A stretch of 64,000 nucleotides of DNA from Nitrospirota bacterium (GTDB lineage: Bacteria; Nitrospirota; Nitrospiria; Nitrospirales; Nitrospiraceae). The position numbers and the translations under genes are program-made. Positions 1 to 64,000 of this stretch are shown one piece after another. The stretch spans positions 96,001 through 160,000 of the forward strand of contig CAVPGK010000015.1 in assembly GCA_963703955.1 (NCBI GenBank), written 5' to 3'. Below the pieces are notes generated by a model. That model was not told where the DNA came from and made no database searches. It saw only the letters and a program-made list of their open reading frames with translations. Positions within the stretch are counted from its first letter, which is position 1. The number at the start of each line of letters is the position of its first letter.

Positions 1-1
1 G

Positions 2-1150
2 GCGCACTATCCCACCGAATACCTCGTCGCTCTTCTGACGAGCGAAATGGGCAACGCGGAAAAGATGGTGGGCTATTTTGCCGAATGCCGCGATCTGGGG
101 GTCCGGGTTCTGCCGCCGGATGTCAACGAGAGCCAGACGGATTTCTCCGTGGTGGACGGAGGCATCCGATTTGGGCTTGCGGCAATTAAGAATGTTGGCG
201 AGGGAGCGGTTGACTCAATCATTGCGATTCGGAATGAGAACGGCCGCTTCAAGTCCTTTGCGGATTTCTGCAGGCGCATTGATCTGCATAAGGTCAATAA
301 GCGCGTATTGGAAGGACTGATCAAGGCCGGAGCTTTTGACTCCATGGGGGCGCGACGCGCGCAGTTGGCGGCTGTCTTGGACCGCAGCATTGAGGAAGCG
401 GCAGCGTTCCAGCAAGAACGGGAACGAGGCCAGACGAGCATATTCGGGGATGTCCTCTCAGACCATTCAGCGGACGCTCCCCTGCTCGATGCCCCACTGC
501 CCGACGTCCCCGAGTGGGATCAGGTCCAGCGGCTCAAATACGAACGGGAGCTGACGGGCTTCTATATCACGGCGCATCCCTTGTCCCGCTATGCGGCTGC
601 CATCGAAAAGTTTTCGACGGCCAAGTCGGACAGTCTTGTTGAACTGAGTGACGGCAAGGAAGTGAAGCTCTGTGGAATCGTGAACACCATCAGACCCATG
701 ACGACCAAGAAGGGCGACCGGATGGCATACTTTACGATCGAGGATCTGCATGGCATGATCGAGATCATAGCATTTCCTGACCTCTACCGATCGTCCGGTA
801 CACTGATCGTTCCGGAATCCCTGATTCAGGTGACCGGAACGATAGATCGTGCGGAAAAAGGAACGCGATTGAAGGGGACAAAGATTGAATCGCTGACTGA
901 CCTGCAGCTGCGTGCAATCAGGCGCGTGAACCTTCGGTTAAGTAGCCAAGTGGACACACTCGACCGGTTACCCGAACTGCACGAGATCTTACGTCGATAT
1001 CCAGGACAAGCCTCGATCTACTTTACCTTCTGTCTTGCCTCTCATGAAGCGGATACCACCCCATTACCGAACTTGACGGTTACTCCGAGTGATGGATTTG
1101 TCGCGGAGGTCGAAGAAGTCTTGGGTAAAGGGACGGTGGCCTTGCTCTGA
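2..1150 (+). CDS. dnaE: DNA polymerase III alpha subunit, C-terminal part (5' truncated by the window edge)
   Basis: Frame is open from base 2 (AHYPTEY...); motifs LPPDVNES, IRFGLAAIKNVG, LIKAGAFD, ERELTGFYITAHP and an OB-fold TKKGDRMA. Confidence 0.97.
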   Translation, partial: AHYPTEYLVALLTSEMGNAEKMVGYFAECRDLGVRVLPPDVNESQTDFSVVDGGIRFGLAAIKNVGEGAVDSIIAIRNENGRFKSFADFCRRIDLHKVNKRVLEGLIKAGAFDSMGARRAQLAAVLDRSIEEAAAFQQERERGQTSIFGDVLSDHSADAPLLDAPLPDVPEWDQVQRLKYERELTGFYITAHPLSRYAAAIEKFSTAKSDSLVELSDGKEVKLCGIVNTIRPMTTKKGDRMAYFTIEDLHGMIEIIAFPDLYRSSGTLIVPESLIQVTGTIDRAEKGTRLKGTKIESLTDLQLRAIRRVNLRLSSQVDTLDRLPELHEILRRYPGQASIYFTFCLASHEADTTPLPNLTVTPSDGFVAEVEEVLGKGTVALL

Positions 1151-1174
1151 ACTCTCCACAAGCGAAAGGCTGCG

Positions 1175-2146
1175 ATGCGAGACTATCTGGAATTTGAAAA
1201 GCCGATCCGTGAGATCGAAGAACGGATTGAAAAGCTGGTCGGAGCGGGAGCCACTAAACCATCGGTCCAAGAAGAAATTCGTAAGCTCAAAGCTCGCCTT
1301 GTGCAAACCGAGATCGAGTTGTACACCAAGTTGACGCCATGGCAACGGACTCAGTTAGCCCGGCACGCACAGCGACCCGCCGTCTTGGACTACATCGGGG
1401 GGTTCTGCCGCGATTTCATCGAGTTCCATGGAGACCGCTCATTTGGTGAAGATCGCGCCATCGTAGGAGGGTTCGCCCGGTTTAATGGAGAATCGGTGAT
1501 GACGATCGGCCACATGAAAGGTAAGACACTAAAAGAACGCATGGAGCGGAATTTCGGCATGCCCAACCCGGAGGGCTACCGCAAGGCCTTGCGGTTGATG
1601 CGCATGGCTGAAAAATTTCAACGCCCGATCCTGACGTTTATCGATACACCCGGGGCATATCCGGGCATCGGTGCAGAAGAGCGAGGACAAGCGGAAGCCA
1701 TTGCGCGCAATCTTCTTGTCATGTCACGGCTGACCGTGCCGATAATCTCCATCGTCATCGGAGAGGGCGGGAGTGGCGGAGCCCTCGCACTTGGTATCGC
1801 CGACCGATTGCTCATGCTCGAACATTCGGTTTACTCAGTCATCTCGCCGGAGGGATGTGCCGCGATCTTGTGGGATGATCCGACAAAGGTACCGGATGCG
1901 GCGGCGACCCTGAAGCTCACAGCCGGTGATCTTCTCGAATTGGGGGTGATCGACGAAGTGATTCCTGAACCAGTGGGCGGAGCGCATCGGGATCCGCAGA
2001 CCACAGCGGAGCGAGTGGCCAAAGCCCTCTCCAACCACCTGACTCAGGTTCAGGAACTCTCACCAGAAGAATTACTGATCAGGCGGGACGAAAAATACCG
2101 ACGGATGGGAACCATCTCGATACCTCATCAGCCACCGGTCTCATAA
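1175..2146 (+). CDS. accA: Acetyl-CoA carboxylase carboxyltransferase alpha subunit
   Basis: YLEFEKPI, LTPWQRTQLARH, FGMPNPEGYRKA, DTPGAYPG, GEGGSGGA; dnaE-accA order is typical. Confidence 0.98.
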   Translation: MRDYLEFEKPIREIEERIEKLVGAGATKPSVQEEIRKLKARLVQTEIELYTKLTPWQRTQLARHAQRPAVLDYIGGFCRDFIEFHGDRSFGEDRAIVGGFARFNGESVMTIGHMKGKTLKERMERNFGMPNPEGYRKALRLMRMAEKFQRPILTFIDTPGAYPGIGAEERGQAEAIARNLLVMSRLTVPIISIVIGEGGSGGALALGIADRLLMLEHSVYSVISPEGCAAILWDDPTKVPDAAATLKLTAGDLLELGVIDEVIPEPVGGAHRDPQTTAERVAKALSNHLTQVQELSPEELLIRRDEKYRRMGTISIPHQPPVS

Positions 2147-2248
2147 GTCGTTTTCACTGGCTCATCTATCCGGCATCGCCTTACTTCCTCAACCCATTCG
2201 CAGACTCACACTGAACGGAATAGAAGTGAGCCCGCGTGAGTCCTTGGG

Positions 2249-2527
2249 TCACGGATTTTGCCACATCGCGCCTTCGTACGTTGGATTCAATTGATGGGTG
2301 AGCTTGATTGTGTCGCCGTCTCGAACAATAGAATCCAGAAAGGCGACTTTTCGATTGACCGTGACTAGTAATTCACTTTTATTCATGAACGGCAAGAGAC
2401 CAGCCAGCTTACCGGAATTGGACTCGATCAGAGCCTTGACCGTGACGGCGCCGGTCACCTCAACTTTCAGTTCCGATTCTCCGATGCTGTCTCGCAATGT
2501 TAGACCAAACAATAAGACTGTGACCAT
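2249..2527 (-). CDS. MoaD/ThiS-like beta-grasp (ubiquitin-like) protein lacking the C-terminal GG
   Basis: MVTVLLFG..LRD start and LVTVN...VRDGDTIKL pattern; 92 aa; ends EGAMWQNP. Confidence 0.75.
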   Translation of the reverse strand: MVTVLLFGLTLRDSIGESELKVEVTGAVTVKALIESNSGKLAGLLPFMNKSELLVTVNRKVAFLDSIVRDGDTIKLTHQLNPTYEGAMWQNP

Positions 2528-2723
2528 GGCGCATCGACCTTTTCACCTGTTCCTGGGACGCACCGATGCTCTGCTAAGCGGAGCACGCCAAGAAACACCC
2601 TCACCTACCACAAGGTTCCGACCTTGCACAAGCTCAGAATAGGATTTGGCTTTCTCTCACCGCGAGGAGGTGGGAGGGAGTCTCTTACTCGGCGTTGTAT
2701 TTATCAACTCGTCAACAGACCGA

Positions 2724-3638
2724 TCATACCGGCATTTTGATTTCGCTCAGATCCGGTGTAAAAGACATTCGATGGGTAACCGCTGTATGAAATAGATTGG
2801 CCGGTGTCTCCGCGTCAAATGGAAATGTGGCCGTGCCGAATTCTAGGTTCAGATTCAAGTCTGGAGATAGGTGAGCAATAGCCAGTTCAAATCTTGCCGC
2901 GATTCGCCGGCTCACAGAACGCGCTCCCTGGCTATCCGATTGCGGCAGCAGGACCGCAAATTCGTCCTCAGCAATGCGGCAAGCATAATCGTGCCCGCGC
3001 AGAGCGGCCTTGCAGGCACATGCCATCCTCACGAGCACAGCATTGCTCACTGAGAGACCGTGTGCGAGATGCACCGCCCTCCAATTGCGCAGTGAGAAGA
3101 AGAGCAGCGCACACGAATAGCCGTAACGCTCCGACCGATCCAACTCGTGCATCATATATCGATCAAAGACGCGTCGAGAGCACAAATCGGTGAGCGGGTC
3201 AATATCGGCATTTTGAGCCGCATGGTCATGGCGAGCGCCGACAAGTTCAAGCCTCTTTTCCTCCAGACGAAAGATGAACCCCTCCAGAGCTGTCACCGTT
3301 TCGTTAATGCTGGCCTTCGTGCTCGCATTGATCCGAAGGTTCTGGGATGCGCGCGCTTCAGGTGAAGATTTTCCGAAAATCTCGCCGATCGACTGTCGGA
3401 CTTGCCTCTCAGTCATCACAATCTCTCTGCGCGCGTGGAACTGAAGCGCCTCGTCCGGCACACGATGCCCATCAGCACTGTTTTTGCCGGTATCGTCGAA
3501 TGAGGGGACGTCTTTCTCTAGGTCTTTAACCTGTTCAATTAGATGCCGCAAGCCCTCGATGCCGTGCGCGATCTCCTCGGGCGACGTAAGAACCTTATGA
3601 TGGGCAAGAGGTTGCGCGGCTGAGCTATTGTCTCGCAT
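2724..3638 (-). CDS. Degenerate GGDEF-domain protein
   Basis: DPLTDLCSRR, RGHDYACRIAEDEFAVLLP, FG.ATFP.D; AEDEF replaces GGDEF. Confidence 0.85.
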   Translation of the reverse strand: MRDNSSAAQPLAHHKVLTSPEEIAHGIEGLRHLIEQVKDLEKDVPSFDDTGKNSADGHRVPDEALQFHARREIVMTERQVRQSIGEIFGKSSPEARASQNLRINASTKASINETVTALEGFIFRLEEKRLELVGARHDHAAQNADIDPLTDLCSRRVFDRYMMHELDRSERYGYSCALLFFSLRNWRAVHLAHGLSVSNAVLVRMACACKAALRGHDYACRIAEDEFAVLLPQSDSQGARSVSRRIAARFELAIAHLSPDLNLNLEFGTATFPFDAETPANLFHTAVTHRMSFTPDLSEIKMPV

Positions 3639-3972
3639 AAGTCAACTCCTTTATCCAGTCCTAACCGGGTTTCATCAAACCATGGCCCGCCTCTAATCCT
3701 GGTACAAAACCGGAACTACTAGACAGCAAACAACAGGCCTCTATGGTGAAGCTTTCAAGATGTTAATTAAACAAGGGGTTGTGGAGCATAACCGCCTTCA
3801 CTCATGGTCTTCTCGAAGCACGTGAGACGCCGTCGTGTCTCAAGCTGGTCTCAGGTGAATCATGACAGCAGGGATGTAAGGCGGGGGAGACTTACCCCCT
3901 CCCAAACCTAGAGGCAAAGGATGAGTCGAAAATTCAACTAACGGATCTGGGATGGCTACGTCAGCCGTCCGG

Positions 3973-5283
3973 TCATTCAATTCGTAACGGCACGTTCCGT
4001 TGTGAATGGATTTGTTGACTGAACCGTAGCGCGACGGTCGCCGTCGCAAACATCATGATTGCAATTCCGACAATGCTGACGTGCTCACCGAACTCCTGTG
4101 TCACCCAGCCGAAGGTTGTCATTCCACTCATCGCGGCAGCCATCGCCCCGGTACCGTAGAGGGTCAGCGCTCGGCCGATCATATCCGCAGGAGACAGCTC
4201 TTGTAGCACACCCCAGGCGATCGGAGTAAACACCCCGATCCCCCCACCAATGATGCTCATCAGGAGTGCCGCCACAAGGCGATCAGGAGACCATAAGAGA
4301 CCGCAGAGAGCCACGCCGCTCATTGCACTCGCGATGGCGATCCCAAGCACCCGCTGATGCAAGGACCACCTCGTTAGCTTGACCAATCCTAGAGACACCA
4401 CGAATAGCCCGACGCCCAGAGCGGACCAGAGATATCCAACCTCGATCGGCCCAAGGTCCAGCATTGTCCTTCCGAAGACTGGGAAGAGTGTGGAGAACGC
4501 GCTGGTCCCAAAACTGTACAACGCGGCCGTCACTATTAGAAGCAAGATCGTCCGCTGCCGGACGAAGACAAACCGGATGCCCTCGACCAGATCGCAGCGA
4601 ATGGACGCAGCCACGGTGGCGACCCTCTGAGAAGAGGAGACAGCCGAGAAACGAACTGGCAGGAGACAGGCGGCCGAAAGCAAATACGTGGCTGCGTTCA
4701 CACAGAGAACCTCTTGAGAGCTATAGGCCGCGATCCCAATCCCGCTGAGGAGTGACCCCAGTATGGCCCCCACGCTGGTTGTGGTCTGCAATAATGCATT
4801 TGCAGCGGTAAACTGCGAGCGCTCAACTAGAAGTGGAATCGAGGCAGTGAGGGCGGGCCCAAAAATCGCGGTGACGATGGCGTGTAAGAAGACCAGGAGG
4901 TACAGGGTTTCCACAGTGAACGAGTCAATTCCCATCCAGCAGGGAATAAGTCCGATCAAGACTGCGCGCAAGATGTCGATCCCGATAAGGATTGGCTTCT
5001 TTGGCAGCCGATCCAAATAGACCCCGATGAGCGGGCCAAGGAGGATCGGCGGGATCGTCTGCAACATGCCGATGACCGTGGTTTTCAGCGGCGAACCGGT
5101 GATTGAATACACGAACCACAGCATGGCGAGCTTGGTTACACCATCACCGATCTGCGAAGCCACTTGGCTCCACCACACAAGCCCAAAGTCTCGAGTGAAC
5201 ACCAAGGGTCGCCGGTTTGATAGTAGATGCCCGCTCACTTGAAGAAACCCGATATCCATCGCGCACGATCTGCAATCACTCAT
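3973..5283 (-). CDS. MFS transporter (H+ antiporter/efflux-like)
   Basis: About 12 hydrophobic segments; RDFGLVW.SQ.ASQIGD; motif A GVYLDRLPKK; start codon uncertain. Confidence 0.9.
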   Translation of the reverse strand: MSDCRSCAMDIGFLQVSGHLLSNRRPLVFTRDFGLVWWSQVASQIGDGVTKLAMLWFVYSITGSPLKTTVIGMLQTIPPILLGPLIGVYLDRLPKKPILIGIDILRAVLIGLIPCWMGIDSFTVETLYLLVFLHAIVTAIFGPALTASIPLLVERSQFTAANALLQTTTSVGAILGSLLSGIGIAAYSSQEVLCVNAATYLLSAACLLPVRFSAVSSSQRVATVAASIRCDLVEGIRFVFVRQRTILLLIVTAALYSFGTSAFSTLFPVFGRTMLDLGPIEVGYLWSALGVGLFVVSLGLVKLTRWSLHQRVLGIAIASAMSGVALCGLLWSPDRLVAALLMSIIGGGIGVFTPIAWGVLQELSPADMIGRALTLYGTGAMAAAMSGMTTFGWVTQEFGEHVSIVGIAIMMFATATVALRFSQQIHSQRNVPLRIE

Positions 5284-5675
5284 CCGCCTTGAACTCCTCT
5301 ATCAGCTCTCCCCACACGGCCGTTTCCCACTGCTACAGAGGACAATCAATCTTCACGCGTCTCTTGCAACGAAAATGGGGTGAGCAACCGCGATGCCAAC
5401 CTTGGTGGCGACCAGACGAGAGACTGATGCCTTGGTGCGAACATTTCATTTCATAAAACAAACCTGATACTTAGAAGACTTTTGTAAGGTAGGCTTATCG
5501 AAGCACCAGGGAAGGAGCAAACGAGCTAGTTTATCTAAAAGGATACTTAGCGGTATCGAATCCGGTCATATTTTCTGTCATCTGTAGCGGAAAGCCCACA
5601 AGGCAGCTCGGATCCTGAAGCGTTGTGCCGTTTCTTGCGCATTCCGTCCAAACTCCCCTTGAACAGGTTAGGTGG

Positions 5676-6505
5676 TAAATCGGCCCCGGTTTCTTTGGAC
5701 AGTGGTTTGGATCACAATACTGTTCAAGGAGGCCAGGCATGGATCGACCGTCATCGAAATCTTCAAAGGAGCCAGCGCCGCCTCGTGAGGGGGCACCGGA
5801 GCTGTCGGAGCATTGGAGTGCGCACCGGAAGACGGAATTGGTCCTGCGTCTGCTGCGAGACGAATCGCTGGACAGCATCTCCCGCGAGAGCCAAGTTCCC
5901 GCGCATGAGCTGGAGAGCTGGCAACGCGCGTTTCTTGAAGCTGGCGCCAGGAGCTTCAAGCGCCAGACTGATCCTGAGGAGCGGGAGCTTCTACGGACCC
6001 GGGCCAAATTAGGGGAAGTGATGATGGGCTCGAGCTGGCCGAGGATCTGCTCGAAAAAAAAGGATATGGTGAGGAATTGAAGAAGCGCAGGCCATGAAGA
6101 CCCAGATCAGTCCCAGCACTGGTCGGCGTCATCCCCTTACGCTGATCCTGCCGTGTGTATCGGGTGCCGCGCTCGAGTGTCTATGCGATCCGGCCGAGGT
6201 CGAGGCCGATCACGGTCAGCAAGCGCAGACCAAAAACGCGGGCCAGTGATACGGATCTGCTCATAGCCATTCGCCAGGTCCTGGCCGCCAGTCCCTTCCA
6301 TGGGGAAGGGTAGAGGCGCGCGCGTGGGTGGCAAACGCGTCTTGCGCTGGATGCGGCAGCACAGGCCTCCTAGCGCCCCGCCGCTTGGGCCCGCCAAATG
6401 GCAACCCTGCCCACGATAGGCGCATCATCACGGATCGGCCCAATGTGGCCCGGGCAAGGACCTGGGATTCGATTTGGGTGCTGTCCAAGACAAGTCCTGC
6501 GGTAG
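5676..6505 (+). mobile_element. Decayed IS3-family element (orfA 5739-6080 plus orfB fragments, internal deletion)
   Basis: OrfA WSAHRKTELVLRLLR...; orfB fragments (RVLRWMRQ, HDRRIITDRPNV) with stops and frameshifts; left IR-like TAAATCGGCCCCGGTTTCTTTGGACAG and degenerate right IR starting CTGTCCAAG at 6481. Confidence 0.7.
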
Positions 6506-7025
6506 CTATTTTGGCAAGAGCGATCAATCCCATCTATTACGCTAAGCAATTCATCACTCACTGAATTCGCTTAGGGTTAGCAAGCACAACGATCTCTCAA
6601 CGGACGTCAGGATCGTAAAGCAATGGTGGTCTGTGAAGCAGACGCCCGAGAGCACACGGACAGGTTTCTTCTGCATCCGACTTGGACCTTAGTGACTTAG
6701 TGAAGGTATCTGCCGGTCCATTGGGTTCGAAGGCGGGACTTCCCAGACCGGCTGTTATTGGAGGACGTGAATTTGATCCCGATACTCCTGTTGTGAGGCA
6801 AGTGCACTGCAATATTTATTCATTGACTTCAATATGGACTGATCGTACCGTAGCGTAATCACCTAAGAATTTAGGTTAGTTGTGGTTCCGTGGCCTGTGG
6901 CCGTGGTCAGGCCATTCGCGGACAATTAGCAATTGCTCTAGGCAGCATCATAAGGATCGATCGGTGAACCTCCCCTGATTTTGTGGACACCTCTTAGGCA
7001 TAATGCCAAGAAGGAGGTGTATCCG

Positions 7026-7306
7026 ATGAAGAGAGACCGACGAATATTAGTTCGGAGTTCAAGCAGGAGGCCATCGCACTGGTGCGCCGCAGTGGCCAGA
7101 GTGCCAATCAGGTGGCAAAGGAACTGGGGATCAATCAAACCACGTTGAGCCGATGGCAGCGTGAGGCCAATAGCACGCTGCCGGGGACGAATGGATTTCA
7201 GGCGGCGGAGGAACTCAAACAGTTACGCCGTGAAGTTGAACGGCTTCGCATGGAGCGGGACATCCTAAAAAAGGCGGCAGCCTTCTTCGCCAAGGAGTCG
7301 GCATGA
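7026..7306 (+). pseudogene. IS3 transposase OrfA (HTH), with a 1-bp frameshift near the 5' end
   Basis: AAGGAGGT RBS and ATG at 7026 (MKRDRR) are out of frame with SSEFKQEAIALVR...LRMERDILKKAAAFFAKE. Confidence 0.8.
7267..7273 (+). promoter_or_regulatory. -1 programmed ribosomal frameshift signal A AAA AAG (IS3 orfA/orfB)
   Basis: AAAAAAG in the LKKA codons at the end of orfA; orfB lies in the -1 frame. Confidence 0.75.
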
Positions 7307-8178
7307 GGTATGGCTTCATTCAGGCGGAGAAGGCGCAGTATCCCGTCGAGATGTTGTGTCGGGTCATGGCCGTCGCTCGTAGTGGGTTCTATGCTTGGCG
7401 TCGGCACCCCGAGAGGGCGCGCGATCGAGCGAATCACTGGCTGGGGGCACACCTGCGGGCATGTTATCAGGAATTTCGAGGACGGTATGGGAGTCCGCGT
7501 CTGCATCGGGAACTCCAGGCCCGAGGGATTCGCGTCGGCCGTCATCGCGTGGCCCGGCTGATGCGGCTGCACGGTCTGCGGAGTATCTGCCGTCGCCACT
7601 ATCGGCGGCCACGGCCGTGTCCTCCAGAGATGATGGCCGCCAACGACTTGCAGCGGAACTTCACGGCCACCCGCCCGAATCACAAATGGGTGGGCGACAT
7701 CACGTACATTGCGACCCGCGAGGGCTGGCTGTATCTCGCCGTGTTGTTGGATCTTTATTCTCGGCGCATTGTGGGATGGGCCATGGGGACGCAGATGACC
7801 ACGGCCCTGACCATGCAGGCATTGGAGATGGCCCTGCACCAGCGTCCGGCCGTGTCAGGGTTGCTCCATCATTCGGACCGAGGCTGTCAGTATGCCGCCG
7901 TCACCTACCAGCAACGGCTGACTGCCCTGGGGATTCACGGCTCGATGAGTCGCCCCGGCAATTGTTGGGACAATGCGGTGGTGGAAAGCTTCTTTGCCAC
8001 GCTGAAGACCGAACTGGTCCATCACCGACGGTTTCAGACACGGCAGGAGGCCAAGACCGAGATCTTCGAGTATCTGGAAGGGTTCTATAATCGGCGGCGG
8101 CGGCATTCCACCTTGGGCTATCTCAGCCCGGCGGAGTTTGAACGGCAGGCAGGGCAAGTCATACGGGCTGTCCACTAA
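7303..8178 (+). CDS. IS3 transposase OrfB (DDE/rve)
   Basis: WVGDITY, LYLAVLLDLYSRRIVGW, HHSDRG.QY, GNCWDNAVVESFF. Confidence 0.95.
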   Translation: MRYGFIQAEKAQYPVEMLCRVMAVARSGFYAWRRHPERARDRANHWLGAHLRACYQEFRGRYGSPRLHRELQARGIRVGRHRVARLMRLHGLRSICRRHYRRPRPCPPEMMAANDLQRNFTATRPNHKWVGDITYIATREGWLYLAVLLDLYSRRIVGWAMGTQMTTALTMQALEMALHQRPAVSGLLHHSDRGCQYAAVTYQQRLTALGIHGSMSRPGNCWDNAVVESFFATLKTELVHHRRFQTRQEAKTEIFEYLEGFYNRRRRHSTLGYLSPAEFERQAGQVIRAVH

Positions 8179-8265
8179 ATCGGGGAAAGATCACGGAGAA
8201 AACTACGACCCTAGTTCGTAAGGCTGCATAAAGACTGCGTCCTCCTCAAGGACAGGAGTCCGCAC

Positions 8266-9421
8266 CTAGCGGTGCGTCCCAGAAATACGTTCACAAGGTC
8301 GACGGACTTTGGCGAGGATCGAATCAGCGGTCGCGGTTCACGCAAAGGGCCGGGCCTTGCTGTGGTAAGTCTGCACGACGTACTCAATCTTGCCGACCAG
8401 CTCCCTGACGCTCCGGAAGGAGCCGCGGCGAATAGCCTGTTGGGAGATGCGGCGGAACCAGATCTCCACCTGGTTGAGCCAGGAGGCATACGTCGGCGTG
8501 TAGTGGACATGGTAGCGGGGGTGTGATGCCAGCCACATCCGGACTTTCGGGGGCTTATGCGTGGCATAGTTATCGACGATCAGGTGGATCGCCAAGTCCG
8601 AGGGCACGCTGACGTCGATATGCCGCAGAAACGCAAGGAATTCCTGATGCCGGTGCCGGCGCCGACATTGACTGATGATCGCCCCGGTGGCCACGTTCAG
8701 GGCGGCGAACAAGGTCGTGGTGCCGTGGCGTACGTAGTCATGCGTCACCCCTTCGACGTAGCCCAGGCCCAGGGGGAGGATGGGTTGCGTGCGATCCAAT
8801 GCCTGGACTTGTGTTTTCTCATCCACACACAGCACCAACGCCTTGTCGGGGGGATTGAGGTACAGCCCCACGGATCTTCTCGACGAAGAACGGATCGGTG
8901 GAGAGCTTGAAGGTGTGCTGCCGATGGGGCTGAAGCCCAAACGCCTGCCAGACGCGCTGGATGGTGGATTTAGGGATGCCGGTGAGTCCTCCATCATGCG
9001 ACAACTCCACTGCGTGCTGGCCGCGGGCTTCGTGCGCAGTGTCCTGGTGATCAAAGCGGCAATCTCCTCGTCGGCGCGCGAGCGCGGCCGTCCGGGGCGG
9101 AGCTCATCATGGAGGCCGGCCAGGCGATCGCGGATGAACCGCTGCCGCCACGGACGGCCGCGCTTGTCACCGCCAGCTTCTGGGCGAGCGCGGCATTGCT
9201 CAGCCCCTCATGCGACAACAGGATCATGCGAGCGCGAGTCCCGAGACCGTGAGAGATCGCGCGTGCCGTGATGAGACTTTGCAACTGAGCCACTTTGTCC
9301 GTCGTCACAGTCAACGCAGCTTTCGGTCGGTCGGTCTTCATATGGGCACCTCCTTGTACGAGATGCGCACAGAAGATGCAAGACATGACACATGCCTGCT
9401 ACTTTTGGGACACTACCCTAG
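8266..9421 (-). mobile_element. IS630-family element with frameshifted transposase
   Basis: VLCVDEKTQVQALDR, HDYVRHGTTTLFAAL, IVDNYATHK, SWLNQVEIWF spread over several frames; related termini CTAGCGGTGCGTCCCAGAAATA and CTAGGGTAGTGTCCCAAAAGTA (revcomp), each bounded by CTAG. Confidence 0.88.
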
Positions 9422-9494
9422 CACGAGTTGCAACTTTTCAGACGGGTGGTTTTTCTGCTCCACAGGAACAAAATTCGACGAAAGGAATCAAGAA

Positions 9495-10598
9495 ATGAGA
9501 GTCAGAACTCTCGTCGTGGATGACGATGAGGACATCCTCACGATTCTTCGGGACCATTTACAGAGTCGAGGACATGAAGTGAGCTGCGCTGCAGATGGTC
9601 AAACGGCCTTGGACCAGTTGATGCAAGGGCTGCCCGACCTAGTATTTCTCGATATAGAGATGCCGAAGGTCAAGGGACTCCAGCTGCTTCGGCATATTCG
9701 ACAAACCTGGCCAGAACTGCCCGTCATTATCATGACAGCCCACGGTAGCATTTCTGTGGCAGTTCAAGCGATGAAAGAGGGGGCAAATGACTTCATCACC
9801 AAGCCACTCGATTTTCGGCAGCTCGGCATGACCATTTTCAAAGCGATGGAGCGGAAAGAATTAAGTGCGGAAGTGGCAAAATTGTTAGGCGAAATTAGTC
9901 ATGAGGTCAAGAACTTGCTGCAACCCATGGTTTGCGGGACGGATCTGCTTGAATCCGAGATCGGTGATCTACTGAAAAGGCTTCCGAAAGTGGAAACCAT
10001 ACAAGCTGAGGAAAGCCACAAGCTATGCGACGAAGTGATCGACATGCTTCGGAATACTACCGGACGCATGCAGGATCGTATGAAGTCGATTGCGGATTAT
10101 GTCAACCTTATGAGGAAGCCCCTGACCTTTAGTCCCTGCACAATAGCGAGAGTTGCGGAGCAAGTCTTATCGGTTCTGGGCCGAGTGGCTGAGGCGAATG
10201 GAATCGTGTTACGGTGTGAGGGGTTAAATAATCTGCAACCGGTTACAGCCGATGAAGGTCGGCTTTTCACTGTGCTCTACAACTTGGTTAATAATGCCCT
10301 TGCAGCCGTGCCGAGAGGAGGATCTATTACCATACAAGGTGAAGCGGACCTCCTGGTCGACGCTATTCGGCTTGCCGTGAAGGATACAGGGCGAGGGATG
10401 ACCCAGGAGGTTCGGGATACTCTCTTTACGGATCAGACGATAAGTCGAAAAATCGGGGGGACGGGCCTCGGAATCAAGATCGTTAAGGAAGCAGTGGAGG
10501 CTCACGGCGGGCAGATTTCCGTGGAAAGCATTCCCGGAGGCGGGACGACCTTTCATATTCTTCTCCCTTTCCAACCACGCGTCAGATCTTCTGCTTGA
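9495..10598 (+). CDS. Hybrid response regulator-histidine kinase (REC-HisKA-HATPase), no sensor or TM domain
   Basis: LVVDDD, LVFLDIEMP, DFITKP; ISHEVKNLL; NLVNNA, DTGRGM, GGTGLG. Confidence 0.92.
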   Translation: MRVRTLVVDDDEDILTILRDHLQSRGHEVSCAADGQTALDQLMQGLPDLVFLDIEMPKVKGLQLLRHIRQTWPELPVIIMTAHGSISVAVQAMKEGANDFITKPLDFRQLGMTIFKAMERKELSAEVAKLLGEISHEVKNLLQPMVCGTDLLESEIGDLLKRLPKVETIQAEESHKLCDEVIDMLRNTTGRMQDRMKSIADYVNLMRKPLTFSPCTIARVAEQVLSVLGRVAEANGIVLRCEGLNNLQPVTADEGRLFTVLYNLVNNALAAVPRGGSITIQGEADLLVDAIRLAVKDTGRGMTQEVRDTLFTDQTISRKIGGTGLGIKIVKEAVEAHGGQISVESIPGGGTTFHILLPFQPRVRSSA

Positions 10599-10781
10599 GG
10601 AAGCTCGGGCGTGGGGCCTGATTGTCCACTAGTGCTGCCATGGAACACGGTCGTGGGGCCGTGGCGGACAGAGTCGTAAGTCGCGCCCTCGGCATATCCA
10701 GACCTCAGTGGGAGGATGTGCTGCAACTGGGTTCTTGTCTTATTCCTGGCGTTGGAGTATCAGTCTTGCCTCTGTTGCTGA

Positions 10782-11069
10782 TCAGTGACGGCTTTTCACT
10801 ATCTCCACGAATGGAAGGTTGGTCTTCGCTGTTTCCGCTCGCCGGTGGCAGCGGAAACAGTCCTGGCGTTTTGGATGGCGAGTCGGCACAGGCCGGCTCG
10901 CCTCAGCCGCATGACACCGGCTACATTCCTTTTCCGATGTAAGGGCTCGATGATCGGCGGTGTCCGGCACCTGAGGATTCCGGTCCCGAGGCGTGGGCAA
11001 CAATGAGACAAATAGAATGACCACCCCGACGGCGAGGAGAAAGATCCAGTCAGCCTTGCGGAGCGTCAT
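10782..11069 (-). CDS. Small membrane-anchored diheme cytochrome c
   Basis: N-terminal TM; CSRCH and CFRCH; ATGA overlap with the upstream gene. Confidence 0.8.
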   Translation of the reverse strand: MTLRKADWIFLLAVGVVILFVSLLPTPRDRNPQVPDTADHRALTSEKECSRCHAAEASRPVPTRHPKRQDCFRCHRRAETAKTNLPFVEIVKSRH

Positions 11070-13918
11070 GATGCCGAAGGCGAGACCTTGGCGCGTGAGG
11101 CCGCGTCAGCCGCAAAGGACTCGTTCACCAGTTCCGCCACATGCTTGACACCGACCTTTCCACGCAAACCGTTTTTTAGCTGGATCATGCATGCGGGACA
11201 GCTCGTAGCGACTACGTCCGCGCCACTTTCCTCGATCGCCCGCAGCTTGCGTCTAAAGATTTTCTGAGCGGTCTCGTAATCCTTGAGGATGTAAGTACCC
11301 GCGCCACCTGCGCATCGATCAGCGTCCTGCATCTCCACAAACTCCACTCCGGGAAGATGCGAGAGCGCCTGGCGCGGCGCTTTCGTCACACCTGCCGCGC
11401 GAAGATGGCAGGACGAGTGGTAGGTTACTTTGCGGGCGGCAGACGGGCCCCCCCCTCCCCCGATCAACGGAGAACCTCCCGCTTCCGCAACCACCTCTGA
11501 AATATGCTTCACACGACGTGCGAGGCGATCAGCCGCTTCACGCTCGGGTTCTCCCTCGAATAATTTCGGATAATCCTTGAGCATTAGCGTGCAGGATGCA
11601 CATCCGGTCACGACCGTCTCATAAGGCTCGAAGGCTGCAAGGTTGACCCGAGCCCCATTTTTTACAAGATCAACGTGGCCGTAGGTTTGAATGGGGGTTC
11701 CCGAACAACGCTGTTCTGGCAGCGCGGGCTGGATCCCAAGCTTTCGCAGTACGGCAATGACCGCGTCTCCGACACCATCATTCAAATAGTTCGCAGCACA
11801 GCCGTGAAAATACGCCACTCCCTTCTGATCCGACTTTGGCTGCCGAACCAGCTCCGGATAACGGTCGCGCAGGTGCTTGACTGCCAGCCTCGGCAAAACC
11901 ATCTCTCGGGGAATCCTGGCGGTCTCGGCAATCCGGCGCATGAGCGGGCGCGTGAGCCATTCCAACGCGGCCCGGGGTCGCGGTCGGTCCCACAGTCCCT
12001 GAGTCAAAGCGGCAATCTTGAGAAACGGCTCGAACAGCCGGCGTCGCGCCTGAAAGGAAAAAATCAAACCGGCCATCCGATTGGGGTGTTCTGCGCGGCG
12101 TTTGAGAATCAGCTCAGAGACATCCACATCGGCCGGGCAAACCGCTCGACAGGACTTGCAATTCAAGCAGGCTTCCACGACGCGCTTAGAATTGAGATAG
12201 CTGTAATCCTTGGCTGTGACGATCTCATACCATCCCCGCGAACTCATGTCCTCCGATTGAAAGACATCATACACCGGACAAACCGAATTGCATTTCCCAC
12301 ACGTCGCACAGTCCTTTGCCAATCGCGTATAGTCGATGTGCTCGCTAAAGGGTGTGTCGCTGATCTTCACCCCAGGATTCATGACCCCGCTCGGATCAAG
12401 GGCCCGCTTGACCTCCGTGAACAATCCATAGAGTTCGTCCCCAAACATACGACGCACGTACTGCGCGCGCACACGCCCGTCACCGTGCTCCCCACAAATC
12501 GACCCTCCGAAGCGAGTCAGCACGGTTTGGTGAATGGCATGGTAACCCTCGATCATCCTCGCAAAGTCATCTGGATCATTTACATCCAACAACGGGACGA
12601 TATGCGCATTCCCGTTTCCAATGTGGCCGAAGATCGCAACAGGAATGCGCTGGCCTTTGAAGAAGCCCTCCAGAAATCGAATCAACTCGCTGATTTGCTC
12701 GGCGCGCACCACAACGTCATCCACATAATTGATGGGCTTCTTGTTATGGCCATATCGATACAGCGTTGGATACAGAGCTTTGCGTGCCTTCCACAAGAGG
12801 TCACGCTGCTCTTGATCGAATGCCAGCATCGGATCCGAGGACAGACGATATCGCCGGCACAGATCGGTCAGTCGAGCGGCCTGATCCATTGAAGGTCGGA
12901 TTTCTGGCGAACCGCTGTCGTCAAACTCTGCCAGCAGTGTGGCGGCCGCGTCGTACGGAATGCCGTGGCGTTCGCGCCCGATCAGGTTCAGCGTGTTAGC
13001 GTCCATGATCTCAAGCGCACTCGGGTTCAACGATAACAGCCGGGACACGGCCTCACCGATGTCCTCGAGGTATTGAAAATGAATGAGCGCTGTGGTCGTC
13101 GATTTCGGGCGATCGACGAGGCGGAGTCTGGCCTCACTAATGACCCCGAGGGTTCCTTCACTGCCGACAAACAGCTTCGGGAGATCGAACTTGTTTCGGT
13201 CCAAGCCATCCACCAATCCGAACAGGTTATACCCGCAACTGTTCTTGGTCACCGTGGGCCGTTTTGCTCGAATCACCCCAGACCGCTCGTGCACCATCCT
13301 GAGCACACGCTGGAGCGGGGGATGTGCGGACAGCACTCGCTCAAGATGTGGGTCCGCCAGATCATAGTCCCGTGCATCCAACCAACCACCCGCCTGTACA
13401 TACACCTTCAGCGCAAGCGCATTGTCTTTCACGGAACCGTATCGAAGGGTATGAGGACCCGAAGAATTATTCGCCAGCATGCCTCCCAGTTTACACATAT
13501 CCCCGCTGGAGGGATCAGGACCAAACATGAGGCCATGCCCTGCCAGTCGCCGGTTCAACTCCGCAAAGACAATACCCGGTTGCACGCGGACCCACTTGTC
13601 CTCCCGGTTCAGTTCGAGAATGCGATTCAGGCGTGAAATGTCCAGAATAACGCCGAAACCGATGGCAGAACCCGTCAAATTAGTCCCAGCAGCCCGAGGC
13701 GTCACCGGCATACCGGTTCGGACCGCGTAGTCAATGACCCGTTGTATGTCGTCATCAGTCTCTGCTAGGACAATGACCTTGGGAACGATCTTGTAGATAC
13801 TCGCGTCCACCGCATAGGCGGTCAGGGAAGACACATCATCCCGGACCTTTTCCCTGCCGATCAGATGTCGGAGATCTTCCGCAATAGGGCGCTTCTTGTC
13901 CGGCAGGATGAGTGACAT
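11066..13918 (-). CDS. FAD-linked / Fe-S oxidoreductase (GlcD-GlcF fusion; D-lactate/glycolate dehydrogenase-like)
   Basis: PRAAGTNLTG, GSEGTLG, GEHGDG, two CxxCxxCxxxCP motifs and two CCG-like domains. Confidence 0.9.
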   Translation of the reverse strand: MSLILPDKKRPIAEDLRHLIGREKVRDDVSSLTAYAVDASIYKIVPKVIVLAETDDDIQRVIDYAVRTGMPVTPRAAGTNLTGSAIGFGVILDISRLNRILELNREDKWVRVQPGIVFAELNRRLAGHGLMFGPDPSSGDMCKLGGMLANNSSGPHTLRYGSVKDNALALKVYVQAGGWLDARDYDLADPHLERVLSAHPPLQRVLRMVHERSGVIRAKRPTVTKNSCGYNLFGLVDGLDRNKFDLPKLFVGSEGTLGVISEARLRLVDRPKSTTTALIHFQYLEDIGEAVSRLLSLNPSALEIMDANTLNLIGRERHGIPYDAAATLLAEFDDSGSPEIRPSMDQAARLTDLCRRYRLSSDPMLAFDQEQRDLLWKARKALYPTLYRYGHNKKPINYVDDVVVRAEQISELIRFLEGFFKGQRIPVAIFGHIGNGNAHIVPLLDVNDPDDFARMIEGYHAIHQTVLTRFGGSICGEHGDGRVRAQYVRRMFGDELYGLFTEVKRALDPSGVMNPGVKISDTPFSEHIDYTRLAKDCATCGKCNSVCPVYDVFQSEDMSSRGWYEIVTAKDYSYLNSKRVVEACLNCKSCRAVCPADVDVSELILKRRAEHPNRMAGLIFSFQARRRLFEPFLKIAALTQGLWDRPRPRAALEWLTRPLMRRIAETARIPREMVLPRLAVKHLRDRYPELVRQPKSDQKGVAYFHGCAANYLNDGVGDAVIAVLRKLGIQPALPEQRCSGTPIQTYGHVDLVKNGARVNLAAFEPYETVVTGCASCTLMLKDYPKLFEGEPEREAADRLARRVKHISEVVAEAGGSPLIGGGGGPSAARKVTYHSSCHLRAAGVTKAPRQALSHLPGVEFVEMQDADRCAGGAGTYILKDYETAQKIFRRKLRAIEESGADVVATSCPACMIQLKNGLRGKVGVKHVAELVNESFAADAASRAKVSPSAS

Positions 13919-14011
13919 GAGACTGTGGTTCCGTCTGCGTGGTATTGTAGGCAGAGTGCCCCGCGGAGAACAAGGTCCGTCGACGCAGGCGAGGGGGAGG
14001 TCTCTGAAAGG

Positions 14012-14812
14012 TCAGGCTTGTTCGGCAGGCTCTGGAGTCATGGAATCGGAGAGGGAGAGATTCTCTCCCTCTGCAGCCTCGACGTCCCCGACGACCAGTA
14101 GGTCCTCTCCGACGGGCAGCATGGCCTGTTCGGCCTCACCCAATTCCTTGAATTCCCGCAATGGCGGTAGCTCCGAGAGATCACGCAAGCCGAAATGCTG
14201 AAGGAAGTACTTCGTCGTCCCGTACAGTATCGGCCGCCCGGGGACTTCCTTGCGCCCGATCATCCGAACCAGTTTGCGTTCCAACAATGTTCGAAGGACA
14301 CCGGATGTTTCGACCCCACGAATCTCTTCGATCTCCGCACGAACAATCGGCTGCTTATAGGCGATAATCGCCAGGGACTCTAGTCCGGACCGGGACAGCT
14401 TGGGTGCCGCTTTTGTCTTGCCTAGCTGTTTGATCCATGGGGCATGTTCAGGCCTCGTCACCAGTTGAAAACCGCCGGCGACCTCAATCACCTGAATCCC
14501 GCGCTGACTCTGATCACACTCCTGTTGAAGTCGGAGCAAGACCTGCCGCACCTCAGTCTTCGAGACGCACTCCAATGTCGCGGTCAGCCGGTCAAGGGTC
14601 ACGGGTTGATGGGACACAAAGAGTAGAGCCTCCAATACCGACTTCAACTCCCCGTCATCGAGAATTCTAGAACGATTGGCTCCGTCCACAGCAGCCGGAT
14701 GATCACCCGGCGTGTCATCGGCCATCTTATCATCTGCAAGCAGGGTCTCTTCCGCCTTGTTGTGGATCTGGTCGAGGTCAAGACGATCCGTTGTGGTCAT
14801 ATCCCCTCCCAA
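14012..14812 (-). CDS. scpB: Segregation and condensation protein B
   Basis: LEALLF, LSRSGLESLAIIAYKQP, IEEIRGV, PGRPILYGTT..FL..FGL. Confidence 0.96.
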   Translation of the reverse strand: MGGDMTTTDRLDLDQIHNKAEETLLADDKMADDTPGDHPAAVDGANRSRILDDGELKSVLEALLFVSHQPVTLDRLTATLECVSKTEVRQVLLRLQQECDQSQRGIQVIEVAGGFQLVTRPEHAPWIKQLGKTKAAPKLSRSGLESLAIIAYKQPIVRAEIEEIRGVETSGVLRTLLERKLVRMIGRKEVPGRPILYGTTKYFLQHFGLRDLSELPPLREFKELGEAEQAMLPVGEDLLVVGDVEAAEGENLSLSDSMTPEPAEQA

Positions 14813-15594
14813 CCGGATTCTTTGGTTACCGCGTCAAGCGCCTGCTCGCTGACGGGTGTAAGGGCGCGCGTGACCAGGATGGGCCCAAAGGCCAGCCCTT
14901 GGAATACCCGCACCAACTTGAGACGGGTCAATTCCAACAATGCCAGAAAAGTCACGATGATCAACAGTCGATGTCCCTGATTCTCAAACAGCGACGCAAA
15001 AGTCACCGATTCTTTCCCGTCCAGCATTTTTAGAACGACATTCATGCGGTCCCTTACAGTCAGATTCTCAGCGGGGATTTCCATAAGACGCGTATGATGA
15101 GGTGTCCTTGCAAGGATGGCGTGCAGCGAATCGACCAGATCGAACAGCGTGACATCTTCGATCAACGACTCGTGTGAGTGGACCGTAACGGGAACCGCCT
15201 GTTCCCGATAGAACACCTCACGCCATAACCGCTCGCGCTCGTCGAGACGACACGCGGCTTCCTTGTATTGCTTATACTCCAACAGGCGACGGACCAAGTC
15301 CCCGCGAGGATCGGGCCCATCATCCTCATCGGTGTCCGTCTCATCGGTGGGGAGCAACATCCGCGACTTGATTTGCACGAGCGTGGCCGCCATGACGAGG
15401 AAATCACCGGCAACGGCCAGGTTCAGAGAAGTCATCAGGCCCAGATACTCAAGATATTGTTGGGTGATGAGCGCAATAGGAATGTCGTAAATGTTGATTT
15501 CATTTTTCTTGATGAGATGAAGCAGCAGATCTAGCGGTCCTTCGAACGTGTCGAGCCGCACCTGGTAAGGAACGTCGATTTGATTCTCCTCCAC
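14797..15594 (-). CDS. scpA: Segregation and condensation protein A
   Basis: FEGPLDLLLHLIKKNEINIYDIP, FLVMAATL..IKSRMLLP, VTFLALLEL; GTG start at 15594 with a GGAG RBS. Confidence 0.95.
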   Translation of the reverse strand: MEENQIDVPYQVRLDTFEGPLDLLLHLIKKNEINIYDIPIALITQQYLEYLGLMTSLNLAVAGDFLVMAATLVQIKSRMLLPTDETDTDEDDGPDPRGDLVRRLLEYKQYKEAACRLDERERLWREVFYREQAVPVTVHSHESLIEDVTLFDLVDSLHAILARTPHHTRLMEIPAENLTVRDRMNVVLKMLDGKESVTFASLFENQGHRLLIIVTFLALLELTRLKLVRVFQGLAFGPILVTRALTPVSEQALDAVTKESGWEGI

Positions 15595-15692
15595 TGTCTT
15601 CTCCGTGATGATAGGGAGCGTTATACCATCATTGGTGGATAAGGGCAAGCCGAATTCTATATATTGTGGCGTTCGCTGTCGGATGTCCGGCA

Positions 15693-16780
15693 TCAACGTT
15701 TCTTGAGAACCAGGACGAAGATGACCGTGACAACGCCAAGGTCGCGCCGATCCCATAGAGAAGCCGGGGGTCCTGGAGGCTGCCCCGCTTTGGAGGGTCA
15801 CTCGTCATCTTTGTACGGGTGAAGTTCGGCTCAAGGTTAAAAAAGACCTTGCTGAAGTCATGAAGTCCTTTGAACTGGGCATCAGAAAAATCCGCCTGCC
15901 CTCTAAAGGTTGATCGACGGAAGTACGCATCCTTTTCAAAAATAGTGAAGAGGAAAAAAATCTCCCGTTCGAACAGCGCCTCCGAAAAATCCAGATCACC
16001 GCCGAAACGACTTCCGGAAAACCCGGTTCCCATTTTGAAATACGTCCGTGAAAAACTGGCATCCTTTTCGAAGGAAACTTCCAGAAGTTCGGCCAAACCG
16101 TTAAAACCGGCTCGCACGAACGTCGCGCTTTCCCCGAACACCGCGCGATGAAACCGCGTATGATTTCCGAAGGCCGTTCGTTCAAAACGGGCGGGCTGAT
16201 CGAAGATGGCCTGGATGAAGTATCCTTCTCGCAAGAACACGGCGTCGGAGAAATCAGCGGCACCGGAGAAGACGGTGCGGGAGAAATCCACCGGCCGCTC
16301 GAACGTGGTCCCGATCATAGTGATGGGTTTCTTCGCGAGTATCAATCCGTCCTTCAATCGTGTACTGACCACACCACGGACTACCGAATCCTTGATGGAG
16401 ATCGATCCGGGAATCTGCCGCAGTTCCGTGAGCTGGCGGGCACGAATGGCCTGCTGCACTCTCTCAGACGGCAGAGCCTCGAAGTCCACCGGTCTGAGAG
16501 GCAATTGATCCAAAAAAAGATCGTCCTCTATGACGACGCCGACCAGATCCAAGCTTCGTCCGTTTTTCAAGACGTCCAGAATTTCATGAGCCAAGATGGG
16601 ATGTGCTCGACGGTCTTCTTCGGCACAATCCTTTCCGAGGCGCCGCACAAAAGAGTCGTCGCTGGTCGTACTTTCCATTGAACAGAAAGCCAGGGCCGCT
16701 GAGAACCGCAGGATGCAGCCCTCCACAAGAACACCAAACCCCACAATCGAAGCAAAGACGACCGTGGAAAGAAATCTCAT
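15693..16780 (-). CDS. Secreted pentapeptide-repeat protein with a probable C-terminal TM (1-bp deletion near 15732)
   Basis: Repeats DFSRTVF/DFSDAVF/SFSRTYF; a shifted frame restores GIGATLAL-TVIFVLVLKKR*. Confidence 0.75.
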
Positions 16781-16889
16781 GCCGGCACGTTAAAGAAGGC
16801 CTGTGAAAAATGCAAGCAGCGACAGGCGTTTGCCGAAACCGAATCTCTCACCTAGACTAGTGTAGGTCACATTCTTAGCGGGATTCCAG

Positions 16890-17549
16890 ATGGGACAACT
16901 CTCTCCCTCGCGCATTGGTATCGCAGCCGGACTCCTGGCGTTCTCCTTCGTCTTGATGAGTACCGTACGCATCGCCCAGGCCGATAACATTGTGGAGGTG
17001 CCCGTCCTCGCCACCATTCGTGCCAATGAAGGCGGGGTGTTCCATGTGGTGGTGATGAACTGGGACAAACAAACGGCCCCGGACCCCTTGCAGCTGGTGT
17101 GGGGTAATAGCAGGGTACGAGTCAAAGGTGTCGGACTCGGATCACTGGAAGCCGCATTGACCTACGCGTTGAGTCGTCTCTCAGCCAGACCGACCGGGAC
17201 CCTGTCGTTGTATGGCGCGTCCTATATCCCGATCAGTAGCGATGGCCCAAGCGCCGGAGCCGCGATGGCAATCGGATTCTTGGCTGTCTTGAGGGGCGAG
17301 CCAATAACTCGGGGAGTGGCGATGACGGGCACGCTCCAGCCCGATGGGCGCATCGGGCCTGTCAGCGGGATTCCGGATAAGATTCGGGCTGCGGCTCGTG
17401 AAGGGTATCGAACGGTGCTCATCCCTGGGGGGCAGTTGACCGATCCTCGATGGAATCTTCCTGGGTTGGCTTTGGAACTCAATCTAACGGTGAAAGAAGT
17501 GGACACCATCGATGAAGCTTACGAGATGATCACGGGACGCAAGCTATGA
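16890..17549 (+). CDS. Secreted S16 (Lon C-terminal) serine protease domain protein
   Basis: Signal peptide; DGPSAG catalytic Ser, MTG.L..DGRIGPV.GI..KI.AA catalytic Lys; no AAA+ domain. Confidence 0.88.
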   Translation: MGQLSPSRIGIAAGLLAFSFVLMSTVRIAQADNIVEVPVLATIRANEGGVFHVVVMNWDKQTAPDPLQLVWGNSRVRVKGVGLGSLEAALTYALSRLSARPTGTLSLYGASYIPISSDGPSAGAAMAIGFLAVLRGEPITRGVAMTGTLQPDGRIGPVSGIPDKIRAAAREGYRTVLIPGGQLTDPRWNLPGLALELNLTVKEVDTIDEAYEMITGRKL

Positions 17550-18017
17550 TCTACGCGCGTTAGAGCTTGATTTGGTAAGCTCCTTGACAAGAGCCTGATA
17601 CTGCTCCTCCGTGAGGCGATGCATACCGAGGTTGAGACGCCGCGTGAGTTCCGCGTGATCGGGTACCTCGAGAATCTTCTGCAAAAGGGCCATAGTTTCC
17701 GTCGGTGACGACGATCCCCATCGTCGTCCGACCTTGATCCGCACGAATCCGTAACGAGCCTCGCCATGGAGATCCTCTCGCAAAAAAGGATCGAGATCCT
17801 GAAACGGTCTGATACCGGACATCACCGTAAACTGAGCGCAGATCCCTACCTTTAAAACGTACACCAGGCCGCATGACTGATCCATCAAATATTGTTTCAG
17901 GTTGTCCCTGATTAATTGGGTGCGTAGACCCCAGACTTCATGACCGAGCTGAAGTTCTGCGCTCTCCAGAGAATCGCGCTCCCGCAGGGCTCCTGCAACG
18001 AAAAGGAAATGGCTCAT
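17544..18017 (-). CDS. Hypothetical protein, possibly EVE/PUA-like
   Basis: VWGL..., LVYV..., C-terminal GMHRLTEEQY pattern resembles EVE domains. Confidence 0.5.
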   Translation of the reverse strand: MSHFLFVAGALRERDSLESAELQLGHEVWGLRTQLIRDNLKQYLMDQSCGLVYVLKVGICAQFTVMSGIRPFQDLDPFLREDLHGEARYGFVRIKVGRRWGSSSPTETMALLQKILEVPDHAELTRRLNLGMHRLTEEQYQALVKELTKSSSNARRS

Positions 18018-18143
18018 GTGCCTAGTAAGAAGGGTGGAACCTATCCAGGGAAGGGAAGGCTCCAAGGATTGCCTTGGGCTCGTTCTTGGAGCCTTCAATA
18101 AGTCTGTGCTCATCTCATCATAGACGTACGCAACTCAAGACAG

Positions 18144-18593
18144 CTAGGACCTCGAATATTCGTCATCGCTGGAAACATCATCCGGCTTATCAAGGAAGTC
18201 TGACTCATTCTCGTCGTCCTCTTCCATGGAGACCTCATCGGTCAGATCGTCGTCCACGTCCTCCGTCTCAGCGAGATCTTGCATTCGTTCTTCTCGATTC
18301 ATCTCTGTCTCTTCCCTATCTGGTTCTGTACGTTCAGGGCGGGGGCGACGCTGAGGTTTAGCGGTTGATTTCTCCGGCTTTGGACTGACTATGGACTTCG
18401 CGCGTGTTGGAGAAGCTCCACGACGTGCGGCTGCTTTCTTCGATTTTTTCGCGGCGGCTTTTTTCTTTTTCGCAACCGGCTTGCGTCGAGCCGTCTTCTT
18501 GGTCATCTTTTTTCTCTGCTTTTTCATTTTCGTCTTTCGCCCGGACGCTGACCGCACTGCCCGCTTCGTCGGCTTTTTCCGTTTCTTTGCCAT
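18144..18593 (-). CDS. Low-complexity protein with a Lys/Arg/Ala-rich N-terminus and an acidic C-terminus (histone-like)
   Basis: MAKKRKK...AKKKKAAAKKSKKAAARR; tail EDVDDDLTDE...DDEY; AGGAGG RBS. Confidence 0.75.
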   Translation of the reverse strand: MAKKRKKPTKRAVRSASGRKTKMKKQRKKMTKKTARRKPVAKKKKAAAKKSKKAAARRGASPTRAKSIVSPKPEKSTAKPQRRPRPERTEPDREETEMNREERMQDLAETEDVDDDLTDEVSMEEDDENESDFLDKPDDVSSDDEYSRS

Positions 18594-18718
18594 CGTCCGC
18601 CCCCTCCTCTGCAGTGACTGATTAAGCTGCCAACTAGTGGCATCCATCTAGCACGAATCGCTCTTGCCTTGCAACCCGCGCTGGACCGAATTATTTCCGC
18701 GCCACTACCGCTCAATGA

Positions 18719-19690
18719 CTAGGGATCGACCCACACATTCGTAAAGGAGGGAGCACTATCAGCTCCTTTGACGGTGTCCGGCCCTTTCAGGTCCGTAACA
18801 CGCAGGCAGAAGCGAAACAGCCGCCTGGCTGACACTTTGGGCGCGACAAAGGTGGCATTGGGAGCATCCGCGTCAAGCAAGGATATTTTGTTGCCTCTCA
18901 CCTGTTTCCACTCATACCGTAAGGGGTCTCCGTCTGGGTCGGTACTCCGAAGCCCGTTCAAGACCACCTTGCTCTCCCCCTTGACCGTCTGATCCGATCC
19001 CGCGTCGGCAATTGGAGGGCGATTGTGTTCGCCATCCGTCTTCACCACTACGTCCAGTGTTCCCTGTTGACCTCGATTGGCCACCACAATCGTGGCGACC
19101 CCGTTGCCGACCACTTGTAGCGCCCCCTCCGGCGAGATCGTGACCACGTGTTCATTCGAACTGTGATAGGTACTGCCCGTGGCCGTTCCCTGAATGGGCC
19201 GAGTGATGCCATCCGCAAACAGCCCGACGACTGGAAGATCCATGGTCTTCCAGAGTGTATCCAGCCTCAAGGGTTTTTCTGTCTCAAATTCAATCCTGGA
19301 GAGGTCAATGGGCGGTTCTACGTAGACGACTATCTCGTCGAATTCTTCGCGTCCCGTCAAACGTCCCCTGACCACCTCCCCGATGACCAGAAGACGCATC
19401 GCTCCGAGCCCCCCCATAGGCACTTTCAGCGTGCCTCCGTAGGGAGGCGTAGCATCGCCCGTGGAGACAAGCACCGGAGACGCCAGTTGCGTCACCATCG
19501 GCTCCTCCCCCAGGCGATACCAGTAATACCGCACGCGGCCGACAGCAATATCTGTTCCAAGATCGACCGATGCCGTTATCTCTTGACCAGGCTGTAAGAT
19601 CGCGTGTTCAACAGGTGCCGTCACCTTAAACGCAATCGCTTCGGACGTACATACGATCAATAGAATAAGGACCACCAGCACCCTTCGCAA
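18719..19690 (-). CDS. Secreted Ig-like/PKD-domain protein
   Basis: Signal peptide; Big_2-like segment (YHSSNEHVVTIS..G); NRPPIADAG.DQ...STDPDGDPLRYEWKQV. Confidence 0.85.
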   Translation of the reverse strand: MRRVLVVLILLIVCTSEAIAFKVTAPVEHAILQPGQEITASVDLGTDIAVGRVRYYWYRLGEEPMVTQLASPVLVSTGDATPPYGGTLKVPMGGLGAMRLLVIGEVVRGRLTGREEFDEIVVYVEPPIDLSRIEFETEKPLRLDTLWKTMDLPVVGLFADGITRPIQGTATGSTYHSSNEHVVTISPEGALQVVGNGVATIVVANRGQQGTLDVVVKTDGEHNRPPIADAGSDQTVKGESKVVLNGLRSTDPDGDPLRYEWKQVRGNKISLLDADAPNATFVAPKVSARRLFRFCLRVTDLKGPDTVKGADSAPSFTNVWVDP

Positions 19691-19883
19691 CCCATTCCTC
19701 CGTAGCGGTTCACCGGGTGATCATCCACAATTTCCATTGAAAAGACAATGCCAAACGCGCAGGCTGCAAGCACTGGGAATAACCTCGCAGTCTTCGGTAT
19801 AATAGTACATCTGCGACACATGAATCCTTTTTATTGGTTAGGTCTCAAAGCTAGTGCGGAGGGCATTGAAAACAGGGGTAACC

Positions 19884-20255
19884 ATGAGGCGACCTGAGTT
19901 GATCATGGCAGTTTGCCTATTGTCGTGGGGAGCGGGAGCCACTCACGCTACCCCGCCACAGTTCCAAATCATCATCGAAAGCGGCTCACCGTATTACCTG
20001 CCGGCTTCAGCCAAAGTTCCGGCAGACGCTTCGATACGATGGGACAACCCGACAGGTTCGCCGCACACCATTACCCATGATGCCTGCGTTGAGGAGGGGC
20101 CCTGTATGTTTGACTCGGGGGCAATTCCTCCAGGTGGTAGCTACGTGATTCCTAGCCTCCCTCCGGGGCGCTATCCTTACCAGTGCCGTCTCCATCCCAT
20201 CATGCGAGGGATGTTGACGGTGGCTGACCCGGCTACCTCGCCCTCACAAACCTAA
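19884..20255 (+). CDS. Plastocyanin/azurin-family type-1 copper protein
   Basis: Signal peptide; PHTIT and YPYQCRLHPIMRG (H, C, H, M ligands). Confidence 0.9.
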   Translation: MRRPELIMAVCLLSWGAGATHATPPQFQIIIESGSPYYLPASAKVPADASIRWDNPTGSPHTITHDACVEEGPCMFDSGAIPPGGSYVIPSLPPGRYPYQCRLHPIMRGMLTVADPATSPSQT

Positions 20256-20413
20256 CGAGACGCCTGGACAAACCCTTCCATTACTGCGACCTCCTTCCAG
20301 AACACTGGAATCGAGCTTCGCTGCGCGCTCTTGCCTCCGTCTGGGTCCTTCGTGTACCCTGCCCAAAATCGACTCGCGGTCTGCGCTCACACGCCGATAC
20401 TCACAAGAAAAAC

Positions 20414-21892
20414 ATGAAACTGAGTTCTGTTCTCCACCCGCCGCTGATCTTGACCGGGGAAGTCCGCCAGCTACGAGCGTGGAGAATGCCGGATATGATC
20501 ATCTACCAGCACATGACGGATGAATGGTGGTTGACGCCGCTCGACGATCACCTGCCGTTGATCCGGCTCAACCGTGTGGGCATGGAACTTCTCACGGCCA
20601 TGGATGGACACGTCACCGTTGGCGCCTTGCAGGATCGCTATGGGAAATGGGTGTGCGGGCCGGATGGGGAAACAGGGCAATGGCATCTAGAACGATGGTC
20701 TCTCCCCACCTACTCCCTTTGTTATTTCGGAACCGAGCCGCCCACGGGAGATCGACATGGGGCGAAGTGGGACCTGTTGCTGCAACAGGTCCGTGAAGGC
20801 TGGTCCGGACAGAAAGGATTCGAAGGTGCGGATCATCTGTCGGAGTTCCATCTTCGCGAGATTACCAAGCGTGAGGAGCATTTTGATCAGATCGAAACCA
20901 CGGTTTCTCATCTGTTCCGTGAGCCCAGCGAGGCGCTGCAGGGCCTGACGTACGGGCGGCTGCTTGCCAAGCATCTCCGGCGAGTCGGCTGGTGGACGCC
21001 CAAACCTCGGATGATCGTGGAAGTGGGGGCAGGGTTGGGGTACGTCGCGCGGGAGATGGCGAATGAACTATCGCCCGCTGAGCGACAGGGTATCCGCTAC
21101 ATCTTCGTGGACCTTACCCGGCCCTTTGTCGAGTCACAGCTTTCTCTCGCCGAGTCTGGGTGGGACCGCGTCGGTCTTCAGGCCAACGCTGAATGGCTGC
21201 CTTTGCGAGATCAAAGTGTTGACCTTGTCATCGACAATGAAAATCTCGCCGATATGACGCCGGTGCGCTTGAGTCGAGGGGAAGTGGAATCGGGACAGAG
21301 CACACAGCAGTTGCATCAGGAAGCCCTGGATTGGATTCGCCGGGTACGGTTCCCTATTGATCATGTTCTGCCCGATGAGATGATGTTTAACCTGGGACCA
21401 CTCCGCTTTCTCGCAGAATTGTGGCGGGTCTTACGTCCAGGCGGTCGGGCTATCTTGATCGAGTTCGGCATTGAAACCGGATGGCCGGCCCCGGTGAAGC
21501 TACCCGGCCACACCGAGTATGAGGTGCAATACACCCACTTGCGACACGCGGCCCGATGGCTGGGGTTCCAGGAGCGGTATTTCACGCTGCCTCAGTTTCT
21601 TGTGCTGAAACCCGACACACAATTACTGTGCACGGGAGCGGCCTATGCTATTCAACGGTTCTGCACCGCACTCGGTCAATCCTTTTCGATCCGTGCCTAT
21701 ACCGAGGGCGAGCTGAAATCGGTTCTGGGGGACATGCTTCCGAAACTGCTTGGATGCCATTACCATGAGCTGATCGATCCGGCATGGTTTGGCCTTTGGG
21801 ACTTCAAAGTACTGTTGCTTGAAAAACCAGGCGGGGCGCCACGACCTTCATTCCAGGAATCTAAAGGATTTCGTTGGTATTCGCTAAAGTAG
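20414..21892 (+). CDS. Class I SAM-dependent methyltransferase with a PqqD/RRE-like N-terminus
   Basis: IVEVGAGLG, AEWLPL.D.SVDLVI, WRVLRPGG; N-terminal RLNRVGMELL..MDG..TV. Confidence 0.8.
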   Translation: MKLSSVLHPPLILTGEVRQLRAWRMPDMIIYQHMTDEWWLTPLDDHLPLIRLNRVGMELLTAMDGHVTVGALQDRYGKWVCGPDGETGQWHLERWSLPTYSLCYFGTEPPTGDRHGAKWDLLLQQVREGWSGQKGFEGADHLSEFHLREITKREEHFDQIETTVSHLFREPSEALQGLTYGRLLAKHLRRVGWWTPKPRMIVEVGAGLGYVAREMANELSPAERQGIRYIFVDLTRPFVESQLSLAESGWDRVGLQANAEWLPLRDQSVDLVIDNENLADMTPVRLSRGEVESGQSTQQLHQEALDWIRRVRFPIDHVLPDEMMFNLGPLRFLAELWRVLRPGGRAILIEFGIETGWPAPVKLPGHTEYEVQYTHLRHAARWLGFQERYFTLPQFLVLKPDTQLLCTGAAYAIQRFCTALGQSFSIRAYTEGELKSVLGDMLPKLLGCHYHELIDPAWFGLWDFKVLLLEKPGGAPRPSFQESKGFRWYSLK

Positions 21893-21975
21893 GGTAAGCA
21901 CCGGCCATCGGTTTCGGCGGCCAGTTCAAGATTCTCTTTATCCACTCCTGACAGCAGATGGCTGAAGACTAATGG

Positions 21976-22914
21976 CTACGCGCTCGTCGGACTTATCCGT
22001 CTCGCCAGGTCGATCAAGACGCCCTCACGCAACCCCATATCACTCACCAGGCAATCGTTGAACCCGAGCGTCTCCATGATCGTGCGAAGGATGAGGGTCC
22101 CCGCAACGACCACGTCCTCGCGACCCGCTTCGAGTCCGGGAAGTCCGCGGCGCTGGGCCACCGAACGGACTGACAATTCCCGTTCCAGGTACCGAATCGT
22201 GTCGAGATTCAGTTTGTATTGATGGACGCGGGTCGCGTCGTAGAAGGGCATGCGTTGGGCCATAGCCGCCAGCGTAGTAATAGTACCGGCCGTCCCCACA
22301 AAGGTTGCCCGGCTCACATCTCCCAACATCGGTCGCACACTTTGTGTGAGTTCAGCAACGAGGGTGCCCGCCGCTGCCAACTCCTCTGGCGTCGGCGGAT
22401 CGTGCTTCAACATCCGTTCTGTCAAGCGGACGACCCCCAATTCAAAGGAACGCGCCACTGGTGTGTGACCACCACGATCAAGAATGAATTCCGTGCTCCC
22501 GCCCCCGATGTCCAGCCCAAGAATATCCGACGTGCCCGGGGGCAGGCCGGATCGAATCCCCAACAGAGTTCGGCGGGCTTCCTCTTGCCCAGTGATCACC
22601 TCGACGTCGAACCCGGCTTCCCTCTTGGCCATCGCAAGAAATTCATCTCGGTTGGACGCGTCACGAACGGCGCTGGTGGCTACCACGATATGGCGATCGA
22701 CGTGATAATCCGCGATCATGCCCCGCCACTCTTGCAAGGTTTCGATCACCCGTTTCATCGCGACCGGTTGTAAGATGCGATTGTGATCCACTCCCTCGCC
22801 GAGGCGCAGAATTCGGCGCTCAGCATGCAACTCCGAGAGTTGACCATTGGCCAGTGCCTTCGCGATCAGCAAGCGGCAGGTCAATGTTCCGATATCCACT
22901 CCAGCTAAGATCAT
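21976..22914 (-). CDS. ppx: Ppx/GppA exopolyphosphatase
   Basis: GVDIGT...RLLI, ATSAVRDASN, GQEEAR, DIGGGSTE, GLREG. Confidence 0.93.
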   Translation of the reverse strand: MILAGVDIGTLTCRLLIAKALANGQLSELHAERRILRLGEGVDHNRILQPVAMKRVIETLQEWRGMIADYHVDRHIVVATSAVRDASNRDEFLAMAKREAGFDVEVITGQEEARRTLLGIRSGLPPGTSDILGLDIGGGSTEFILDRGGHTPVARSFELGVVRLTERMLKHDPPTPEELAAAGTLVAELTQSVRPMLGDVSRATFVGTAGTITTLAAMAQRMPFYDATRVHQYKLNLDTIRYLERELSVRSVAQRRGLPGLEAGREDVVVAGTLILRTIMETLGFNDCLVSDMGLREGVLIDLARRISPTSA

Positions 22915-23015
22915 GGCATAATTTCCGTCCGTTGATCGCTGGGCATGGCCGGTCGAACGAAAAGAGTCCGTTTCACCCCGACAAACGATTCGCTGCTCAT
23001 GATTCACAGTTCAAA

Positions 23016-23339
23016 TCAGTTTCCGCTCAGCACATCATCCATTTCCGTCATCAACCGGCGCCGTTCCGCTTTGAGGGTCGTCACCTGGTCCGCGACACGA
23101 ACGATCTCCCGATCCGACAGGATTTGCACAGACGACTCACCTCGTTCATGGAGCTCGACGGCTCGTTCCCCAATGTCACGGCACAGCTCCTTGATTCGAC
23201 GATCGAGCTTGCGCACCTCAAGCCGAAGCTTCAGCAGTTCCGTCTCTTCCAAGACACGATTCGCAGCCCGAACGGTCCCGAACCGCAAGCGGGCCAATCC
23301 GGCCCTCAGGTCATGCTTGATCTGCTGAAGCAATCCCAT
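23016..23339 (-). CDS. Hypothetical coiled-coil protein
   Basis: Helical heptad pattern; co-oriented between recG and ppx. Confidence 0.7.
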   Translation of the reverse strand: MGLLQQIKHDLRAGLARLRFGTVRAANRVLEETELLKLRLEVRKLDRRIKELCRDIGERAVELHERGESSVQILSDREIVRVADQVTTLKAERRRLMTEMDDVLSGN

Positions 23340-23399
23340 GCTTTGCTTTGCTTTCCATTCCCATTGATCCGGGTGCAGAAACAGTCAACCACCAGGGTA

Positions 23400-23486
23400 T
23401 GCGTGGCTGGGCCGCCCTATCTGCGCGCGTTCAATGAGCACTTCTGATGTTCGCGTTGCTTGAGCATGGGGCGGCCCAGCCACGCA
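23400..23486. repeat. Intergenic element with a perfect 18-bp inverted repeat
   Basis: TGCGTGGCTGGGCCGCCC (23400-23417) and GGGCGGCCCAGCCACGCA (23469-23486). Confidence 0.85.
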
Positions 23487-23512
23487 CAGATGAAAGCAAC
23501 AGGCACCCGTCC

Positions 23513-26050
23513 TCAACTCACCGTTCCTAACTCCAGCTTCGCCTTCCATTTTCGCAGCATGGCTTCACGCAAGAGCCGATGGGCGGGATCGGCCAAACAC
23601 GGATCGGCATTGATGAGTGAAAAGGCCTCACGGCGTGCCTGCTCCAGCATCGACACATCACGCACGAGGTTCGCCGCGCGAAATTCCGGTGTTCCCCACT
23701 GGCGGACTCCAAAAAATTCCCCCGGGCCCCGAATACGCAGGTCTTCCTCTGCGATGGCAAACCCATCCGTGGACCTGACCAGCGCCTCCAACCGCTGCCG
23801 TGCCAGCGAGGGAAGGAGCGAGGAACTCGCCTCCTGCTCTACACCTCCGTCCCCTCCCCCGTGACCCCTTTCGTACGATGTCAGGAGTAGGCAATAGGAC
23901 TGCTGCGACCCTCGCCCCACTCGCCCTCTCAGCTGATGCAATTGAGCCAGACCGAATCGTTCGGCATGCTCCACCAACATGACTGTGGCGTTCGATACAT
24001 CCACGCCGACCTCGATCACCGTCGTGGTCACAAGAATCTGGATCTCCCGTGCCTTGAAAGCCGCCATCGTCCGTTCCTTGTCTCCCGCTTTCATGCGGCC
24101 ATGCAGGAGTCCAACACGGGAAGCCGGAAAAATCTTTGTCTGCAATTCTTCAGCGGCCTGAATGGCCGCCTGGAGGTCCACCTTCTCCGATTCTTCGACC
24201 AAGGGATACACAACATAGGCTTGGCGGCCGGCTTGCACTTCGTCCCGAAGAATGTGATACGCTCGCCGCCGTTGTGACTGCCGAAACAACCAGGTCCGGA
24301 TCGGCGTGCGTCCGGGCGGCAGGGCATCGATCACCGACACGTCGAGATCTCCGTACACGGTCATGGCCAGCGTGCGTGGGATGGGGGTGGCGGTCAATAC
24401 CAGCACGTCAGGCTGGCACCCCTTGTCCAGCAAGCTCTTTCGTTGCAGCACGCCGAATTTATGTTGCTCGTCAATCACGGCCAGGCCGAGCTTGGCAAAC
24501 CGCACCCCTTTTTGGATGAGGGCGTGGGTGCCGATAATCACGTGAGCGTCCCCTGTCTCGATCTGTTGGAGAGCCGCCTTGCGTTGTGTGGTGGATCGAC
24601 CCCTTTTCACCAAGACGGTCTTCAAGCCAAGCTTCCCTAGAAGGTCACGCACATTCAGGTAGTGCTGCTCCGCCAGGATCTCGGTTGGAACCATAAGGGC
24701 GGCCTGATACCCGGACCCGCAGGCCGTCACCATGGCTTGGAGCGCGACAATGGTCTTGCCGCAGCCGACATCGCCCTGGATGAGACGATTCATCGGGCGG
24801 GGAGCGGCCATGTCACGTTGAATTTCCGAGAGAACACGTTCCTGTGCCTGGGTCAAACGGAATGGAAGCAGCGAGCGCAATTGCGCGAGCAACGGGGTTT
24901 TGATGTGAAACCGAATGCCCTTGGTCTCCTCCTTCACCGACCGCTGGCGCACCGCCAACGCCAGCTCGAGCAGAAACAATTCTTCAAACGCCAGCCGCCC
25001 ATGCGCCGGGGTGGTTCCGCGATCAAGCGCTTCCTGATTTGCCGGTGCCGAAGGAAAATGGACGTCACCCAATGCCGCATGAATGGTAGGCAGCCGGCAT
25101 TGGCTCCGGATGGAATCGGGGAGCAGGTCAGGCATGCCGCTCAGATACTGATCCAGCAGACCTTTGACCATGACACGGATGTGTCGCGAAGTGAATCCCT
25201 TGGTCTCGTGGTAGATGGGGACAATGCGACCGACGTGCAGTGGAATTTCGTGTTCCTCGCCAAGCACCTCGTACTGAGGTCCCTCGATCCGGAGATCGGT
25301 CCATCCTCGCCGCCCCGCCGATATCCGCCCACTCAGCATCACTCGGATACCCGGCTCCAAGACCGACTCGAGATACGACTGATTGAAGAACACGGCATGA
25401 ATCACCCCGGTTGAATCTTCGATGCCGACATCCAGCACCGTCATCCGGCGGTGGGGGATGCGGGTGAGCGTGCGATCGAGGACGCGCCCGCAGATGGTGG
25501 CTTGCATCCCGGGAGCAAGCCGATCAATGGGGGTCACAACAGAACGGTCCTCATACCGCCATGGCAAGAACCACAGAGCCTCTTCAACAGTTCGGATTCC
25601 CAGCCGGGCTAAGAGGAGTGCCCGCTTCGGGCCGACACCTTTGGCAAATTGGATGGGGATCTTCCACACGTCATGTGCGGGAGGCGAGGGGCCAAGGGCC
25701 GGATACAGGAGTCGTTCCGACCTGGTACCTCGCGCCTCGCGCTTCTTGCCTCTTTTCAAGCGATCCAAGATCGCTCGGGCTCCCGCAAGGCGATGCAGAC
25801 GTTCTGCCGCATCGAGCTCCTCATCGAAATCCACAAACAACTGACGCAGCGATAAGAGATCCGCTTCCACATCCGACGGATAGATATGGTCAGCCAACGC
25901 CTGGACGACCTGATGGGACACATACGGTCCCAGATTCTTGACGGCAGCCAGGTTGGCGTACTTGTTGCGGCTCGCGAACTCAATCGGGCGGGCTAAGCGC
26001 TGCACAATATCTTCAAGACGTGGCATGCAAGCGGGCTGGGACGGCTGCAT
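23513..26050 (-). CDS. recG: ATP-dependent DNA helicase RecG
   Basis: MNRLIQGDVGCGKT, DEQHKFGV.QR, TATPIPRTL, TTVIEVGVDV, QLHQLRGRVGRG. Confidence 0.98.
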   Translation of the reverse strand: MQPSQPACMPRLEDIVQRLARPIEFASRNKYANLAAVKNLGPYVSHQVVQALADHIYPSDVEADLLSLRQLFVDFDEELDAAERLHRLAGARAILDRLKRGKKREARGTRSERLLYPALGPSPPAHDVWKIPIQFAKGVGPKRALLLARLGIRTVEEALWFLPWRYEDRSVVTPIDRLAPGMQATICGRVLDRTLTRIPHRRMTVLDVGIEDSTGVIHAVFFNQSYLESVLEPGIRVMLSGRISAGRRGWTDLRIEGPQYEVLGEEHEIPLHVGRIVPIYHETKGFTSRHIRVMVKGLLDQYLSGMPDLLPDSIRSQCRLPTIHAALGDVHFPSAPANQEALDRGTTPAHGRLAFEELFLLELALAVRQRSVKEETKGIRFHIKTPLLAQLRSLLPFRLTQAQERVLSEIQRDMAAPRPMNRLIQGDVGCGKTIVALQAMVTACGSGYQAALMVPTEILAEQHYLNVRDLLGKLGLKTVLVKRGRSTTQRKAALQQIETGDAHVIIGTHALIQKGVRFAKLGLAVIDEQHKFGVLQRKSLLDKGCQPDVLVLTATPIPRTLAMTVYGDLDVSVIDALPPGRTPIRTWLFRQSQRRRAYHILRDEVQAGRQAYVVYPLVEESEKVDLQAAIQAAEELQTKIFPASRVGLLHGRMKAGDKERTMAAFKAREIQILVTTTVIEVGVDVSNATVMLVEHAERFGLAQLHQLRGRVGRGSQQSYCLLLTSYERGHGGGDGGVEQEASSSLLPSLARQRLEALVRSTDGFAIAEEDLRIRGPGEFFGVRQWGTPEFRAANLVRDVSMLEQARREAFSLINADPCLADPAHRLLREAMLRKWKAKLELGTVS

Positions 26051-26208
26051 TGCTCATCCAGACAGAGTGTGGAAACAGACTCGTCCGACCAACGGATATC
26101 CAGAAGTGAGGCTTGCCGGAGAAAGCGGGCGTATGCTAACATACGCCTCGTTGGGGTACAAACGAATGAAGAGGTTGTTCAGCAGCCTGCAAGGAAGGAG
26201 TTCAGATC

Positions 26209-26400
26209 GTGGCCTTTACCTGTGATCTTTGTAACAAACGTCGCCAAGCCGGCCATAATGTGAGTCATGCCAACAACAAGACGAAGCGTGTGTTCAACCC
26301 CAATCTCCAAACCGTTCGCGCTTTAATCAATGGCGCCGCCAAACGCATCCGGGTGTGTACTCGCTGCCTTCGTTCGGGACTCGTCAAGAAGGCAGTCTAA
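26209..26400 (+). CDS. rpmB: 50S ribosomal protein L28 (Zn-binding CxxC type)
   Basis: CDLC...[20 protein letters not shown]...[20 protein letters not shown] start. Confidence 0.97.
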
Positions 26401-26479
26401 CACGTCGACTCACTCCCAAATCTTCGTCACCGTCTCTCTGCCTGCGCGTGTCATGGTTGTTCCAGAGTTACCGATTGAC

Positions 26480-27049
26480 CTAGAAGCCGACTCCGACGCC
26501 GACACCACCGCGCGCACCGCCGCTACCTCCGCCTCCATAGATACCCCACCGCGGGCCTGACGGTCTTTGATACACCATTCGAGGCTCCCAGACCTTCAGA
26601 TACTTTACCTCGACCGTCGGATATCGATATTCCATCTCGTCGAGGTGCTGAGTCGTCACGCCGACGACCTCACCGACAACGGTGACTCGAGTCTCATCGG
26701 TGACGGTCGCCGGATCGAGGAATTCTTTCTGGATAGCCAAGAAACGACCTTGTGATTCGTTTCGAGGCGACATTGGCTGCCAGTCCTCCAGCGGAAGCTG
26801 CAGCACCTCGAGCTGGGTGCCCTCTTTCAAACGCTTGGCCTTCAACACCTCCCCGCCAAGCACGACGACTTTTCCCCGAAATGAGTCCGGTGACTCTCTG
26901 AGCTGTTCGAAAGTCACGCTCTTGTCGACCTGCGCCTCCAAGGGTTCCGGAATGATGCGCTCGGTCGATGCGCAGCTTGATATGGCACCGGTCAGGAGAA
27001 GGATGGCGGTCAACAATGACGGGAATCGCATGGAATGACTGTGCCCCAT
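26480..27049 (-). CDS. Slp-family outer-membrane lipoprotein
   Basis: Lipobox-like ISSC; G..VVLGG, LEVLQLPL, GRFLA, FLDPA, VTVVG, Y.YP. Confidence 0.88.
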   Translation of the reverse strand: MGHSHSMRFPSLLTAILLLTGAISSCASTERIIPEPLEAQVDKSVTFEQLRESPDSFRGKVVVLGGEVLKAKRLKEGTQLEVLQLPLEDWQPMSPRNESQGRFLAIQKEFLDPATVTDETRVTVVGEVVGVTTQHLDEMEYRYPTVEVKYLKVWEPRMVYQRPSGPRWGIYGGGGSGGARGGVGVGVGF

Positions 27050-27189
27050 GCCCGCGTCTGAGAGAGGATACCCCTAAGGATCTTTTCAAGACCCTCGTCG
27101 CCGAACAATGGGAAGGCGGTTCGAAATGACGGTGTTATGGCTTCGGCTGAAGACTCACGCCTCGTCGCAGGGAACGATTGGTCTTTTTC

Positions 27190-27858
27190 CTAGTTATGGG
27201 CTTGCCATTGCCGCGCGAGTTCCTGCGCTTTATAGATTTCTTCGGTGGTCATTCTTGCAGCCAGCGTATCTCGATAGGTTAGCGCCTGTTTATCGCCCTG
27301 CGCGCCGGCCAGGTTTGACCACATATGCGCCCTCACGACATCGCGCGGTACCCCGCGACCTTCCGCGTACATTTCGCCAATCTTCAATCGGGCCCGCGCA
27401 TTTCCTTGCTTGGCGGCAATCCGGAAAAAGCGCATGGCTTCCGCATAATCTTGCGGCACGCCAAGACCTTGAAAATAGAGCACGCCCAGTTCGGTTTGTG
27501 CGTCGCTATGGCCCTGATCAGCCGCCTGACGGTAGAACCGTGAAGCCACGACGTAATTTCTCGGAATGCCCTTTCCGGTGGCGTACATGGTCCCGATCTT
27601 AAACTGTACGTCCGGGCTCCCGTCAACGGCCGCAAGACGAAACCACCGCGCAGCCTCATCTTGGTCTGGGTACACACCTTGGCCAACTGCGTACATCGTC
27701 CCTAGCTTGAACTGAGCCTGCGGGTCACCCTGCTCCGCGAGGACACGAGTTCTAGCGACCTCCGTGCAACCGAATTGGCTGAAAGCAAGACTGGCCATCA
27801 AGAGCAGATGAACAATCGCCACGTTCTTCACCATCACCTGGGTCTCCACTGACGACAA
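27190..27858 (-). CDS. Sel1-like repeat protein
   Basis: Repeated AQFKLG.MY..G.GV..D...A..W...AA.QG. Confidence 0.92.
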   Translation of the reverse strand: MSSVETQVMVKNVAIVHLLLMASLAFSQFGCTEVARTRVLAEQGDPQAQFKLGTMYAVGQGVYPDQDEAARWFRLAAVDGSPDVQFKIGTMYATGKGIPRNYVVASRFYRQAADQGHSDAQTELGVLYFQGLGVPQDYAEAMRFFRIAAKQGNARARLKIGEMYAEGRGVPRDVVRAHMWSNLAGAQGDKQALTYRDTLAARMTTEEIYKAQELARQWQAHN

Positions 27859-27897
27859 GAGGCTCGATTCGCCATCTTCAGACGCTCATGCAAGTGT

Positions 27898-27972
27898 TGG
27901 AGCGGGCGATGGGATTTGAACCCACGACAACTAGCTTGGGAAGCTAGGACTCTACCACTGAGCTACGCCCGC
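27898..27972 (-). tRNA. tRNA-Gly (anticodon CCC), CCA encoded
   Basis: GCGGGCGTAGCTCAGTGGTAGAGTCCTAGCTTCCCAAGCTAGTTGTCGTGGGTTCAAATCCCATCGCCCGCTCCA folds as a cloverleaf. Confidence 0.98.
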
Positions 27973-27976
27973 TCTT

Positions 27977-28443
27977 CTATAAAGAATCACTGCTTACGCT
28001 CTCCCCACCTACGACGGCGAGGTCTGGTGTCATTACCGTGTTAGCATGATACGAAGCCACCAGTGCTGCCGCGCGATGAAGGTCTTGCGGTTCGATGGTG
28101 TTGTAGCGTCCGTGCATGCGCTCCGACTTGTGGCCCATTATTCTCATTGCCGTTCCTGTATCCACACCGGCCCGCCGGGAATTCCTACTGGCGATTTGCC
28201 TGAAGTCATGTATCCGCAGGTTCACGATGCGTGCCCGTCGGCAGGCCGCGTTGAAGGCCGTGCCAATCCTTACTAATTGGCTTCCCCTTATACAGGAAAA
28301 CACGCTGGGTGTCCAGACGTCGTTCTTGCCGAAGCGAGGCAAATATCTTACACACTTGTGGTGTCATTGGCACCACACAGTTTTTCCATTTTGGTGTCCC
28401 AAACGGTGAACTCTTTCTGCGGCAGATCCACATCTGACCATTC
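27977..28443 (-). pseudogene. Tyrosine recombinase/integrase C-terminal remnant (frameshifted)
   Basis: EWSDVDL...DTK, VVPMTP, AF..ACRRA.I.NLRIHDFR, IMGHKS..M..RY spread over three frames; ends 4 bp from the tRNA 5' end. Confidence 0.88.
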
Positions 28444-28445
28444 AG

Positions 28446-28547
28446 TCACCCACCTTCAACCTTTCCTGGATCGGGCTGACTATCTACGTGAGCATAGCTC
28501 ACAAAAATGTCGCAGGCCGAGTCAGGAACAAAGGTTGGCTTAGGCAT
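28446..28547 (-). pseudogene. N-terminal fragment of a TIR-domain protein
   Basis: GGAGG RBS + MPKPTFVPDSACDIFVSYAHVDSQPDPGKVEG(WVT after a 1-bp shift); DIFVSYAH.D is the TIR box-1 pattern; too short for the ORF track. Confidence 0.7.
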
Positions 28548-29246
28548 ATTGCCTCCATCCAAGACGCTTAGGGGGATACCTCCCTCAGTAATTTAATTTA
28601 CACCGATACATCGATTTTTGAAATAGCGACGCAGGAATGAACTTTTTGAGAAATACCTTCAACATGACGCTGAATGCCTCTGTACCTTACCTGTGCCGCT
28701 CGACCACCCCGCTAGTGGAACAATGGTGTCGCCGGGGTTGGGTTGCGCCTGGGTTGTGGATGTGCAGATCGTAAATGCATCGACAGGCGAAAAGTGCAGA
28801 CTTGCTTAAGTTGCATTGCTATATCCGAGGTGGCGAGGTTGATTAAGTTTTCGCACAATAGGCGCGCTATCCGTGACGGTTTGCATTGTCTTGGTAGGAT
28901 ACTCAGCCCTGCAGCCTGTGGTTTTCGCGCAGTTCCATTCACATTTCTTGACAGCTCCATCGCCCGATGCCTGGGCGAGGGGCGGAAGTCGAGGCGTGGG
29001 AAGCTACAGAGGGGGAAGTCGCGGGGTGGGGACGGTTGGGGGTTAGGCCCCAATACAAGGAGAGATGTCACATATGTCCAGCCACATCATAGAACGGCTC
29101 CCAATTCAACTCAGAGAGACAAATTCAGCAGTAGCGGAATGTGAACCCTTATACAGGGGAGGCTCGTCTCGTGCGACCCATGTTGACCACCTCTTGAGTG
29201 AGCAGGCCTCACTCTTTTCGAGGTGTCCACTATTATCGGCGGAGGT

Positions 29247-30737
29247 TCAGCCGCGGGTATCACGGCGTTGAGTTTTCGACAAGAGTCCATGCAACTTGTT
29301 CATCGTCGCTTCAAACTCGGTGGGATTAAAGACCGACCCACCCCGAGTCTCCTTATAGAGAACGTCGATCGTATCTTTTATCGTTTTTGACTCGGGCAGC
29401 GCCCCTGCGGTTTCAAGGTAAGCATCATACAGACTTGCCAGGGCAAGCACAGCCTGCTCGGCGGCTAGAAAATCAGATCCCGTGAGACCAATCCGATCAC
29501 CGGAGATGTTTTTCATCAGTGATAAGACACTTTGCTGCGTGAAGGTGAACTGGCCAACTTGTGAAACCAGTTTGTCGGAGAGTGCAAGGAGCCTACTGAA
29601 GGTCCCATTAGGCGATCCCTGGGAAATTTCCTTCTTTGTCAGCTCCTCGTGAAACGTCCTCATTAATTGCTCGAGGTGCTTTCCTTCATCTGATGCAGCC
29701 AGATTCACGACATGGCGAAAGACCGCGTAGCTTGAAGAATTCCATACCAACTGACCGGGCTTGCCTTCGTAATCTCTTCTCCGCCACCTCTGTTCACTCT
29801 TATCCTTCTCGGTGAGGCCATGCAAGCGATCGACTACCGCATGATGGCACGCAAAACAATCGAAGTGGGTAAAGTCCGGCCAGTGCCCGAAACTGGTATG
29901 TCGGCTTTCTGTTAAACGCTTTATCTCGTTGCGGAACGCTGCGGCCTGACCGATCGCCCATACTCGGGTGCTGAGCCATTCGCGGTCTTTTTTCTCTTGG
30001 GGGGGGCGCCAGTGGGGCGGCATCACGTAGGTATAGTTGTCGATCTCGAAAGTCAAGCGCGGGTGGCCCGCTCCGATAAGCTCATGAGTCACTTCCTTTC
30101 CATCAGCCCCCGCATGGCATTCGAGGCACTTCTCAGCACGCTTGACAAAGTCCTTCATATTGTTCATTCCGAGGGACGTCGCCTTTTGCCGGTCAAAGCC
30201 CGGCCGGATATGGGGGTTGAGCCATTTTTCGGCTGGGCCATGGCAGGCCTCGCAACTTACCGAGTCCGTTATGTCGTAGAACGGTCCTTGGCGGGCTGGG
30301 CTGACTGGCACCGCATGACAGACAAGGCATCGCTCACTGTCTTCCGGCTTGGCGATCTTCAGGTTTCTGGCAATGGTTTTGGCGTCCGCGCTCGTGAGGA
30401 CTTCATAAGCTTTGGCGTGCCTGTCTTTCTGCGACCAAATGTAAAACTCATTCTGTCCAATGCGCAATTTGTTACGCGCCGTGCTGTTTCCGTGGCAGTC
30501 GCTCCCACTACAAGAGGAAGCGCCCATATACTTGTAGAGATCATCAGAGTTGGTTTTTCCCGAGACTGCTGGATCCTTGTTTTCAGCGAGCGACTCTCTA
30601 TGCCATGCAGGCCGAGCAATGAAGACGCACAAGACGGTAAAGATACTTATGTCTATTAGTCCATGCGTGACCGTTCTCTTTGCTGATCCCTGTGTTATCA
30701 AGAGCAATCGTTTACGAATACAACCCTCCCGCAGCAA
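29247..30737 (-). CDS. Periplasmic pentaheme cytochrome c (c554/c552-like) with a helical C-terminus
   Basis: CSGSDCH (CX4CH), CLVCH, CEACHGP, CLECH, CFACH; N-terminal hydrophobic segment; start uncertain. Confidence 0.88.
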   Translation of the reverse strand: MLREGCIRKRLLLITQGSAKRTVTHGLIDISIFTVLCVFIARPAWHRESLAENKDPAVSGKTNSDDLYKYMGASSCSGSDCHGNSTARNKLRIGQNEFYIWSQKDRHAKAYEVLTSADAKTIARNLKIAKPEDSERCLVCHAVPVSPARQGPFYDITDSVSCEACHGPAEKWLNPHIRPGFDRQKATSLGMNNMKDFVKRAEKCLECHAGADGKEVTHELIGAGHPRLTFEIDNYTYVMPPHWRPPQEKKDREWLSTRVWAIGQAAAFRNEIKRLTESRHTSFGHWPDFTHFDCFACHHAVVDRLHGLTEKDKSEQRWRRRDYEGKPGQLVWNSSSYAVFRHVVNLAASDEGKHLEQLMRTFHEELTKKEISQGSPNGTFSRLLALSDKLVSQVGQFTFTQQSVLSLMKNISGDRIGLTGSDFLAAEQAVLALASLYDAYLETAGALPESKTIKDTIDVLYKETRGGSVFNPTEFEATMNKLHGLLSKTQRRDTRG

Positions 30738-31097
30738 CGGGTTATCGAGCAGCTGCTCTCTTCGTTGGCAGGGCGGGGCTGCCCAGCGGATTCTGTGTCG
30801 TTAGGCGGCCACGATCCTACCATAGGGTGTCAAGAGATTCTATCCACGTTCCGTCTGGCATCATGGATACGGCTGGTCCGAATTGCTTCCGGAAGTGACC
30901 GCTCAGGTGAGCGGTCTGAAAGACTTGAGACCGCCCTTGTGATCGGTAGCGCCCGCTCGCCTTAATTAGGCGGGGCAGTTATCAGCTTGACAACGCCAAA
31001 TGAGTATGCCAAAAGAGAGCCCGTCGGGACTATCATCAAAAAGGTTTGACGTTCCGCTTGATCGAGAATGTCATTCTCCAAGGAGGGGGGAAATGCC

Positions 31098-31559
31098 ATG
31101 ACGACCAGAAGATTGTTATCTAAAGGCCTATTCGTTCATGTCTCACTTGCCGTAGGCGTGTTGCTGGGGATGGTTACCCTAGCGGTCCAAGCTGCCGCGC
31201 CTCCCGAGAAGATCGAGATCGTTATCAAGGAAGGTGAAGCGAAGGTGGTACGCGGCTCCACGCTCAACGGAGTTCTGACCGAGATCAGCGTCCGCAATGA
31301 AGACACCATCACGCACGGGTTCAATTCCTCGATATTCGGGAAAGATACCAAAGTCGAGATGTCGGGTGGCTACCATGCAGACGTAAAAGGGCCGCATGTG
31401 TATCGAGTGGACCCAGGAAAGACGATGGTGCTTAAATTCACCTTGCCACCTCAATCCGGGGGCGAAACCATGACGTATGCATTCTGGTGCGACATGCACC
31501 GCTCTCTGAGGGGAGAAATGCTAGTTGTGGAGCAGACGGGGGAGATCGGTGGTGGATAA
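31098..31559 (+). CDS. Secreted cupredoxin-domain protein (axial Met replaced by Leu)
   Basis: Signal peptide; RNEDTITHGF; YAFWCDMHRSLRGEMLVV. Confidence 0.8.
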   Translation: MTTRRLLSKGLFVHVSLAVGVLLGMVTLAVQAAAPPEKIEIVIKEGEAKVVRGSTLNGVLTEISVRNEDTITHGFNSSIFGKDTKVEMSGGYHADVKGPHVYRVDPGKTMVLKFTLPPQSGGETMTYAFWCDMHRSLRGEMLVVEQTGEIGGG

Positions 31560-31645
31560 GACGGAGACCGCAGTTATCTGAGAACCTGTGGTGTCGGATC
31601 GGATGAAGCGGTTCCCCACAATGGGTCGCTGCAGCGTCATTCCGC

Positions 31646-32245
31646 TTAATGAGCCTGTTGGCTCAGCGGAAAAATGATCACAAGCGCTCCCATGACATCA
31701 TCTATTTTGAAATCCGTCTTCGGGCTGTCGCGGTGTGAGTTGTGGCACCCGATACACACAGTTGTGACAGCCCGATCGGCGTAGACCGCTCCGAAAAACT
31801 GCTCCCCGCCGCGACCGATGATGCCGGAATAGGGCCTGTCTGGATGAATTTGAACCTCTTCAAGGCCTCGCCGCTCGAATTCAGTGACTGGTATATTTGC
31901 CTTGTTGATTGGCCACTGACTGATCAGGTGATAGCGGACCTTCTGGCCGGTTAATTCGGCCATCTCGCTCGTCTCTTTTAGGAACTGAACAGGTAAGGGT
32001 AATGAGTTCGTTTCCCGCCAGTTTTCCGATACGTCAACAATCCCCTCTTGTAGCAGCCGGTTGGCGATGTGGATTGTGTAAAACTCCCGGTGAGCCATGA
32101 TCACGGCGTGCAAATAGTCAGCAACGGTTTGTGGAGGAATACCCCTCGGAGTCCCGAAGTCCTTCTCGACGGCGGTGACGCTCGAGATAACCAGCACCCC
32201 GATCACTACAATGACTGCAACCCACGTCAAGGTTTTACTGGTCAT
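31646..32245 (-). CDS. DUF3365/Tll0287-like monoheme cytochrome c
   Basis: N-terminal TM; LPLP, PIN..N.P..EFE, CIGCHN, FKIDDVMGA. Confidence 0.88.
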   Translation of the reverse strand: MTSKTLTWVAVIVVIGVLVISSVTAVEKDFGTPRGIPPQTVADYLHAVIMAHREFYTIHIANRLLQEGIVDVSENWRETNSLPLPVQFLKETSEMAELTGQKVRYHLISQWPINKANIPVTEFERRGLEEVQIHPDRPYSGIIGRGGEQFFGAVYADRAVTTVCIGCHNSHRDSPKTDFKIDDVMGALVIIFPLSQQAH

Positions 32246-32512
32246 GATTTCCCTCCTTCCCTAAGGGACTGGCCTCGTCAGGTAGCTCAAACGTAGACTC
32301 TCCCATATGTGAGGTCTCGTCAGGTCCATTCTTCTTGAATCCGCGAAAAGCCTACGCCGAAAAACCAGAATAATCTATCAATTTGACTGAACTGGCAGGG
32401 CTCAATAAACACAAAGCCCGCCATATAGGTTGAAAAAATGGTGCCTGGCCATTTCATGACATCGCCTGCTGTCCCCAAGTCCAACTGGCCAGAGACACAC
32501 AATCCACGTGCG

Positions 32513-34300
32513 CTAGGGCGAGGAAAGGTTCGCAGGGACTGAAGGGGGTGAAGCCTGCCCTTTCTTAAACTCTTCGATGGAGTACGGCTGATCTCCAGGC
32601 TTCTGTGCCTGGGACTTGTCGTGATAGACGTGACACGTCAGGCACTGCGTGCGCGCCCCCCCTGGCTCAAAATGGCAATTCCGGCAAGACGCGATCCCGG
32701 GCAGCAGAACGTCCTTGGTCTTTACGCTTCTGGGAGCCGCCTCGTGGCAGGCGACGCACTTGAGGAGGTTGTGAGCTTTGTGATCGAAGGTGCTGTAAGG
32801 TAACCAGCGCTCCGGCATGTCGGTCTTCACGATCGTGGGAAGCATCGGGGACTCTGACACGCGAGTGCTGGACTTTGCTCCACCGAACTGCGTTGACTGA
32901 GAAGCCCCAGCGGGAATGTCTAGCAGATGACAGAGCGCGCACTTACCTTTTTTCGCCTGTGAACCTGGGGGCCCCATAAGCAGCCGTTCCGACTCTTCCA
33001 CCATGCCGTTGACCCACATCTCCTCTTTAGGCCTGGGCGCGCCGGGCAACCGCCTCGCGGGCCCTCTGGCCTTCAGCTCAGGCTGGTGTTGCAGAAGATA
33101 GTACTCTGCATACGTTGCGCGAAGGAACCGGTCCACCTCCTCCAGAGCCTCTCCATGCGGGACAGTCTTCCCCGGCAAGCGCTCGTCGAAATCAAGAAGA
33201 TGGCACCGCATGCAATCCTTTTCATACTTCACCGGACGCATGTAAGCCCCTTGCTGGTCGCCTTGATGACAACTGGCGCAGGACAGTTGCTCCGGACCAT
33301 CGGGGCCCATAAGGTCCGGCTTCAGGTGGAGGTGGTGGTTGAACGTGATGGTCGCCGCATCCACCACTTGTTTGCCCTCGTCGAGCCCCACTCGTTGAAC
33401 AGCGTACCCCGGCCGCAACACTGAAATCGCAAATTCAGGATGGTCAGCCATGAAACTGTGGATCGCCGTCGTAATCGGCATGCGGGGTTCCTTGACCTTG
33501 AGGTCCGCGTGGCACTGAACGCAGCCCGCGAACACAGCAGTCAGACCCGCCTGGCCCCTGTGCTCAACGTGACAGCTGGCGCATTGCGGCGCCGGGCTGA
33601 ACGCCTGCTTGCTAAAATGCGGCGGCCCGCTGTGGCAGCTCAGACAGGTTTTGTCCGGCACGCCGGTGAGAACCGGGTTCCAAGCCACATGACAGCGCAC
33701 GCAGTCGTTGGCGAAGAGGCGATGCTTCATAGAAATCGATCCGGGCATGAACACCAAATGCTTCCCCAGCGCAGAGACTAGGGCGCTTCCCCCCAACACC
33801 ACCAGGACGGCCAAAAGGGTCACCGTGGTTTTATTGAAGTACCGGCCCTGAAGCTGGTAGGCCGCGAGCAAGTGAAATTTCTCGTCGCGCATCTTGGATG
33901 TAGGCGTGGGCGGGAGCGCTCCTAGCGCCGCCGTTGGCGGAGCCTCGCGCACGAGATCCGCAAGGACTTCGTACTCGATCGTGAAAGGTGAGGTCGGATT
34001 TGGCCGAGCAAACCGAAAGGTGTAAGGTCCGATTCGGATCACGCCGGCCTCGGGTAGGACGATCTCCTTGACGGGTACGTCGTTTACCCACGTAAGGTTC
34101 AGGATACTGAGGTCACGGAGTACATAGCATTCGCCCTCTTCTCGAATGACGGCGTGGTGGAGCTGGACTGAATGATCGTCCAGATGCAGGTCGTTGTCAG
34201 TCCCACGGCCGATACGGAGGGTTGTGCCAGAGAGTTCGGTCATCTGACTCTTCTCGCCGCCAGGTCCCAGCTTCTCCTTCGCGATGATCACAAACGGCAT
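32513..34300 (-). CDS. FHA domain - TM - decaheme cytochrome c
   Basis: LRIGRGTDND...HHAVI...DL...N.TWVN; one TM; ten CxxCH motifs. Confidence 0.9.
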   Translation of the reverse strand: MPFVIIAKEKLGPGGEKSQMTELSGTTLRIGRGTDNDLHLDDHSVQLHHAVIREEGECYVLRDLSILNLTWVNDVPVKEIVLPEAGVIRIGPYTFRFARPNPTSPFTIEYEVLADLVREAPPTAALGALPPTPTSKMRDEKFHLLAAYQLQGRYFNKTTVTLLAVLVVLGGSALVSALGKHLVFMPGSISMKHRLFANDCVRCHVAWNPVLTGVPDKTCLSCHSGPPHFSKQAFSPAPQCASCHVEHRGQAGLTAVFAGCVQCHADLKVKEPRMPITTAIHSFMADHPEFAISVLRPGYAVQRVGLDEGKQVVDAATITFNHHLHLKPDLMGPDGPEQLSCASCHQGDQQGAYMRPVKYEKDCMRCHLLDFDERLPGKTVPHGEALEEVDRFLRATYAEYYLLQHQPELKARGPARRLPGAPRPKEEMWVNGMVEESERLLMGPPGSQAKKGKCALCHLLDIPAGASQSTQFGGAKSSTRVSESPMLPTIVKTDMPERWLPYSTFDHKAHNLLKCVACHEAAPRSVKTKDVLLPGIASCRNCHFEPGGARTQCLTCHVYHDKSQAQKPGDQPYSIEEFKKGQASPPSVPANLSSP

Positions 34301-34311
34301 ACGGCGCTCGG

Positions 34312-35145
34312 CTAGTAATACAAAACCACAAGGAGGTGGATGCCCACGGCCGCCACCATGGCGATCGAGACAGGCACATGCACGTACAACCAGGCCTGGA
34401 GCCCATTCTTCAAGCGCATCTGGCCCGCCAGATAGGCCTCAAGTTCCGTCTTCCGCATGACCAGGCCGACAAACTTCGAAAAGGCTTCCTGATCGGACGA
34501 CGAGACACCCGCAAGCTGTTCATGAAGGTCATGCGTCCGCTGAGCCAAGATGGCATTGGGATCAACAGGCGTAAACAGGATGGGCCATCCCTGAGGCTTG
34601 AGTTCGCGGTACTGACGGACCTCCTCCTGGTAGAGGTGTTGAAAGATGCCGGGCTTGTCGGCGCCGAGTTGTCTCATCTCTTTGAGGATCTGATTGATCC
34701 CCGCCTCAATCGTCTCCGGGAGCATGCCTCTCTCATGCAACGTGAGGATCAGCGGGACCGTGAGATAAATGCGGAGCCCCACAATCCCGCTGAGCACCAC
34801 GACTACCAGCAGAACATAGGCGAGGGTATGGACATTCCATCCAAATCGAAAGCCAGCATGCATAGGGATGATCAGGAGAGTCAAAAGTCCGAGGTACACA
34901 TGGGCACTCGTCCAACCCTGAAGCGTGCCGAGGTGGGAGAAGTACCAGCGTTTCCGAATGCCCAGGAACATGAGCACCAGAATCGCGATCAGCCCGATCC
35001 ATCCATACACGAGACCCCAGACAGTGCTCCCAGAGGGAATTGTGGTGCGGCTGTAATAGGAATAGCTGAGGAGAAGGGCAACCGCTCCGATCACCGAGCC
35101 CCTCAGATAACGCTTCCTCCCATATGTCAGTAGCGTCCCTTGCAC
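34312..35145 (-). CDS. Integral membrane protein, putative diheme-b (ferric reductase-like TM) subunit
   Basis: About 5 TM segments; two helices each with H-X13-H (HVYLGLLTLLIIPMH, HVPVSIAMVAAVGIH). Confidence 0.8.
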   Translation of the reverse strand: MQGTLLTYGRKRYLRGSVIGAVALLLSYSYYSRTTIPSGSTVWGLVYGWIGLIAILVLMFLGIRKRWYFSHLGTLQGWTSAHVYLGLLTLLIIPMHAGFRFGWNVHTLAYVLLVVVVLSGIVGLRIYLTVPLILTLHERGMLPETIEAGINQILKEMRQLGADKPGIFQHLYQEEVRQYRELKPQGWPILFTPVDPNAILAQRTHDLHEQLAGVSSSDQEAFSKFVGLVMRKTELEAYLAGQMRLKNGLQAWLYVHVPVSIAMVAAVGIHLLVVLYY

Positions 35146-35195
35146 CGCTCGACGAAACCCTTTGATACCTTCGGTTATGCGATCGCCTTTGCCAA

Positions 35196-37556
35196 CTAGT
35201 CCCTGACAACCTTGATCCGATCAAAGAATTCTGCGGGACTGACCCGGAACGCCGCACCGGTGGGGCAGCTTCGCACGCAAGCCGGCCCGGCGGGATCGTT
35301 CCGGCAGAGATCGCACTTCACAGCCTTGGTCGGCTGCTCATCCGGGGTCATCTCTTCCGACGTGAGACCGATCAGACCCAGAAGTCGCCCCAACGCGCCG
35401 GTCTTAGGCTTCTGACGCATCATGAAGATCACGCCATAGGGGCAATTCGCCGCGCATTTGCCACACCCTATGCACTTGCCCTCGTCCACATAGACCTCGC
35501 CCCTGGGATCACGGCGGATGGCGTCGCCCGGCGGGCAATCAGTGAGACAGAGAGGATTCTCGCAATGGCGACAGGAGGTAGGAACCTTCAGAGCCCCGAA
35601 AAGGGCTCCCTCATGGCGATACAGACGCGTTTGGCCGTTGTGCGTCGCCGCACAGGCCGTCACACAGTTATCACACCGAACACACTTGCTCTCGTCAATC
35701 AGCAGGACATCGGTCCCCTGAAAGATGCCCTCGTTCAACAGTTCATCAAGGTGCCCTGACCCCGCCGAACCCATCAACTGCAAGGCCTGATACTCGATGA
35801 GCCGGCGTTCCATGGTTTGACGGAGAGTCCTCCGGAGTTCAGGGAATCTCTCCAGCATGATGTCAAAATCATCCTTCCTTATCAGAATGACTTCGGTTAG
35901 GGTGGTAGCCGTCACAGTGGCAATTCGATGTGAGTCCTGGGGGCTAAGTAGAGCAATCTCTCCAAAATACTGGCCGGCCGGGAGGTATTTCAGCACAATC
36001 TCATTGTGCCTCTCCCGCTTGCAGAGTTTGACCGAGCCGGAGCGGATCAGATAGAAGGCGTCCCCGATATCACCCTCCTTGAAGATGACCTCATCTTTCT
36101 GAAAGGACTTGATCTCGGCGTGCTGCGCTAACTCTTGCACGAAGCCCTCACCGCCGTCTGGAATGAGATGGGTCTGAATCGCCCGAGCGATGAACGCTTC
36201 GTCCAGAGATCGCCTGACCGACGGCTCGCTCGCCATCAGCTGGAGCATGGCCTTACGGGGTATTTCGAGCAGCGTGGCCGAACTCACGGTCGTGACCGTG
36301 CCTGATCTTCGGCGGCCTGAGAACAGGCTCATCTCGCCGAAGAAGGCGCCTTGTTTGAGAATCAACGGGTACCCCAATGGCAACGAGATCCCAACCTCCC
36401 CGTCCAGAATCATATACAGACTATCGGTGAACTCGTTCTCTTCAAAGACGACATGCCCTAGGGGCATTCGACGGATAGTCGCTTGCAGGAGCAGCTCACG
36501 GAGAGATTGAATCGGGACCTTGGCCAATAGCGGAATGGTTCGGGCAATGTGGGCCAACCGATCATTGATGCTTCCTTCAAGGAAATTCAGTTTTTCCCTG
36601 AGGAGCGGTGCCTCTACCGGCTCGATTTGGCGCCCCAGGATGTGCTCGACGACTTCGTAGCCATGGTTGATTCCTTGCTTGATGAGGTTGTAGCCGGCCA
36701 CTGCTCCAATCAGGTAGAGGCCAGGAATGCTCGACTCGTAATGCTCTGAGAGGATAGGAAGCGAGCTGGGGTCCTGGGATGTAAAGGTTACCCCGCATTT
36801 CTCTAAGAACGGCCTGGGCAAGGAGGCTCCGATACGGATGACCACAAGGTCGGCTTTCACCCTCACCACGCCATCGGGGATCAACACGACCGTATGCCCC
36901 GGCTCGAACCGGTCGATAGTGGCGCTGTGAAAGGCGACCACCTTCTTGGCTTTTAGCTTCTCGGTGATCTGGCGATCCAGCGCGTCCTTGAGCCGGTAAA
37001 ATTCCCTGCTGCGGTTGATCACGTAGACCCGATTCTTCTCGCACAGCGCCAGGACCCCTTCGATCGCGGCGTCGCCGGCGCCGACCATCATGATATCCAA
37101 ATCTTCATAGCTGAACGGATCGGTCATCTTATAGGTCACGTGCGGGAAGCCTTCCCCCGGCTTGCCGACCCGGTTGGGATTTCCCTGAACGCCGATGGCG
37201 AGAATGACGTGCTTGGCCTGATAGGTAGCCTTATCGGACCTGATGCTGAAAACGGCGTCCTTCTTGACGACCTCCTGGACCAGTTCAGGCCGATTGACCT
37301 GGACCTGAAATTTCCCGACCGCATCGTGCCAAGTCTGGAGAATCAGCTCCCGGGTTCCGGGTTCAAACGGCAAATCGCTGCGGAGGGGAATCATGGAGGG
37401 TTCGGCCATCACGTGCTTTTTCTTCTGATAGTCGAAGACCGTGTTGGCAAGCTCGCCTTTCTCGAGAATGAGAACGCTCAGGCCATTTTTCTTAGCATGA
37501 CACGCCGCGCTCAATCCCGCGGGCCCTGCTCCAACAACCAGCAGATCATAAATCAT
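35196..37556 (-). CDS. FAD/NAD(P)H oxidoreductase - 2x cNMP-binding - 4x[4Fe-4S] fusion protein
   Basis: GAGPAG, GAGDAA, PGLYLIG; FFGEMSL...RSGTV and YFGEIAL...RIATV; four Cys4 groups (DmsB/NrfC-type). Confidence 0.92.
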   Translation of the reverse strand: MIYDLLVVGAGPAGLSAACHAKKNGLSVLILEKGELANTVFDYQKKKHVMAEPSMIPLRSDLPFEPGTRELILQTWHDAVGKFQVQVNRPELVQEVVKKDAVFSIRSDKATYQAKHVILAIGVQGNPNRVGKPGEGFPHVTYKMTDPFSYEDLDIMMVGAGDAAIEGVLALCEKNRVYVINRSREFYRLKDALDRQITEKLKAKKVVAFHSATIDRFEPGHTVVLIPDGVVRVKADLVVIRIGASLPRPFLEKCGVTFTSQDPSSLPILSEHYESSIPGLYLIGAVAGYNLIKQGINHGYEVVEHILGRQIEPVEAPLLREKLNFLEGSINDRLAHIARTIPLLAKVPIQSLRELLLQATIRRMPLGHVVFEENEFTDSLYMILDGEVGISLPLGYPLILKQGAFFGEMSLFSGRRRSGTVTTVSSATLLEIPRKAMLQLMASEPSVRRSLDEAFIARAIQTHLIPDGGEGFVQELAQHAEIKSFQKDEVIFKEGDIGDAFYLIRSGSVKLCKRERHNEIVLKYLPAGQYFGEIALLSPQDSHRIATVTATTLTEVILIRKDDFDIMLERFPELRRTLRQTMERRLIEYQALQLMGSAGSGHLDELLNEGIFQGTDVLLIDESKCVRCDNCVTACAATHNGQTRLYRHEGALFGALKVPTSCRHCENPLCLTDCPPGDAIRRDPRGEVYVDEGKCIGCGKCAANCPYGVIFMMRQKPKTGALGRLLGLIGLTSEEMTPDEQPTKAVKCDLCRNDPAGPACVRSCPTGAAFRVSPAEFFDRIKVVRD

Positions 37557-37584
37557 AGAGGTAGCCTAATTGATCTTGTTTACT

Positions 37585-38001
37585 TTACGTGGCGAAAAAG
37601 ACGCGTCCCTTCACCGCCTTTTGCAATGCCGCCTTATGGACCGCCGCCACAAGCTCTGCCGGGCGGACCGGTTTAACCAGATAATCCATCACACCTTGCT
37701 CCATCTTCAACTTCTCGGCGTCTAGGAGATCAGGTGTCCCGGTCATCACAATCACAGGAATGGAGGGGAAATGCGAACGAAAGTACGTGATGGCCTCAAA
37801 CCCATTCATCTTGGGCATATACAGATCGCAGATGATGACATCCACCAACAGGGCATCCCCGTCTGATTTTTGGATGGCGGCAACCCCTTTCTCTCCTTCT
37901 TCGGCTTCGACCACATCATAGCCCGCCTGTGTCAGGATCAAACGGAGCATCTGCCTGAGATATGCATCATCATCGACCACCAGCACTCTTCCCAGTCCCA
38001 T
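37585..38001 (-). CDS. Single-domain response regulator (receiver)
   Basis: VLVVDDD, IICDLYMP, VMTG, DYLVKPV. Confidence 0.93.
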   Translation of the reverse strand: MGLGRVLVVDDDAYLRQMLRLILTQAGYDVVEAEEGEKGVAAIQKSDGDALLVDVIICDLYMPKMNGFEAITYFRSHFPSIPVIVMTGTPDLLDAEKLKMEQGVMDYLVKPVRPAELVAAVHKAALQKAVKGRVFFAT

Positions 38002-38161
38002 AGCATCCTCATATCAATTGATTCATTGAACTGTAAGAGACCCCTCTCTCTACGCGACCACAAAAGCGTGATCGCATTCTCCGTTCGAGACGTCTTGCCC
38101 CAATCGTTGGACCTCCTGCCATGCGACTCTATATGGTAAGTCCAGCACGAAAAGATTCGGA

Positions 38162-39385
38162 TCATCCTGACGCCCGAAATTCCACGATCGCAAATTTTCT
38201 GCGGCCGATGCGAAATCGATATGGACAACCCGGCTTCAATGTCAGGCTGGCGTTGGGATCCGTCTGCTTTTCATCGTTCACTTCCACGCCACCCTGGACA
38301 ATCAGGCGACGAGCCTCACTTTTGCTCGGGACTAACTTCGTCCGCGCCACCAGATCGACCAATGCCATGGCCGGCGCGTGCGCATTCGCCACATCGACCG
38401 AGGTGAGGGTCACGCGCGCATCTGGGTCAGCGGGAAATTCTCGTTCGCGGAATGTTCGCTGAAAGTCCGCCTTCGCACGTTCGGCGGCCGCGTCACCATG
38501 GTATCGAGACACAATCTGCTCCGCCAATGCCAACTTCTTCTCCATGGGATGGCCCGTCTTGACTTGGGCCAGATCCTGCGTGGTGAGCAGTTCATAGTAC
38601 CGGACCATGAGCGCATCGCTGATGGACATGACCCTGCCGAACATATCCCCAGGTTGATCTTCCAATGCGATATAGTTGCCGAAGCTTTTGCTCATCTTTC
38701 GAACCCCATCCGTGCCTTCCAGAAGCGGCGTGGTCAGCACCACCTGAGGTTCTTGGCCGAAGTCTCGTTGTAGATCGCGGCCGACGAGCAGATTGAATTT
38801 CTGGTCTGTGCCGCCCAACTCGACGTCCGCTTTAAGCGCGACGGAATCATAGCCCTGAATAAGGGGATACAAAAACTCATGGAGGCTGATGGGCTTCTGC
38901 TCGTGGTAGCGCTTATGAAAATCCTCCCGCTCCAGCATGCGGGCGACGTTGTAATGGGCGCTGAGCTGGATCAATTCCTCAGCCCGCATCGCATTCATCC
39001 AGCGGCTGTTGAACTCCACCGTTGTTTTTTTGCGATCGAGGATCTTGAAAATCTGCCGTTCGTAGGTTCTGGCGTTTTCCTCGACCTTTTCTTTGGTCAG
39101 CGCGACTCGGGTTTCAGACACGCCGGTGGGGTCTCCGATCATGCCGGTGAAATCGCCGATGAGAAAGATCACCTGGTGCCCGAGATCCTGGAAGTGCTTC
39201 AGCTTGTGAATGAGCACCGTATGGCCCAGATGAAGGTCCGGCGCCGTAGGATCAAATCCCGCCTTGACACGCAGGGGTCGATGCGCTTTGAGCGAGCGGG
39301 CGAGTTTGGCTTCGAGTTCGGACGGCTGAATGACCTCCACCGCCCCGCGGAGAATTAAGTCCAGCTGACGGGTCAGCTCACTCAC
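38162..39385 (-). CDS. tyrS: Tyrosyl-tRNA synthetase
   Basis: [33 protein letters not shown]4 domain. Confidence 0.98.
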
Positions 39386-39897
39386 AAATCTCTCTTCAAC
39401 TGACGCCCAGACAGCCCCTTGTTTCGATGGGCACCTTGAGGCAGAGTGACCCTAGCACCGATCATCACGAGTGGGCGCAGTTTTTCAAACCGCTTGGCTC
39501 CAATGCCTTTGACGTCTCTTAGATCCTCAACCTTTTCGTAGAGCCCATGGGTCTTTCGTCGCTCGAGCATACGCTGTGCCAACACGTGTCCGATCCCCGG
39601 CAGTGTCCGGAGTTCTTCCTCGGTCGCCTGATTAAGATCCATCTTGGACGCACCATCAGTTCGGTAAGCTTTCTGATGGGTCGATCGGTTGGGCGAGGGC
39701 ACCGCGATGGACGCCGCAGGAGTCGAATGGGGCATCTGAGAGGCAGACGCCACGGTCGAGGGTGGAAGAAGATGTTCTTGAGGCGGGTCAGTCAATGGAT
39801 CGACAAATCTCTGCTCCTCGGTTGTCCACCCGATCGTGACGACCACCGTTGCCGTCACCGCGAGCATGCCGACCTTGATCAGAAGAGAGTGAATCAT
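39382..39897 (-). CDS. comEA: ComEA-family DNA-binding protein (HhH)
   Basis: N-terminal [24 protein letters not shown]. Confidence 0.88.
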
Positions 39898-39960
39898 AAG
39901 CCAAGCCTTGAGTCATCAACGTGTAGCATCAGCATGCCCCGGAAGACTAACCGCGACTCG

Positions 39961-41376
39961 TCACCGCTTGCGGGCTAGATGGATCGCCAGTCCATCGACA
40001 TCTTCGGCTACTTCCATCATACCTTCGGACAAGGTCGGATGGGCGTGTATCATGTCCGCGACCTGAGCGGCAGTAGCGCCGACTTGCATGGCGAGCGCTG
40101 CCTCATGGACAAGGTCCGCCGCATGAGACCCGATGATGTGCACACCGACAATCGCTCCGGACTTGGCCTCTGCAATCATCTTGAACAGGCCGGTCGCTTC
40201 TCCGATGGCCTGTGCCTTGCCCAACCCGGCATAACGGAAACGGCCGACCTTCAGCGCGGTGTTCGGACTCTCCCCCATGGCCTCGCTTCGCTCCCGCGCC
40301 TGCTGCTCCGTCAGGCCGACTCGACCGATTTCCGGCAAGGTAAAGATGCCGGCAGGCACCACAGTGTAATTGATCTCGCGAGGATGCCCGAGGATATTCT
40401 CGACGGCGACCTTTCCTTGCGCAGACGCGACATGTGCCAGCATGGCCTTGCCGACCACGTCGCCGATCGCATAGATGCCCCGCACGTTGGTCTCCATACG
40501 ATCGTTGACCAGGATCTCCCCTCGCTGGCCCAGTTGAACGCCGACCGTATCCAACCCGATGCCTCGCGAGTTGAATCCCCGTCCGACCGACACCAAGAGT
40601 TTCTCCGCCGTGATCGTGGCCCCGTCTTTCAGGTGAACGGTGACGGATCCCTCCTGCCGATCCAGCTTTTCCACGGTCGTCCCGGCCCGAACGTCCACGC
40701 CTCGCTTTTTCAGTTCGCGCGCGATGATGTTTGCGATCTCTTCATCCTCGAGCGGTAGGATCCTGGGCATCAACTCCACCACGGTCACCTGCGTGCCCAT
40801 TCCGCTGTAGAGTGAGGCGAACTCGCACCCTTCGACGCCCCCGCCAATGATCAGCAGGCTTGCCGGGACCTCCGTCAGATCCAGCGCTTCCTTGCTGGTA
40901 AGAACTTGCCGACCGTCAACCGGAAAGAGCGGCAGATTCGGCCATGAGGACCCCGTCGCCACGATGACCGCGTCTGCCTGCACGCGGCGTTCGGTTCCGT
41001 CTCGGTGCGCAACTCGCACCGTTCGCTCATCCAGTAACGCGCCCGCCCCATCGATGTGCTCGATCCCCCACGTCTTGAAGAGCGTTCCGATCCCTTTGAC
41101 CAGCCCGTCGACGACCGTGTTTTTCCGGTTCACCATGCGAGCGAGGTCGTAGCGTACCAGCCCGTCCAGTTTCAATCCCAGGTCAGCCGCCTTCTTGGCC
41201 CTGTCCCCCAACTCGACGACCGATAAGAGGGTCTTACTGGGAATGCATCCGCAGTTCAAACACACTCCGCCTAAGGCTTGATTCTCAACGACCGTGACCC
41301 GGGCTCCCAATTGCGCGGCGCGGATCGCCGCGACATAGCCACCCGGCCCGGCCCCGATGATCGCGATATGGGTCAT
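39961..41376 (-). CDS. lpdA: Dihydrolipoyl dehydrogenase
   Basis: GAGPGGYVAAIRAAQLG, GGVCLNCGCIPSK, HAHPTLSE. Confidence 0.97.
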   Translation of the reverse strand: MTHIAIIGAGPGGYVAAIRAAQLGARVTVVENQALGGVCLNCGCIPSKTLLSVVELGDRAKKAADLGLKLDGLVRYDLARMVNRKNTVVDGLVKGIGTLFKTWGIEHIDGAGALLDERTVRVAHRDGTERRVQADAVIVATGSSWPNLPLFPVDGRQVLTSKEALDLTEVPASLLIIGGGVEGCEFASLYSGMGTQVTVVELMPRILPLEDEEIANIIARELKKRGVDVRAGTTVEKLDRQEGSVTVHLKDGATITAEKLLVSVGRGFNSRGIGLDTVGVQLGQRGEILVNDRMETNVRGIYAIGDVVGKAMLAHVASAQGKVAVENILGHPREINYTVVPAGIFTLPEIGRVGLTEQQARERSEAMGESPNTALKVGRFRYAGLGKAQAIGEATGLFKMIAEAKSGAIVGVHIIGSHAADLVHEAALAMQVGATAAQVADMIHAHPTLSEGMMEVAEDVDGLAIHLARKR

Positions 41377-41389
41377 CTTAGAGTTTATT

Positions 41390-41448
41390 GATTTGCTGAT
41401 CTGATGATTTGCAATCGACAGATCACTAATTCATCAGATCAGCAAATC
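41390..41448. repeat. Perfect 18-bp inverted repeat between gcvH and lpdA
   Basis: GATTTGCTGATCTGATGA (41390-41407) and TCATCAGATCAGCAAATC (41431-41448). Confidence 0.85.
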
Positions 41449-41459
41449 GAATTCCTTCG

Positions 41460-41846
41460 CTATGTCTTCTGTGTCTTGAGAAATGCTTCATACTGGTCGG
41501 CAGTCATAAGTTTGTCGACCTGCGCGGGGTCCGAGAGCTCGACCACCGCCATCCATCCTTTCCCATAGGGATCGGTATTGACGGCTTCAGGATGATCTTT
41601 GAGATCCGCGTTGATCTTCACAATTTTGCCGCTCACCGGGGTGTACAGGCTCGACGTAGTTTTTGTGGACTCAACTTCTCCGATTTGCTGGCCGGCCGTC
41701 ACCGTTGCCCCCGCCTTCGGAAGGTCGATGAACACAATGTCCCCAAGGGCATCTTGCGCAAAATGACTGATGCCGATAGTCGCTTGTTTCCCCTCTATCC
41801 GAATCCACTCATGTTCTTGATGATAGCGGAGGTCTTTGGGCTCCAT
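41460..41846 (-). CDS. gcvH: Glycine cleavage system H protein
   Basis: HEW, GISHFAQDALGDIVFIDLP, VESTKT (lipoyl Lys), VN.DPYG.GW. Confidence 0.97.
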   Translation of the reverse strand: MEPKDLRYHQEHEWIRIEGKQATIGISHFAQDALGDIVFIDLPKAGATVTAGQQIGEVESTKTTSSLYTPVSGKIVKINADLKDHPEAVNTDPYGKGWMAVVELSDPAQVDKLMTADQYEAFLKTQKT

Positions 41847-41860
41847 AGTCTCCTCTCGAC

Positions 41861-42025
41861 GGCTGCTGAAAAAGCCCTTATTTCACCCGCCCGCCCCACA
41901 GTGCGCCAAAACGCACCTCTTCCCGAAGCGACGTTCTCGGTCGCGTGTCCTCTCAACGTACACGACGAGTACGCCTCGGAGGCCCGCGCTCCCTGCGGCC
42001 TTGCCGGGGGACTCTTTGAGCAGCC
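41861..42025. repeat. Dispersed MITE/REP-like element, copy 1
   Basis: Ends GGCTGCTGAAAAAG ... CTCTTTGAGCAGCC. Confidence 0.75.
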
Positions 42026-42070
42026 AAAAAGATTGAAGATTTGTTACAAAAACTGTGGCGCGAGCTTAGT

Positions 42071-43344
42071 TCAGTTGGCTATGTAAATCAAGCCGACACT
42101 CTTCTCGATCCGATCTTGTATACGCATCGGGGACAGCCACGATTCAGGATGGCGAAGATCCACGCCTTGAACCAAGATGGGAACCCAGATGCGTTCCGTG
42201 TCTCCGATCAGTTGCCCCATGCGTTCGATCACAGGCGCCATCGGATTACCCTGACCCTGGGTGTGGACAAGAAAATACTGAAAGCCACTACGCTTCGCTT
42301 CCAGCAGGTCTTCTGCGTACTGCACGAGCGCGACAAGAGGATCGGTAACCGCCTCCGAGTGGACCTCAATCCCAAACTGCAACCCGGGAACGTGCGCCTG
42401 CATGGCCCGTTTCGAGTTTCGCCATAATCTTGATCGCCTCTTGAGCTTTCCATCCGGTCCATTGCCAATATTCCGGCGAGTTCCCGGCTCCAACCTGATC
42501 CACGCCTGCGTCTCCACGCATAGCCGCAAGCCCGGAAACAGAGACAGGGGAGAGCTTCGCCGGATCGGCCTTGATCTGAAAGTCTCGCTCAAACCCACGG
42601 AGTGCAAAAACGCTGAACCCGTCTGTGGGCCCCAGAGGGGCATCATTCCGGAACAAGACGCCGTTGATTCCCGTATCGGCCAGATCCATGAGAAGTCCCA
42701 TCAGATACTCTTGAAACGCGGGATGAAAGATATCCAGATACGGTGAGAGTCGGAGTTGGAGACGGGCCGCGTCATAGGACCGGTCCGCCCATCCCAGTGA
42801 GGGATCAACCCAGTTCATGCGCCGAAGGGACAATGCTGCAACACCGAAAGACCATGGCGATATGCGACCGAAACAAGCTCGCCAAAGACGTCTCTGGCCG
42901 TCTCCGCCCAACCCGTTCGAAAGTAGACCCTCCCCAGACTCCCGAGAGGGTGTGGCTCCTCGTCGTGTCCCGCTCCTTCCCGCGTCCCTATATCGAGCAG
43001 AACCATGGTGATCCCAGATCCGGCAAGCGATTGGATCCAGTCCTCTAGCTCGGGCCCCGTGGGCACTTGGGATGGCGGAAGAGAGAGATACCGATCTTTT
43101 TCGTCGGTGGAGTTGGCGTAGTGAGTACCTGCAGCGGCACGTGAGGCGAGACTGGAAGTGGGTTCCCAGGAACGACACGGGCTGAGGTGGAAGACGCTTG
43201 TGAGGGAGTGTGCTCAGATGGCAGCGGACTGGCGCAGGCGACGCAGAGAAAGAAAAACGGGACAAGAAAACTGAGCAGAAGCCCGACAGACAGTGGGCAC
43301 CGCCTGTCGACCCTGCTCCAGCCTGGCTTGAACAGCCTTGTCAC
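42071..43344 (-). pseudogene. PgaB/GHL10-like glycoside hydrolase lipoprotein, broken by about 3 frameshifts (~43085, ~42841, ~42413)
   Basis: Lipobox-like VAC; segments GRVYFRT, AALSLRRMNW, LDIFHPAFQEYL, INGVLF.ND, YWQWTGWKA, LVQYAEDL continue across frames. Confidence 0.65.
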
Positions 43345-43374
43345 TCAATGCTTCCTGATCGAACTATCATGGTT

Positions 43375-43470
43375 CAGGATGCTCAAAAAGGCCATCCAAC
43401 GAGGCCCGAAGCGAGGCAAAACCGGAGGCGTAGCCTCTGGGCTACGTTGAGGGCCTTTTTCAGCATCCTG
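43375..43470. repeat. Dispersed MITE/REP-like element, copy 2 (19-bp terminal IR, 1 mismatch)
   Basis: CAGGATGCTCAAAAAGGCC ... GGCCTTTTTCAGCATCCTG. Confidence 0.85.
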
Positions 43471-43889
43471 TTACACACCCAACTCCATATCAGAGAAATA
43501 ATACCCGATCTCGAATCGCGCGGTCTCCGGCGAGTCGGACCGTGAACCGCGTTGAGTTCGATATTCGTCCCGTGCGCCGCTCGAATGGTCCCCGGATCGG
43601 CCTTGGCCGGGTCGGTGGCGCCCATCAGTTCACGATGGCGTTTGATGGCATCCTTCCCGTTCAGTACCAGGACGACTACCGGACCCGACGACATAAACGT
43701 CGTCAGGCTCTCGAAAAAGGGGCGTTGACGGTGCACCGCGTAGAAACCTTCTGCAGCGGCTTTCGACAGCCGCATCATCCGAATCGCAATCGGCCGCAAA
43801 CGGGCACCTTCGTATCGTCGGATAATGTCGCCGATCGCGTCCTTCTTGACTGCGTCGGGCTTGATGATCGCGAGAGTTCGTTCCATCAT
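43471..43889 (-). CDS. ndk: Nucleoside diphosphate kinase (1-bp deletion near 43540, probably a sequencing error)
   Basis: [29 protein letters not shown] then a shifted frame gives [15 protein letters not shown]. Confidence 0.95.
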
Positions 43890-44070
43890 GTTTGGCCGCC
43901 CCTCCAAATGGGTCATAGATCAACATAAATAACGTGATGCGGGATTATAAGGGGGACCTTCTGAAGCTTGCAAGAGAAGAGAAATGCGAAAGATTTTACT
44001 CCGTCTTCCTGGAACCCGAAGGTCGAACACTTGTCGCTCGGGGAAGGCACGAGAAGCAAAGCCGGATATG

Positions 44071-45109
44071 TCAAGACTGCGATCGAAAGCGCTCGGCGAT
44101 TTCGCTCGGCTTGAACACTCCCCGTTCGGTGATGATCGCGGTCACGTAATCGGCAGGGGTGACGTCGAAAGCGGGATTGAGAACATCCACACCGGCTGGA
44201 GCGATGGGATGACCGCCGTAGACGGTCGTGACTTCCTGCGGATTGCGCTGCTCGATCGGGATCTTATCCCCTGACGGTGTGTTCAAGTCGATCGTCGAAT
44301 AAGGCGCGGCAACGTAAAACGGGAATGCCGTGGGCTTTCGCGAGCACGGCGACGGAATAGGTCCCGATCTTATTGGCCACATCTCCATTGGCTGCAATCC
44401 GATCCGCCCCGACGATGCAGAGCTGGATCAGCCCCTGTCGCATCAATGTGCCGGCCATATTGTCGGTAATCAGCGTGACGGGAATCTTGTCCTGCATGAG
44501 TTCCCAGGCGGTCAGCCGTGCGCCTTGAAGAACCGGGCGAGTTTCGTCAGCCAGAACCCGTATCTTTTTCCCTTGCTCCCAGGCTGCCCGGATGACACCT
44601 AGAGCCGTGCCATACCCCGCCGTCGCCAGCGCGCCGGCGTTACAGTGCGTCAGGATAGTCTGACCATCGCTCACGAGAGCGGCTCCGTGGCGCCCCATGG
44701 CCTTATTCAACGCAATGTCCTCGTCGAGGATTCGCTGGGATTCCTCCAGCAGCCGGCGCTTGCTTTCAATCACCGACAGGTTGAGGGCTTCATCTAACGT
44801 GCGCTTCATACGCTCGATGGCCCAGAAGAGATTCACCGCCGTCGGTCTGGTGGCCGCCAAGTGATCGCAAATGGAAAGTACCGCCTTCTTAAACTCGTCG
44901 GGATTCTTCGTCATGATCGATTGCGCGCCCAAGGCCACACCCATCGCCGCCGTCACTCCGATCGCTGGCGCGCCCCGGACCCGTAATTCTCGGATGGCCA
45001 TGGCGACCGTCCGATAGTCCCGGCAATCGAGAAACTCCACCCGCTCCGGCAATCGGCTCTGATCCAACAGCCGCACCGCCCCATCTTTCCACTCAACCGT
45101 TGCAAGCAT
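44071..45109 (-). CDS. mtnA: S-methyl-5-thioribose-1-phosphate isomerase (1-bp insertion near 44321)
   Basis: [50 protein letters not shown]...NPAFDVTP in the shifted frame. Confidence 0.95.
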
Positions 45110-45342
45110 CCTTCAAGCTCCAAAGCCAAGAAGTGGTCATGGCGCTGTTCAGCGCACTTTGAAACATGATGGCCCACTTTTCAAGTGCAATATCACTCAC
45201 GGGGGAGGAACATTTCTCAGCGATCGGAAATTCAGTTCCTTAGGGAAAGGACTCTATTGTTGGGGTATTTTTTCCAGTGCTGCGGCGGCTAGGATTACAT
45301 GCTTATGAAGCAACATCTGAGTTACCTGTTGCCATCACACTT

Positions 45343-45429
45343 TCACAGCAGGGCATATAGCCGTTGTGCCAGTTCATTCCGCAACGGCAGCACAAGCAAC
45401 CAGGTCCATATGAGCGTCACGAATTTCAT
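45343..45429 (-). CDS. Candidate 28-aa hydrophobic small protein
   Basis: GAGAGGA RBS + MKFVTLIWTWLLVLPLRNELAQRLYALL*. Confidence 0.3.
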   Translation of the reverse strand: MKFVTLIWTWLLVLPLRNELAQRLYALL

Positions 45430-45756
45430 GGTCCTCTCACCCGCTTTCCAAACCTGAACGAGCCTACGACTCTCTTCTACTCACTTGGCCATGCAACAGG
45501 AATGCCAGGCAAAGGCTGGGAGCAGCGGGCTAACTTTCACCTTCATTGCTCGAGGGTAAGAGTCTTAATTGAGAGGGAATACGCGCATGTCTATAGTGCA
45601 AGCAGCAACAAGGCCAAGGGGTTCGTTTCTCCGGCTGGCCTAAGGCCAGCTTAATCTGCCTCTGGCTAGGAGCCTGGTTTCGGCGTGAGCGTAGCCAAAA
45701 AGATACGAACAGGTATCCTAATGCATACGTATGAAGAGTATCGCTGGCTCATTCCC

Positions 45757-48303
45757 TCAAGCGCCCCTGCCCATCCATTGCCGCCATAGTCTCCTGAGGT
45801 TGTGGGTTTCGGCCGTGAGCATGTCGGGCCCAATACGAACCGGCTGCACTAAGGCATCGCGGCCCGCACGTACGTCCATGGCGGGGGAAGACAGCTTCGC
45901 CGCTATCTGAATGGCTCCCTGTCGATCGGTCCGAAATACCCGTCTGTGCTCCCCTTCATACGCTTGAAGGACAGGGGGGGCCGGATGGCCATAGGGATTG
46001 GTGCGACCGACGGAAATCACAGCGGCTTCCGGATGCGCGCGGCTAATCCATTCCTCCTGCAAGGAGCTGAGAGCGCCGTGATGGGGGACCTTGATGACGC
46101 GGGCGTTAAACCCCGGATCGGTGTTCTGCAACCTGGCAATCGCGTCCACTTCGATGTCCGCCGTGAAGAGAAACGAGTGTGGACCACAGTCTAGACGCGT
46201 AACAATGGAGAGGTTATTGAGCACGGTTCCGGAATGACCGTTCACAGATAAAGGTCTTGCGACCCGGTCTCGCCCCGGAGGATTGAGAGTACGCAGCCGG
46301 CAGGGACCAGAATCGATGATCATCTGTCCGGATTCTGCAATCTCCTCATGCACTCCCTGCGCATCGAGGCCGGCTTGCAGGCGCTGATAGAACGGTTCAT
46401 CTCTACTTAGTCCATTCCCCCAATAGTGACCGACTTGAAACTTTCGCACCGTCCACGCCAATCCTCCGACATGATCCAGCTGCGGATGCGTGCCGATGAC
46501 ATGGTCGAGACGAGTAATGCCCTGGTCCCAGAGAAAGGGCCCGACCACCGCCCGGCCCATATCCAGCGTATCGTACGACGCCCCCGCGTCAATGAGCACG
46601 GTCTGGTTATCCGGAAGCTCAATGACGCAGGCATCCCCCTGTCCCACATCTAGAAACGTGATACGGAGCGTGTCCCCATCCGACCAGGGGCGCGGTGACC
46701 ACGCCCACCAGCACAGAAGAAGCACGACGCCTCCGATCGCTCCCAGCCGAAGTCGAACACGCTTCGAGCGCCAGGCAATGAACAGCAATAGGTAAAAGAT
46801 GGCCATTCCAAGCGGCGCCGGTGAGGCTGTGTGCCATTCCGCCCCGGGAACCTTGGCCAAGATACTGACCATGTCCACCAGCCAATCGCCCAGAGCTTGG
46901 TTGATTGAAGCCCCAGGCAAGGACCCGGACCCAGTCATGAGGAGCCAGAGGGCCGATCCCAGCCCAAACGGAACGAGGACGAAGCCTGCAAACGGGATGA
47001 CTAGGAGGTTCGCGAGAATGCCGAGCCATGGAATTTGATTGAAATCATAGGCCACGAGAGGAAGCGTCACGATCATGATGGCGCCGGTGATCTTGAGGTA
47101 GGTCTGTATCCACATCCATGCTCTTGATCGCAGTGAAGACTCCGACGTGTTGTCCCTTGGCTGCTCGCCGCTCCGACTGACAACCAGGGCGATCGCCAAG
47201 ACGGAGAGAAAGGAGAGTTGGAACGAAATGTCGAACAGCGCGCGTGGATCGTTCAAGAGGACCAAGAGGGCCGCGGCGGCCAAAGCCGGGAGCAATTGAT
47301 TCTGACGTCCCAACCACACGGCCAGGAGAAAGATCAGAATCATGACCAACGAGCGCACAGTGGCCACCTGTGACCCGGCCAGCAGCGTGTAGAAGGTCAC
47401 CGGCAACACCGTGATCAGAGCGGTCAATCGGGTCATGGTGATATGACGCGACAGGGCCAAGAGCCACATCGGGGGAAGGTGGCGCCAGATTTTACCAATC
47501 AGCAGGTACGAGAGAAAGGCAATCAGCCCGAGGTGTGACCCCGAAATCGAGAGTATATGAACGGTCCCCGTGGCCATGAACAGATCACGAACCTCAGGTG
47601 TGACATAATCCGGCTCTCCGATGACCATGCCGAGATACACACCCAACGCGGATCCATCCAGAGCTTGGATCGACGCCTCGCGAATACGGTCTCTCCAGGT
47701 GTTGACGAGCATCCAGGGTAACCACTGAGAAGGCCCCGTGTCCGTTTCAAGGATGGTCAGCTTTCCCTGCCCGGATACCGACGCCACTGCGTCGATCCCG
47801 TGCTGCTCAAGGTAGGCACCGTAATCGAATCCTCCTGGATTGATCATGCCCGACGGCGGCCGTAGTCGAGCGACAACGGCGATCTGATCGCCCTGATGCA
47901 CGGTGACGTCTGGGTTTCGCCATGTCAGGCGAAGCCGACCTTCAATCGCCGTCTCGTGGCTGCCTTCTCCCACGGAAGAGAGGCCCAGGACGATCACCGC
48001 ACGATCCGGCGCGTACCTCGCAGGCTCGACAACCCTGCCGACGATTCTGACCGGATCTCTTCCATCGAGACCCGGCAGAGGTCTCCCGGTCACCGCCCAG
48101 AGAAACACCGTCCAATAGAGGACGCCCGCCAAGAGACTTCCGTACATGATCAACCCATGACGCGTGGTCAATCGCTGACGGCGTTCGAGAACGGTGAGTC
48201 CCGCTGCCGCAAGAGTCAGGAAGATAACGATTGTCACCGGAAGGAAGGGAAGAATGGATCCACAGAGCAGTCCGACGATGAAGGCTACGGTGAGAGACAG
48301 CAT
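45757..48303 (-). CDS. comEC: DNA internalization competence protein ComEC/Rec2
   Basis: TGTVHILSISGSHLG, SFQLSF, FLDVGQGD, THPQLDHVGG, KVPHHG, NPYGHP. Confidence 0.95.
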   Translation of the reverse strand: MLSLTVAFIVGLLCGSILPFLPVTIVIFLTLAAAGLTVLERRQRLTTRHGLIMYGSLLAGVLYWTVFLWAVTGRPLPGLDGRDPVRIVGRVVEPARYAPDRAVIVLGLSSVGEGSHETAIEGRLRLTWRNPDVTVHQGDQIAVVARLRPPSGMINPGGFDYGAYLEQHGIDAVASVSGQGKLTILETDTGPSQWLPWMLVNTWRDRIREASIQALDGSALGVYLGMVIGEPDYVTPEVRDLFMATGTVHILSISGSHLGLIAFLSYLLIGKIWRHLPPMWLLALSRHITMTRLTALITVLPVTFYTLLAGSQVATVRSLVMILIFLLAVWLGRQNQLLPALAAAALLVLLNDPRALFDISFQLSFLSVLAIALVVSRSGEQPRDNTSESSLRSRAWMWIQTYLKITGAIMIVTLPLVAYDFNQIPWLGILANLLVIPFAGFVLVPFGLGSALWLLMTGSGSLPGASINQALGDWLVDMVSILAKVPGAEWHTASPAPLGMAIFYLLLFIAWRSKRVRLRLGAIGGVVLLLCWWAWSPRPWSDGDTLRITFLDVGQGDACVIELPDNQTVLIDAGASYDTLDMGRAVVGPFLWDQGITRLDHVIGTHPQLDHVGGLAWTVRKFQVGHYWGNGLSRDEPFYQRLQAGLDAQGVHEEIAESGQMIIDSGPCRLRTLNPPGRDRVARPLSVNGHSGTVLNNLSIVTRLDCGPHSFLFTADIEVDAIARLQNTDPGFNARVIKVPHHGALSSLQEEWISRAHPEAAVISVGRTNPYGHPAPPVLQAYEGEHRRVFRTDRQGAIQIAAKLSSPAMDVRAGRDALVQPVRIGPDMLTAETHNLRRLWRQWMGRGA

Positions 48304-48389
48304 GTGGATCCGGCGGACCGGCCGAACGAGAAACGGTAGCGTAACAATCGCCCGCTTACACCGTGTGTGCCCTCGTGAGAGCCACCGGC

Positions 48390-49739
48390 CTATCCGAGTC
48401 TGGCTCGCACCACCATAGCCAGCTCTTCAGCCAACGATCGGATGAGGGCGTCTCGTTCGCCTTCCACCATGATTCGAAGAAGGGGTTCGGTTCCGGAGTA
48501 GCGGACGAGCACTCGACCGGTGCCGTTTAACTTCACTTCCGCCGACTGAATCGCCTGTTGAATATCGGGGAACGTCGCCAGATCCGGCTTCTCTTTCACC
48601 CGCACTCCGAGCAGGACTTGTGGCACCGCGGACATACACGTGGCGAGGTCGGACAATGGTCGACTTGTGCGCTTCATGAGGCAGAGAAGCTGAAGCGCGG
48701 AGATCAGGCCATCCCCTGTCGTATTGTGGTCGAGGAATATCAGGTGCCCGGATTGCTCACCTCCAACGTTCAATCCGTCGGCGACCATTCGCTCCAACAG
48801 GTACCGATCGCCGACCGGCGTACGAATCAGCTTGACGCCGGCTTTCGCCATAGCCAGCTCAAGCCCGAAGTTGCTCATGACGGTTCCAACGAGGGTCTGT
48901 CGTTTCAACAGGCCTCGTTCATGCATATCCAGCGCAATGGAAGCCATGGCATGATCGCCATCGACCACCTTGCCTTCTTCACACACGAAGACAGCCCGGT
49001 CGGCATCCCCATCGTGCGCGATCCCCACATGAGCCTCGTGGTCCAGCACGGCTTGCTGCAGGCGCTCCGGGGAGACTGCGCCGCAGCCGGCATTGATATT
49101 CATCCCATCCGGCTGATCGCCGATCACCCAGACCGTCGCTCCCAACTCTCGCAAGACCTTTGGCGCCACTTTATAGGCGGCTCCGTTGGCGCAGTCCACG
49201 ACGATCCGCAGACCCTGAAAGTCCAAATCCTTGGGCAACGAGCGCTTCACGAACTCGATATACCGTCCCTCGGCATCGTCGATCCGGAAGGCCTTCCCGA
49301 CATCATCCGCCGTCGGACGCAAGTGTTCGATCTCATCCGATGTAATGAGCGCCTCCATCCGCGCTTCCAACTCGTCGGGGAGTTTGAAACCGTCGTTGGA
49401 AAAAAACTTGATCCCATTGTCCTGATAGGGATTGTGCGAGGCGGAGATCATGACCCCGGCATCGGCTCGAAGGCTCCGGGTGAGAAACGCAATCGCCGGC
49501 GTGGGAAGCGGCCCCACCAGAAGGACGTCCACGCCCATGGAGCAAATTCCGGAGGTCAGTGCGGATTCCAACATGTACCCGGACAAGCGCGTATCTTTTC
49601 CGATGACGATCTGATGACGACCGGAGCGTCGTTTGAAGAGGTACGCCGCTGCGCGACCCAGCTTCATCGCCGTCTCGCTGGTCATCGGCTCAAGATTCGC
49701 AACCCCGCGCACTCCATCTGTGCCGAATAGCTTGCGCAT
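48390..49739 (-). CDS. glmM: Phosphoglucosamine mutase
   Basis: [36 protein letters not shown]. Confidence 0.98.
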
Positions 49740-49759
49740 ACCGCTCCTTCGCTGAGCCA

Positions 49760-50662
49760 TCAGCGATCAGCCTTTAGCTCCGGGTGAGTGCCGGCAGCTG
49801 ATTGCTGACAGCTCATGATGGCTTCTGTGACACGGACCACGTCCCGTATCTGTTCGACGTCATGCACCCGAACGACCCGAGCTCCGTTGAACACCGCCAC
49901 AACAACCGCCGCCGCCGTACCCATGAGACACTCGTCCACCTGTCGATCCAATACCCGGCCGATAAACGCCTTCCGCGAGACCCCGATGAGGACCGGCCGA
50001 CCAAGCGTGGTCAACGCATGGAGCCGCGCCAACAGTGTGAGATTATGCTCCAAATTCTTGCCGAATCCAATGCCGGGGTCAAGGAGAATACGGTCCGGGC
50101 TGATCCCGGCGTTGAGAGCCGCTTGCATTCGCTCCTGAAAAAAAACGTGCACCTCATCCGTTACGTTGACGTAGTGCGGCGCCTGCTGCATGTCCTTCGG
50201 CGTTCCTTGCATATGCATGAGAACAATTCCAGCCCCATATCGAGCCACAACCGAAGCCATCTCGGCATCGAACCGGAGAGCGCTAATATCGTTAATTATA
50301 GTCGCCCCGGCGTCCAGCGCCTGCTCAGCGACCCGAGCCTTTCTGGTGTCGACCGAAACAGGCACCGCCACCTTCCGGCAGACTGCACGCACCACGGGAA
50401 GCAACCGGCGTAATTCCTCATGTTCCTCCACGGGGTTAGAGCCCGGCCTGGTGGATTCAGCCCCGATGTCAAGCAGGTCAGCGCCTTGCTCAACCATGGT
50501 CAGAGCGCGCGCCAGAGCCGCCTCAGGGTCCAGGTACAGACCGCCGTCGGAAAAGGAATCGGGGGTGGCATTCAGTACCCCCATGATGTGGACTCGATCA
50601 GATAATGGAAGGATACGATCTTTGACCCTAAGTACCTCTCGGGTGCACGAAGAACTCGGCAT
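49760..50662 (-). CDS. folP: Dihydropteroate synthase
   Basis: [41 protein letters not shown]. Confidence 0.97.
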
Positions 50663-50745
50663 GACCGTTCGCCTTATCAAACCAACCGCGAGCCGGGCAG
50701 GATAACAACTGTGGGAGACCCGCACAGGGACCTGTTTTAAACAAT

Positions 50746-50781
50746 GCGATGCGCACGACAGGGGCCCGCCGTGCGCATCGC
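50746..50781 (-). terminator. Hairpin downstream of ftsH (possible terminator)
   Basis: 12-bp IR GCGATGCGCACG / CGTGCGCATCGC followed by ATTGTTT on the minus strand. Confidence 0.5.
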
Positions 50782-50797
50782 GAGACCACTTGGGAAA

Positions 50798-52612
50798 TCA
50801 GACAGGAACAGCCTGCGGCATTGAACCTTTCTGAATAATCTGATCGATTTCCAGAGCGTCGAGCACTTCCTTCTCCAGCAGTGCTTCCGCCAGGGCTTTC
50901 AGTATGCCCATGTGTTCGGTGAGCATGCGCTTCGCCCGTTCGTAATTCTCAATGACCAACCGTTTCACTTCATGATCGATCTCAATGGCCACCTGCTCGC
51001 TGAAATCACGGCGAGTTGCGATCTCGCGACCGAGAAAGATTTCCTCGTCCTTTTTTCCGAAGGTCAGCGGACCCAGCTTCTCGCTCATCCCCCACTCACA
51101 GACCATTTTGCGGGCCAAATCGGTGGCGCGCTCGATGTCGTTCCCGGCGCCGGTCGTGACATGATTAAGGACCAACTCCTCAGCCACTCGCCCGCCGAGA
51201 AGAATCGCCAAGTTGTTGTAGAGAAAGTCCTTGGAGAAGTTGTGCCGGTCGTCGGTCGGAAGCTGCATGGTCACGCCCAAGGCTCGTCCACGGGGAATGA
51301 TCGTGACTTTGTGGACAGGATCGGCGCCAGGCAACAACTTGGCCATGAGCGCATGGCCGGCCTCATGATACGCGGTGGTCCGCTTCTCCTCGTCGGTCAA
51401 GACCATGCTCTTGCGCTCGGCGCCCATGAGCACCTTGTCTTTCGCGGTCTCAAAATCCACCAACTCCACGACCTTCTTATCCTGCCGAGCCGCCCAGAGC
51501 GCGGCTTCATTGACCAGATTTTCCAAATCGGCGCCCGAAAACCCTGGCGTCCCGCGAGCGATTTTTTCCAACTCAACATCGCCCGCGATTGGTACCTTCT
51601 TGGTGTGCACCTTGAGGATTTCGGCGCGACCCCTCAGGTCAGGACGATTCACCACAATCTGTCGATCAAATCGGCCAGGCCTCAGCAGAGCCGGATCCAG
51701 CACATCAGGCCGATTGGTGGCCGCAATGAGGATGACCCCTTCCGTCGTGTCGAACCCATCCATTTCCACAAGAAGCTGGTTCAGTGTCTGTTCCCGCTCG
51801 TCATGGCCACCCCCGAGTCCGGCTCCGCGCAGGCGACCGACCGCATCGATCTCGTCGATGAAGATAATGCACGGCGCATGTTTCTTGCCTTGCTCGAACA
51901 AATCGCGCACACGGGATGCGCCCACCCCAACGAACATTTCCACGAAGTCCGAGCCGCTGATACTGAAAAACGGCACACCCGCTTCCCCTGCAATGGCTTT
52001 GGCGAGAAGCGTTTTTCCAGTGCCCGGCGGACCCACGATCAGCACGCCTTTGGGAATCCTCCCGCCCAGCTTTTGGAACTTTCTGGGATCCTTTAGGAAT
52101 TCGATAATTTCCGAGACTTCTTCCTTCGCTTCGTCAATCCCCGCCACATCCGAGAAGGTGATTTTTTTCCGTTCCTCGGTCAGCATGCGGGCGCGGCTTT
52201 TTCCGAAGGAAAGCGCCTTGTTTCCCCCGATCTGCATTTGACGCATCAAGAAAAACCAGAGCCCCAGAAACAGAATGAATGGTCCCCACGTGACGAGGAA
52301 CGTGATATACCACGGACTCTCATCTGGGGGCTTGGCCTCGATCTGAACGTTGCGTTCACGAAGCACCTTCACCATGTCCGGATATTCGGCCGAGTAGGTT
52401 CGGATCCGGGTGCCGTCCTTAAGAATAGCGCTGATGTGATTGGACTTGATGATAACTTTGGTGACGTCGCCCTTATCCAACTGGGCCATGAAGTCGCTAA
52501 AAATCACTTCTTCTTCGGGCGCATGAGTCGGAACGCTAAATAGATTGAAGAGCAGAATCATGAAGAGCCCGACTACAACCCAGAACAGCAGGTTTTTCAC
52601 CCGAGAATTCAT
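50798..52612 (-). CDS. ftsH: ATP-dependent zinc metalloprotease FtsH
   Basis: Two [26 protein letters not shown]. Confidence 0.99.
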
Positions 52613-52937
52613 CCGACTCCTCCTAGTCACCAAACAAACGCGATCGAAAGAATGTATCGGCAGATTTTAACACAGAGTCTCGAAATGTGACAAGAATGGC
52701 GCTAGGTGGCCGGATTTCGTCACGAGGTGGCCGGGACCGAAGGTCACCGGGGCTTCTCCCAAGGCGCACCGCGCATGAATAAAGATCGCCACCTCTGCGC
52801 ATGCCGCCGCTCATGGCGAGCCGGCCGGTTCTGAAAGATTGGACCCTCTGAATCAAACGTCGAGGAGGTCGAACAATAAAAGCCTCACTAGGGCGAAAGG
52901 ATCGACTGCCACAGTAGGCGTTCATCAATAATCCCGG

Positions 52938-53486
52938 TTAGGCCTCCTCGCCGGTGTCATCAACTTTGTCCAGAACCGCTAGATACGGAAGATTACGATA
53001 CTTCTGCTGGTAGTCGAGCCCATACCCCACGACGTACTTATTAGGAATTGCAAAGCCCGTGTACTGCACCGCGACATCCACCTTCCGCCGCTCCGGTTTG
53101 CTGAGCAGCGCACACACTTTGATCGATTTGGGCTTCCGTTTCGATAGCGTGTTGATCAGATTCTGAACCGTCAACCCGGAATCGACGATGTCCTCTACCA
53201 GCAACACGTCCCTCCCGGCGATGTCCTCCGTTAAATCCGTCATGATCTTCACCTTGCCGGTACTCTTCGGTTTGGAGCCATAACTCGTCACGACCAAAAA
53301 ATCCACCCGCAGGGGAAGCCGGATGGCACGCGCAAGGTCCGCGTAGAAGGCAAAGGCGCCTTTGAGAATACCGACAAGGATCAGGTCCTTGTCGACATAA
53401 TCCGCTGTAATCTGCCGCCCCAGCTCGCGAATGCGCGTCCGCATTTCTTCCTGGGTCACAATCGGTCTCCCGAATATACGTTCCAT
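52938..53486 (-). CDS. hpt: Hypoxanthine phosphoribosyltransferase
   Basis: LKGAF, VLLVEDIVDSGLT, VVGYGLDY. Confidence 0.97.
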   Translation of the reverse strand: MERIFGRPIVTQEEMRTRIRELGRQITADYVDKDLILVGILKGAFAFYADLARAIRLPLRVDFLVVTSYGSKPKSTGKVKIMTDLTEDIAGRDVLLVEDIVDSGLTVQNLINTLSKRKPKSIKVCALLSKPERRKVDVAVQYTGFAIPNKYVVGYGLDYQQKYRNLPYLAVLDKVDDTGEEA

Positions 53487-53488
53487 CG

Positions 53489-54979
53489 CTAAAGAGTCTC
53501 CTGCGCATCCACCGGATCGGAGAGTGTGACCATGATGATCCTTTTCGTCGTCGGCGTGACACGAAAGCGATGATCCATTCGATGTCCCCCCACCCAGAGA
53601 ATGCCTTCCGGCGCCAAAACCAGGGGAACCTTGGTCCGCTCCGCTCGCGGCAACTTAATGTCCGAAAAGTAGTCTTGAAGCTTCTTGCGTCGGCCACCCA
53701 TACCCAGAGGCTGAAACGCGTCACCTGGCTGCCAACATCGCACGATCAGGCTCATCGCGAAGGAATCGGCATCCAACAGGGCTACGTTTCGTGATCGGGA
53801 CCCCACGTGCCCCGGGCCAGGCAGCACTGAGTGTACCAAACTTGTCCGAATCAGTTGTCCGGTTAGCGGCCAAGCCTGCGTCGAAGGAACAGGCAACAAG
53901 AACTCCATAGAACCGCTGTCCGCGGGAGGAGCCTGATCACACAACCGAACGGCGCACACGTGGATCTGGTTGTAGTCACGACTGATCCGACTCCTCTGAA
54001 CGATGAGCGATGAGCCGGACCGTCCACGCACGACGCGTGTGAGCACGGCCGACACGGCGCCGAACCCTGGCCCTTGAGTTATCCCCGACACTCGCCGGAT
54101 CGCCGCACGGACGATCCGGCGTTGAAGCGCCACGGGCAACGCGATGAGGCCCTCCCGATCCACGACAAGCTCGCCGTTGGACGCCTTGCGAACCAGCCCC
54201 AAGAGGTGATCCGCTGCGACCTGTTCGAGCCAGAGGTTCTCCTCACGAAGGATGTCGGCCTGCCGTCCCAGCACTTGGATAATCGACGGATTGAACGCGG
54301 TCAAGACAGGCATGAGTTCCTGACGGATACGGTTCCGCAAATAGACCGGCTTCGCATTGGTCGAATCGACCCGCCATGGTAACCCCTCGGCCTCCAAGTA
54401 GGCGAGCACATCCGCACGCCTCATCGCCAACAAGGGACGGATAAATAGGGATTCACGCGTCGGGGGGATCCCGGACAGCCCGAGCGGACCTGATCCCCGA
54501 AGCATCCACATGAGAAGGGTTTCAGCCTGATCATCCCCTGTGTGACCAAGCGCGATCCTATCGGCACCAATCGACGCGCCGATTCGCATCATGGCGCTGT
54601 AGCGAGCCTCTCGAGCAACTTCCTGAAGCGAGCGGCCTTTCCATCGACTTGACAGACCGGCCGGTCCACCGAGGTCAATGTTCTCGCTGATCAGTTCGAT
54701 CCCCATCCGACCACACAGATCGGCAACAAAGCGCGCATCTTGATGGGACTCCTCACCTCGAAGACCATAGTTGAAATGGACGGCGGACAAGCTGAGGCGC
54801 CACGAGGGGGCCAGGGCCGCCAAGACCGACAGGAGCGCGACTGAGTCGGGGCCGCCGGACACCGCGATGAGGATTTTTTCGCCGGGTTCGAAGAGGCGGG
54901 GCCTGTTCACCATTTCGGCGACCCGTCGAACGAACGTCGATCGAAGCCTCGCTTCGTGAACGGGCATCTTCATGGGCAT
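53489..54979 (-). CDS. tilS: tRNA(Ile)-lysidine synthase
   Basis: AVSGGPDS, GH..DDQAET, IRPLL, RNRIR; TilS C-terminal KKLQDYF. Confidence 0.96.
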   Translation of the reverse strand: MPMKMPVHEARLRSTFVRRVAEMVNRPRLFEPGEKILIAVSGGPDSVALLSVLAALAPSWRLSLSAVHFNYGLRGEESHQDARFVADLCGRMGIELISENIDLGGPAGLSSRWKGRSLQEVAREARYSAMMRIGASIGADRIALGHTGDDQAETLLMWMLRGSGPLGLSGIPPTRESLFIRPLLAMRRADVLAYLEAEGLPWRVDSTNAKPVYLRNRIRQELMPVLTAFNPSIIQVLGRQADILREENLWLEQVAADHLLGLVRKASNGELVVDREGLIALPVALQRRIVRAAIRRVSGITQGPGFGAVSAVLTRVVRGRSGSSLIVQRSRISRDYNQIHVCAVRLCDQAPPADSGSMEFLLPVPSTQAWPLTGQLIRTSLVHSVLPGPGHVGSRSRNVALLDADSFAMSLIVRCWQPGDAFQPLGMGGRRKKLQDYFSDIKLPRAERTKVPLVLAPEGILWVGGHRMDHRFRVTPTTKRIIMVTLSDPVDAQETL

Positions 54980-54983
54980 CGCC

Positions 54984-55931
54984 TCACAGATCACTCCGTG
55001 ATGGAGAAATCGCCTTGAGCGTTTCCCTCGCAAGGGTCACATCCAGGTCAATGCGCGCGGACAGTTCTTCAGGTGTCTGAAAAACCCGATCTTCCCGGAG
55101 ACGATCAACGAACTGCACGCGAATGTGCTCATCGTACAGGTTGACCTGTTCATCCAGAAGATAAACTTCCAGCAGACGCTCCCCGGCACCAAAGGTGGGG
55201 CGCGTTCCGATATAGGAAACCGCTTCGAAGGTCCGCCTGTTCCACCACGTCCTGCTCGCATAGACCCCATCGGCGGGAATGACACGATCCTGAGGCAAGC
55301 GAAGATTGGCCGTCGGCCAGCCGAGTTTCTTCCCTCGATCCACCCCAGGGATCACAGTGCCGCTCAAGACATAGGGCCGGCCCAGAAAACGGGCTGCCCG
55401 CCGAACGTCTCCGGATTGCACCAGTGTTCGGATGCGTGTCGAGCTGACCACATCGCCGTCCACGCGGATCGCGGGCACGGCATGGACCCGAAATCCCGCC
55501 GTCGTTCCCAGCCGAACGAGGTCGCTCATCGTCCCGGTTCGGCCCTTTCCGAAGGCAAAGTGCTCTCCCACAAACAGTTCCCGCACCCCGATCCCGTCTC
55601 TCAACACGCCGAAGACGAACTCTGCCGGGGTCAAGGCCGCAAAGGCCGTGTTGAACTCAACAAAGATCACCTCTTCAATGCCGGCTTCTTGAAAGCGCGC
55701 GAGTTTGTCTTCCATAGTCATCAAAAAGCGGAGGACCGTTCCGGGAGACAAGACGGTGATGGGATGGGGATCGAACGTCAGCGCAACCGGCGTGCCGCCG
55801 TGCTGCGCCGCCTCCTGCACAACGGCCTGTAAGAGCGCCACATGCCCGAGGTGCTGGCCATCAAAATTGCCGATGGTAAGGACGGGGTATGGGGTTCGCT
55901 TATGCTCCGCGAGCCCCCGCGTGACTTTCAT
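54984..55931 (-). CDS. ribF: Bifunctional riboflavin kinase/FAD synthetase
   Basis: IGNFDGQHLGH, SSTRIR, LGWPTAN, G.RPTF. Confidence 0.97.
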   Translation of the reverse strand: MKVTRGLAEHKRTPYPVLTIGNFDGQHLGHVALLQAVVQEAAQHGGTPVALTFDPHPITVLSPGTVLRFLMTMEDKLARFQEAGIEEVIFVEFNTAFAALTPAEFVFGVLRDGIGVRELFVGEHFAFGKGRTGTMSDLVRLGTTAGFRVHAVPAIRVDGDVVSSTRIRTLVQSGDVRRAARFLGRPYVLSGTVIPGVDRGKKLGWPTANLRLPQDRVIPADGVYASRTWWNRRTFEAVSYIGTRPTFGAGERLLEVYLLDEQVNLYDEHIRVQFVDRLREDRVFQTPEELSARIDLDVTLARETLKAISPSRSDL

Positions 55932-55943
55932 GGCATCATCTCT

Positions 55944-56924
55944 TCATGCTCGTTCGTTCAAGAGTCTCGCGGCATCCTTGGCAAAATAGGTTAGGATGAG
56001 GTCGGCGCCCGCCCGTTTGATGGATAGCAACGATTCCATCATCGCCCGTGTTTCATCCAGCCAGCCGGCGCTGGCGGCGGCTTTGATCATGCTGTATTCT
56101 CCGCTGACCTGGTACGCAGCTACCGGCAAGGCAACGCGTGCCCGGGCCGCCGCGATCACATCCAGGAACGGCAGCGCCGGCTTGACCATGACGATATCCG
56201 CTCCCTCTTCGACGTCCAGGTCGATCTCGCGAAGGGCCTCCCGCCCATTGGCCACATCCATCTGATACGACCCGCGATCACCGAATTTGGGGGTGGAGTC
56301 TACTGCTTCACGAAACGGCGCGTAGAAGCAGGAGGCAAATTTGGCCGCGTATGACATGATCGGCAGATCGACAAACCCATGGCGGTCCAGTTCGTCGCGG
56401 ATGGCCGCCACGCGGCCATCCATCATGTCGGAAGGGGCCAGCATGTCCGCTCCCGCCTGCGCGTGTGTGCGCGCCATCGCCCGCAAACACTCCAACGTCT
56501 CGTCGTTGAGAATACGACCATCCTGCACCAAGCCACAGTGGCCGTGGGACGTGTATTCATCGATGCAGACATCCGTGATCACGAGCAACTCTGGCACCTG
56601 GTCCTTCAACATGCGCACGGCCTGTTGGACAATCCCGTCAGGATCATACGCCGACGACCCTCGCTCGTCTTTTCGGTCAGGGACGCCGAAAAGAATCACG
56701 GCAGGAATCCCGAGCAGTTTGACCTCCGCCGCTTCTTTGACGAGGAGATCCGCCGACCATCGGTACTGGCCCGGCATCGAGGTAATCTCTTCCCGCCGAT
56801 CCCGTCCCGTGGCGACAAACATGGGGTAAATCAAATCCTCGGTCGATAACTTCGTTTCTCGAACGAGACGGCGCAGCGGCTCATTCTGCCGCAATCGTCT
56901 CAATCGCTGTTGAGGAAACGCCAT
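55944..56924 (-). CDS. hemB: Porphobilinogen synthase
   Basis: [36 protein letters not shown]. Confidence 0.98.
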
Positions 56925-56967
56925 ATTCAAACCCGATTGTAGAGCAACACTCGACGTGTGATCCGGT

Positions 56968-57089
56968 GGCTGCTCAAAATGGCCCTCCCAGGAATCCGCA
57001 GTGACTTCGGGACGCCGAGCCGTGCATTTCGCCTACGTCGACGCATCCGAACGACTGACAATGAAGTTGGGGCCCTTTTTTCAGCAACC
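56968..57089. repeat. Dispersed MITE/REP-like element, copy 3
   Basis: GGCTGCTCAAAATGGCCC ... GGGCCCTTTTTTCAGCAACC. Confidence 0.75.
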
Positions 57090-57090
57090 G

Positions 57091-57483
57091 CTATTTTCTT
57101 GGAAGATTGGTCAGGAACACGACCAGATCCCGCACGGAGATCATGCCGACTAATTTTCCGTTCCGCGTGACGCCCAGATGCCGGAGGTGCGAGTTCGCCA
57201 TAATGTCATTGGCATCAAGCAGCGTTTTGTTTTCTTCGATCGTGACGATCGGCGCCGACATGATCTGCTCAATGGCCATCTTCGCAGGATCTCCTCCGAC
57301 GGCCACCGCGCGTCGCACCATATCCGTATCGGTCACGATACCGATAATCTCCTTGCCACGGGAGATGAACAGACTGCCGATATTCCGATCGCGCATGATT
57401 TCCGCCGCCTTTCGGACGTCGGTATCGCGGTCGACCGTGACGAATTTTTCCGCAGGGATCATGAATGATTTCACTGGCACCAT
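57091..57483 (-). CDS. Tandem CBS-domain protein
   Basis: M.....IGSL, GIVTDTD, IMS.P, RHL.V...GKLVGMISVRD. Confidence 0.93.
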   Translation of the reverse strand: MVPVKSFMIPAEKFVTVDRDTDVRKAAEIMRDRNIGSLFISRGKEIIGIVTDTDMVRRAVAVGGDPAKMAIEQIMSAPIVTIEENKTLLDANDIMANSHLRHLGVTRNGKLVGMISVRDLVVFLTNLPRK

Positions 57484-57594
57484 GCTGATTCTCTCCTTTC
57501 AACAGTTCTGCCAAAAACCGCCCACACGATCACCGTCTCACTCCTCCATCCGATCGCTCAGAGCCTCACCGGAAGCATGTTCGTTGCTCGACGG

Positions 57595-59148
57595 TTAATG
57601 GCTGGCGCGCTGAAAATGATCGACAATGGCCCGCACCAGCGCCGGAATCGTATTTTCCTCAGCCAAGACCGCAACCACCAGTCCTTCCTCCTCGGCAGTC
57701 TGCGCGGTGATCGGACCGATACAGGCCACAGCGGAACCCGCCATGAGTTTGTTCATCTCTTCCCGACTATCGAACAGCCCGCAAAAGTTGCGTACCGTCG
57801 ACGAACTGGCGAAGGTCACCACGTCGATCTCATGACGAACGAATCGGTCTTTCAATTGCCCGACTTCGAGAGATGCGCGGACCGTCCGGTACACGGTCAC
57901 GACCCGCACGTCGGCGCCCATCTGGCGAAGTTGTTCAGGAAGAATCTCCCTCGCCATGGCCGCTCGCGCGATCAGAACTCGCTGTCCTGTCACCTCGGCT
58001 TTCAGAGCGTCGATGAGCCCTTCGGCCTGAAATTGACCAGGAATCACATCGGCGCTCAATCCGTATCGGCTCAACTCCTCCGCCGTTCTGGGGCCGATGC
58101 AGCAGAGCCTGAGACCCGAGAATGCCCGAGCATCCCGGCCTTGCTGCCGAAGGCGTTCCATGAAAGGGCGCACCCCGTTGACGCTCGTGAAGACCAACCA
58201 CTGAAAACGAGTCAACTCGGCAATAGCTGTATCCACCTCTGTCCAGTCTTCCGGGGGGGCAATTTGAATCACCGGACATTCGACCGGTTCGGCTCCATGA
58301 TCCAGCAACAAACGAGACAGCTCTCCGGCCTGTTCCCGAGCACGGGTCACCAGAATCCGCTTGCCGAACAAAGGCTTGCGCTCGAACCAGTTTAATTGCT
58401 CTCGAAGGCGAACGACGTTCCCTACAACGATCACGGTTGGCGGTTCGATCGCCGCGTGCGCGGCCTTCTGCACGATATCGCCCAACGTTCCGACCACGGT
58501 ACGCTGCGTTGAGCGAGTCCCCCAACGGATCAACGCCACTGGCGTGTCAACCGACTTTCCCTCCGTCGTCAGGTGTTCGACAAGAGCCGGCAGGTTCTTC
58601 AGCCCCATGAGGAATACCAGGGTGCCGTTGCCGGAGGCCAATCTCGGCCACTCCAATCTTGTTCCCCCTTTTGCCGGATCCTCGTGCCCTGTCACGAACG
58701 TGACCGTCGATGCCAACGTCCGATGGGTCACCGGAATGCCTGCATAGGCCGGCACCGCCACAGCCGACGTCACACCGGGAACGACCTCGAAAGGAATTCC
58801 TGAGGCGGCAACGGCTTCAGCTTCTTCCCCCCCACGTCCGAAGACAAAGGGATCTCCTCCCTTGAGCCGTACGACAATTTTGCCTTCACGGGCCTTGTCG
58901 ATGAGTAACCGGTTCACCTCCTTTTGATCCTGGTAGGCCCCTCGACCCCGGCGACCGACATACAATCGCTCGGCGTGAGCCGGAACGAGATCGAGAAGGA
59001 CAGGATTGGCTAAGTAGTCATAGAGCACGACATCTGCCTGTTCGAGGCATTCTTTACCCCGAATCGTTAATAGTCGAGGGTCTCCTGGACCTGATCCAAC
59101 TAAATAAACTTTTCCATAGTTCACAGATGATTTCTCAGGCTTGACCAT
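57595..59148 (-). CDS. cobA: Uroporphyrinogen-III C-methyltransferase / uroporphyrinogen-III synthase fusion
   Basis: [26 protein letters not shown], then HemD ILVTRA, FTSVNGV, FASSSTV, CIGP.TA. Confidence 0.96.
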
Positions 59149-60094
59149 AGATTTCTTTCAGGATTGACTCACCCCCTCCCGCAAGCAGCCGTTCCGCCAA
59201 CCGAACACCCAAACTATGCCCGTCAGTTGCAGATCCCTGAACCGAGTCACGCACAATGCGCCGACCGTCTATACTCGCAATGAGCCCCTCAAGGACCACC
59301 TGCTCTTCCTTGATCACCGCGTGCGCAGCGATGGGAACCTGACACCCCCCTTCCAGCCGCTCGAGCAGTGCTCGCTCGGCCATGACGGCGATGCGTGTCG
59401 GAGAGTGATCCAAGCCCGAGACGAGACTTCGAACAAATGAATCATCGCGCCGCCCTTCCAGCGCTAAGGCACCCTGTCCGATCGCCGGAAGGCTTACAGC
59501 GAAGGGGAGGTATTCCGTCACTTCACCGTCCCAGCCCATGCGTCTCAGGCCTGCCGCCGCCAAGACAATGGCATCATACTCGCCAGTGCGCAGTTTGCGG
59601 AGTCGACTGTCCAAATTTCCGCGCAACATTTCGATCCGAAGGTCCGACCGGTGATGGAGAAGCTGTGACTGCCGACGTAGGCTGCTGGTTCCGACACGCG
59701 CTCCCTGGGGAAGCCGTTCCAACGTGAACGCCTCCCGGCTGACCAACGCATCTCTCGGATCCTCTCTCGCCGGAACACAGAGGATCTCGAGTGCGTCAGG
59801 AAGAACGGTCGGCACATCTTTCATGCTGTGAACGGCAAGATCGATGTCGCCTTGGATAAGCGCATCTTCGATTTCCTTGACAAACAGCCCCTTGCCGCCA
59901 ACCTTCGCCAGAGGAACGTCCAATATCTTATCGCCAGATGTCTTGATACGCCGTAGGGATACTCTGACGTCCGCAGAGATCTCCCGCAACCGGGCTTGTA
60001 CCCATTCCGCCTGCCACATCGCCAAGCGGCTGCCCCGCGTTCCGATCACGACCGACCCGCGTGGCGCCTGGGATGTCTTGACCGTGACGCTCAC
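59135..60094 (-). CDS. hemC: Hydroxymethylbilane synthase
   Basis: GTRGSRLA.WQ, GKGLFVKE, VHSMKD, GTSSLRR, EGGCQVP. Confidence 0.98.
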   Translation of the reverse strand: MSVTVKTSQAPRGSVVIGTRGSRLAMWQAEWVQARLREISADVRVSLRRIKTSGDKILDVPLAKVGGKGLFVKEIEDALIQGDIDLAVHSMKDVPTVLPDALEILCVPAREDPRDALVSREAFTLERLPQGARVGTSSLRRQSQLLHHRSDLRIEMLRGNLDSRLRKLRTGEYDAIVLAAAGLRRMGWDGEVTEYLPFAVSLPAIGQGALALEGRRDDSFVRSLVSGLDHSPTRIAVMAERALLERLEGGCQVPIAAHAVIKEEQVVLEGLIASIDGRRIVRDSVQGSATDGHSLGVRLAERLLAGGGESILKEIYGQA

Positions 60095-60408
60095 CGTCCC
60101 CGCTCCCGGTATGGACTGTCAAACGGCACCCCCCTGGATGTTCCCGAGCCCGGCAGTTTTTCCTGGTCATCGCCCAATGCCGCGGCCGGCCTTTGCCGAG
60201 AGATCGCGACGCCGTCCCTGTAATATGAAGAAACCAAAAAGAAACTCATCAATCCTAGGATCACCAGCAAGTAGACCAGGATATCCCAGCGGAACCCTTC
60301 TTTCTCACGGTAGTCATATCCACACCGGGGACAGTCGGGGAGCGGATCGTGCCCCAGGTAAGTGTGGCGGCACTTGGGACAAGTAAAGAGCTTCGGTCCC
60401 TTAGCCAT
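60091..60408 (-). CDS. Small Zn-ribbon / single-TM protein
   Basis: CPKC...CPRC followed by a TM segment; GTGA overlap with hemC. Confidence 0.75.
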   Translation of the reverse strand: MAKGPKLFTCPKCRHTYLGHDPLPDCPRCGYDYREKEGFRWDILVYLLVILGLMSFFLVSSYYRDGVAISRQRPAAALGDDQEKLPGSGTSRGVPFDSPYRERGR

Positions 60409-60427
60409 AACCGTGTCTCCACATCCA

Positions 60428-61836
60428 TCAAAAGTTGGGCTGTGAGTCCCCTAACGGCTTGTCATCGGGCCCTGTCTCTCTTTCTTGCGCGACGGCAGAC
60501 GATTTCACGGAGACCAGCGGGTCCGACGCATTGATCTCTTCTCCCTCGATCCCGGAGAGAGAGGCGGCAAGATCGTCCAGACTAAAAAATCTTCGCGCCG
60601 CCTCGACGAACATGGATCCGCTCGCCGAATGGGCTTCCGCTTTCAACGTCATCAACGGACCATGAAGAAGCTTGTTCACGATGCCTGCCGCCAGGCTCTC
60701 GACAACCGTGCGGTCTTGGGGGGAAGGTTCTTCAGACGGCTGAGGGTTTTTTCGAGTTCGGCTTGCCTGATTCCTTCGGCTCGCTTTCTCAACGCCACGA
60801 TCGTCGGCGTGACTTCAAGGGCTTTCAACCATTGCACGATGACCCCGACCTCTTCCTCTACCAAACCCTCCGCTTTCGCGGCCTCGCGCCGTCGTTCCTC
60901 CCGATTATGCTCGACGCGCATCTCAAGATCATCGACGTCGAAGAGGAACGCATTATCGATCTCCTTCACCGCCGGCTCAATGTTTCTCGGAACGGAGATA
61001 TCGATCAGAAAAATAGGACGATTCATTCGCTGGCGGATGGCCCTCTGCACATCCTCCATTCGAATCAGATAATGCGATGCCCCCGTCGAGCACAGGACGA
61101 TATCCGCCTCGGCCATTTCATGCCGAAAATTCTCGTGGGGGATCGGAACGCCATTGAAGCGCTTCGCGAGATCAATCGCGCTGTGCATGTCACGCGTGGT
61201 GATCATGACCCGCCTGACACCGTTATTGACGAGATGCCGGGCCGCCAACTTGGCCATCTCCCCCGCGCCGACCAACAGGACGGTTTTCTCACTAAGATTG
61301 GAAAAAATCTTCTTGGCCAGCTCGACTGCGGCATAACTGACGGAGACCGCAGCCTCGGCAATCTTTGTCTCCGTCCTTACCCGTTTCGCGACTGAAATCG
61401 CCTTCTTCACCAGCTTATTAAGAATCACGCCGCTCGCCTTGTGCGTCAACGCGACTTCAAACGCCTCTTTGAGTTGACCCAGGATTTGGGGCTCTCCAAT
61501 CACCATCGAGTCCAGGCTAGCGGCGACGCGAAACAAGTGGCTGATCGCTCGATCGCCGGTGTTCCAGTACAGGTGCGGAGTCAGTTCCTCGGAGGAAAGC
61601 GCGAGATGGGTGTCGGCGAGGAACTCCTGGACACGGCTGTACCCGGCTTCGACCTCATCGACCACCGCATAGACCTCAACCCGATTGCAGGTGGAGAGCA
61701 GAACGCCTTCCCTGATGCCGGGGTACGCGCACAGGCGGTGAAGCGCCTCGCCCAACCGACTTTCAGGAACCGCCAGTTTCTCCCGCACCTCGATCGGCGC
61801 AGTCTTGTGGCTGAGTCCAACGACTATGATGTGCAT
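60428..61836 (-). CDS. hemA: Glutamyl-tRNA reductase (1-bp deletion in the G6 run at 60718-60723)
   Basis: GLSHKTAP, LSTCNRVE, LDS.V.GE.QI.GQ, GAGEM, DISVPRN; VNKLLHGP in the shifted frame. Confidence 0.96.
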
Positions 61837-61839
61837 AGA

Positions 61840-62643
61840 TCAAGCTACCGGACCGTGACCCTTGACCACTATCCCGATGAATGTCAGCACAACCCCGGCA
61901 AACCCGATGATCGTGAGATATGCCGCTCGCTTGGCTCGCCATCCTACGGTCAGTCGACCGACAAGCACGACAAAATAAAACACCCAGGTCACCAAGGCCC
62001 ACGTCTGTTCGGGGTTCCAGTTCAGATACGACCCTCTCGCGAATTCCGCGGAGATCGCCCCCACGATGATGCCCAACGTCAATAATGGAAACCCGAAGAC
62101 GATGGACCACTGGTTCAGTTGATCAAGAAAATCGAGGGGGGGCAATTTGGAATAGAGCACGTTGAACCGCTTCGATTTCAGCAAGCGTTCTTGAATGAGG
62201 TACATCAGGCCGGCCACGAACGCCACGGCGAACCCTACTGTCCCGAGGATACTCAACGTCACATGCAACCATACGGTGCTAAGGACTGGTTCCAGGGTCG
62301 GAACTTCTTTCGGTAAAGCAGCCGCCGAGAGGAGAGAAATGAAAGCGAGAGGGAGAATGAACAGGCCCAGAATGTGGATGCGATGTCGGGCTTCAACCCA
62401 CAGGAAGACCAAGACCAGGGCCCAGGAAAAGAACGAGATCGCTTCGTGGGAACTCGTTAAGGGGACATGGCCCGCCGCCATCATTCGAGTGATGAGCGCC
62501 ACCGTGTGTGAAAGAAACCCGAGGCCCGTAATGACGAGAGACACTTTGGAGAGAGTTTCGGACCGACGGACGAGGTAAGCCGAATAGCATGCGGTGCCTC
62601 CAAGATACAACACCATAGTGGTCATAATAAATATGACCGACAT
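61840..62643 (-). CDS. ccsA: Cytochrome c biogenesis CcsA-like membrane protein
   Basis: About 8 TM; WLHV, YLIQER.LK, WNP..TW motif. Confidence 0.88.
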   Translation of the reverse strand: MSVIFIMTTMVLYLGGTACYSAYLVRRSETLSKVSLVITGLGFLSHTVALITRMMAAGHVPLTSSHEAISFFSWALVLVFLWVEARHRIHILGLFILPLAFISLLSAAALPKEVPTLEPVLSTVWLHVTLSILGTVGFAVAFVAGLMYLIQERLLKSKRFNVLYSKLPPLDFLDQLNQWSIVFGFPLLTLGIIVGAISAEFARGSYLNWNPEQTWALVTWVFYFVVLVGRLTVGWRAKRAAYLTIIGFAGVVLTFIGIVVKGHGPVA

Positions 62644-62992
62644 GTGAATCTATCCTCGCAAAATTTCAGAACAAATCACCAGGAGGCTCGTCGATTATAG
62701 CTGCTGAAATTTGGATGAGTCAAGGAAAGTTGCGGGCTCGGACTCGCCTCGCTGGACGAGACCATCCGATCGGATCAGGACCCGGCTAAGTAATCTCGCT
62801 GGACTGGGGCGGTAGTCGGAAAGGCGAGCTCATCCCAAGGAATTTCTTCATGAGCAAAGGTTTGCGCGTCCAGGGTTCGGTCACCGGCGCGCGGTTCCAC
62901 GCCCATCAGCTCACCGACAATGATGAAGAACACGCCATTGGACTTCCCGCCATCCGATGGTAGGATGCTCCAATCTTACTGTATGGTGATCG

Positions 62993-63688
62993 ATGGCGGG
63001 CATTCTCTACGTGGTCAGTACTCCGATCGGGAATCCAGAGGATCTCACCTTTCGCGCCCTTCGCGTCTTGCGCGAGGTACAGTGGATAGCGTCTGAAAAT
63101 CCTCAGCAGACCCAACAGCTCCTGGACCATTATGCCGTGGGCACGCCGCTGACAACCTATCACAATCTCAATAAGGAAGAAAAAACTTCTCTCCTCACGA
63201 CCAGGCTTTTGGAAGGAGAAAGTGTGGCCCTCGTGTCGGATGGCGGAACACCTGCGATTTTCGATCCCGGTTATTTTCTTATCTCGCAAGCCATTGCGTC
63301 TGACATCCAAGTCGTGCCGATCCCCGGCGCCTCCGCCGTGATCTCGGCCGCCGCAGCCTCCGGCATACAGACAGAAGCGTTCATCGTTCACGGTTGGTTT
63401 CCGGAGCGGCCGGAGCCGAAACGACGGTTCCTGGAAACCTTGCGAGGAGAGCGCCGGACCCTCATTCTCTTGGTTCAGCCGGGGTGCCTTCGGCGCACCC
63501 TTGAGTCGCTGAGCCCCGTGCTTGGCGCTCGCCGTGTGGCCGTGGCAAGGAACCTGACGCTGCCGGACGAACAGTTTCTCCGTGGAACTGCGGCCGAACT
63601 CCTTCAGCACGCTCGCCGACGACCCATTCAAGGCGAGGTGACGTTGGTCATCCAAGGGGCAGGACGAAAGACATCGAGGCGAGGATAA
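62993..63688 (+). CDS. rsmI: 16S rRNA C1402 2'-O-methyltransferase
   Basis: LYVVSTPIGN.EDLT.RA, ALVSDGGTP.I.DPG, PIPGASA. Confidence 0.93.
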   Translation: MAGILYVVSTPIGNPEDLTFRALRVLREVQWIASENPQQTQQLLDHYAVGTPLTTYHNLNKEEKTSLLTTRLLEGESVALVSDGGTPAIFDPGYFLISQAIASDIQVVPIPGASAVISAAAASGIQTEAFIVHGWFPERPEPKRRFLETLRGERRTLILLVQPGCLRRTLESLSPVLGARRVAVARNLTLPDEQFLRGTAAELLQHARRRPIQGEVTLVIQGAGRKTSRRG

Positions 63689-63696
63689 TGGGCAGA

Positions 63697-63975
63697 TCAG
63701 CCGGGACGCTTGCGAATCACGACTCGATAAGACCGGATGAGCGGTTCTTGCCGAAGCACTTCATGACCATCATCACTCACACTGCGCGGGACGTTTCGGA
63801 TTGGCTCACCGTCGTCAAGAATCACGGCGAGCACTTGGCCGGGTTCCATGGTTTCCAGCCTAAGCTTGGTCTTGACGAAATTGTAGGGACAGATCACGCC
63901 GCGTAGATCCAATTCTGCATCAACCTTCAACTCTGCGTTTCCTCCTCTTGATTCCATGCTGGTATTGAACCTCAA
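63697..63975 (-). CDS. TusA/SirA-family sulfur carrier
   Basis: LDLRGVICPYNFVKTKL, DDGEPIRNVPRS. Confidence 0.9.
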   Translation of the reverse strand: MRFNTSMESRGGNAELKVDAELDLRGVICPYNFVKTKLRLETMEPGQVLAVILDDGEPIRNVPRSVSDDGHEVLRQEPLIRSYRVVIRKRPG

Positions 63976-64000
63976 CTCATCGCCATGTCTCGTAGGCAGA

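Follow-up and report, generated by a model that had tools for sequence, protein, structure and literature searches.

Gene clusters related to the locus examined here have been named in three earlier reports. He et al. (2017) (Front Microbiol 8:1584, PMC5566968) defined PCC4 as a candidate porin-cytochrome cluster, with a subgroup II that contains an Fe-S gene and a subgroup I that has no Fe-S gene at all. The authors predicted two b haems in a ferric-reductase-like arrangement and a role in inner-membrane electron transfer, and pointed to Oceanospirillum beijerinckii, where the Fe-S and membrane proteins are annotated as a single gene. The ptdABCDEFG cluster, reported in Nitrospirales, Alpha- and Gammaproteobacteria, was described in a 2024 preprint (bioRxiv 10.1101/2023.11.21.568154) as encoding the cNMP-binding protein PtdE with 4Fe-4S clusters, the ferric-reductase-like transmembrane protein PtdF, the decahaem cytochrome PtdG and the tetrahaem cytochrome PtdD; its function was called "completely unknown" by its authors. 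Finally, a 2026 preprint (bioRxiv 10.64898/2026.01.22.701106) noted the nonahaem cytochrome (NHC) module of Ferrigenium straubiae, with a multihaem cytochrome that is anchored in the membrane and has its FHA domain in the cytosol. The NHC gene adjoins those of a [4Fe-4S] protein and of a membrane protein with five helices; NHC was expressed in every condition tested there and has no assigned function.

The window analyzed here, a stretch of 64,000 nucleotides from a Nitrospirota bacterium (contig CAVPGK010000015.1), carries a related set of four genes within positions 32513-38001. The ORF layout bore out the arrangement given in a preliminary description of this DNA, i.e., four minus-strand genes in the same direction with gaps, from receiver to cytochrome, of 28, 50 and 11 bp. 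The set is separated by 160 bp from the upstream tyrS and by 267 bp from the next downstream gene. The features of the locus are as follows.

37585-38001, minus strand, receiver gene (138 aa ORF)
35196-37556, minus strand, flavo-Fe-S fusion gene (786 aa ORF)
36612-37556, minus strand, FAD/NAD(P)H domain (aa 1-315 of the 786-aa protein)
35787-36560, minus strand, tandem cNMP-binding domains (aa 333-590 of the 786-aa protein)
35199-35714, minus strand, sixteen-Cys ferredoxin domain (aa 615-786 of the 786-aa protein)
34312-35145, minus strand, five-helix membrane protein gene (277 aa ORF, GTG start)
32513-34300, minus strand, FHA-TM-decahaem cytochrome gene (595 aa ORF)
33965-34300, minus strand, FHA-fold domain (aa 1-112 of the cytochrome)
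33749-33832, minus strand, membrane helix (aa 157-184 of the cytochrome)
32621-33724, minus strand, ten-haem domain (aa 193-560 of the cytochrome)
31646-32245, minus strand, Tll0287-like protein with one CXXCH (199 aa; Pfam PF11845, E 2.2e-16)
31068-31559, plus strand, cupredoxin-like protein (163 aa; Cupredoxin_1, E 1.3e-5, under the curated cut-off)
29247-30737, minus strand, tetrahaem cytochrome, Cytochrome_C554-like (496 aa; Pfam PF13435, E 4.6e-12)

Contigs of four RNA libraries covered parts of all four genes of the set at 90-100% identity, a weak hint of expression; DNA carry-over is possible.

By the published descriptions, the three large genes make up the inner-membrane core of a PCC4/ptdEFG-type cluster, the flavo-Fe-S subunit being PtdE-like with a fused flavin domain, the five-helix protein an inner-membrane protein of the PtdF/PCC4-IMP type and the cytochrome PtdG-like. 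In PCC4 subgroup II as in the window, the gene of a conserved inner-membrane protein has an Fe-S (pfam13247-type) gene upstream of it. The PCC4 membrane protein was described as having five helices, with SGXXG on helix 4 and WX3HX13H on helices 3 and 5, and the window protein has all three motifs, a likeness that follows the published description. Decahaem and tetrahaem cytochromes are present in PCC4 as at the window locus, whereas the porin and pentahaem cytochrome of PCC4 are both absent from the window. The terms cNMP, FHA and FAD have 0 occurrences each in the main text on PCC4, while the window proteins have these domains. In three order-level relatives the tetrahaem, flavo-Fe-S, membrane and decahaem genes occur in the ptd D-E-F-G order. 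The window differs from the ptd cluster in lacking PtdA (pentahaem), PtdB (porin) and a separate PtdC (FAD/NAD(P) oxidoreductase); its PtdE-like protein instead has a YpdA/TrxR-type flavin domain as an N-terminal fusion. It differs further in having its tetrahaem gene downstream rather than upstream, in possessing a receiver gene that heads the operon, and in an FHA domain, which the available text on ptd does not mention. The F. straubiae NHC has nine haem motifs instead of ten; the available account mentions no cNMP or FAD domain, unlike the window flavo-Fe-S protein, and its authors saw no redox motif in the membrane protein, where four invariant His are evident in the window family. The preliminary description knew of no characterized complex with this design, which holds for function, but the gene set itself had already been named in print; the system is thus not new there, a widespread cluster whose function those reports never assayed. 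The reading that we favor, with moderate confidence, is that the three large proteins likely form one complex that would carry electrons from cytoplasmic NAD(P)H to the periplasm, likely independently of quinone and probably under cNMP gating.

The flavo-Fe-S fusion showed Pfam matches to Pyr_redox_3 across residues 6-284 (E 4.9e-37), to cNMP_binding in two stretches (E 5.9e-40) and to several Fer4 families, as the preliminary description had proposed. Neither a signal peptide nor a membrane segment was found in this protein, and no CXXC occurs in its flavin domain. The nearest solved relatives are YpdA/Bdr 7a7b (E 1.3e-23) for the flavin domain, PKA/PKG regulatory subunits for the cNMP tandem and HycB3/HycB4 7qv7 for the ferredoxin domain. 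Across 52 orthologues both GxGxxG/A motifs are invariant or nearly so, G-A-G-D-A-A-I-E at the NAD(P)H site is found in 52/52, and N181, R182, R188 and K190 vary little or not at all; these motifs suggest the use of NAD(P)H and the specificity of the domain. The sixteen Cys, arranged in four groups (625-635, 662-674, 695-705 and 748-764), are all invariant in the same set (16/16), a pattern expected to hold four [4Fe-4S] clusters. The tandem cNMP domains, laid out like a PKA regulatory subunit, lie between the flavin and Fe-S modules. Their phosphate-binding residues are conserved in cassette 1 (Glu 52/52, Arg 52/52) and in cassette 2 (Glu 50/52, Arg 52/52), so that cNMP binding by the predicted sites is well supported and the proposed cNMP input stands; some cNMP-type domains take other ligands. 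A link to cyclases or Ser/Thr kinases, also raised earlier, did not hold in the window, where neither gene is linked; outside the window, the genome has a cNMP source in one class III cyclase gene.

At E <= 0.01 the membrane protein matched neither a Pfam nor an NCBIfam family. Its own match to cytochrome b561 scored 15.4 bits, far below the threshold of 30.1, while 45 of 48 family members gave weak PF01292 matches at E <= 1 (best 9e-7). The protein contains W78-X3-H82-X13-H96, W252-X3-H256-X13-H270 and S119-G-x-x-G123; the two WX3HX13H motifs recur in 47/48 family members, SGxxG in 46/48, and H82, H96, H106, H256 and H270 are invariant among the 48 sequences (29-88% identity). In the AlphaFold2 model (pLDDT 86.5) the His pairs fall in helices 75-96 and 216-276. 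Foldseek gave no match for this protein at E <= 0.001, and VIA-align to di-haem proteins yielded Z scores of 9.1 for 4D2 and 8.1 for CybB, with which unrelated helical bundles tie. From its motifs only, the protein is predicted to bind two b haems.

The cytochrome consists of an N-terminal FHA domain, a single hydrophobic helix (157-184) and then ten CXXCH between residues 200 and 557. Ten CXXCH were counted in 71 of 73 complete orthologues, which together with the four invariant His of the membrane protein (48 sequences) places these motifs beyond chance. Another nine His recur in at least 72 of 74 sequences, and H228 lies one column off a column with at least 90% His; these nine to ten residues fit bis-His ligation. 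The FHA domain was recognized by Pfam over residues 29-91 (E 3.5e-12), its fold (pLDDT 92-97) matching GarA/OdhI/FhaA structures (Foldseek E about 1e-7). The position of the phosphothreonine-contacting Ser is occupied by Gln in the window and by Ser/Thr in only 3 of 70 sequences. The FHA may be a docking fold instead of a kinase read-out, and in the proposed complex this cytoplasmic fold would serve assembly or docking more likely than phosphothreonine reading.

The receiver protein (Pfam Response_reg, E 1.3e-27) shows a readable acidic pocket (D10/D11, D59, T87, K110). Among 10 order-level relatives an orthologue lies directly upstream of the module solely in the two closest, G026 and G029 (68-75% identity), and none was found at the module in the other 8 order-level loci or in the proteobacterial loci. 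The receiver is a stand-alone CheY-like protein, a lineage-specific accessory outside the conserved core, and its gene would be a local addition in this lineage. The statement that three signalling inputs are built into the operon was thus overstated: the cNMP sites stood, whereas the canonical FHA Ser is missing in 67/70 sequences and the receiver is present at 2/10 relatives. The unusually dense signalling-type domains (tandem cNMP, FHA fold, receiver) speak for another explanation, a redox sensor rather than a path for bulk electron flow, in which the decahaem domain would relay the periplasmic redox state across the membrane to the FHA and cNMP domains and, in this lineage, to the receiver. 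Another Nitrospirales locus (L004) has chemotaxis-type genes (CheW-receiver, CheW, receiver, Hpt and receiver-LuxR) just upstream, and the window has no gene for a terminal enzyme. We consider such a sensing device improbable, as the redox equipment (a full NAD(P)H/FAD domain, ten haems and sixteen invariant Fe-S Cys) goes far beyond what a sensor requires, the module is without an output domain (kinase, cyclase or DNA-binding), the receiver is not conserved, and the further large multihaem cytochromes that come after the proteobacterial module fit electron transport.

The co-conservation of the three large genes was then evaluated. Where the downstream flank was 1.9 kb or longer, the membrane gene was followed by the cytochrome gene at every locus (73/73). 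Of the 65 loci whose upstream flank was 2.6 kb or longer, 55 have a full flavo-Fe-S gene directly upstream of the membrane gene, and one more has a fragmented copy. All three occur in order in 10/10 order-level relatives, and Nitrospirales share this order with Alpha-, Beta- and Gammaproteobacteria at 30-40% identity. Natural fusions were also found, with the Fe-S domain N-terminal to helix 1: P0223 (1110 aa) matches the flavo-Fe-S protein over its whole length (residues 15-778) at 41% identity, followed by the membrane domain, P0129 (823 aa) joins two cNMP domains and the Fe-S domain (E 4e-41) to a membrane domain (E 2e-13) with all four His present, and P0130 is a fusion of Fe-S and membrane domains. 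These data support the three large genes as one conserved unit. They also weigh against separate jobs for the proteins, with a soluble cNMP-regulated reductase on one side and an unrelated pair of membrane protein and cytochrome on the other. In favor of separate jobs, PCC4 subgroup I is without the Fe-S gene, and the flavo-Fe-S gene is not adjacent in 9/65 loci. However, one of these (L048) has the gene 3 kb downstream, a full-length orthologue was present in 5/5 tested genomes without adjacency, and in at least two the gene belongs to the same extended cluster (L037 and L078, about 11 kb downstream on the same strand by contig numbers and coordinates). Considering also the fusions and the conserved order, we regard separate jobs as highly improbable.

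Among the neighbouring genes, the 496-aa cytochrome at 29247-30737, with four CXXCH, one CX4CH and an N-terminal hydrophobic segment (membrane-anchored or secreted), is probably a PtdD-type partner. Tetrahaem relatives lie less than 8 kb from the module in 12/80 loci; the gene is directly upstream of the flavo-Fe-S gene and co-directional in G122, G073 and G115, and is also linked to the module in G026, G029 and G015. The Tll0287-like gene adjoins the module solely in G026 and G029, with eight further copies elsewhere in the genome, and the cupredoxin-like gene adjoins it in the same two relatives (about 63% identity); the relation of both to the module is uncertain. The porin, pentahaem and other outer components that accompany the module elsewhere were not found in this genome (82% complete), which gave no match to the pentahaem family PF02335, and no catalytic periplasmic enzyme or terminal acceptor was identified.

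The succession of cofactor modules, like the topology predicted for the proteins, agrees with the previously proposed wire of FAD, Fe-S, two haem b and ten haem c. In the outward complex, NAD(P)H would reduce the FAD of the YpdA/TrxR-like domain, which has no redox disulfide, and electrons would run along the four [4Fe-4S] clusters of the ferredoxin domain, docked on the cytoplasmic face of the five-helix protein. Two bis-His b haems, H82/H256 near the cytoplasm and H96/H270 near the periplasm, would carry them across the membrane to the anchored cytochrome, whose ten probably bis-His c haems would pass them to soluble or anchored partners, e.g., the linked tetrahaem cytochrome. Electrons moving this way would run downhill in redox potential, with the membrane potential assisting. 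This path would drain reducing power and membrane potential, which would explain the position of a tandem cNMP sensor between the flavin and Fe-S modules.

The opposite direction was also considered, with the decahaem protein collecting electrons from periplasmic or extracellular donors (Fe(II), reduced cytochromes), the five-helix protein, as a cytochrome b that reacts with quinone, supplying the quinone pool, and the flavo-Fe-S protein as a side outlet or regulator. The weak PF01292 matches of the family agree with this, as prokaryotic cytochrome b561 members react with quinones; a quinone site is compatible with the sequence of the membrane protein, which counts against quinone independence. 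The module is found in iron oxidisers and Nitrospirales, and its presence in iron and nitrite oxidisers, which would benefit from inward flow, counts against outward flow. So do the published models, which run opposite to the flow proposed here: inward to quinone for PCC4 (He et al. 2017, PMC5566968), a model discussed in the Ferrigenium preprint, and from Fe(II) oxidases to quinone for NHC. PCC4 subgroup I, lacking the Fe-S gene, would also suit a quinone-linked function. Nevertheless, we judge inward conduction rather unlikely. A complete NAD(P)H-flavin-Fe-S gene adjoins the membrane gene in most loci and is fused to it in some genomes, and a quinone-only role is disfavored because it does not call for this protein. 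On established bioenergetic grounds, flow from the periplasm to cytoplasmic Fe-S, FAD and NAD(P)+ would have to climb in redox potential and also work against the membrane potential. The membrane protein showed no quinone-binding motif, although sequence alone cannot show absence.

Outward conduction of electrons from NAD(P)H has parallels among characterized enzymes. In NADPH oxidase/ferric reductase (NOX/FRE) and MsrQ-type carriers, electrons pass from an NAD(P)H-flavin module in the cytoplasm to two stacked bis-His b haems, which sit between the H-X13-H pairs of two helices, and reach the outer face without quinone. The window module resembles these systems in the principle of its predicted electron route. 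Membership of the NOX family was not detectable (PF01794 in 3/48 family members at E <= 1), the window protein has five helices instead of the six of NOX, a cNMP tandem and a predicted four-cluster Fe-S wire separate the flavin from the haems, and the predicted acceptor is a ten-haem cytochrome instead of O2, Fe(III) or MsrP. The ferredoxin domain is in turn a sequence relative of four-cluster ferredoxin subunits that dock on membrane anchors, namely HycB of formate hydrogenlyase (7z0s), HycB3/4 of HDCR (7qv7) and PsrB/NrfC (2vpw) (E 7.6e-19 to 1.7e-9), with which it has the 16-Cys pattern in common. In enzymes of the HycB/HDCR/PsrB type these 16-Cys subunits form a linear electron wire. Compared with the HycB-type subunits, the window domain is cytoplasmic, shares one polypeptide with a flavoprotein and a cNMP tandem, and has a membrane partner of a different type.

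Reading of the ORFs, Pfam domains and motifs at 32513-38001 returned four minus-strand genes separated by intergenic gaps of 28, 50 and 11 bp, thus confirming every item that the preliminary description had observed. The cofactor modules named there stood as gene and domain content, while the four [4Fe-4S] clusters and the haem b are predicted from motifs. The operon, its downstream neighbours and a second operon of the window are as follows:

37585-38001, minus: bare receiver domain (Pfam Response_reg, E 1.3e-27)
35196-37556, minus: flavo-Fe-S fusion protein of 786 aa (Pfam domains and motifs), 50 bp upstream of the membrane gene
34312-35145, minus: five-helix membrane protein (two H-X13-H motifs, AlphaFold2 model)
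32513-34300, minus: FHA-TM-decahaem cytochrome (Pfam FHA, one membrane helix, ten CXXCH), 11 bp after the membrane gene
31646-32245, minus: Tll0287-like protein with one CXXCH, first gene downstream, after 267 bp
31068-31559, strand opposite to the module: cupredoxin-like gene, downstream neighbour
29247-30737, minus: Cytochrome_C554-like tetrahaem cytochrome with 4 CXXCH, downstream neighbour
55944-62643, minus: haem-biosynthesis operon (glutamyl-tRNA reductase, porphobilinogen deaminase, methylase/HemD fusion, ALAD)

Upstream of the operon, Pfam identified tyrS, a ComEA-like HhH protein, a dihydrolipoyl-dehydrogenase-like flavoprotein and gcvH; farther downstream, an integrase fragment (27977-28342), Sel1, Slp and recG are unrelated to the module. 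The rest of the window consists of housekeeping genes, among them the haem-biosynthesis operon, a Cytochrom_C_asm gene included, at a distance of about 20 kb from the cytochrome module. A 950-aa fusion of an FAD-linked oxidase, a 4Fe-4S dicluster and two CCG domains, of the GlcD/heterodisulfide-reductase-like type, is encoded at 11066-13918 on the minus strand, and two adjoining transposase genes, of the rve integrase-core and DDE_3 types, occupy 7303-9054. The family of the Tll0287-like one-CXXCH protein counts 8 more copies in the 3.3-Mb genome (46-61% identity; contigs C13, C17, C3 and C10), five of them clustered on C17.

A promoter and terminator scan of 29000-38400 returned fewer sites than were found in shuffles, and thus no usable signal. 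Contigs from soil RNA libraries matched parts of all four genes at 90-100% identity; one run gave pieces that match the flavo-Fe-S gene with 0-1 differences, and one contig, from a relative, spanned the membrane/cytochrome junction. These contigs indicate presence only and are silent on co-transcription, strand and level, uncovered stretches carrying no meaning. They are the sole hint that the module is expressed, and may reflect DNA carry-over.

The conservation of the three large genes was evaluated on a much larger set. A profile search with the membrane protein in a database of 1.84 billion proteins returned 4449 representatives of 50%-identity clusters at E <= 0.001, of which 2591 reached E <= 1e-10 and 390 E <= 1e-30; 2182 of the 7999 candidates scored were relatives, and at least 573 species-level genomes (one genome per species) were confirmed to carry one. 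Linkage was counted in 80 loci taken from these relatives, which comprised one MAG labelled Chloroflexi (82% identity), three Nitrospirales MAGs (59-62%) and 76 others, mostly from Alpha-, Beta- and Gammaproteobacteria (30-39%); cultured Sphingomonas and Alteraurantiacibacter strains are among the carriers, e.g. Sphingomonas sp. 1P06PA (locus L013) and Alteraurantiacibacter aquimixticola SSKS-13 (L056). The cytochrome gene followed the membrane gene in all 73 loci with enough flank, and a complete flavo-Fe-S gene preceded it in 55 of 65, with one fragmented copy in addition. The nine loci without an adjacent flavo-Fe-S gene were of the betaproteobacterial type. At locus L048 this gene was located 3 kb downstream, at L037 and L078 about 11 kb downstream on the same strand, as judged from contig numbers and coordinates, and a full-length orthologue occurred in 5/5 tested genomes lacking adjacency. 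The three-gene order was also kept in all ten order-level relatives examined. The large genes are co-conserved, and the module is real, well conserved and uncharacterised.

Betaproteobacterial locus L048 also encodes a DUF3095 protein (14577-15800, E 2.2e-133) directly after the flavo-Fe-S gene. It was rejected as a linked signalling partner, since neither the other loci nor the window's genome contain it.

Within the window's own order, a strong match was obtained in 11 of 201 genomes, distributed by family, with the window's genome left out, as 1/87, 2/87, 7/21 and 0/5. The module proteins shared 77-82% identity with their sister-family counterparts versus 50-57% with those of the same-family genome G015, while the flanking TyrRS and FtsH were closer to the window's own family, and synteny with two same-family genomes ended at tyrS. 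This disagreement with the housekeeping genes, together with the integrase fragment at 27977-28342, suggests that the module may have been acquired laterally.

Four proteobacterial loci (L009, L021, L024 and L028) carry three more genes downstream of the decahaem gene, the ORF-cluster counts at proteobacterial loci being rough since overlapping-frame ORFs are included:

about 600-700 aa: protein with HbpS-like (PF03928) stretches
600-780 aa: protein with no Pfam match or an SH3 domain
700-850 aa: multihaem cytochrome

None of the three was found by tblastn in the window or its genome. At two marine alphaproteobacterial loci (L024, 136-5442, and L045, 50-5377), secretin and prepilin-peptidase genes adjoin the tetrahaem gene and the module.

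The flavin/pyridine-nucleotide domain of the 786-aa protein was recognized by Pyr_redox_3 (E 4.9e-37), and its nearest solved relative was YpdA/Bdr (7a7b, E 1.3e-23). Identity as a YpdA/Bdr bacillithiol-disulfide reductase or as a thioredoxin reductase was rejected, as the domain scored 163.7 bits against a cut-off of 339.9 for TIGR04018 and 64.2 bits against 343 for TRX_reduct, and residues 1-320 contain no redox-active CXXC; it nevertheless has the fold and the two dinucleotide motifs in common with both enzymes. No NCBIfam model reached its cut-off on the flavo-Fe-S protein. Its ferredoxin domain (Fer4_11, PF13247, E 1.7e-10) contains 16 cysteines in four groups of four (625/628/631/635, 662/665/670/674, 695/698/701/705 and 748/751/760/764), all invariant in 52 sequences, as in the four-cluster ferredoxins of the PF13247 type (DmsB, NrfC, HycB).

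The two cNMP-binding domains (Pfam cNMP_binding, E 5.9e-40) both showed the phosphate-binding cassette of PF00027 with its conserved Glu and Arg. The first cassette reads F-G-E-M-S-L..R-R-R-S-G-T (Glu 52/52, Arg 52/52) and the second G-E-I-A-L..R-I-A-T (Glu 50/52, Arg 52/52), and the tandem resembles the regulatory subunits of PKA and PKG. On account of these canonical residues and of this likeness, binding of cyclic nucleotides by the tandem domains, the first of three signal inputs attributed earlier to the operon, is well supported at the sequence level.

The receiver, proposed as a further built-in input, shows a readable acidic pocket, D59, T87 and K110. An orthologue lies directly upstream of the module only in G026 and G029, the two closest order-level relatives (68-75% identity), i.e. 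in two of ten, and beside none of the other eight order-level loci or the proteobacterial ones. The receiver gene is therefore a local addition and not part of the design. The suggested link with adenylate/guanylate cyclases or Ser/Thr kinases found no support within the 64-kb window, which holds no such gene; one class III cyclase and two Hanks-type kinases are encoded elsewhere in the genome. In a Nitrospirales MAG (L004, 55-4940), the flavo-Fe-S gene is immediately preceded by signalling genes of the chemotaxis type (CheW-receiver, CheW, receiver, Hpt and receiver-LuxR).

The third input was ascribed to the FHA domain at the N-terminus of the cytochrome (Pfam FHA, E 3.5e-12). The model of this region is confident (pLDDT 92-97 over residues 1-110) and is followed by a disordered linker (118-153). 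Foldseek aligned the FHA part with GarA, OdhI and FhaA at E about 1e-7, the match list consisting of FHA domains, and the FHA beta-sandwich is thus present. An FHA-like N-terminal domain aligned in 70 of 74 orthologues and was missing from four, including the two Arenicella loci; Pfam detected it in 45 of the 74. The canonical phosphothreonine contacts are the Arg of G-R, the Ser of S-x-x-H (V-S-R-x-H motif), the His and the Asn of N-G. With positions fixed by alignment to FhaA 3po8, Arg was kept in 69/70, His in 64/70 and Asn in 49/70 sequences (Asp in 16), while the Ser position is occupied by Gln46 in the window and by Ala in 39/70, Ser or Thr occurring in only 3/70. The fold of the proposed input was hence recovered, and the canonical Ser that contacts phosphothreonine was not. 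We read the fold as probably retained for docking; alternatively, the domain might carry a non-canonical phospho-site.

C-terminal to the membrane helix (157-184) the cytochrome carries ten CXXCH motifs, a number kept in 71/73 complete orthologues. Nine conserved histidines outside the CXXCH motifs, together with H228, agree with bis-His ligation of the c haems.

No Pfam or NCBIfam family matched the membrane protein at E <= 0.01. Its AlphaFold2 model (pLDDT 86.5, pTM 0.77) has five long hydrophobic helices (5-34, 42-63, 75-96, 105-137 and 216-276), with a helical insert of about 110 residues separating the last two. The motifs W78..H82..H96, S119-G-I-V-G123 and W252..H256..H270 provide two pairs, H82-X13-H96 and H256-X13-H270. 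Both HX13H pairs are present in 48/48 family members, WX3HX13H in 47/48 and SGxxG in 46/48, and the four motif histidines and H106 are invariant in the 48 sequences.

Two H-X13-H/X12 pairs on two helices, ligating two b haems, are the arrangement of the ferric reductase superfamily (PF01794; NOX, FRE, MsrQ/YedZ). The PF01794 profile matched 3/48 members at E <= 1 (best 0.0076), the Atlas neighbours auto-named 'ferric reductase like' (scores 0.96-0.97) may be the protein's own family, and no ferric reductase stood out in fold searches with Foldseek and VIA-align. The prokaryotic cytochrome b561 family PF01292 (CybB, FdnI, HydC) returned 15.4 bits for the window protein against a cut-off of 30.1 and matched 45/48 members at E <= 1 (best 9e-7); CybB (5oc0) aligned with Z 8.1 and rmsd 3.6 over 129 residues, level with unrelated helical bundles. 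Foldseek against the PDB gave nothing at E <= 0.001 and the wide VIA-align search generic helical bundles only (Z <= 10.7). When PDB sequences were searched with a profile, the only matches were coiled-coil noise on the cytoplasmic loop.

Natural fusions, known at the protein level, join the first two large subunits. In P0223 (1110 aa), the membrane domain comes after the entire flavo-Fe-S protein (41% identity, residues 15-778). P0129 (823 aa), encoded on a 2.1-Mb contig, has the two cNMP domains and the Fe-S domain ahead of the membrane domain, all four histidines being aligned, and P0130 combines the Fe-S and membrane domains; the same fusion is mentioned for Oceanospirillum beijerinckii in the accessible text of He et al. 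2017 (PMC5566968). As the Fe-S domain is N-terminal to helix 1 in every fusion, it would lie on the cytoplasmic side, adjoining the H82/H256 pair. P0125 and P0126 (824-832 aa) were rejected as fusions, their garbled low-complexity linkers looking like frameshifts or miscalls in high-GC contigs.

Taken in order, these modules would conduct electrons from NAD(P)H to FAD, the four [4Fe-4S] clusters, two bis-His b haems across the membrane, the ten c haems and finally periplasmic partners, the linked tetrahaem cytochrome being a likely one. Outward flow would be downhill in potential and aided by the membrane potential, inward flow to NAD(P)+ being uphill on both counts, and from these bioenergetic considerations we infer an outward direction. 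Such a path would be dissipative, and this could explain why a cNMP gate would sit between the flavin and the Fe-S modules. The chief competing explanation is the published model, in which electrons from outside donors would enter the decahaem, pass to a quinone-reactive cytochrome b and reach the quinone pool; the membrane protein may have a quinone site.

Carried further, the outward reading leads to a tentative proposal that we consider possible, if rather unlikely: a cNMP-gated 'electron valve', i.e. a NOX-like exporter independent of quinones. At the expense of NAD(P)H and membrane potential it would charge periplasmic multihaem cytochromes, but only once cAMP or cGMP has opened the link from flavin to Fe-S, and the degenerate FHA domain would be a cytoplasmic latch joining the three subunits. 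Were this true, the respiratory chain would be controlled in a way that has no known counterpart among characterised bacterial redox complexes. Should electrons indeed flow outward from NAD(P)H to the periplasm, the module would be a widespread quinone-free electron route across the inner membrane under cyclic-nucleotide control, and would bear on extracellular electron transfer and on the cycling of iron, manganese and nitrogen.

The literature contains named clusters of this kind. According to the accessible text of He et al. 2017 (PMC5566968), PCC4 comprises a porin, a conserved inner-membrane protein and three multihaem cytochromes, with 4, 5 and 10 haems. The inner-membrane protein has five helices, an SGXXG and two WX3HX13H motifs and was predicted to bind two b haems like ferric reductases; in subgroup II an Fe-S gene lies upstream of it. 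The available portion of a 2024 preprint on ptdABCDEFG (10.1101/2023.11.21.568154) describes PtdE as a cNMP and 4Fe-4S protein, PtdF as ferric-reductase-like and PtdG as a decahaem cytochrome, and reports the cluster in Nitrospirales with a function 'completely unknown' per its authors. A Ferrigenium preprint (10.64898/2026.01.22.701106), in the part available, reports an FHA domain on the cytochrome and constitutive expression. The gene set is thus already in print, as far as these texts go. The earlier statement that no complex of this design has been characterised agrees with the literature covered (subscription-only papers lying outside its scope), which yielded neither a functional study of the module nor a follow-up of the ptd preprint. 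To the published record the present analysis adds the extent of the linkage survey, the natural fusions, the finding that the cNMP sites are canonical and the FHA site degenerate, and the receiver as a local add-on. The finding is real and worth an experiment, without being the discovery of a new system; its interest would lie in the mechanism, as far as the sequence suggests one, and in the cNMP control, not in the novelty of the gene set.

Comparison with PCC4 and Ptd was based on published descriptions, domains and motifs. Neither a porin (PtdB), a pentahaem cytochrome (PtdA) nor a separate PtdC is encoded within the window, and a pentahaem PF02335 protein was not found in its genome (82% complete). 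Owing to the absence of PtdA and PtdB, the window corresponds to the inner-membrane core and not to the whole published cluster. The tetrahaem gene at 29247-30737 is a PtdD-type candidate by description and haem count, and in three order-level genomes a relative of it immediately precedes the flavo-Fe-S gene. As in the published clusters, insofar as the consulted texts describe them, a PtdE-type Fe-S (pfam13247-type) cNMP protein is encoded adjacent to the membrane protein, the latter bears the exact PtdF/inner-membrane-protein motifs, with SGXXG on helix 4 and WX3HX13H on helices 3 and 5, and the decahaem cytochrome (PtdG) is encoded after it. The window differs from them in the tetrahaem gene, which is downstream of the module, in the receiver gene at the head of the operon, and in the YpdA/TrxR-type flavin domain fused to the PtdE-like protein, a fusion shared by every one of the 55 loci whose full-length gene is adjacent.
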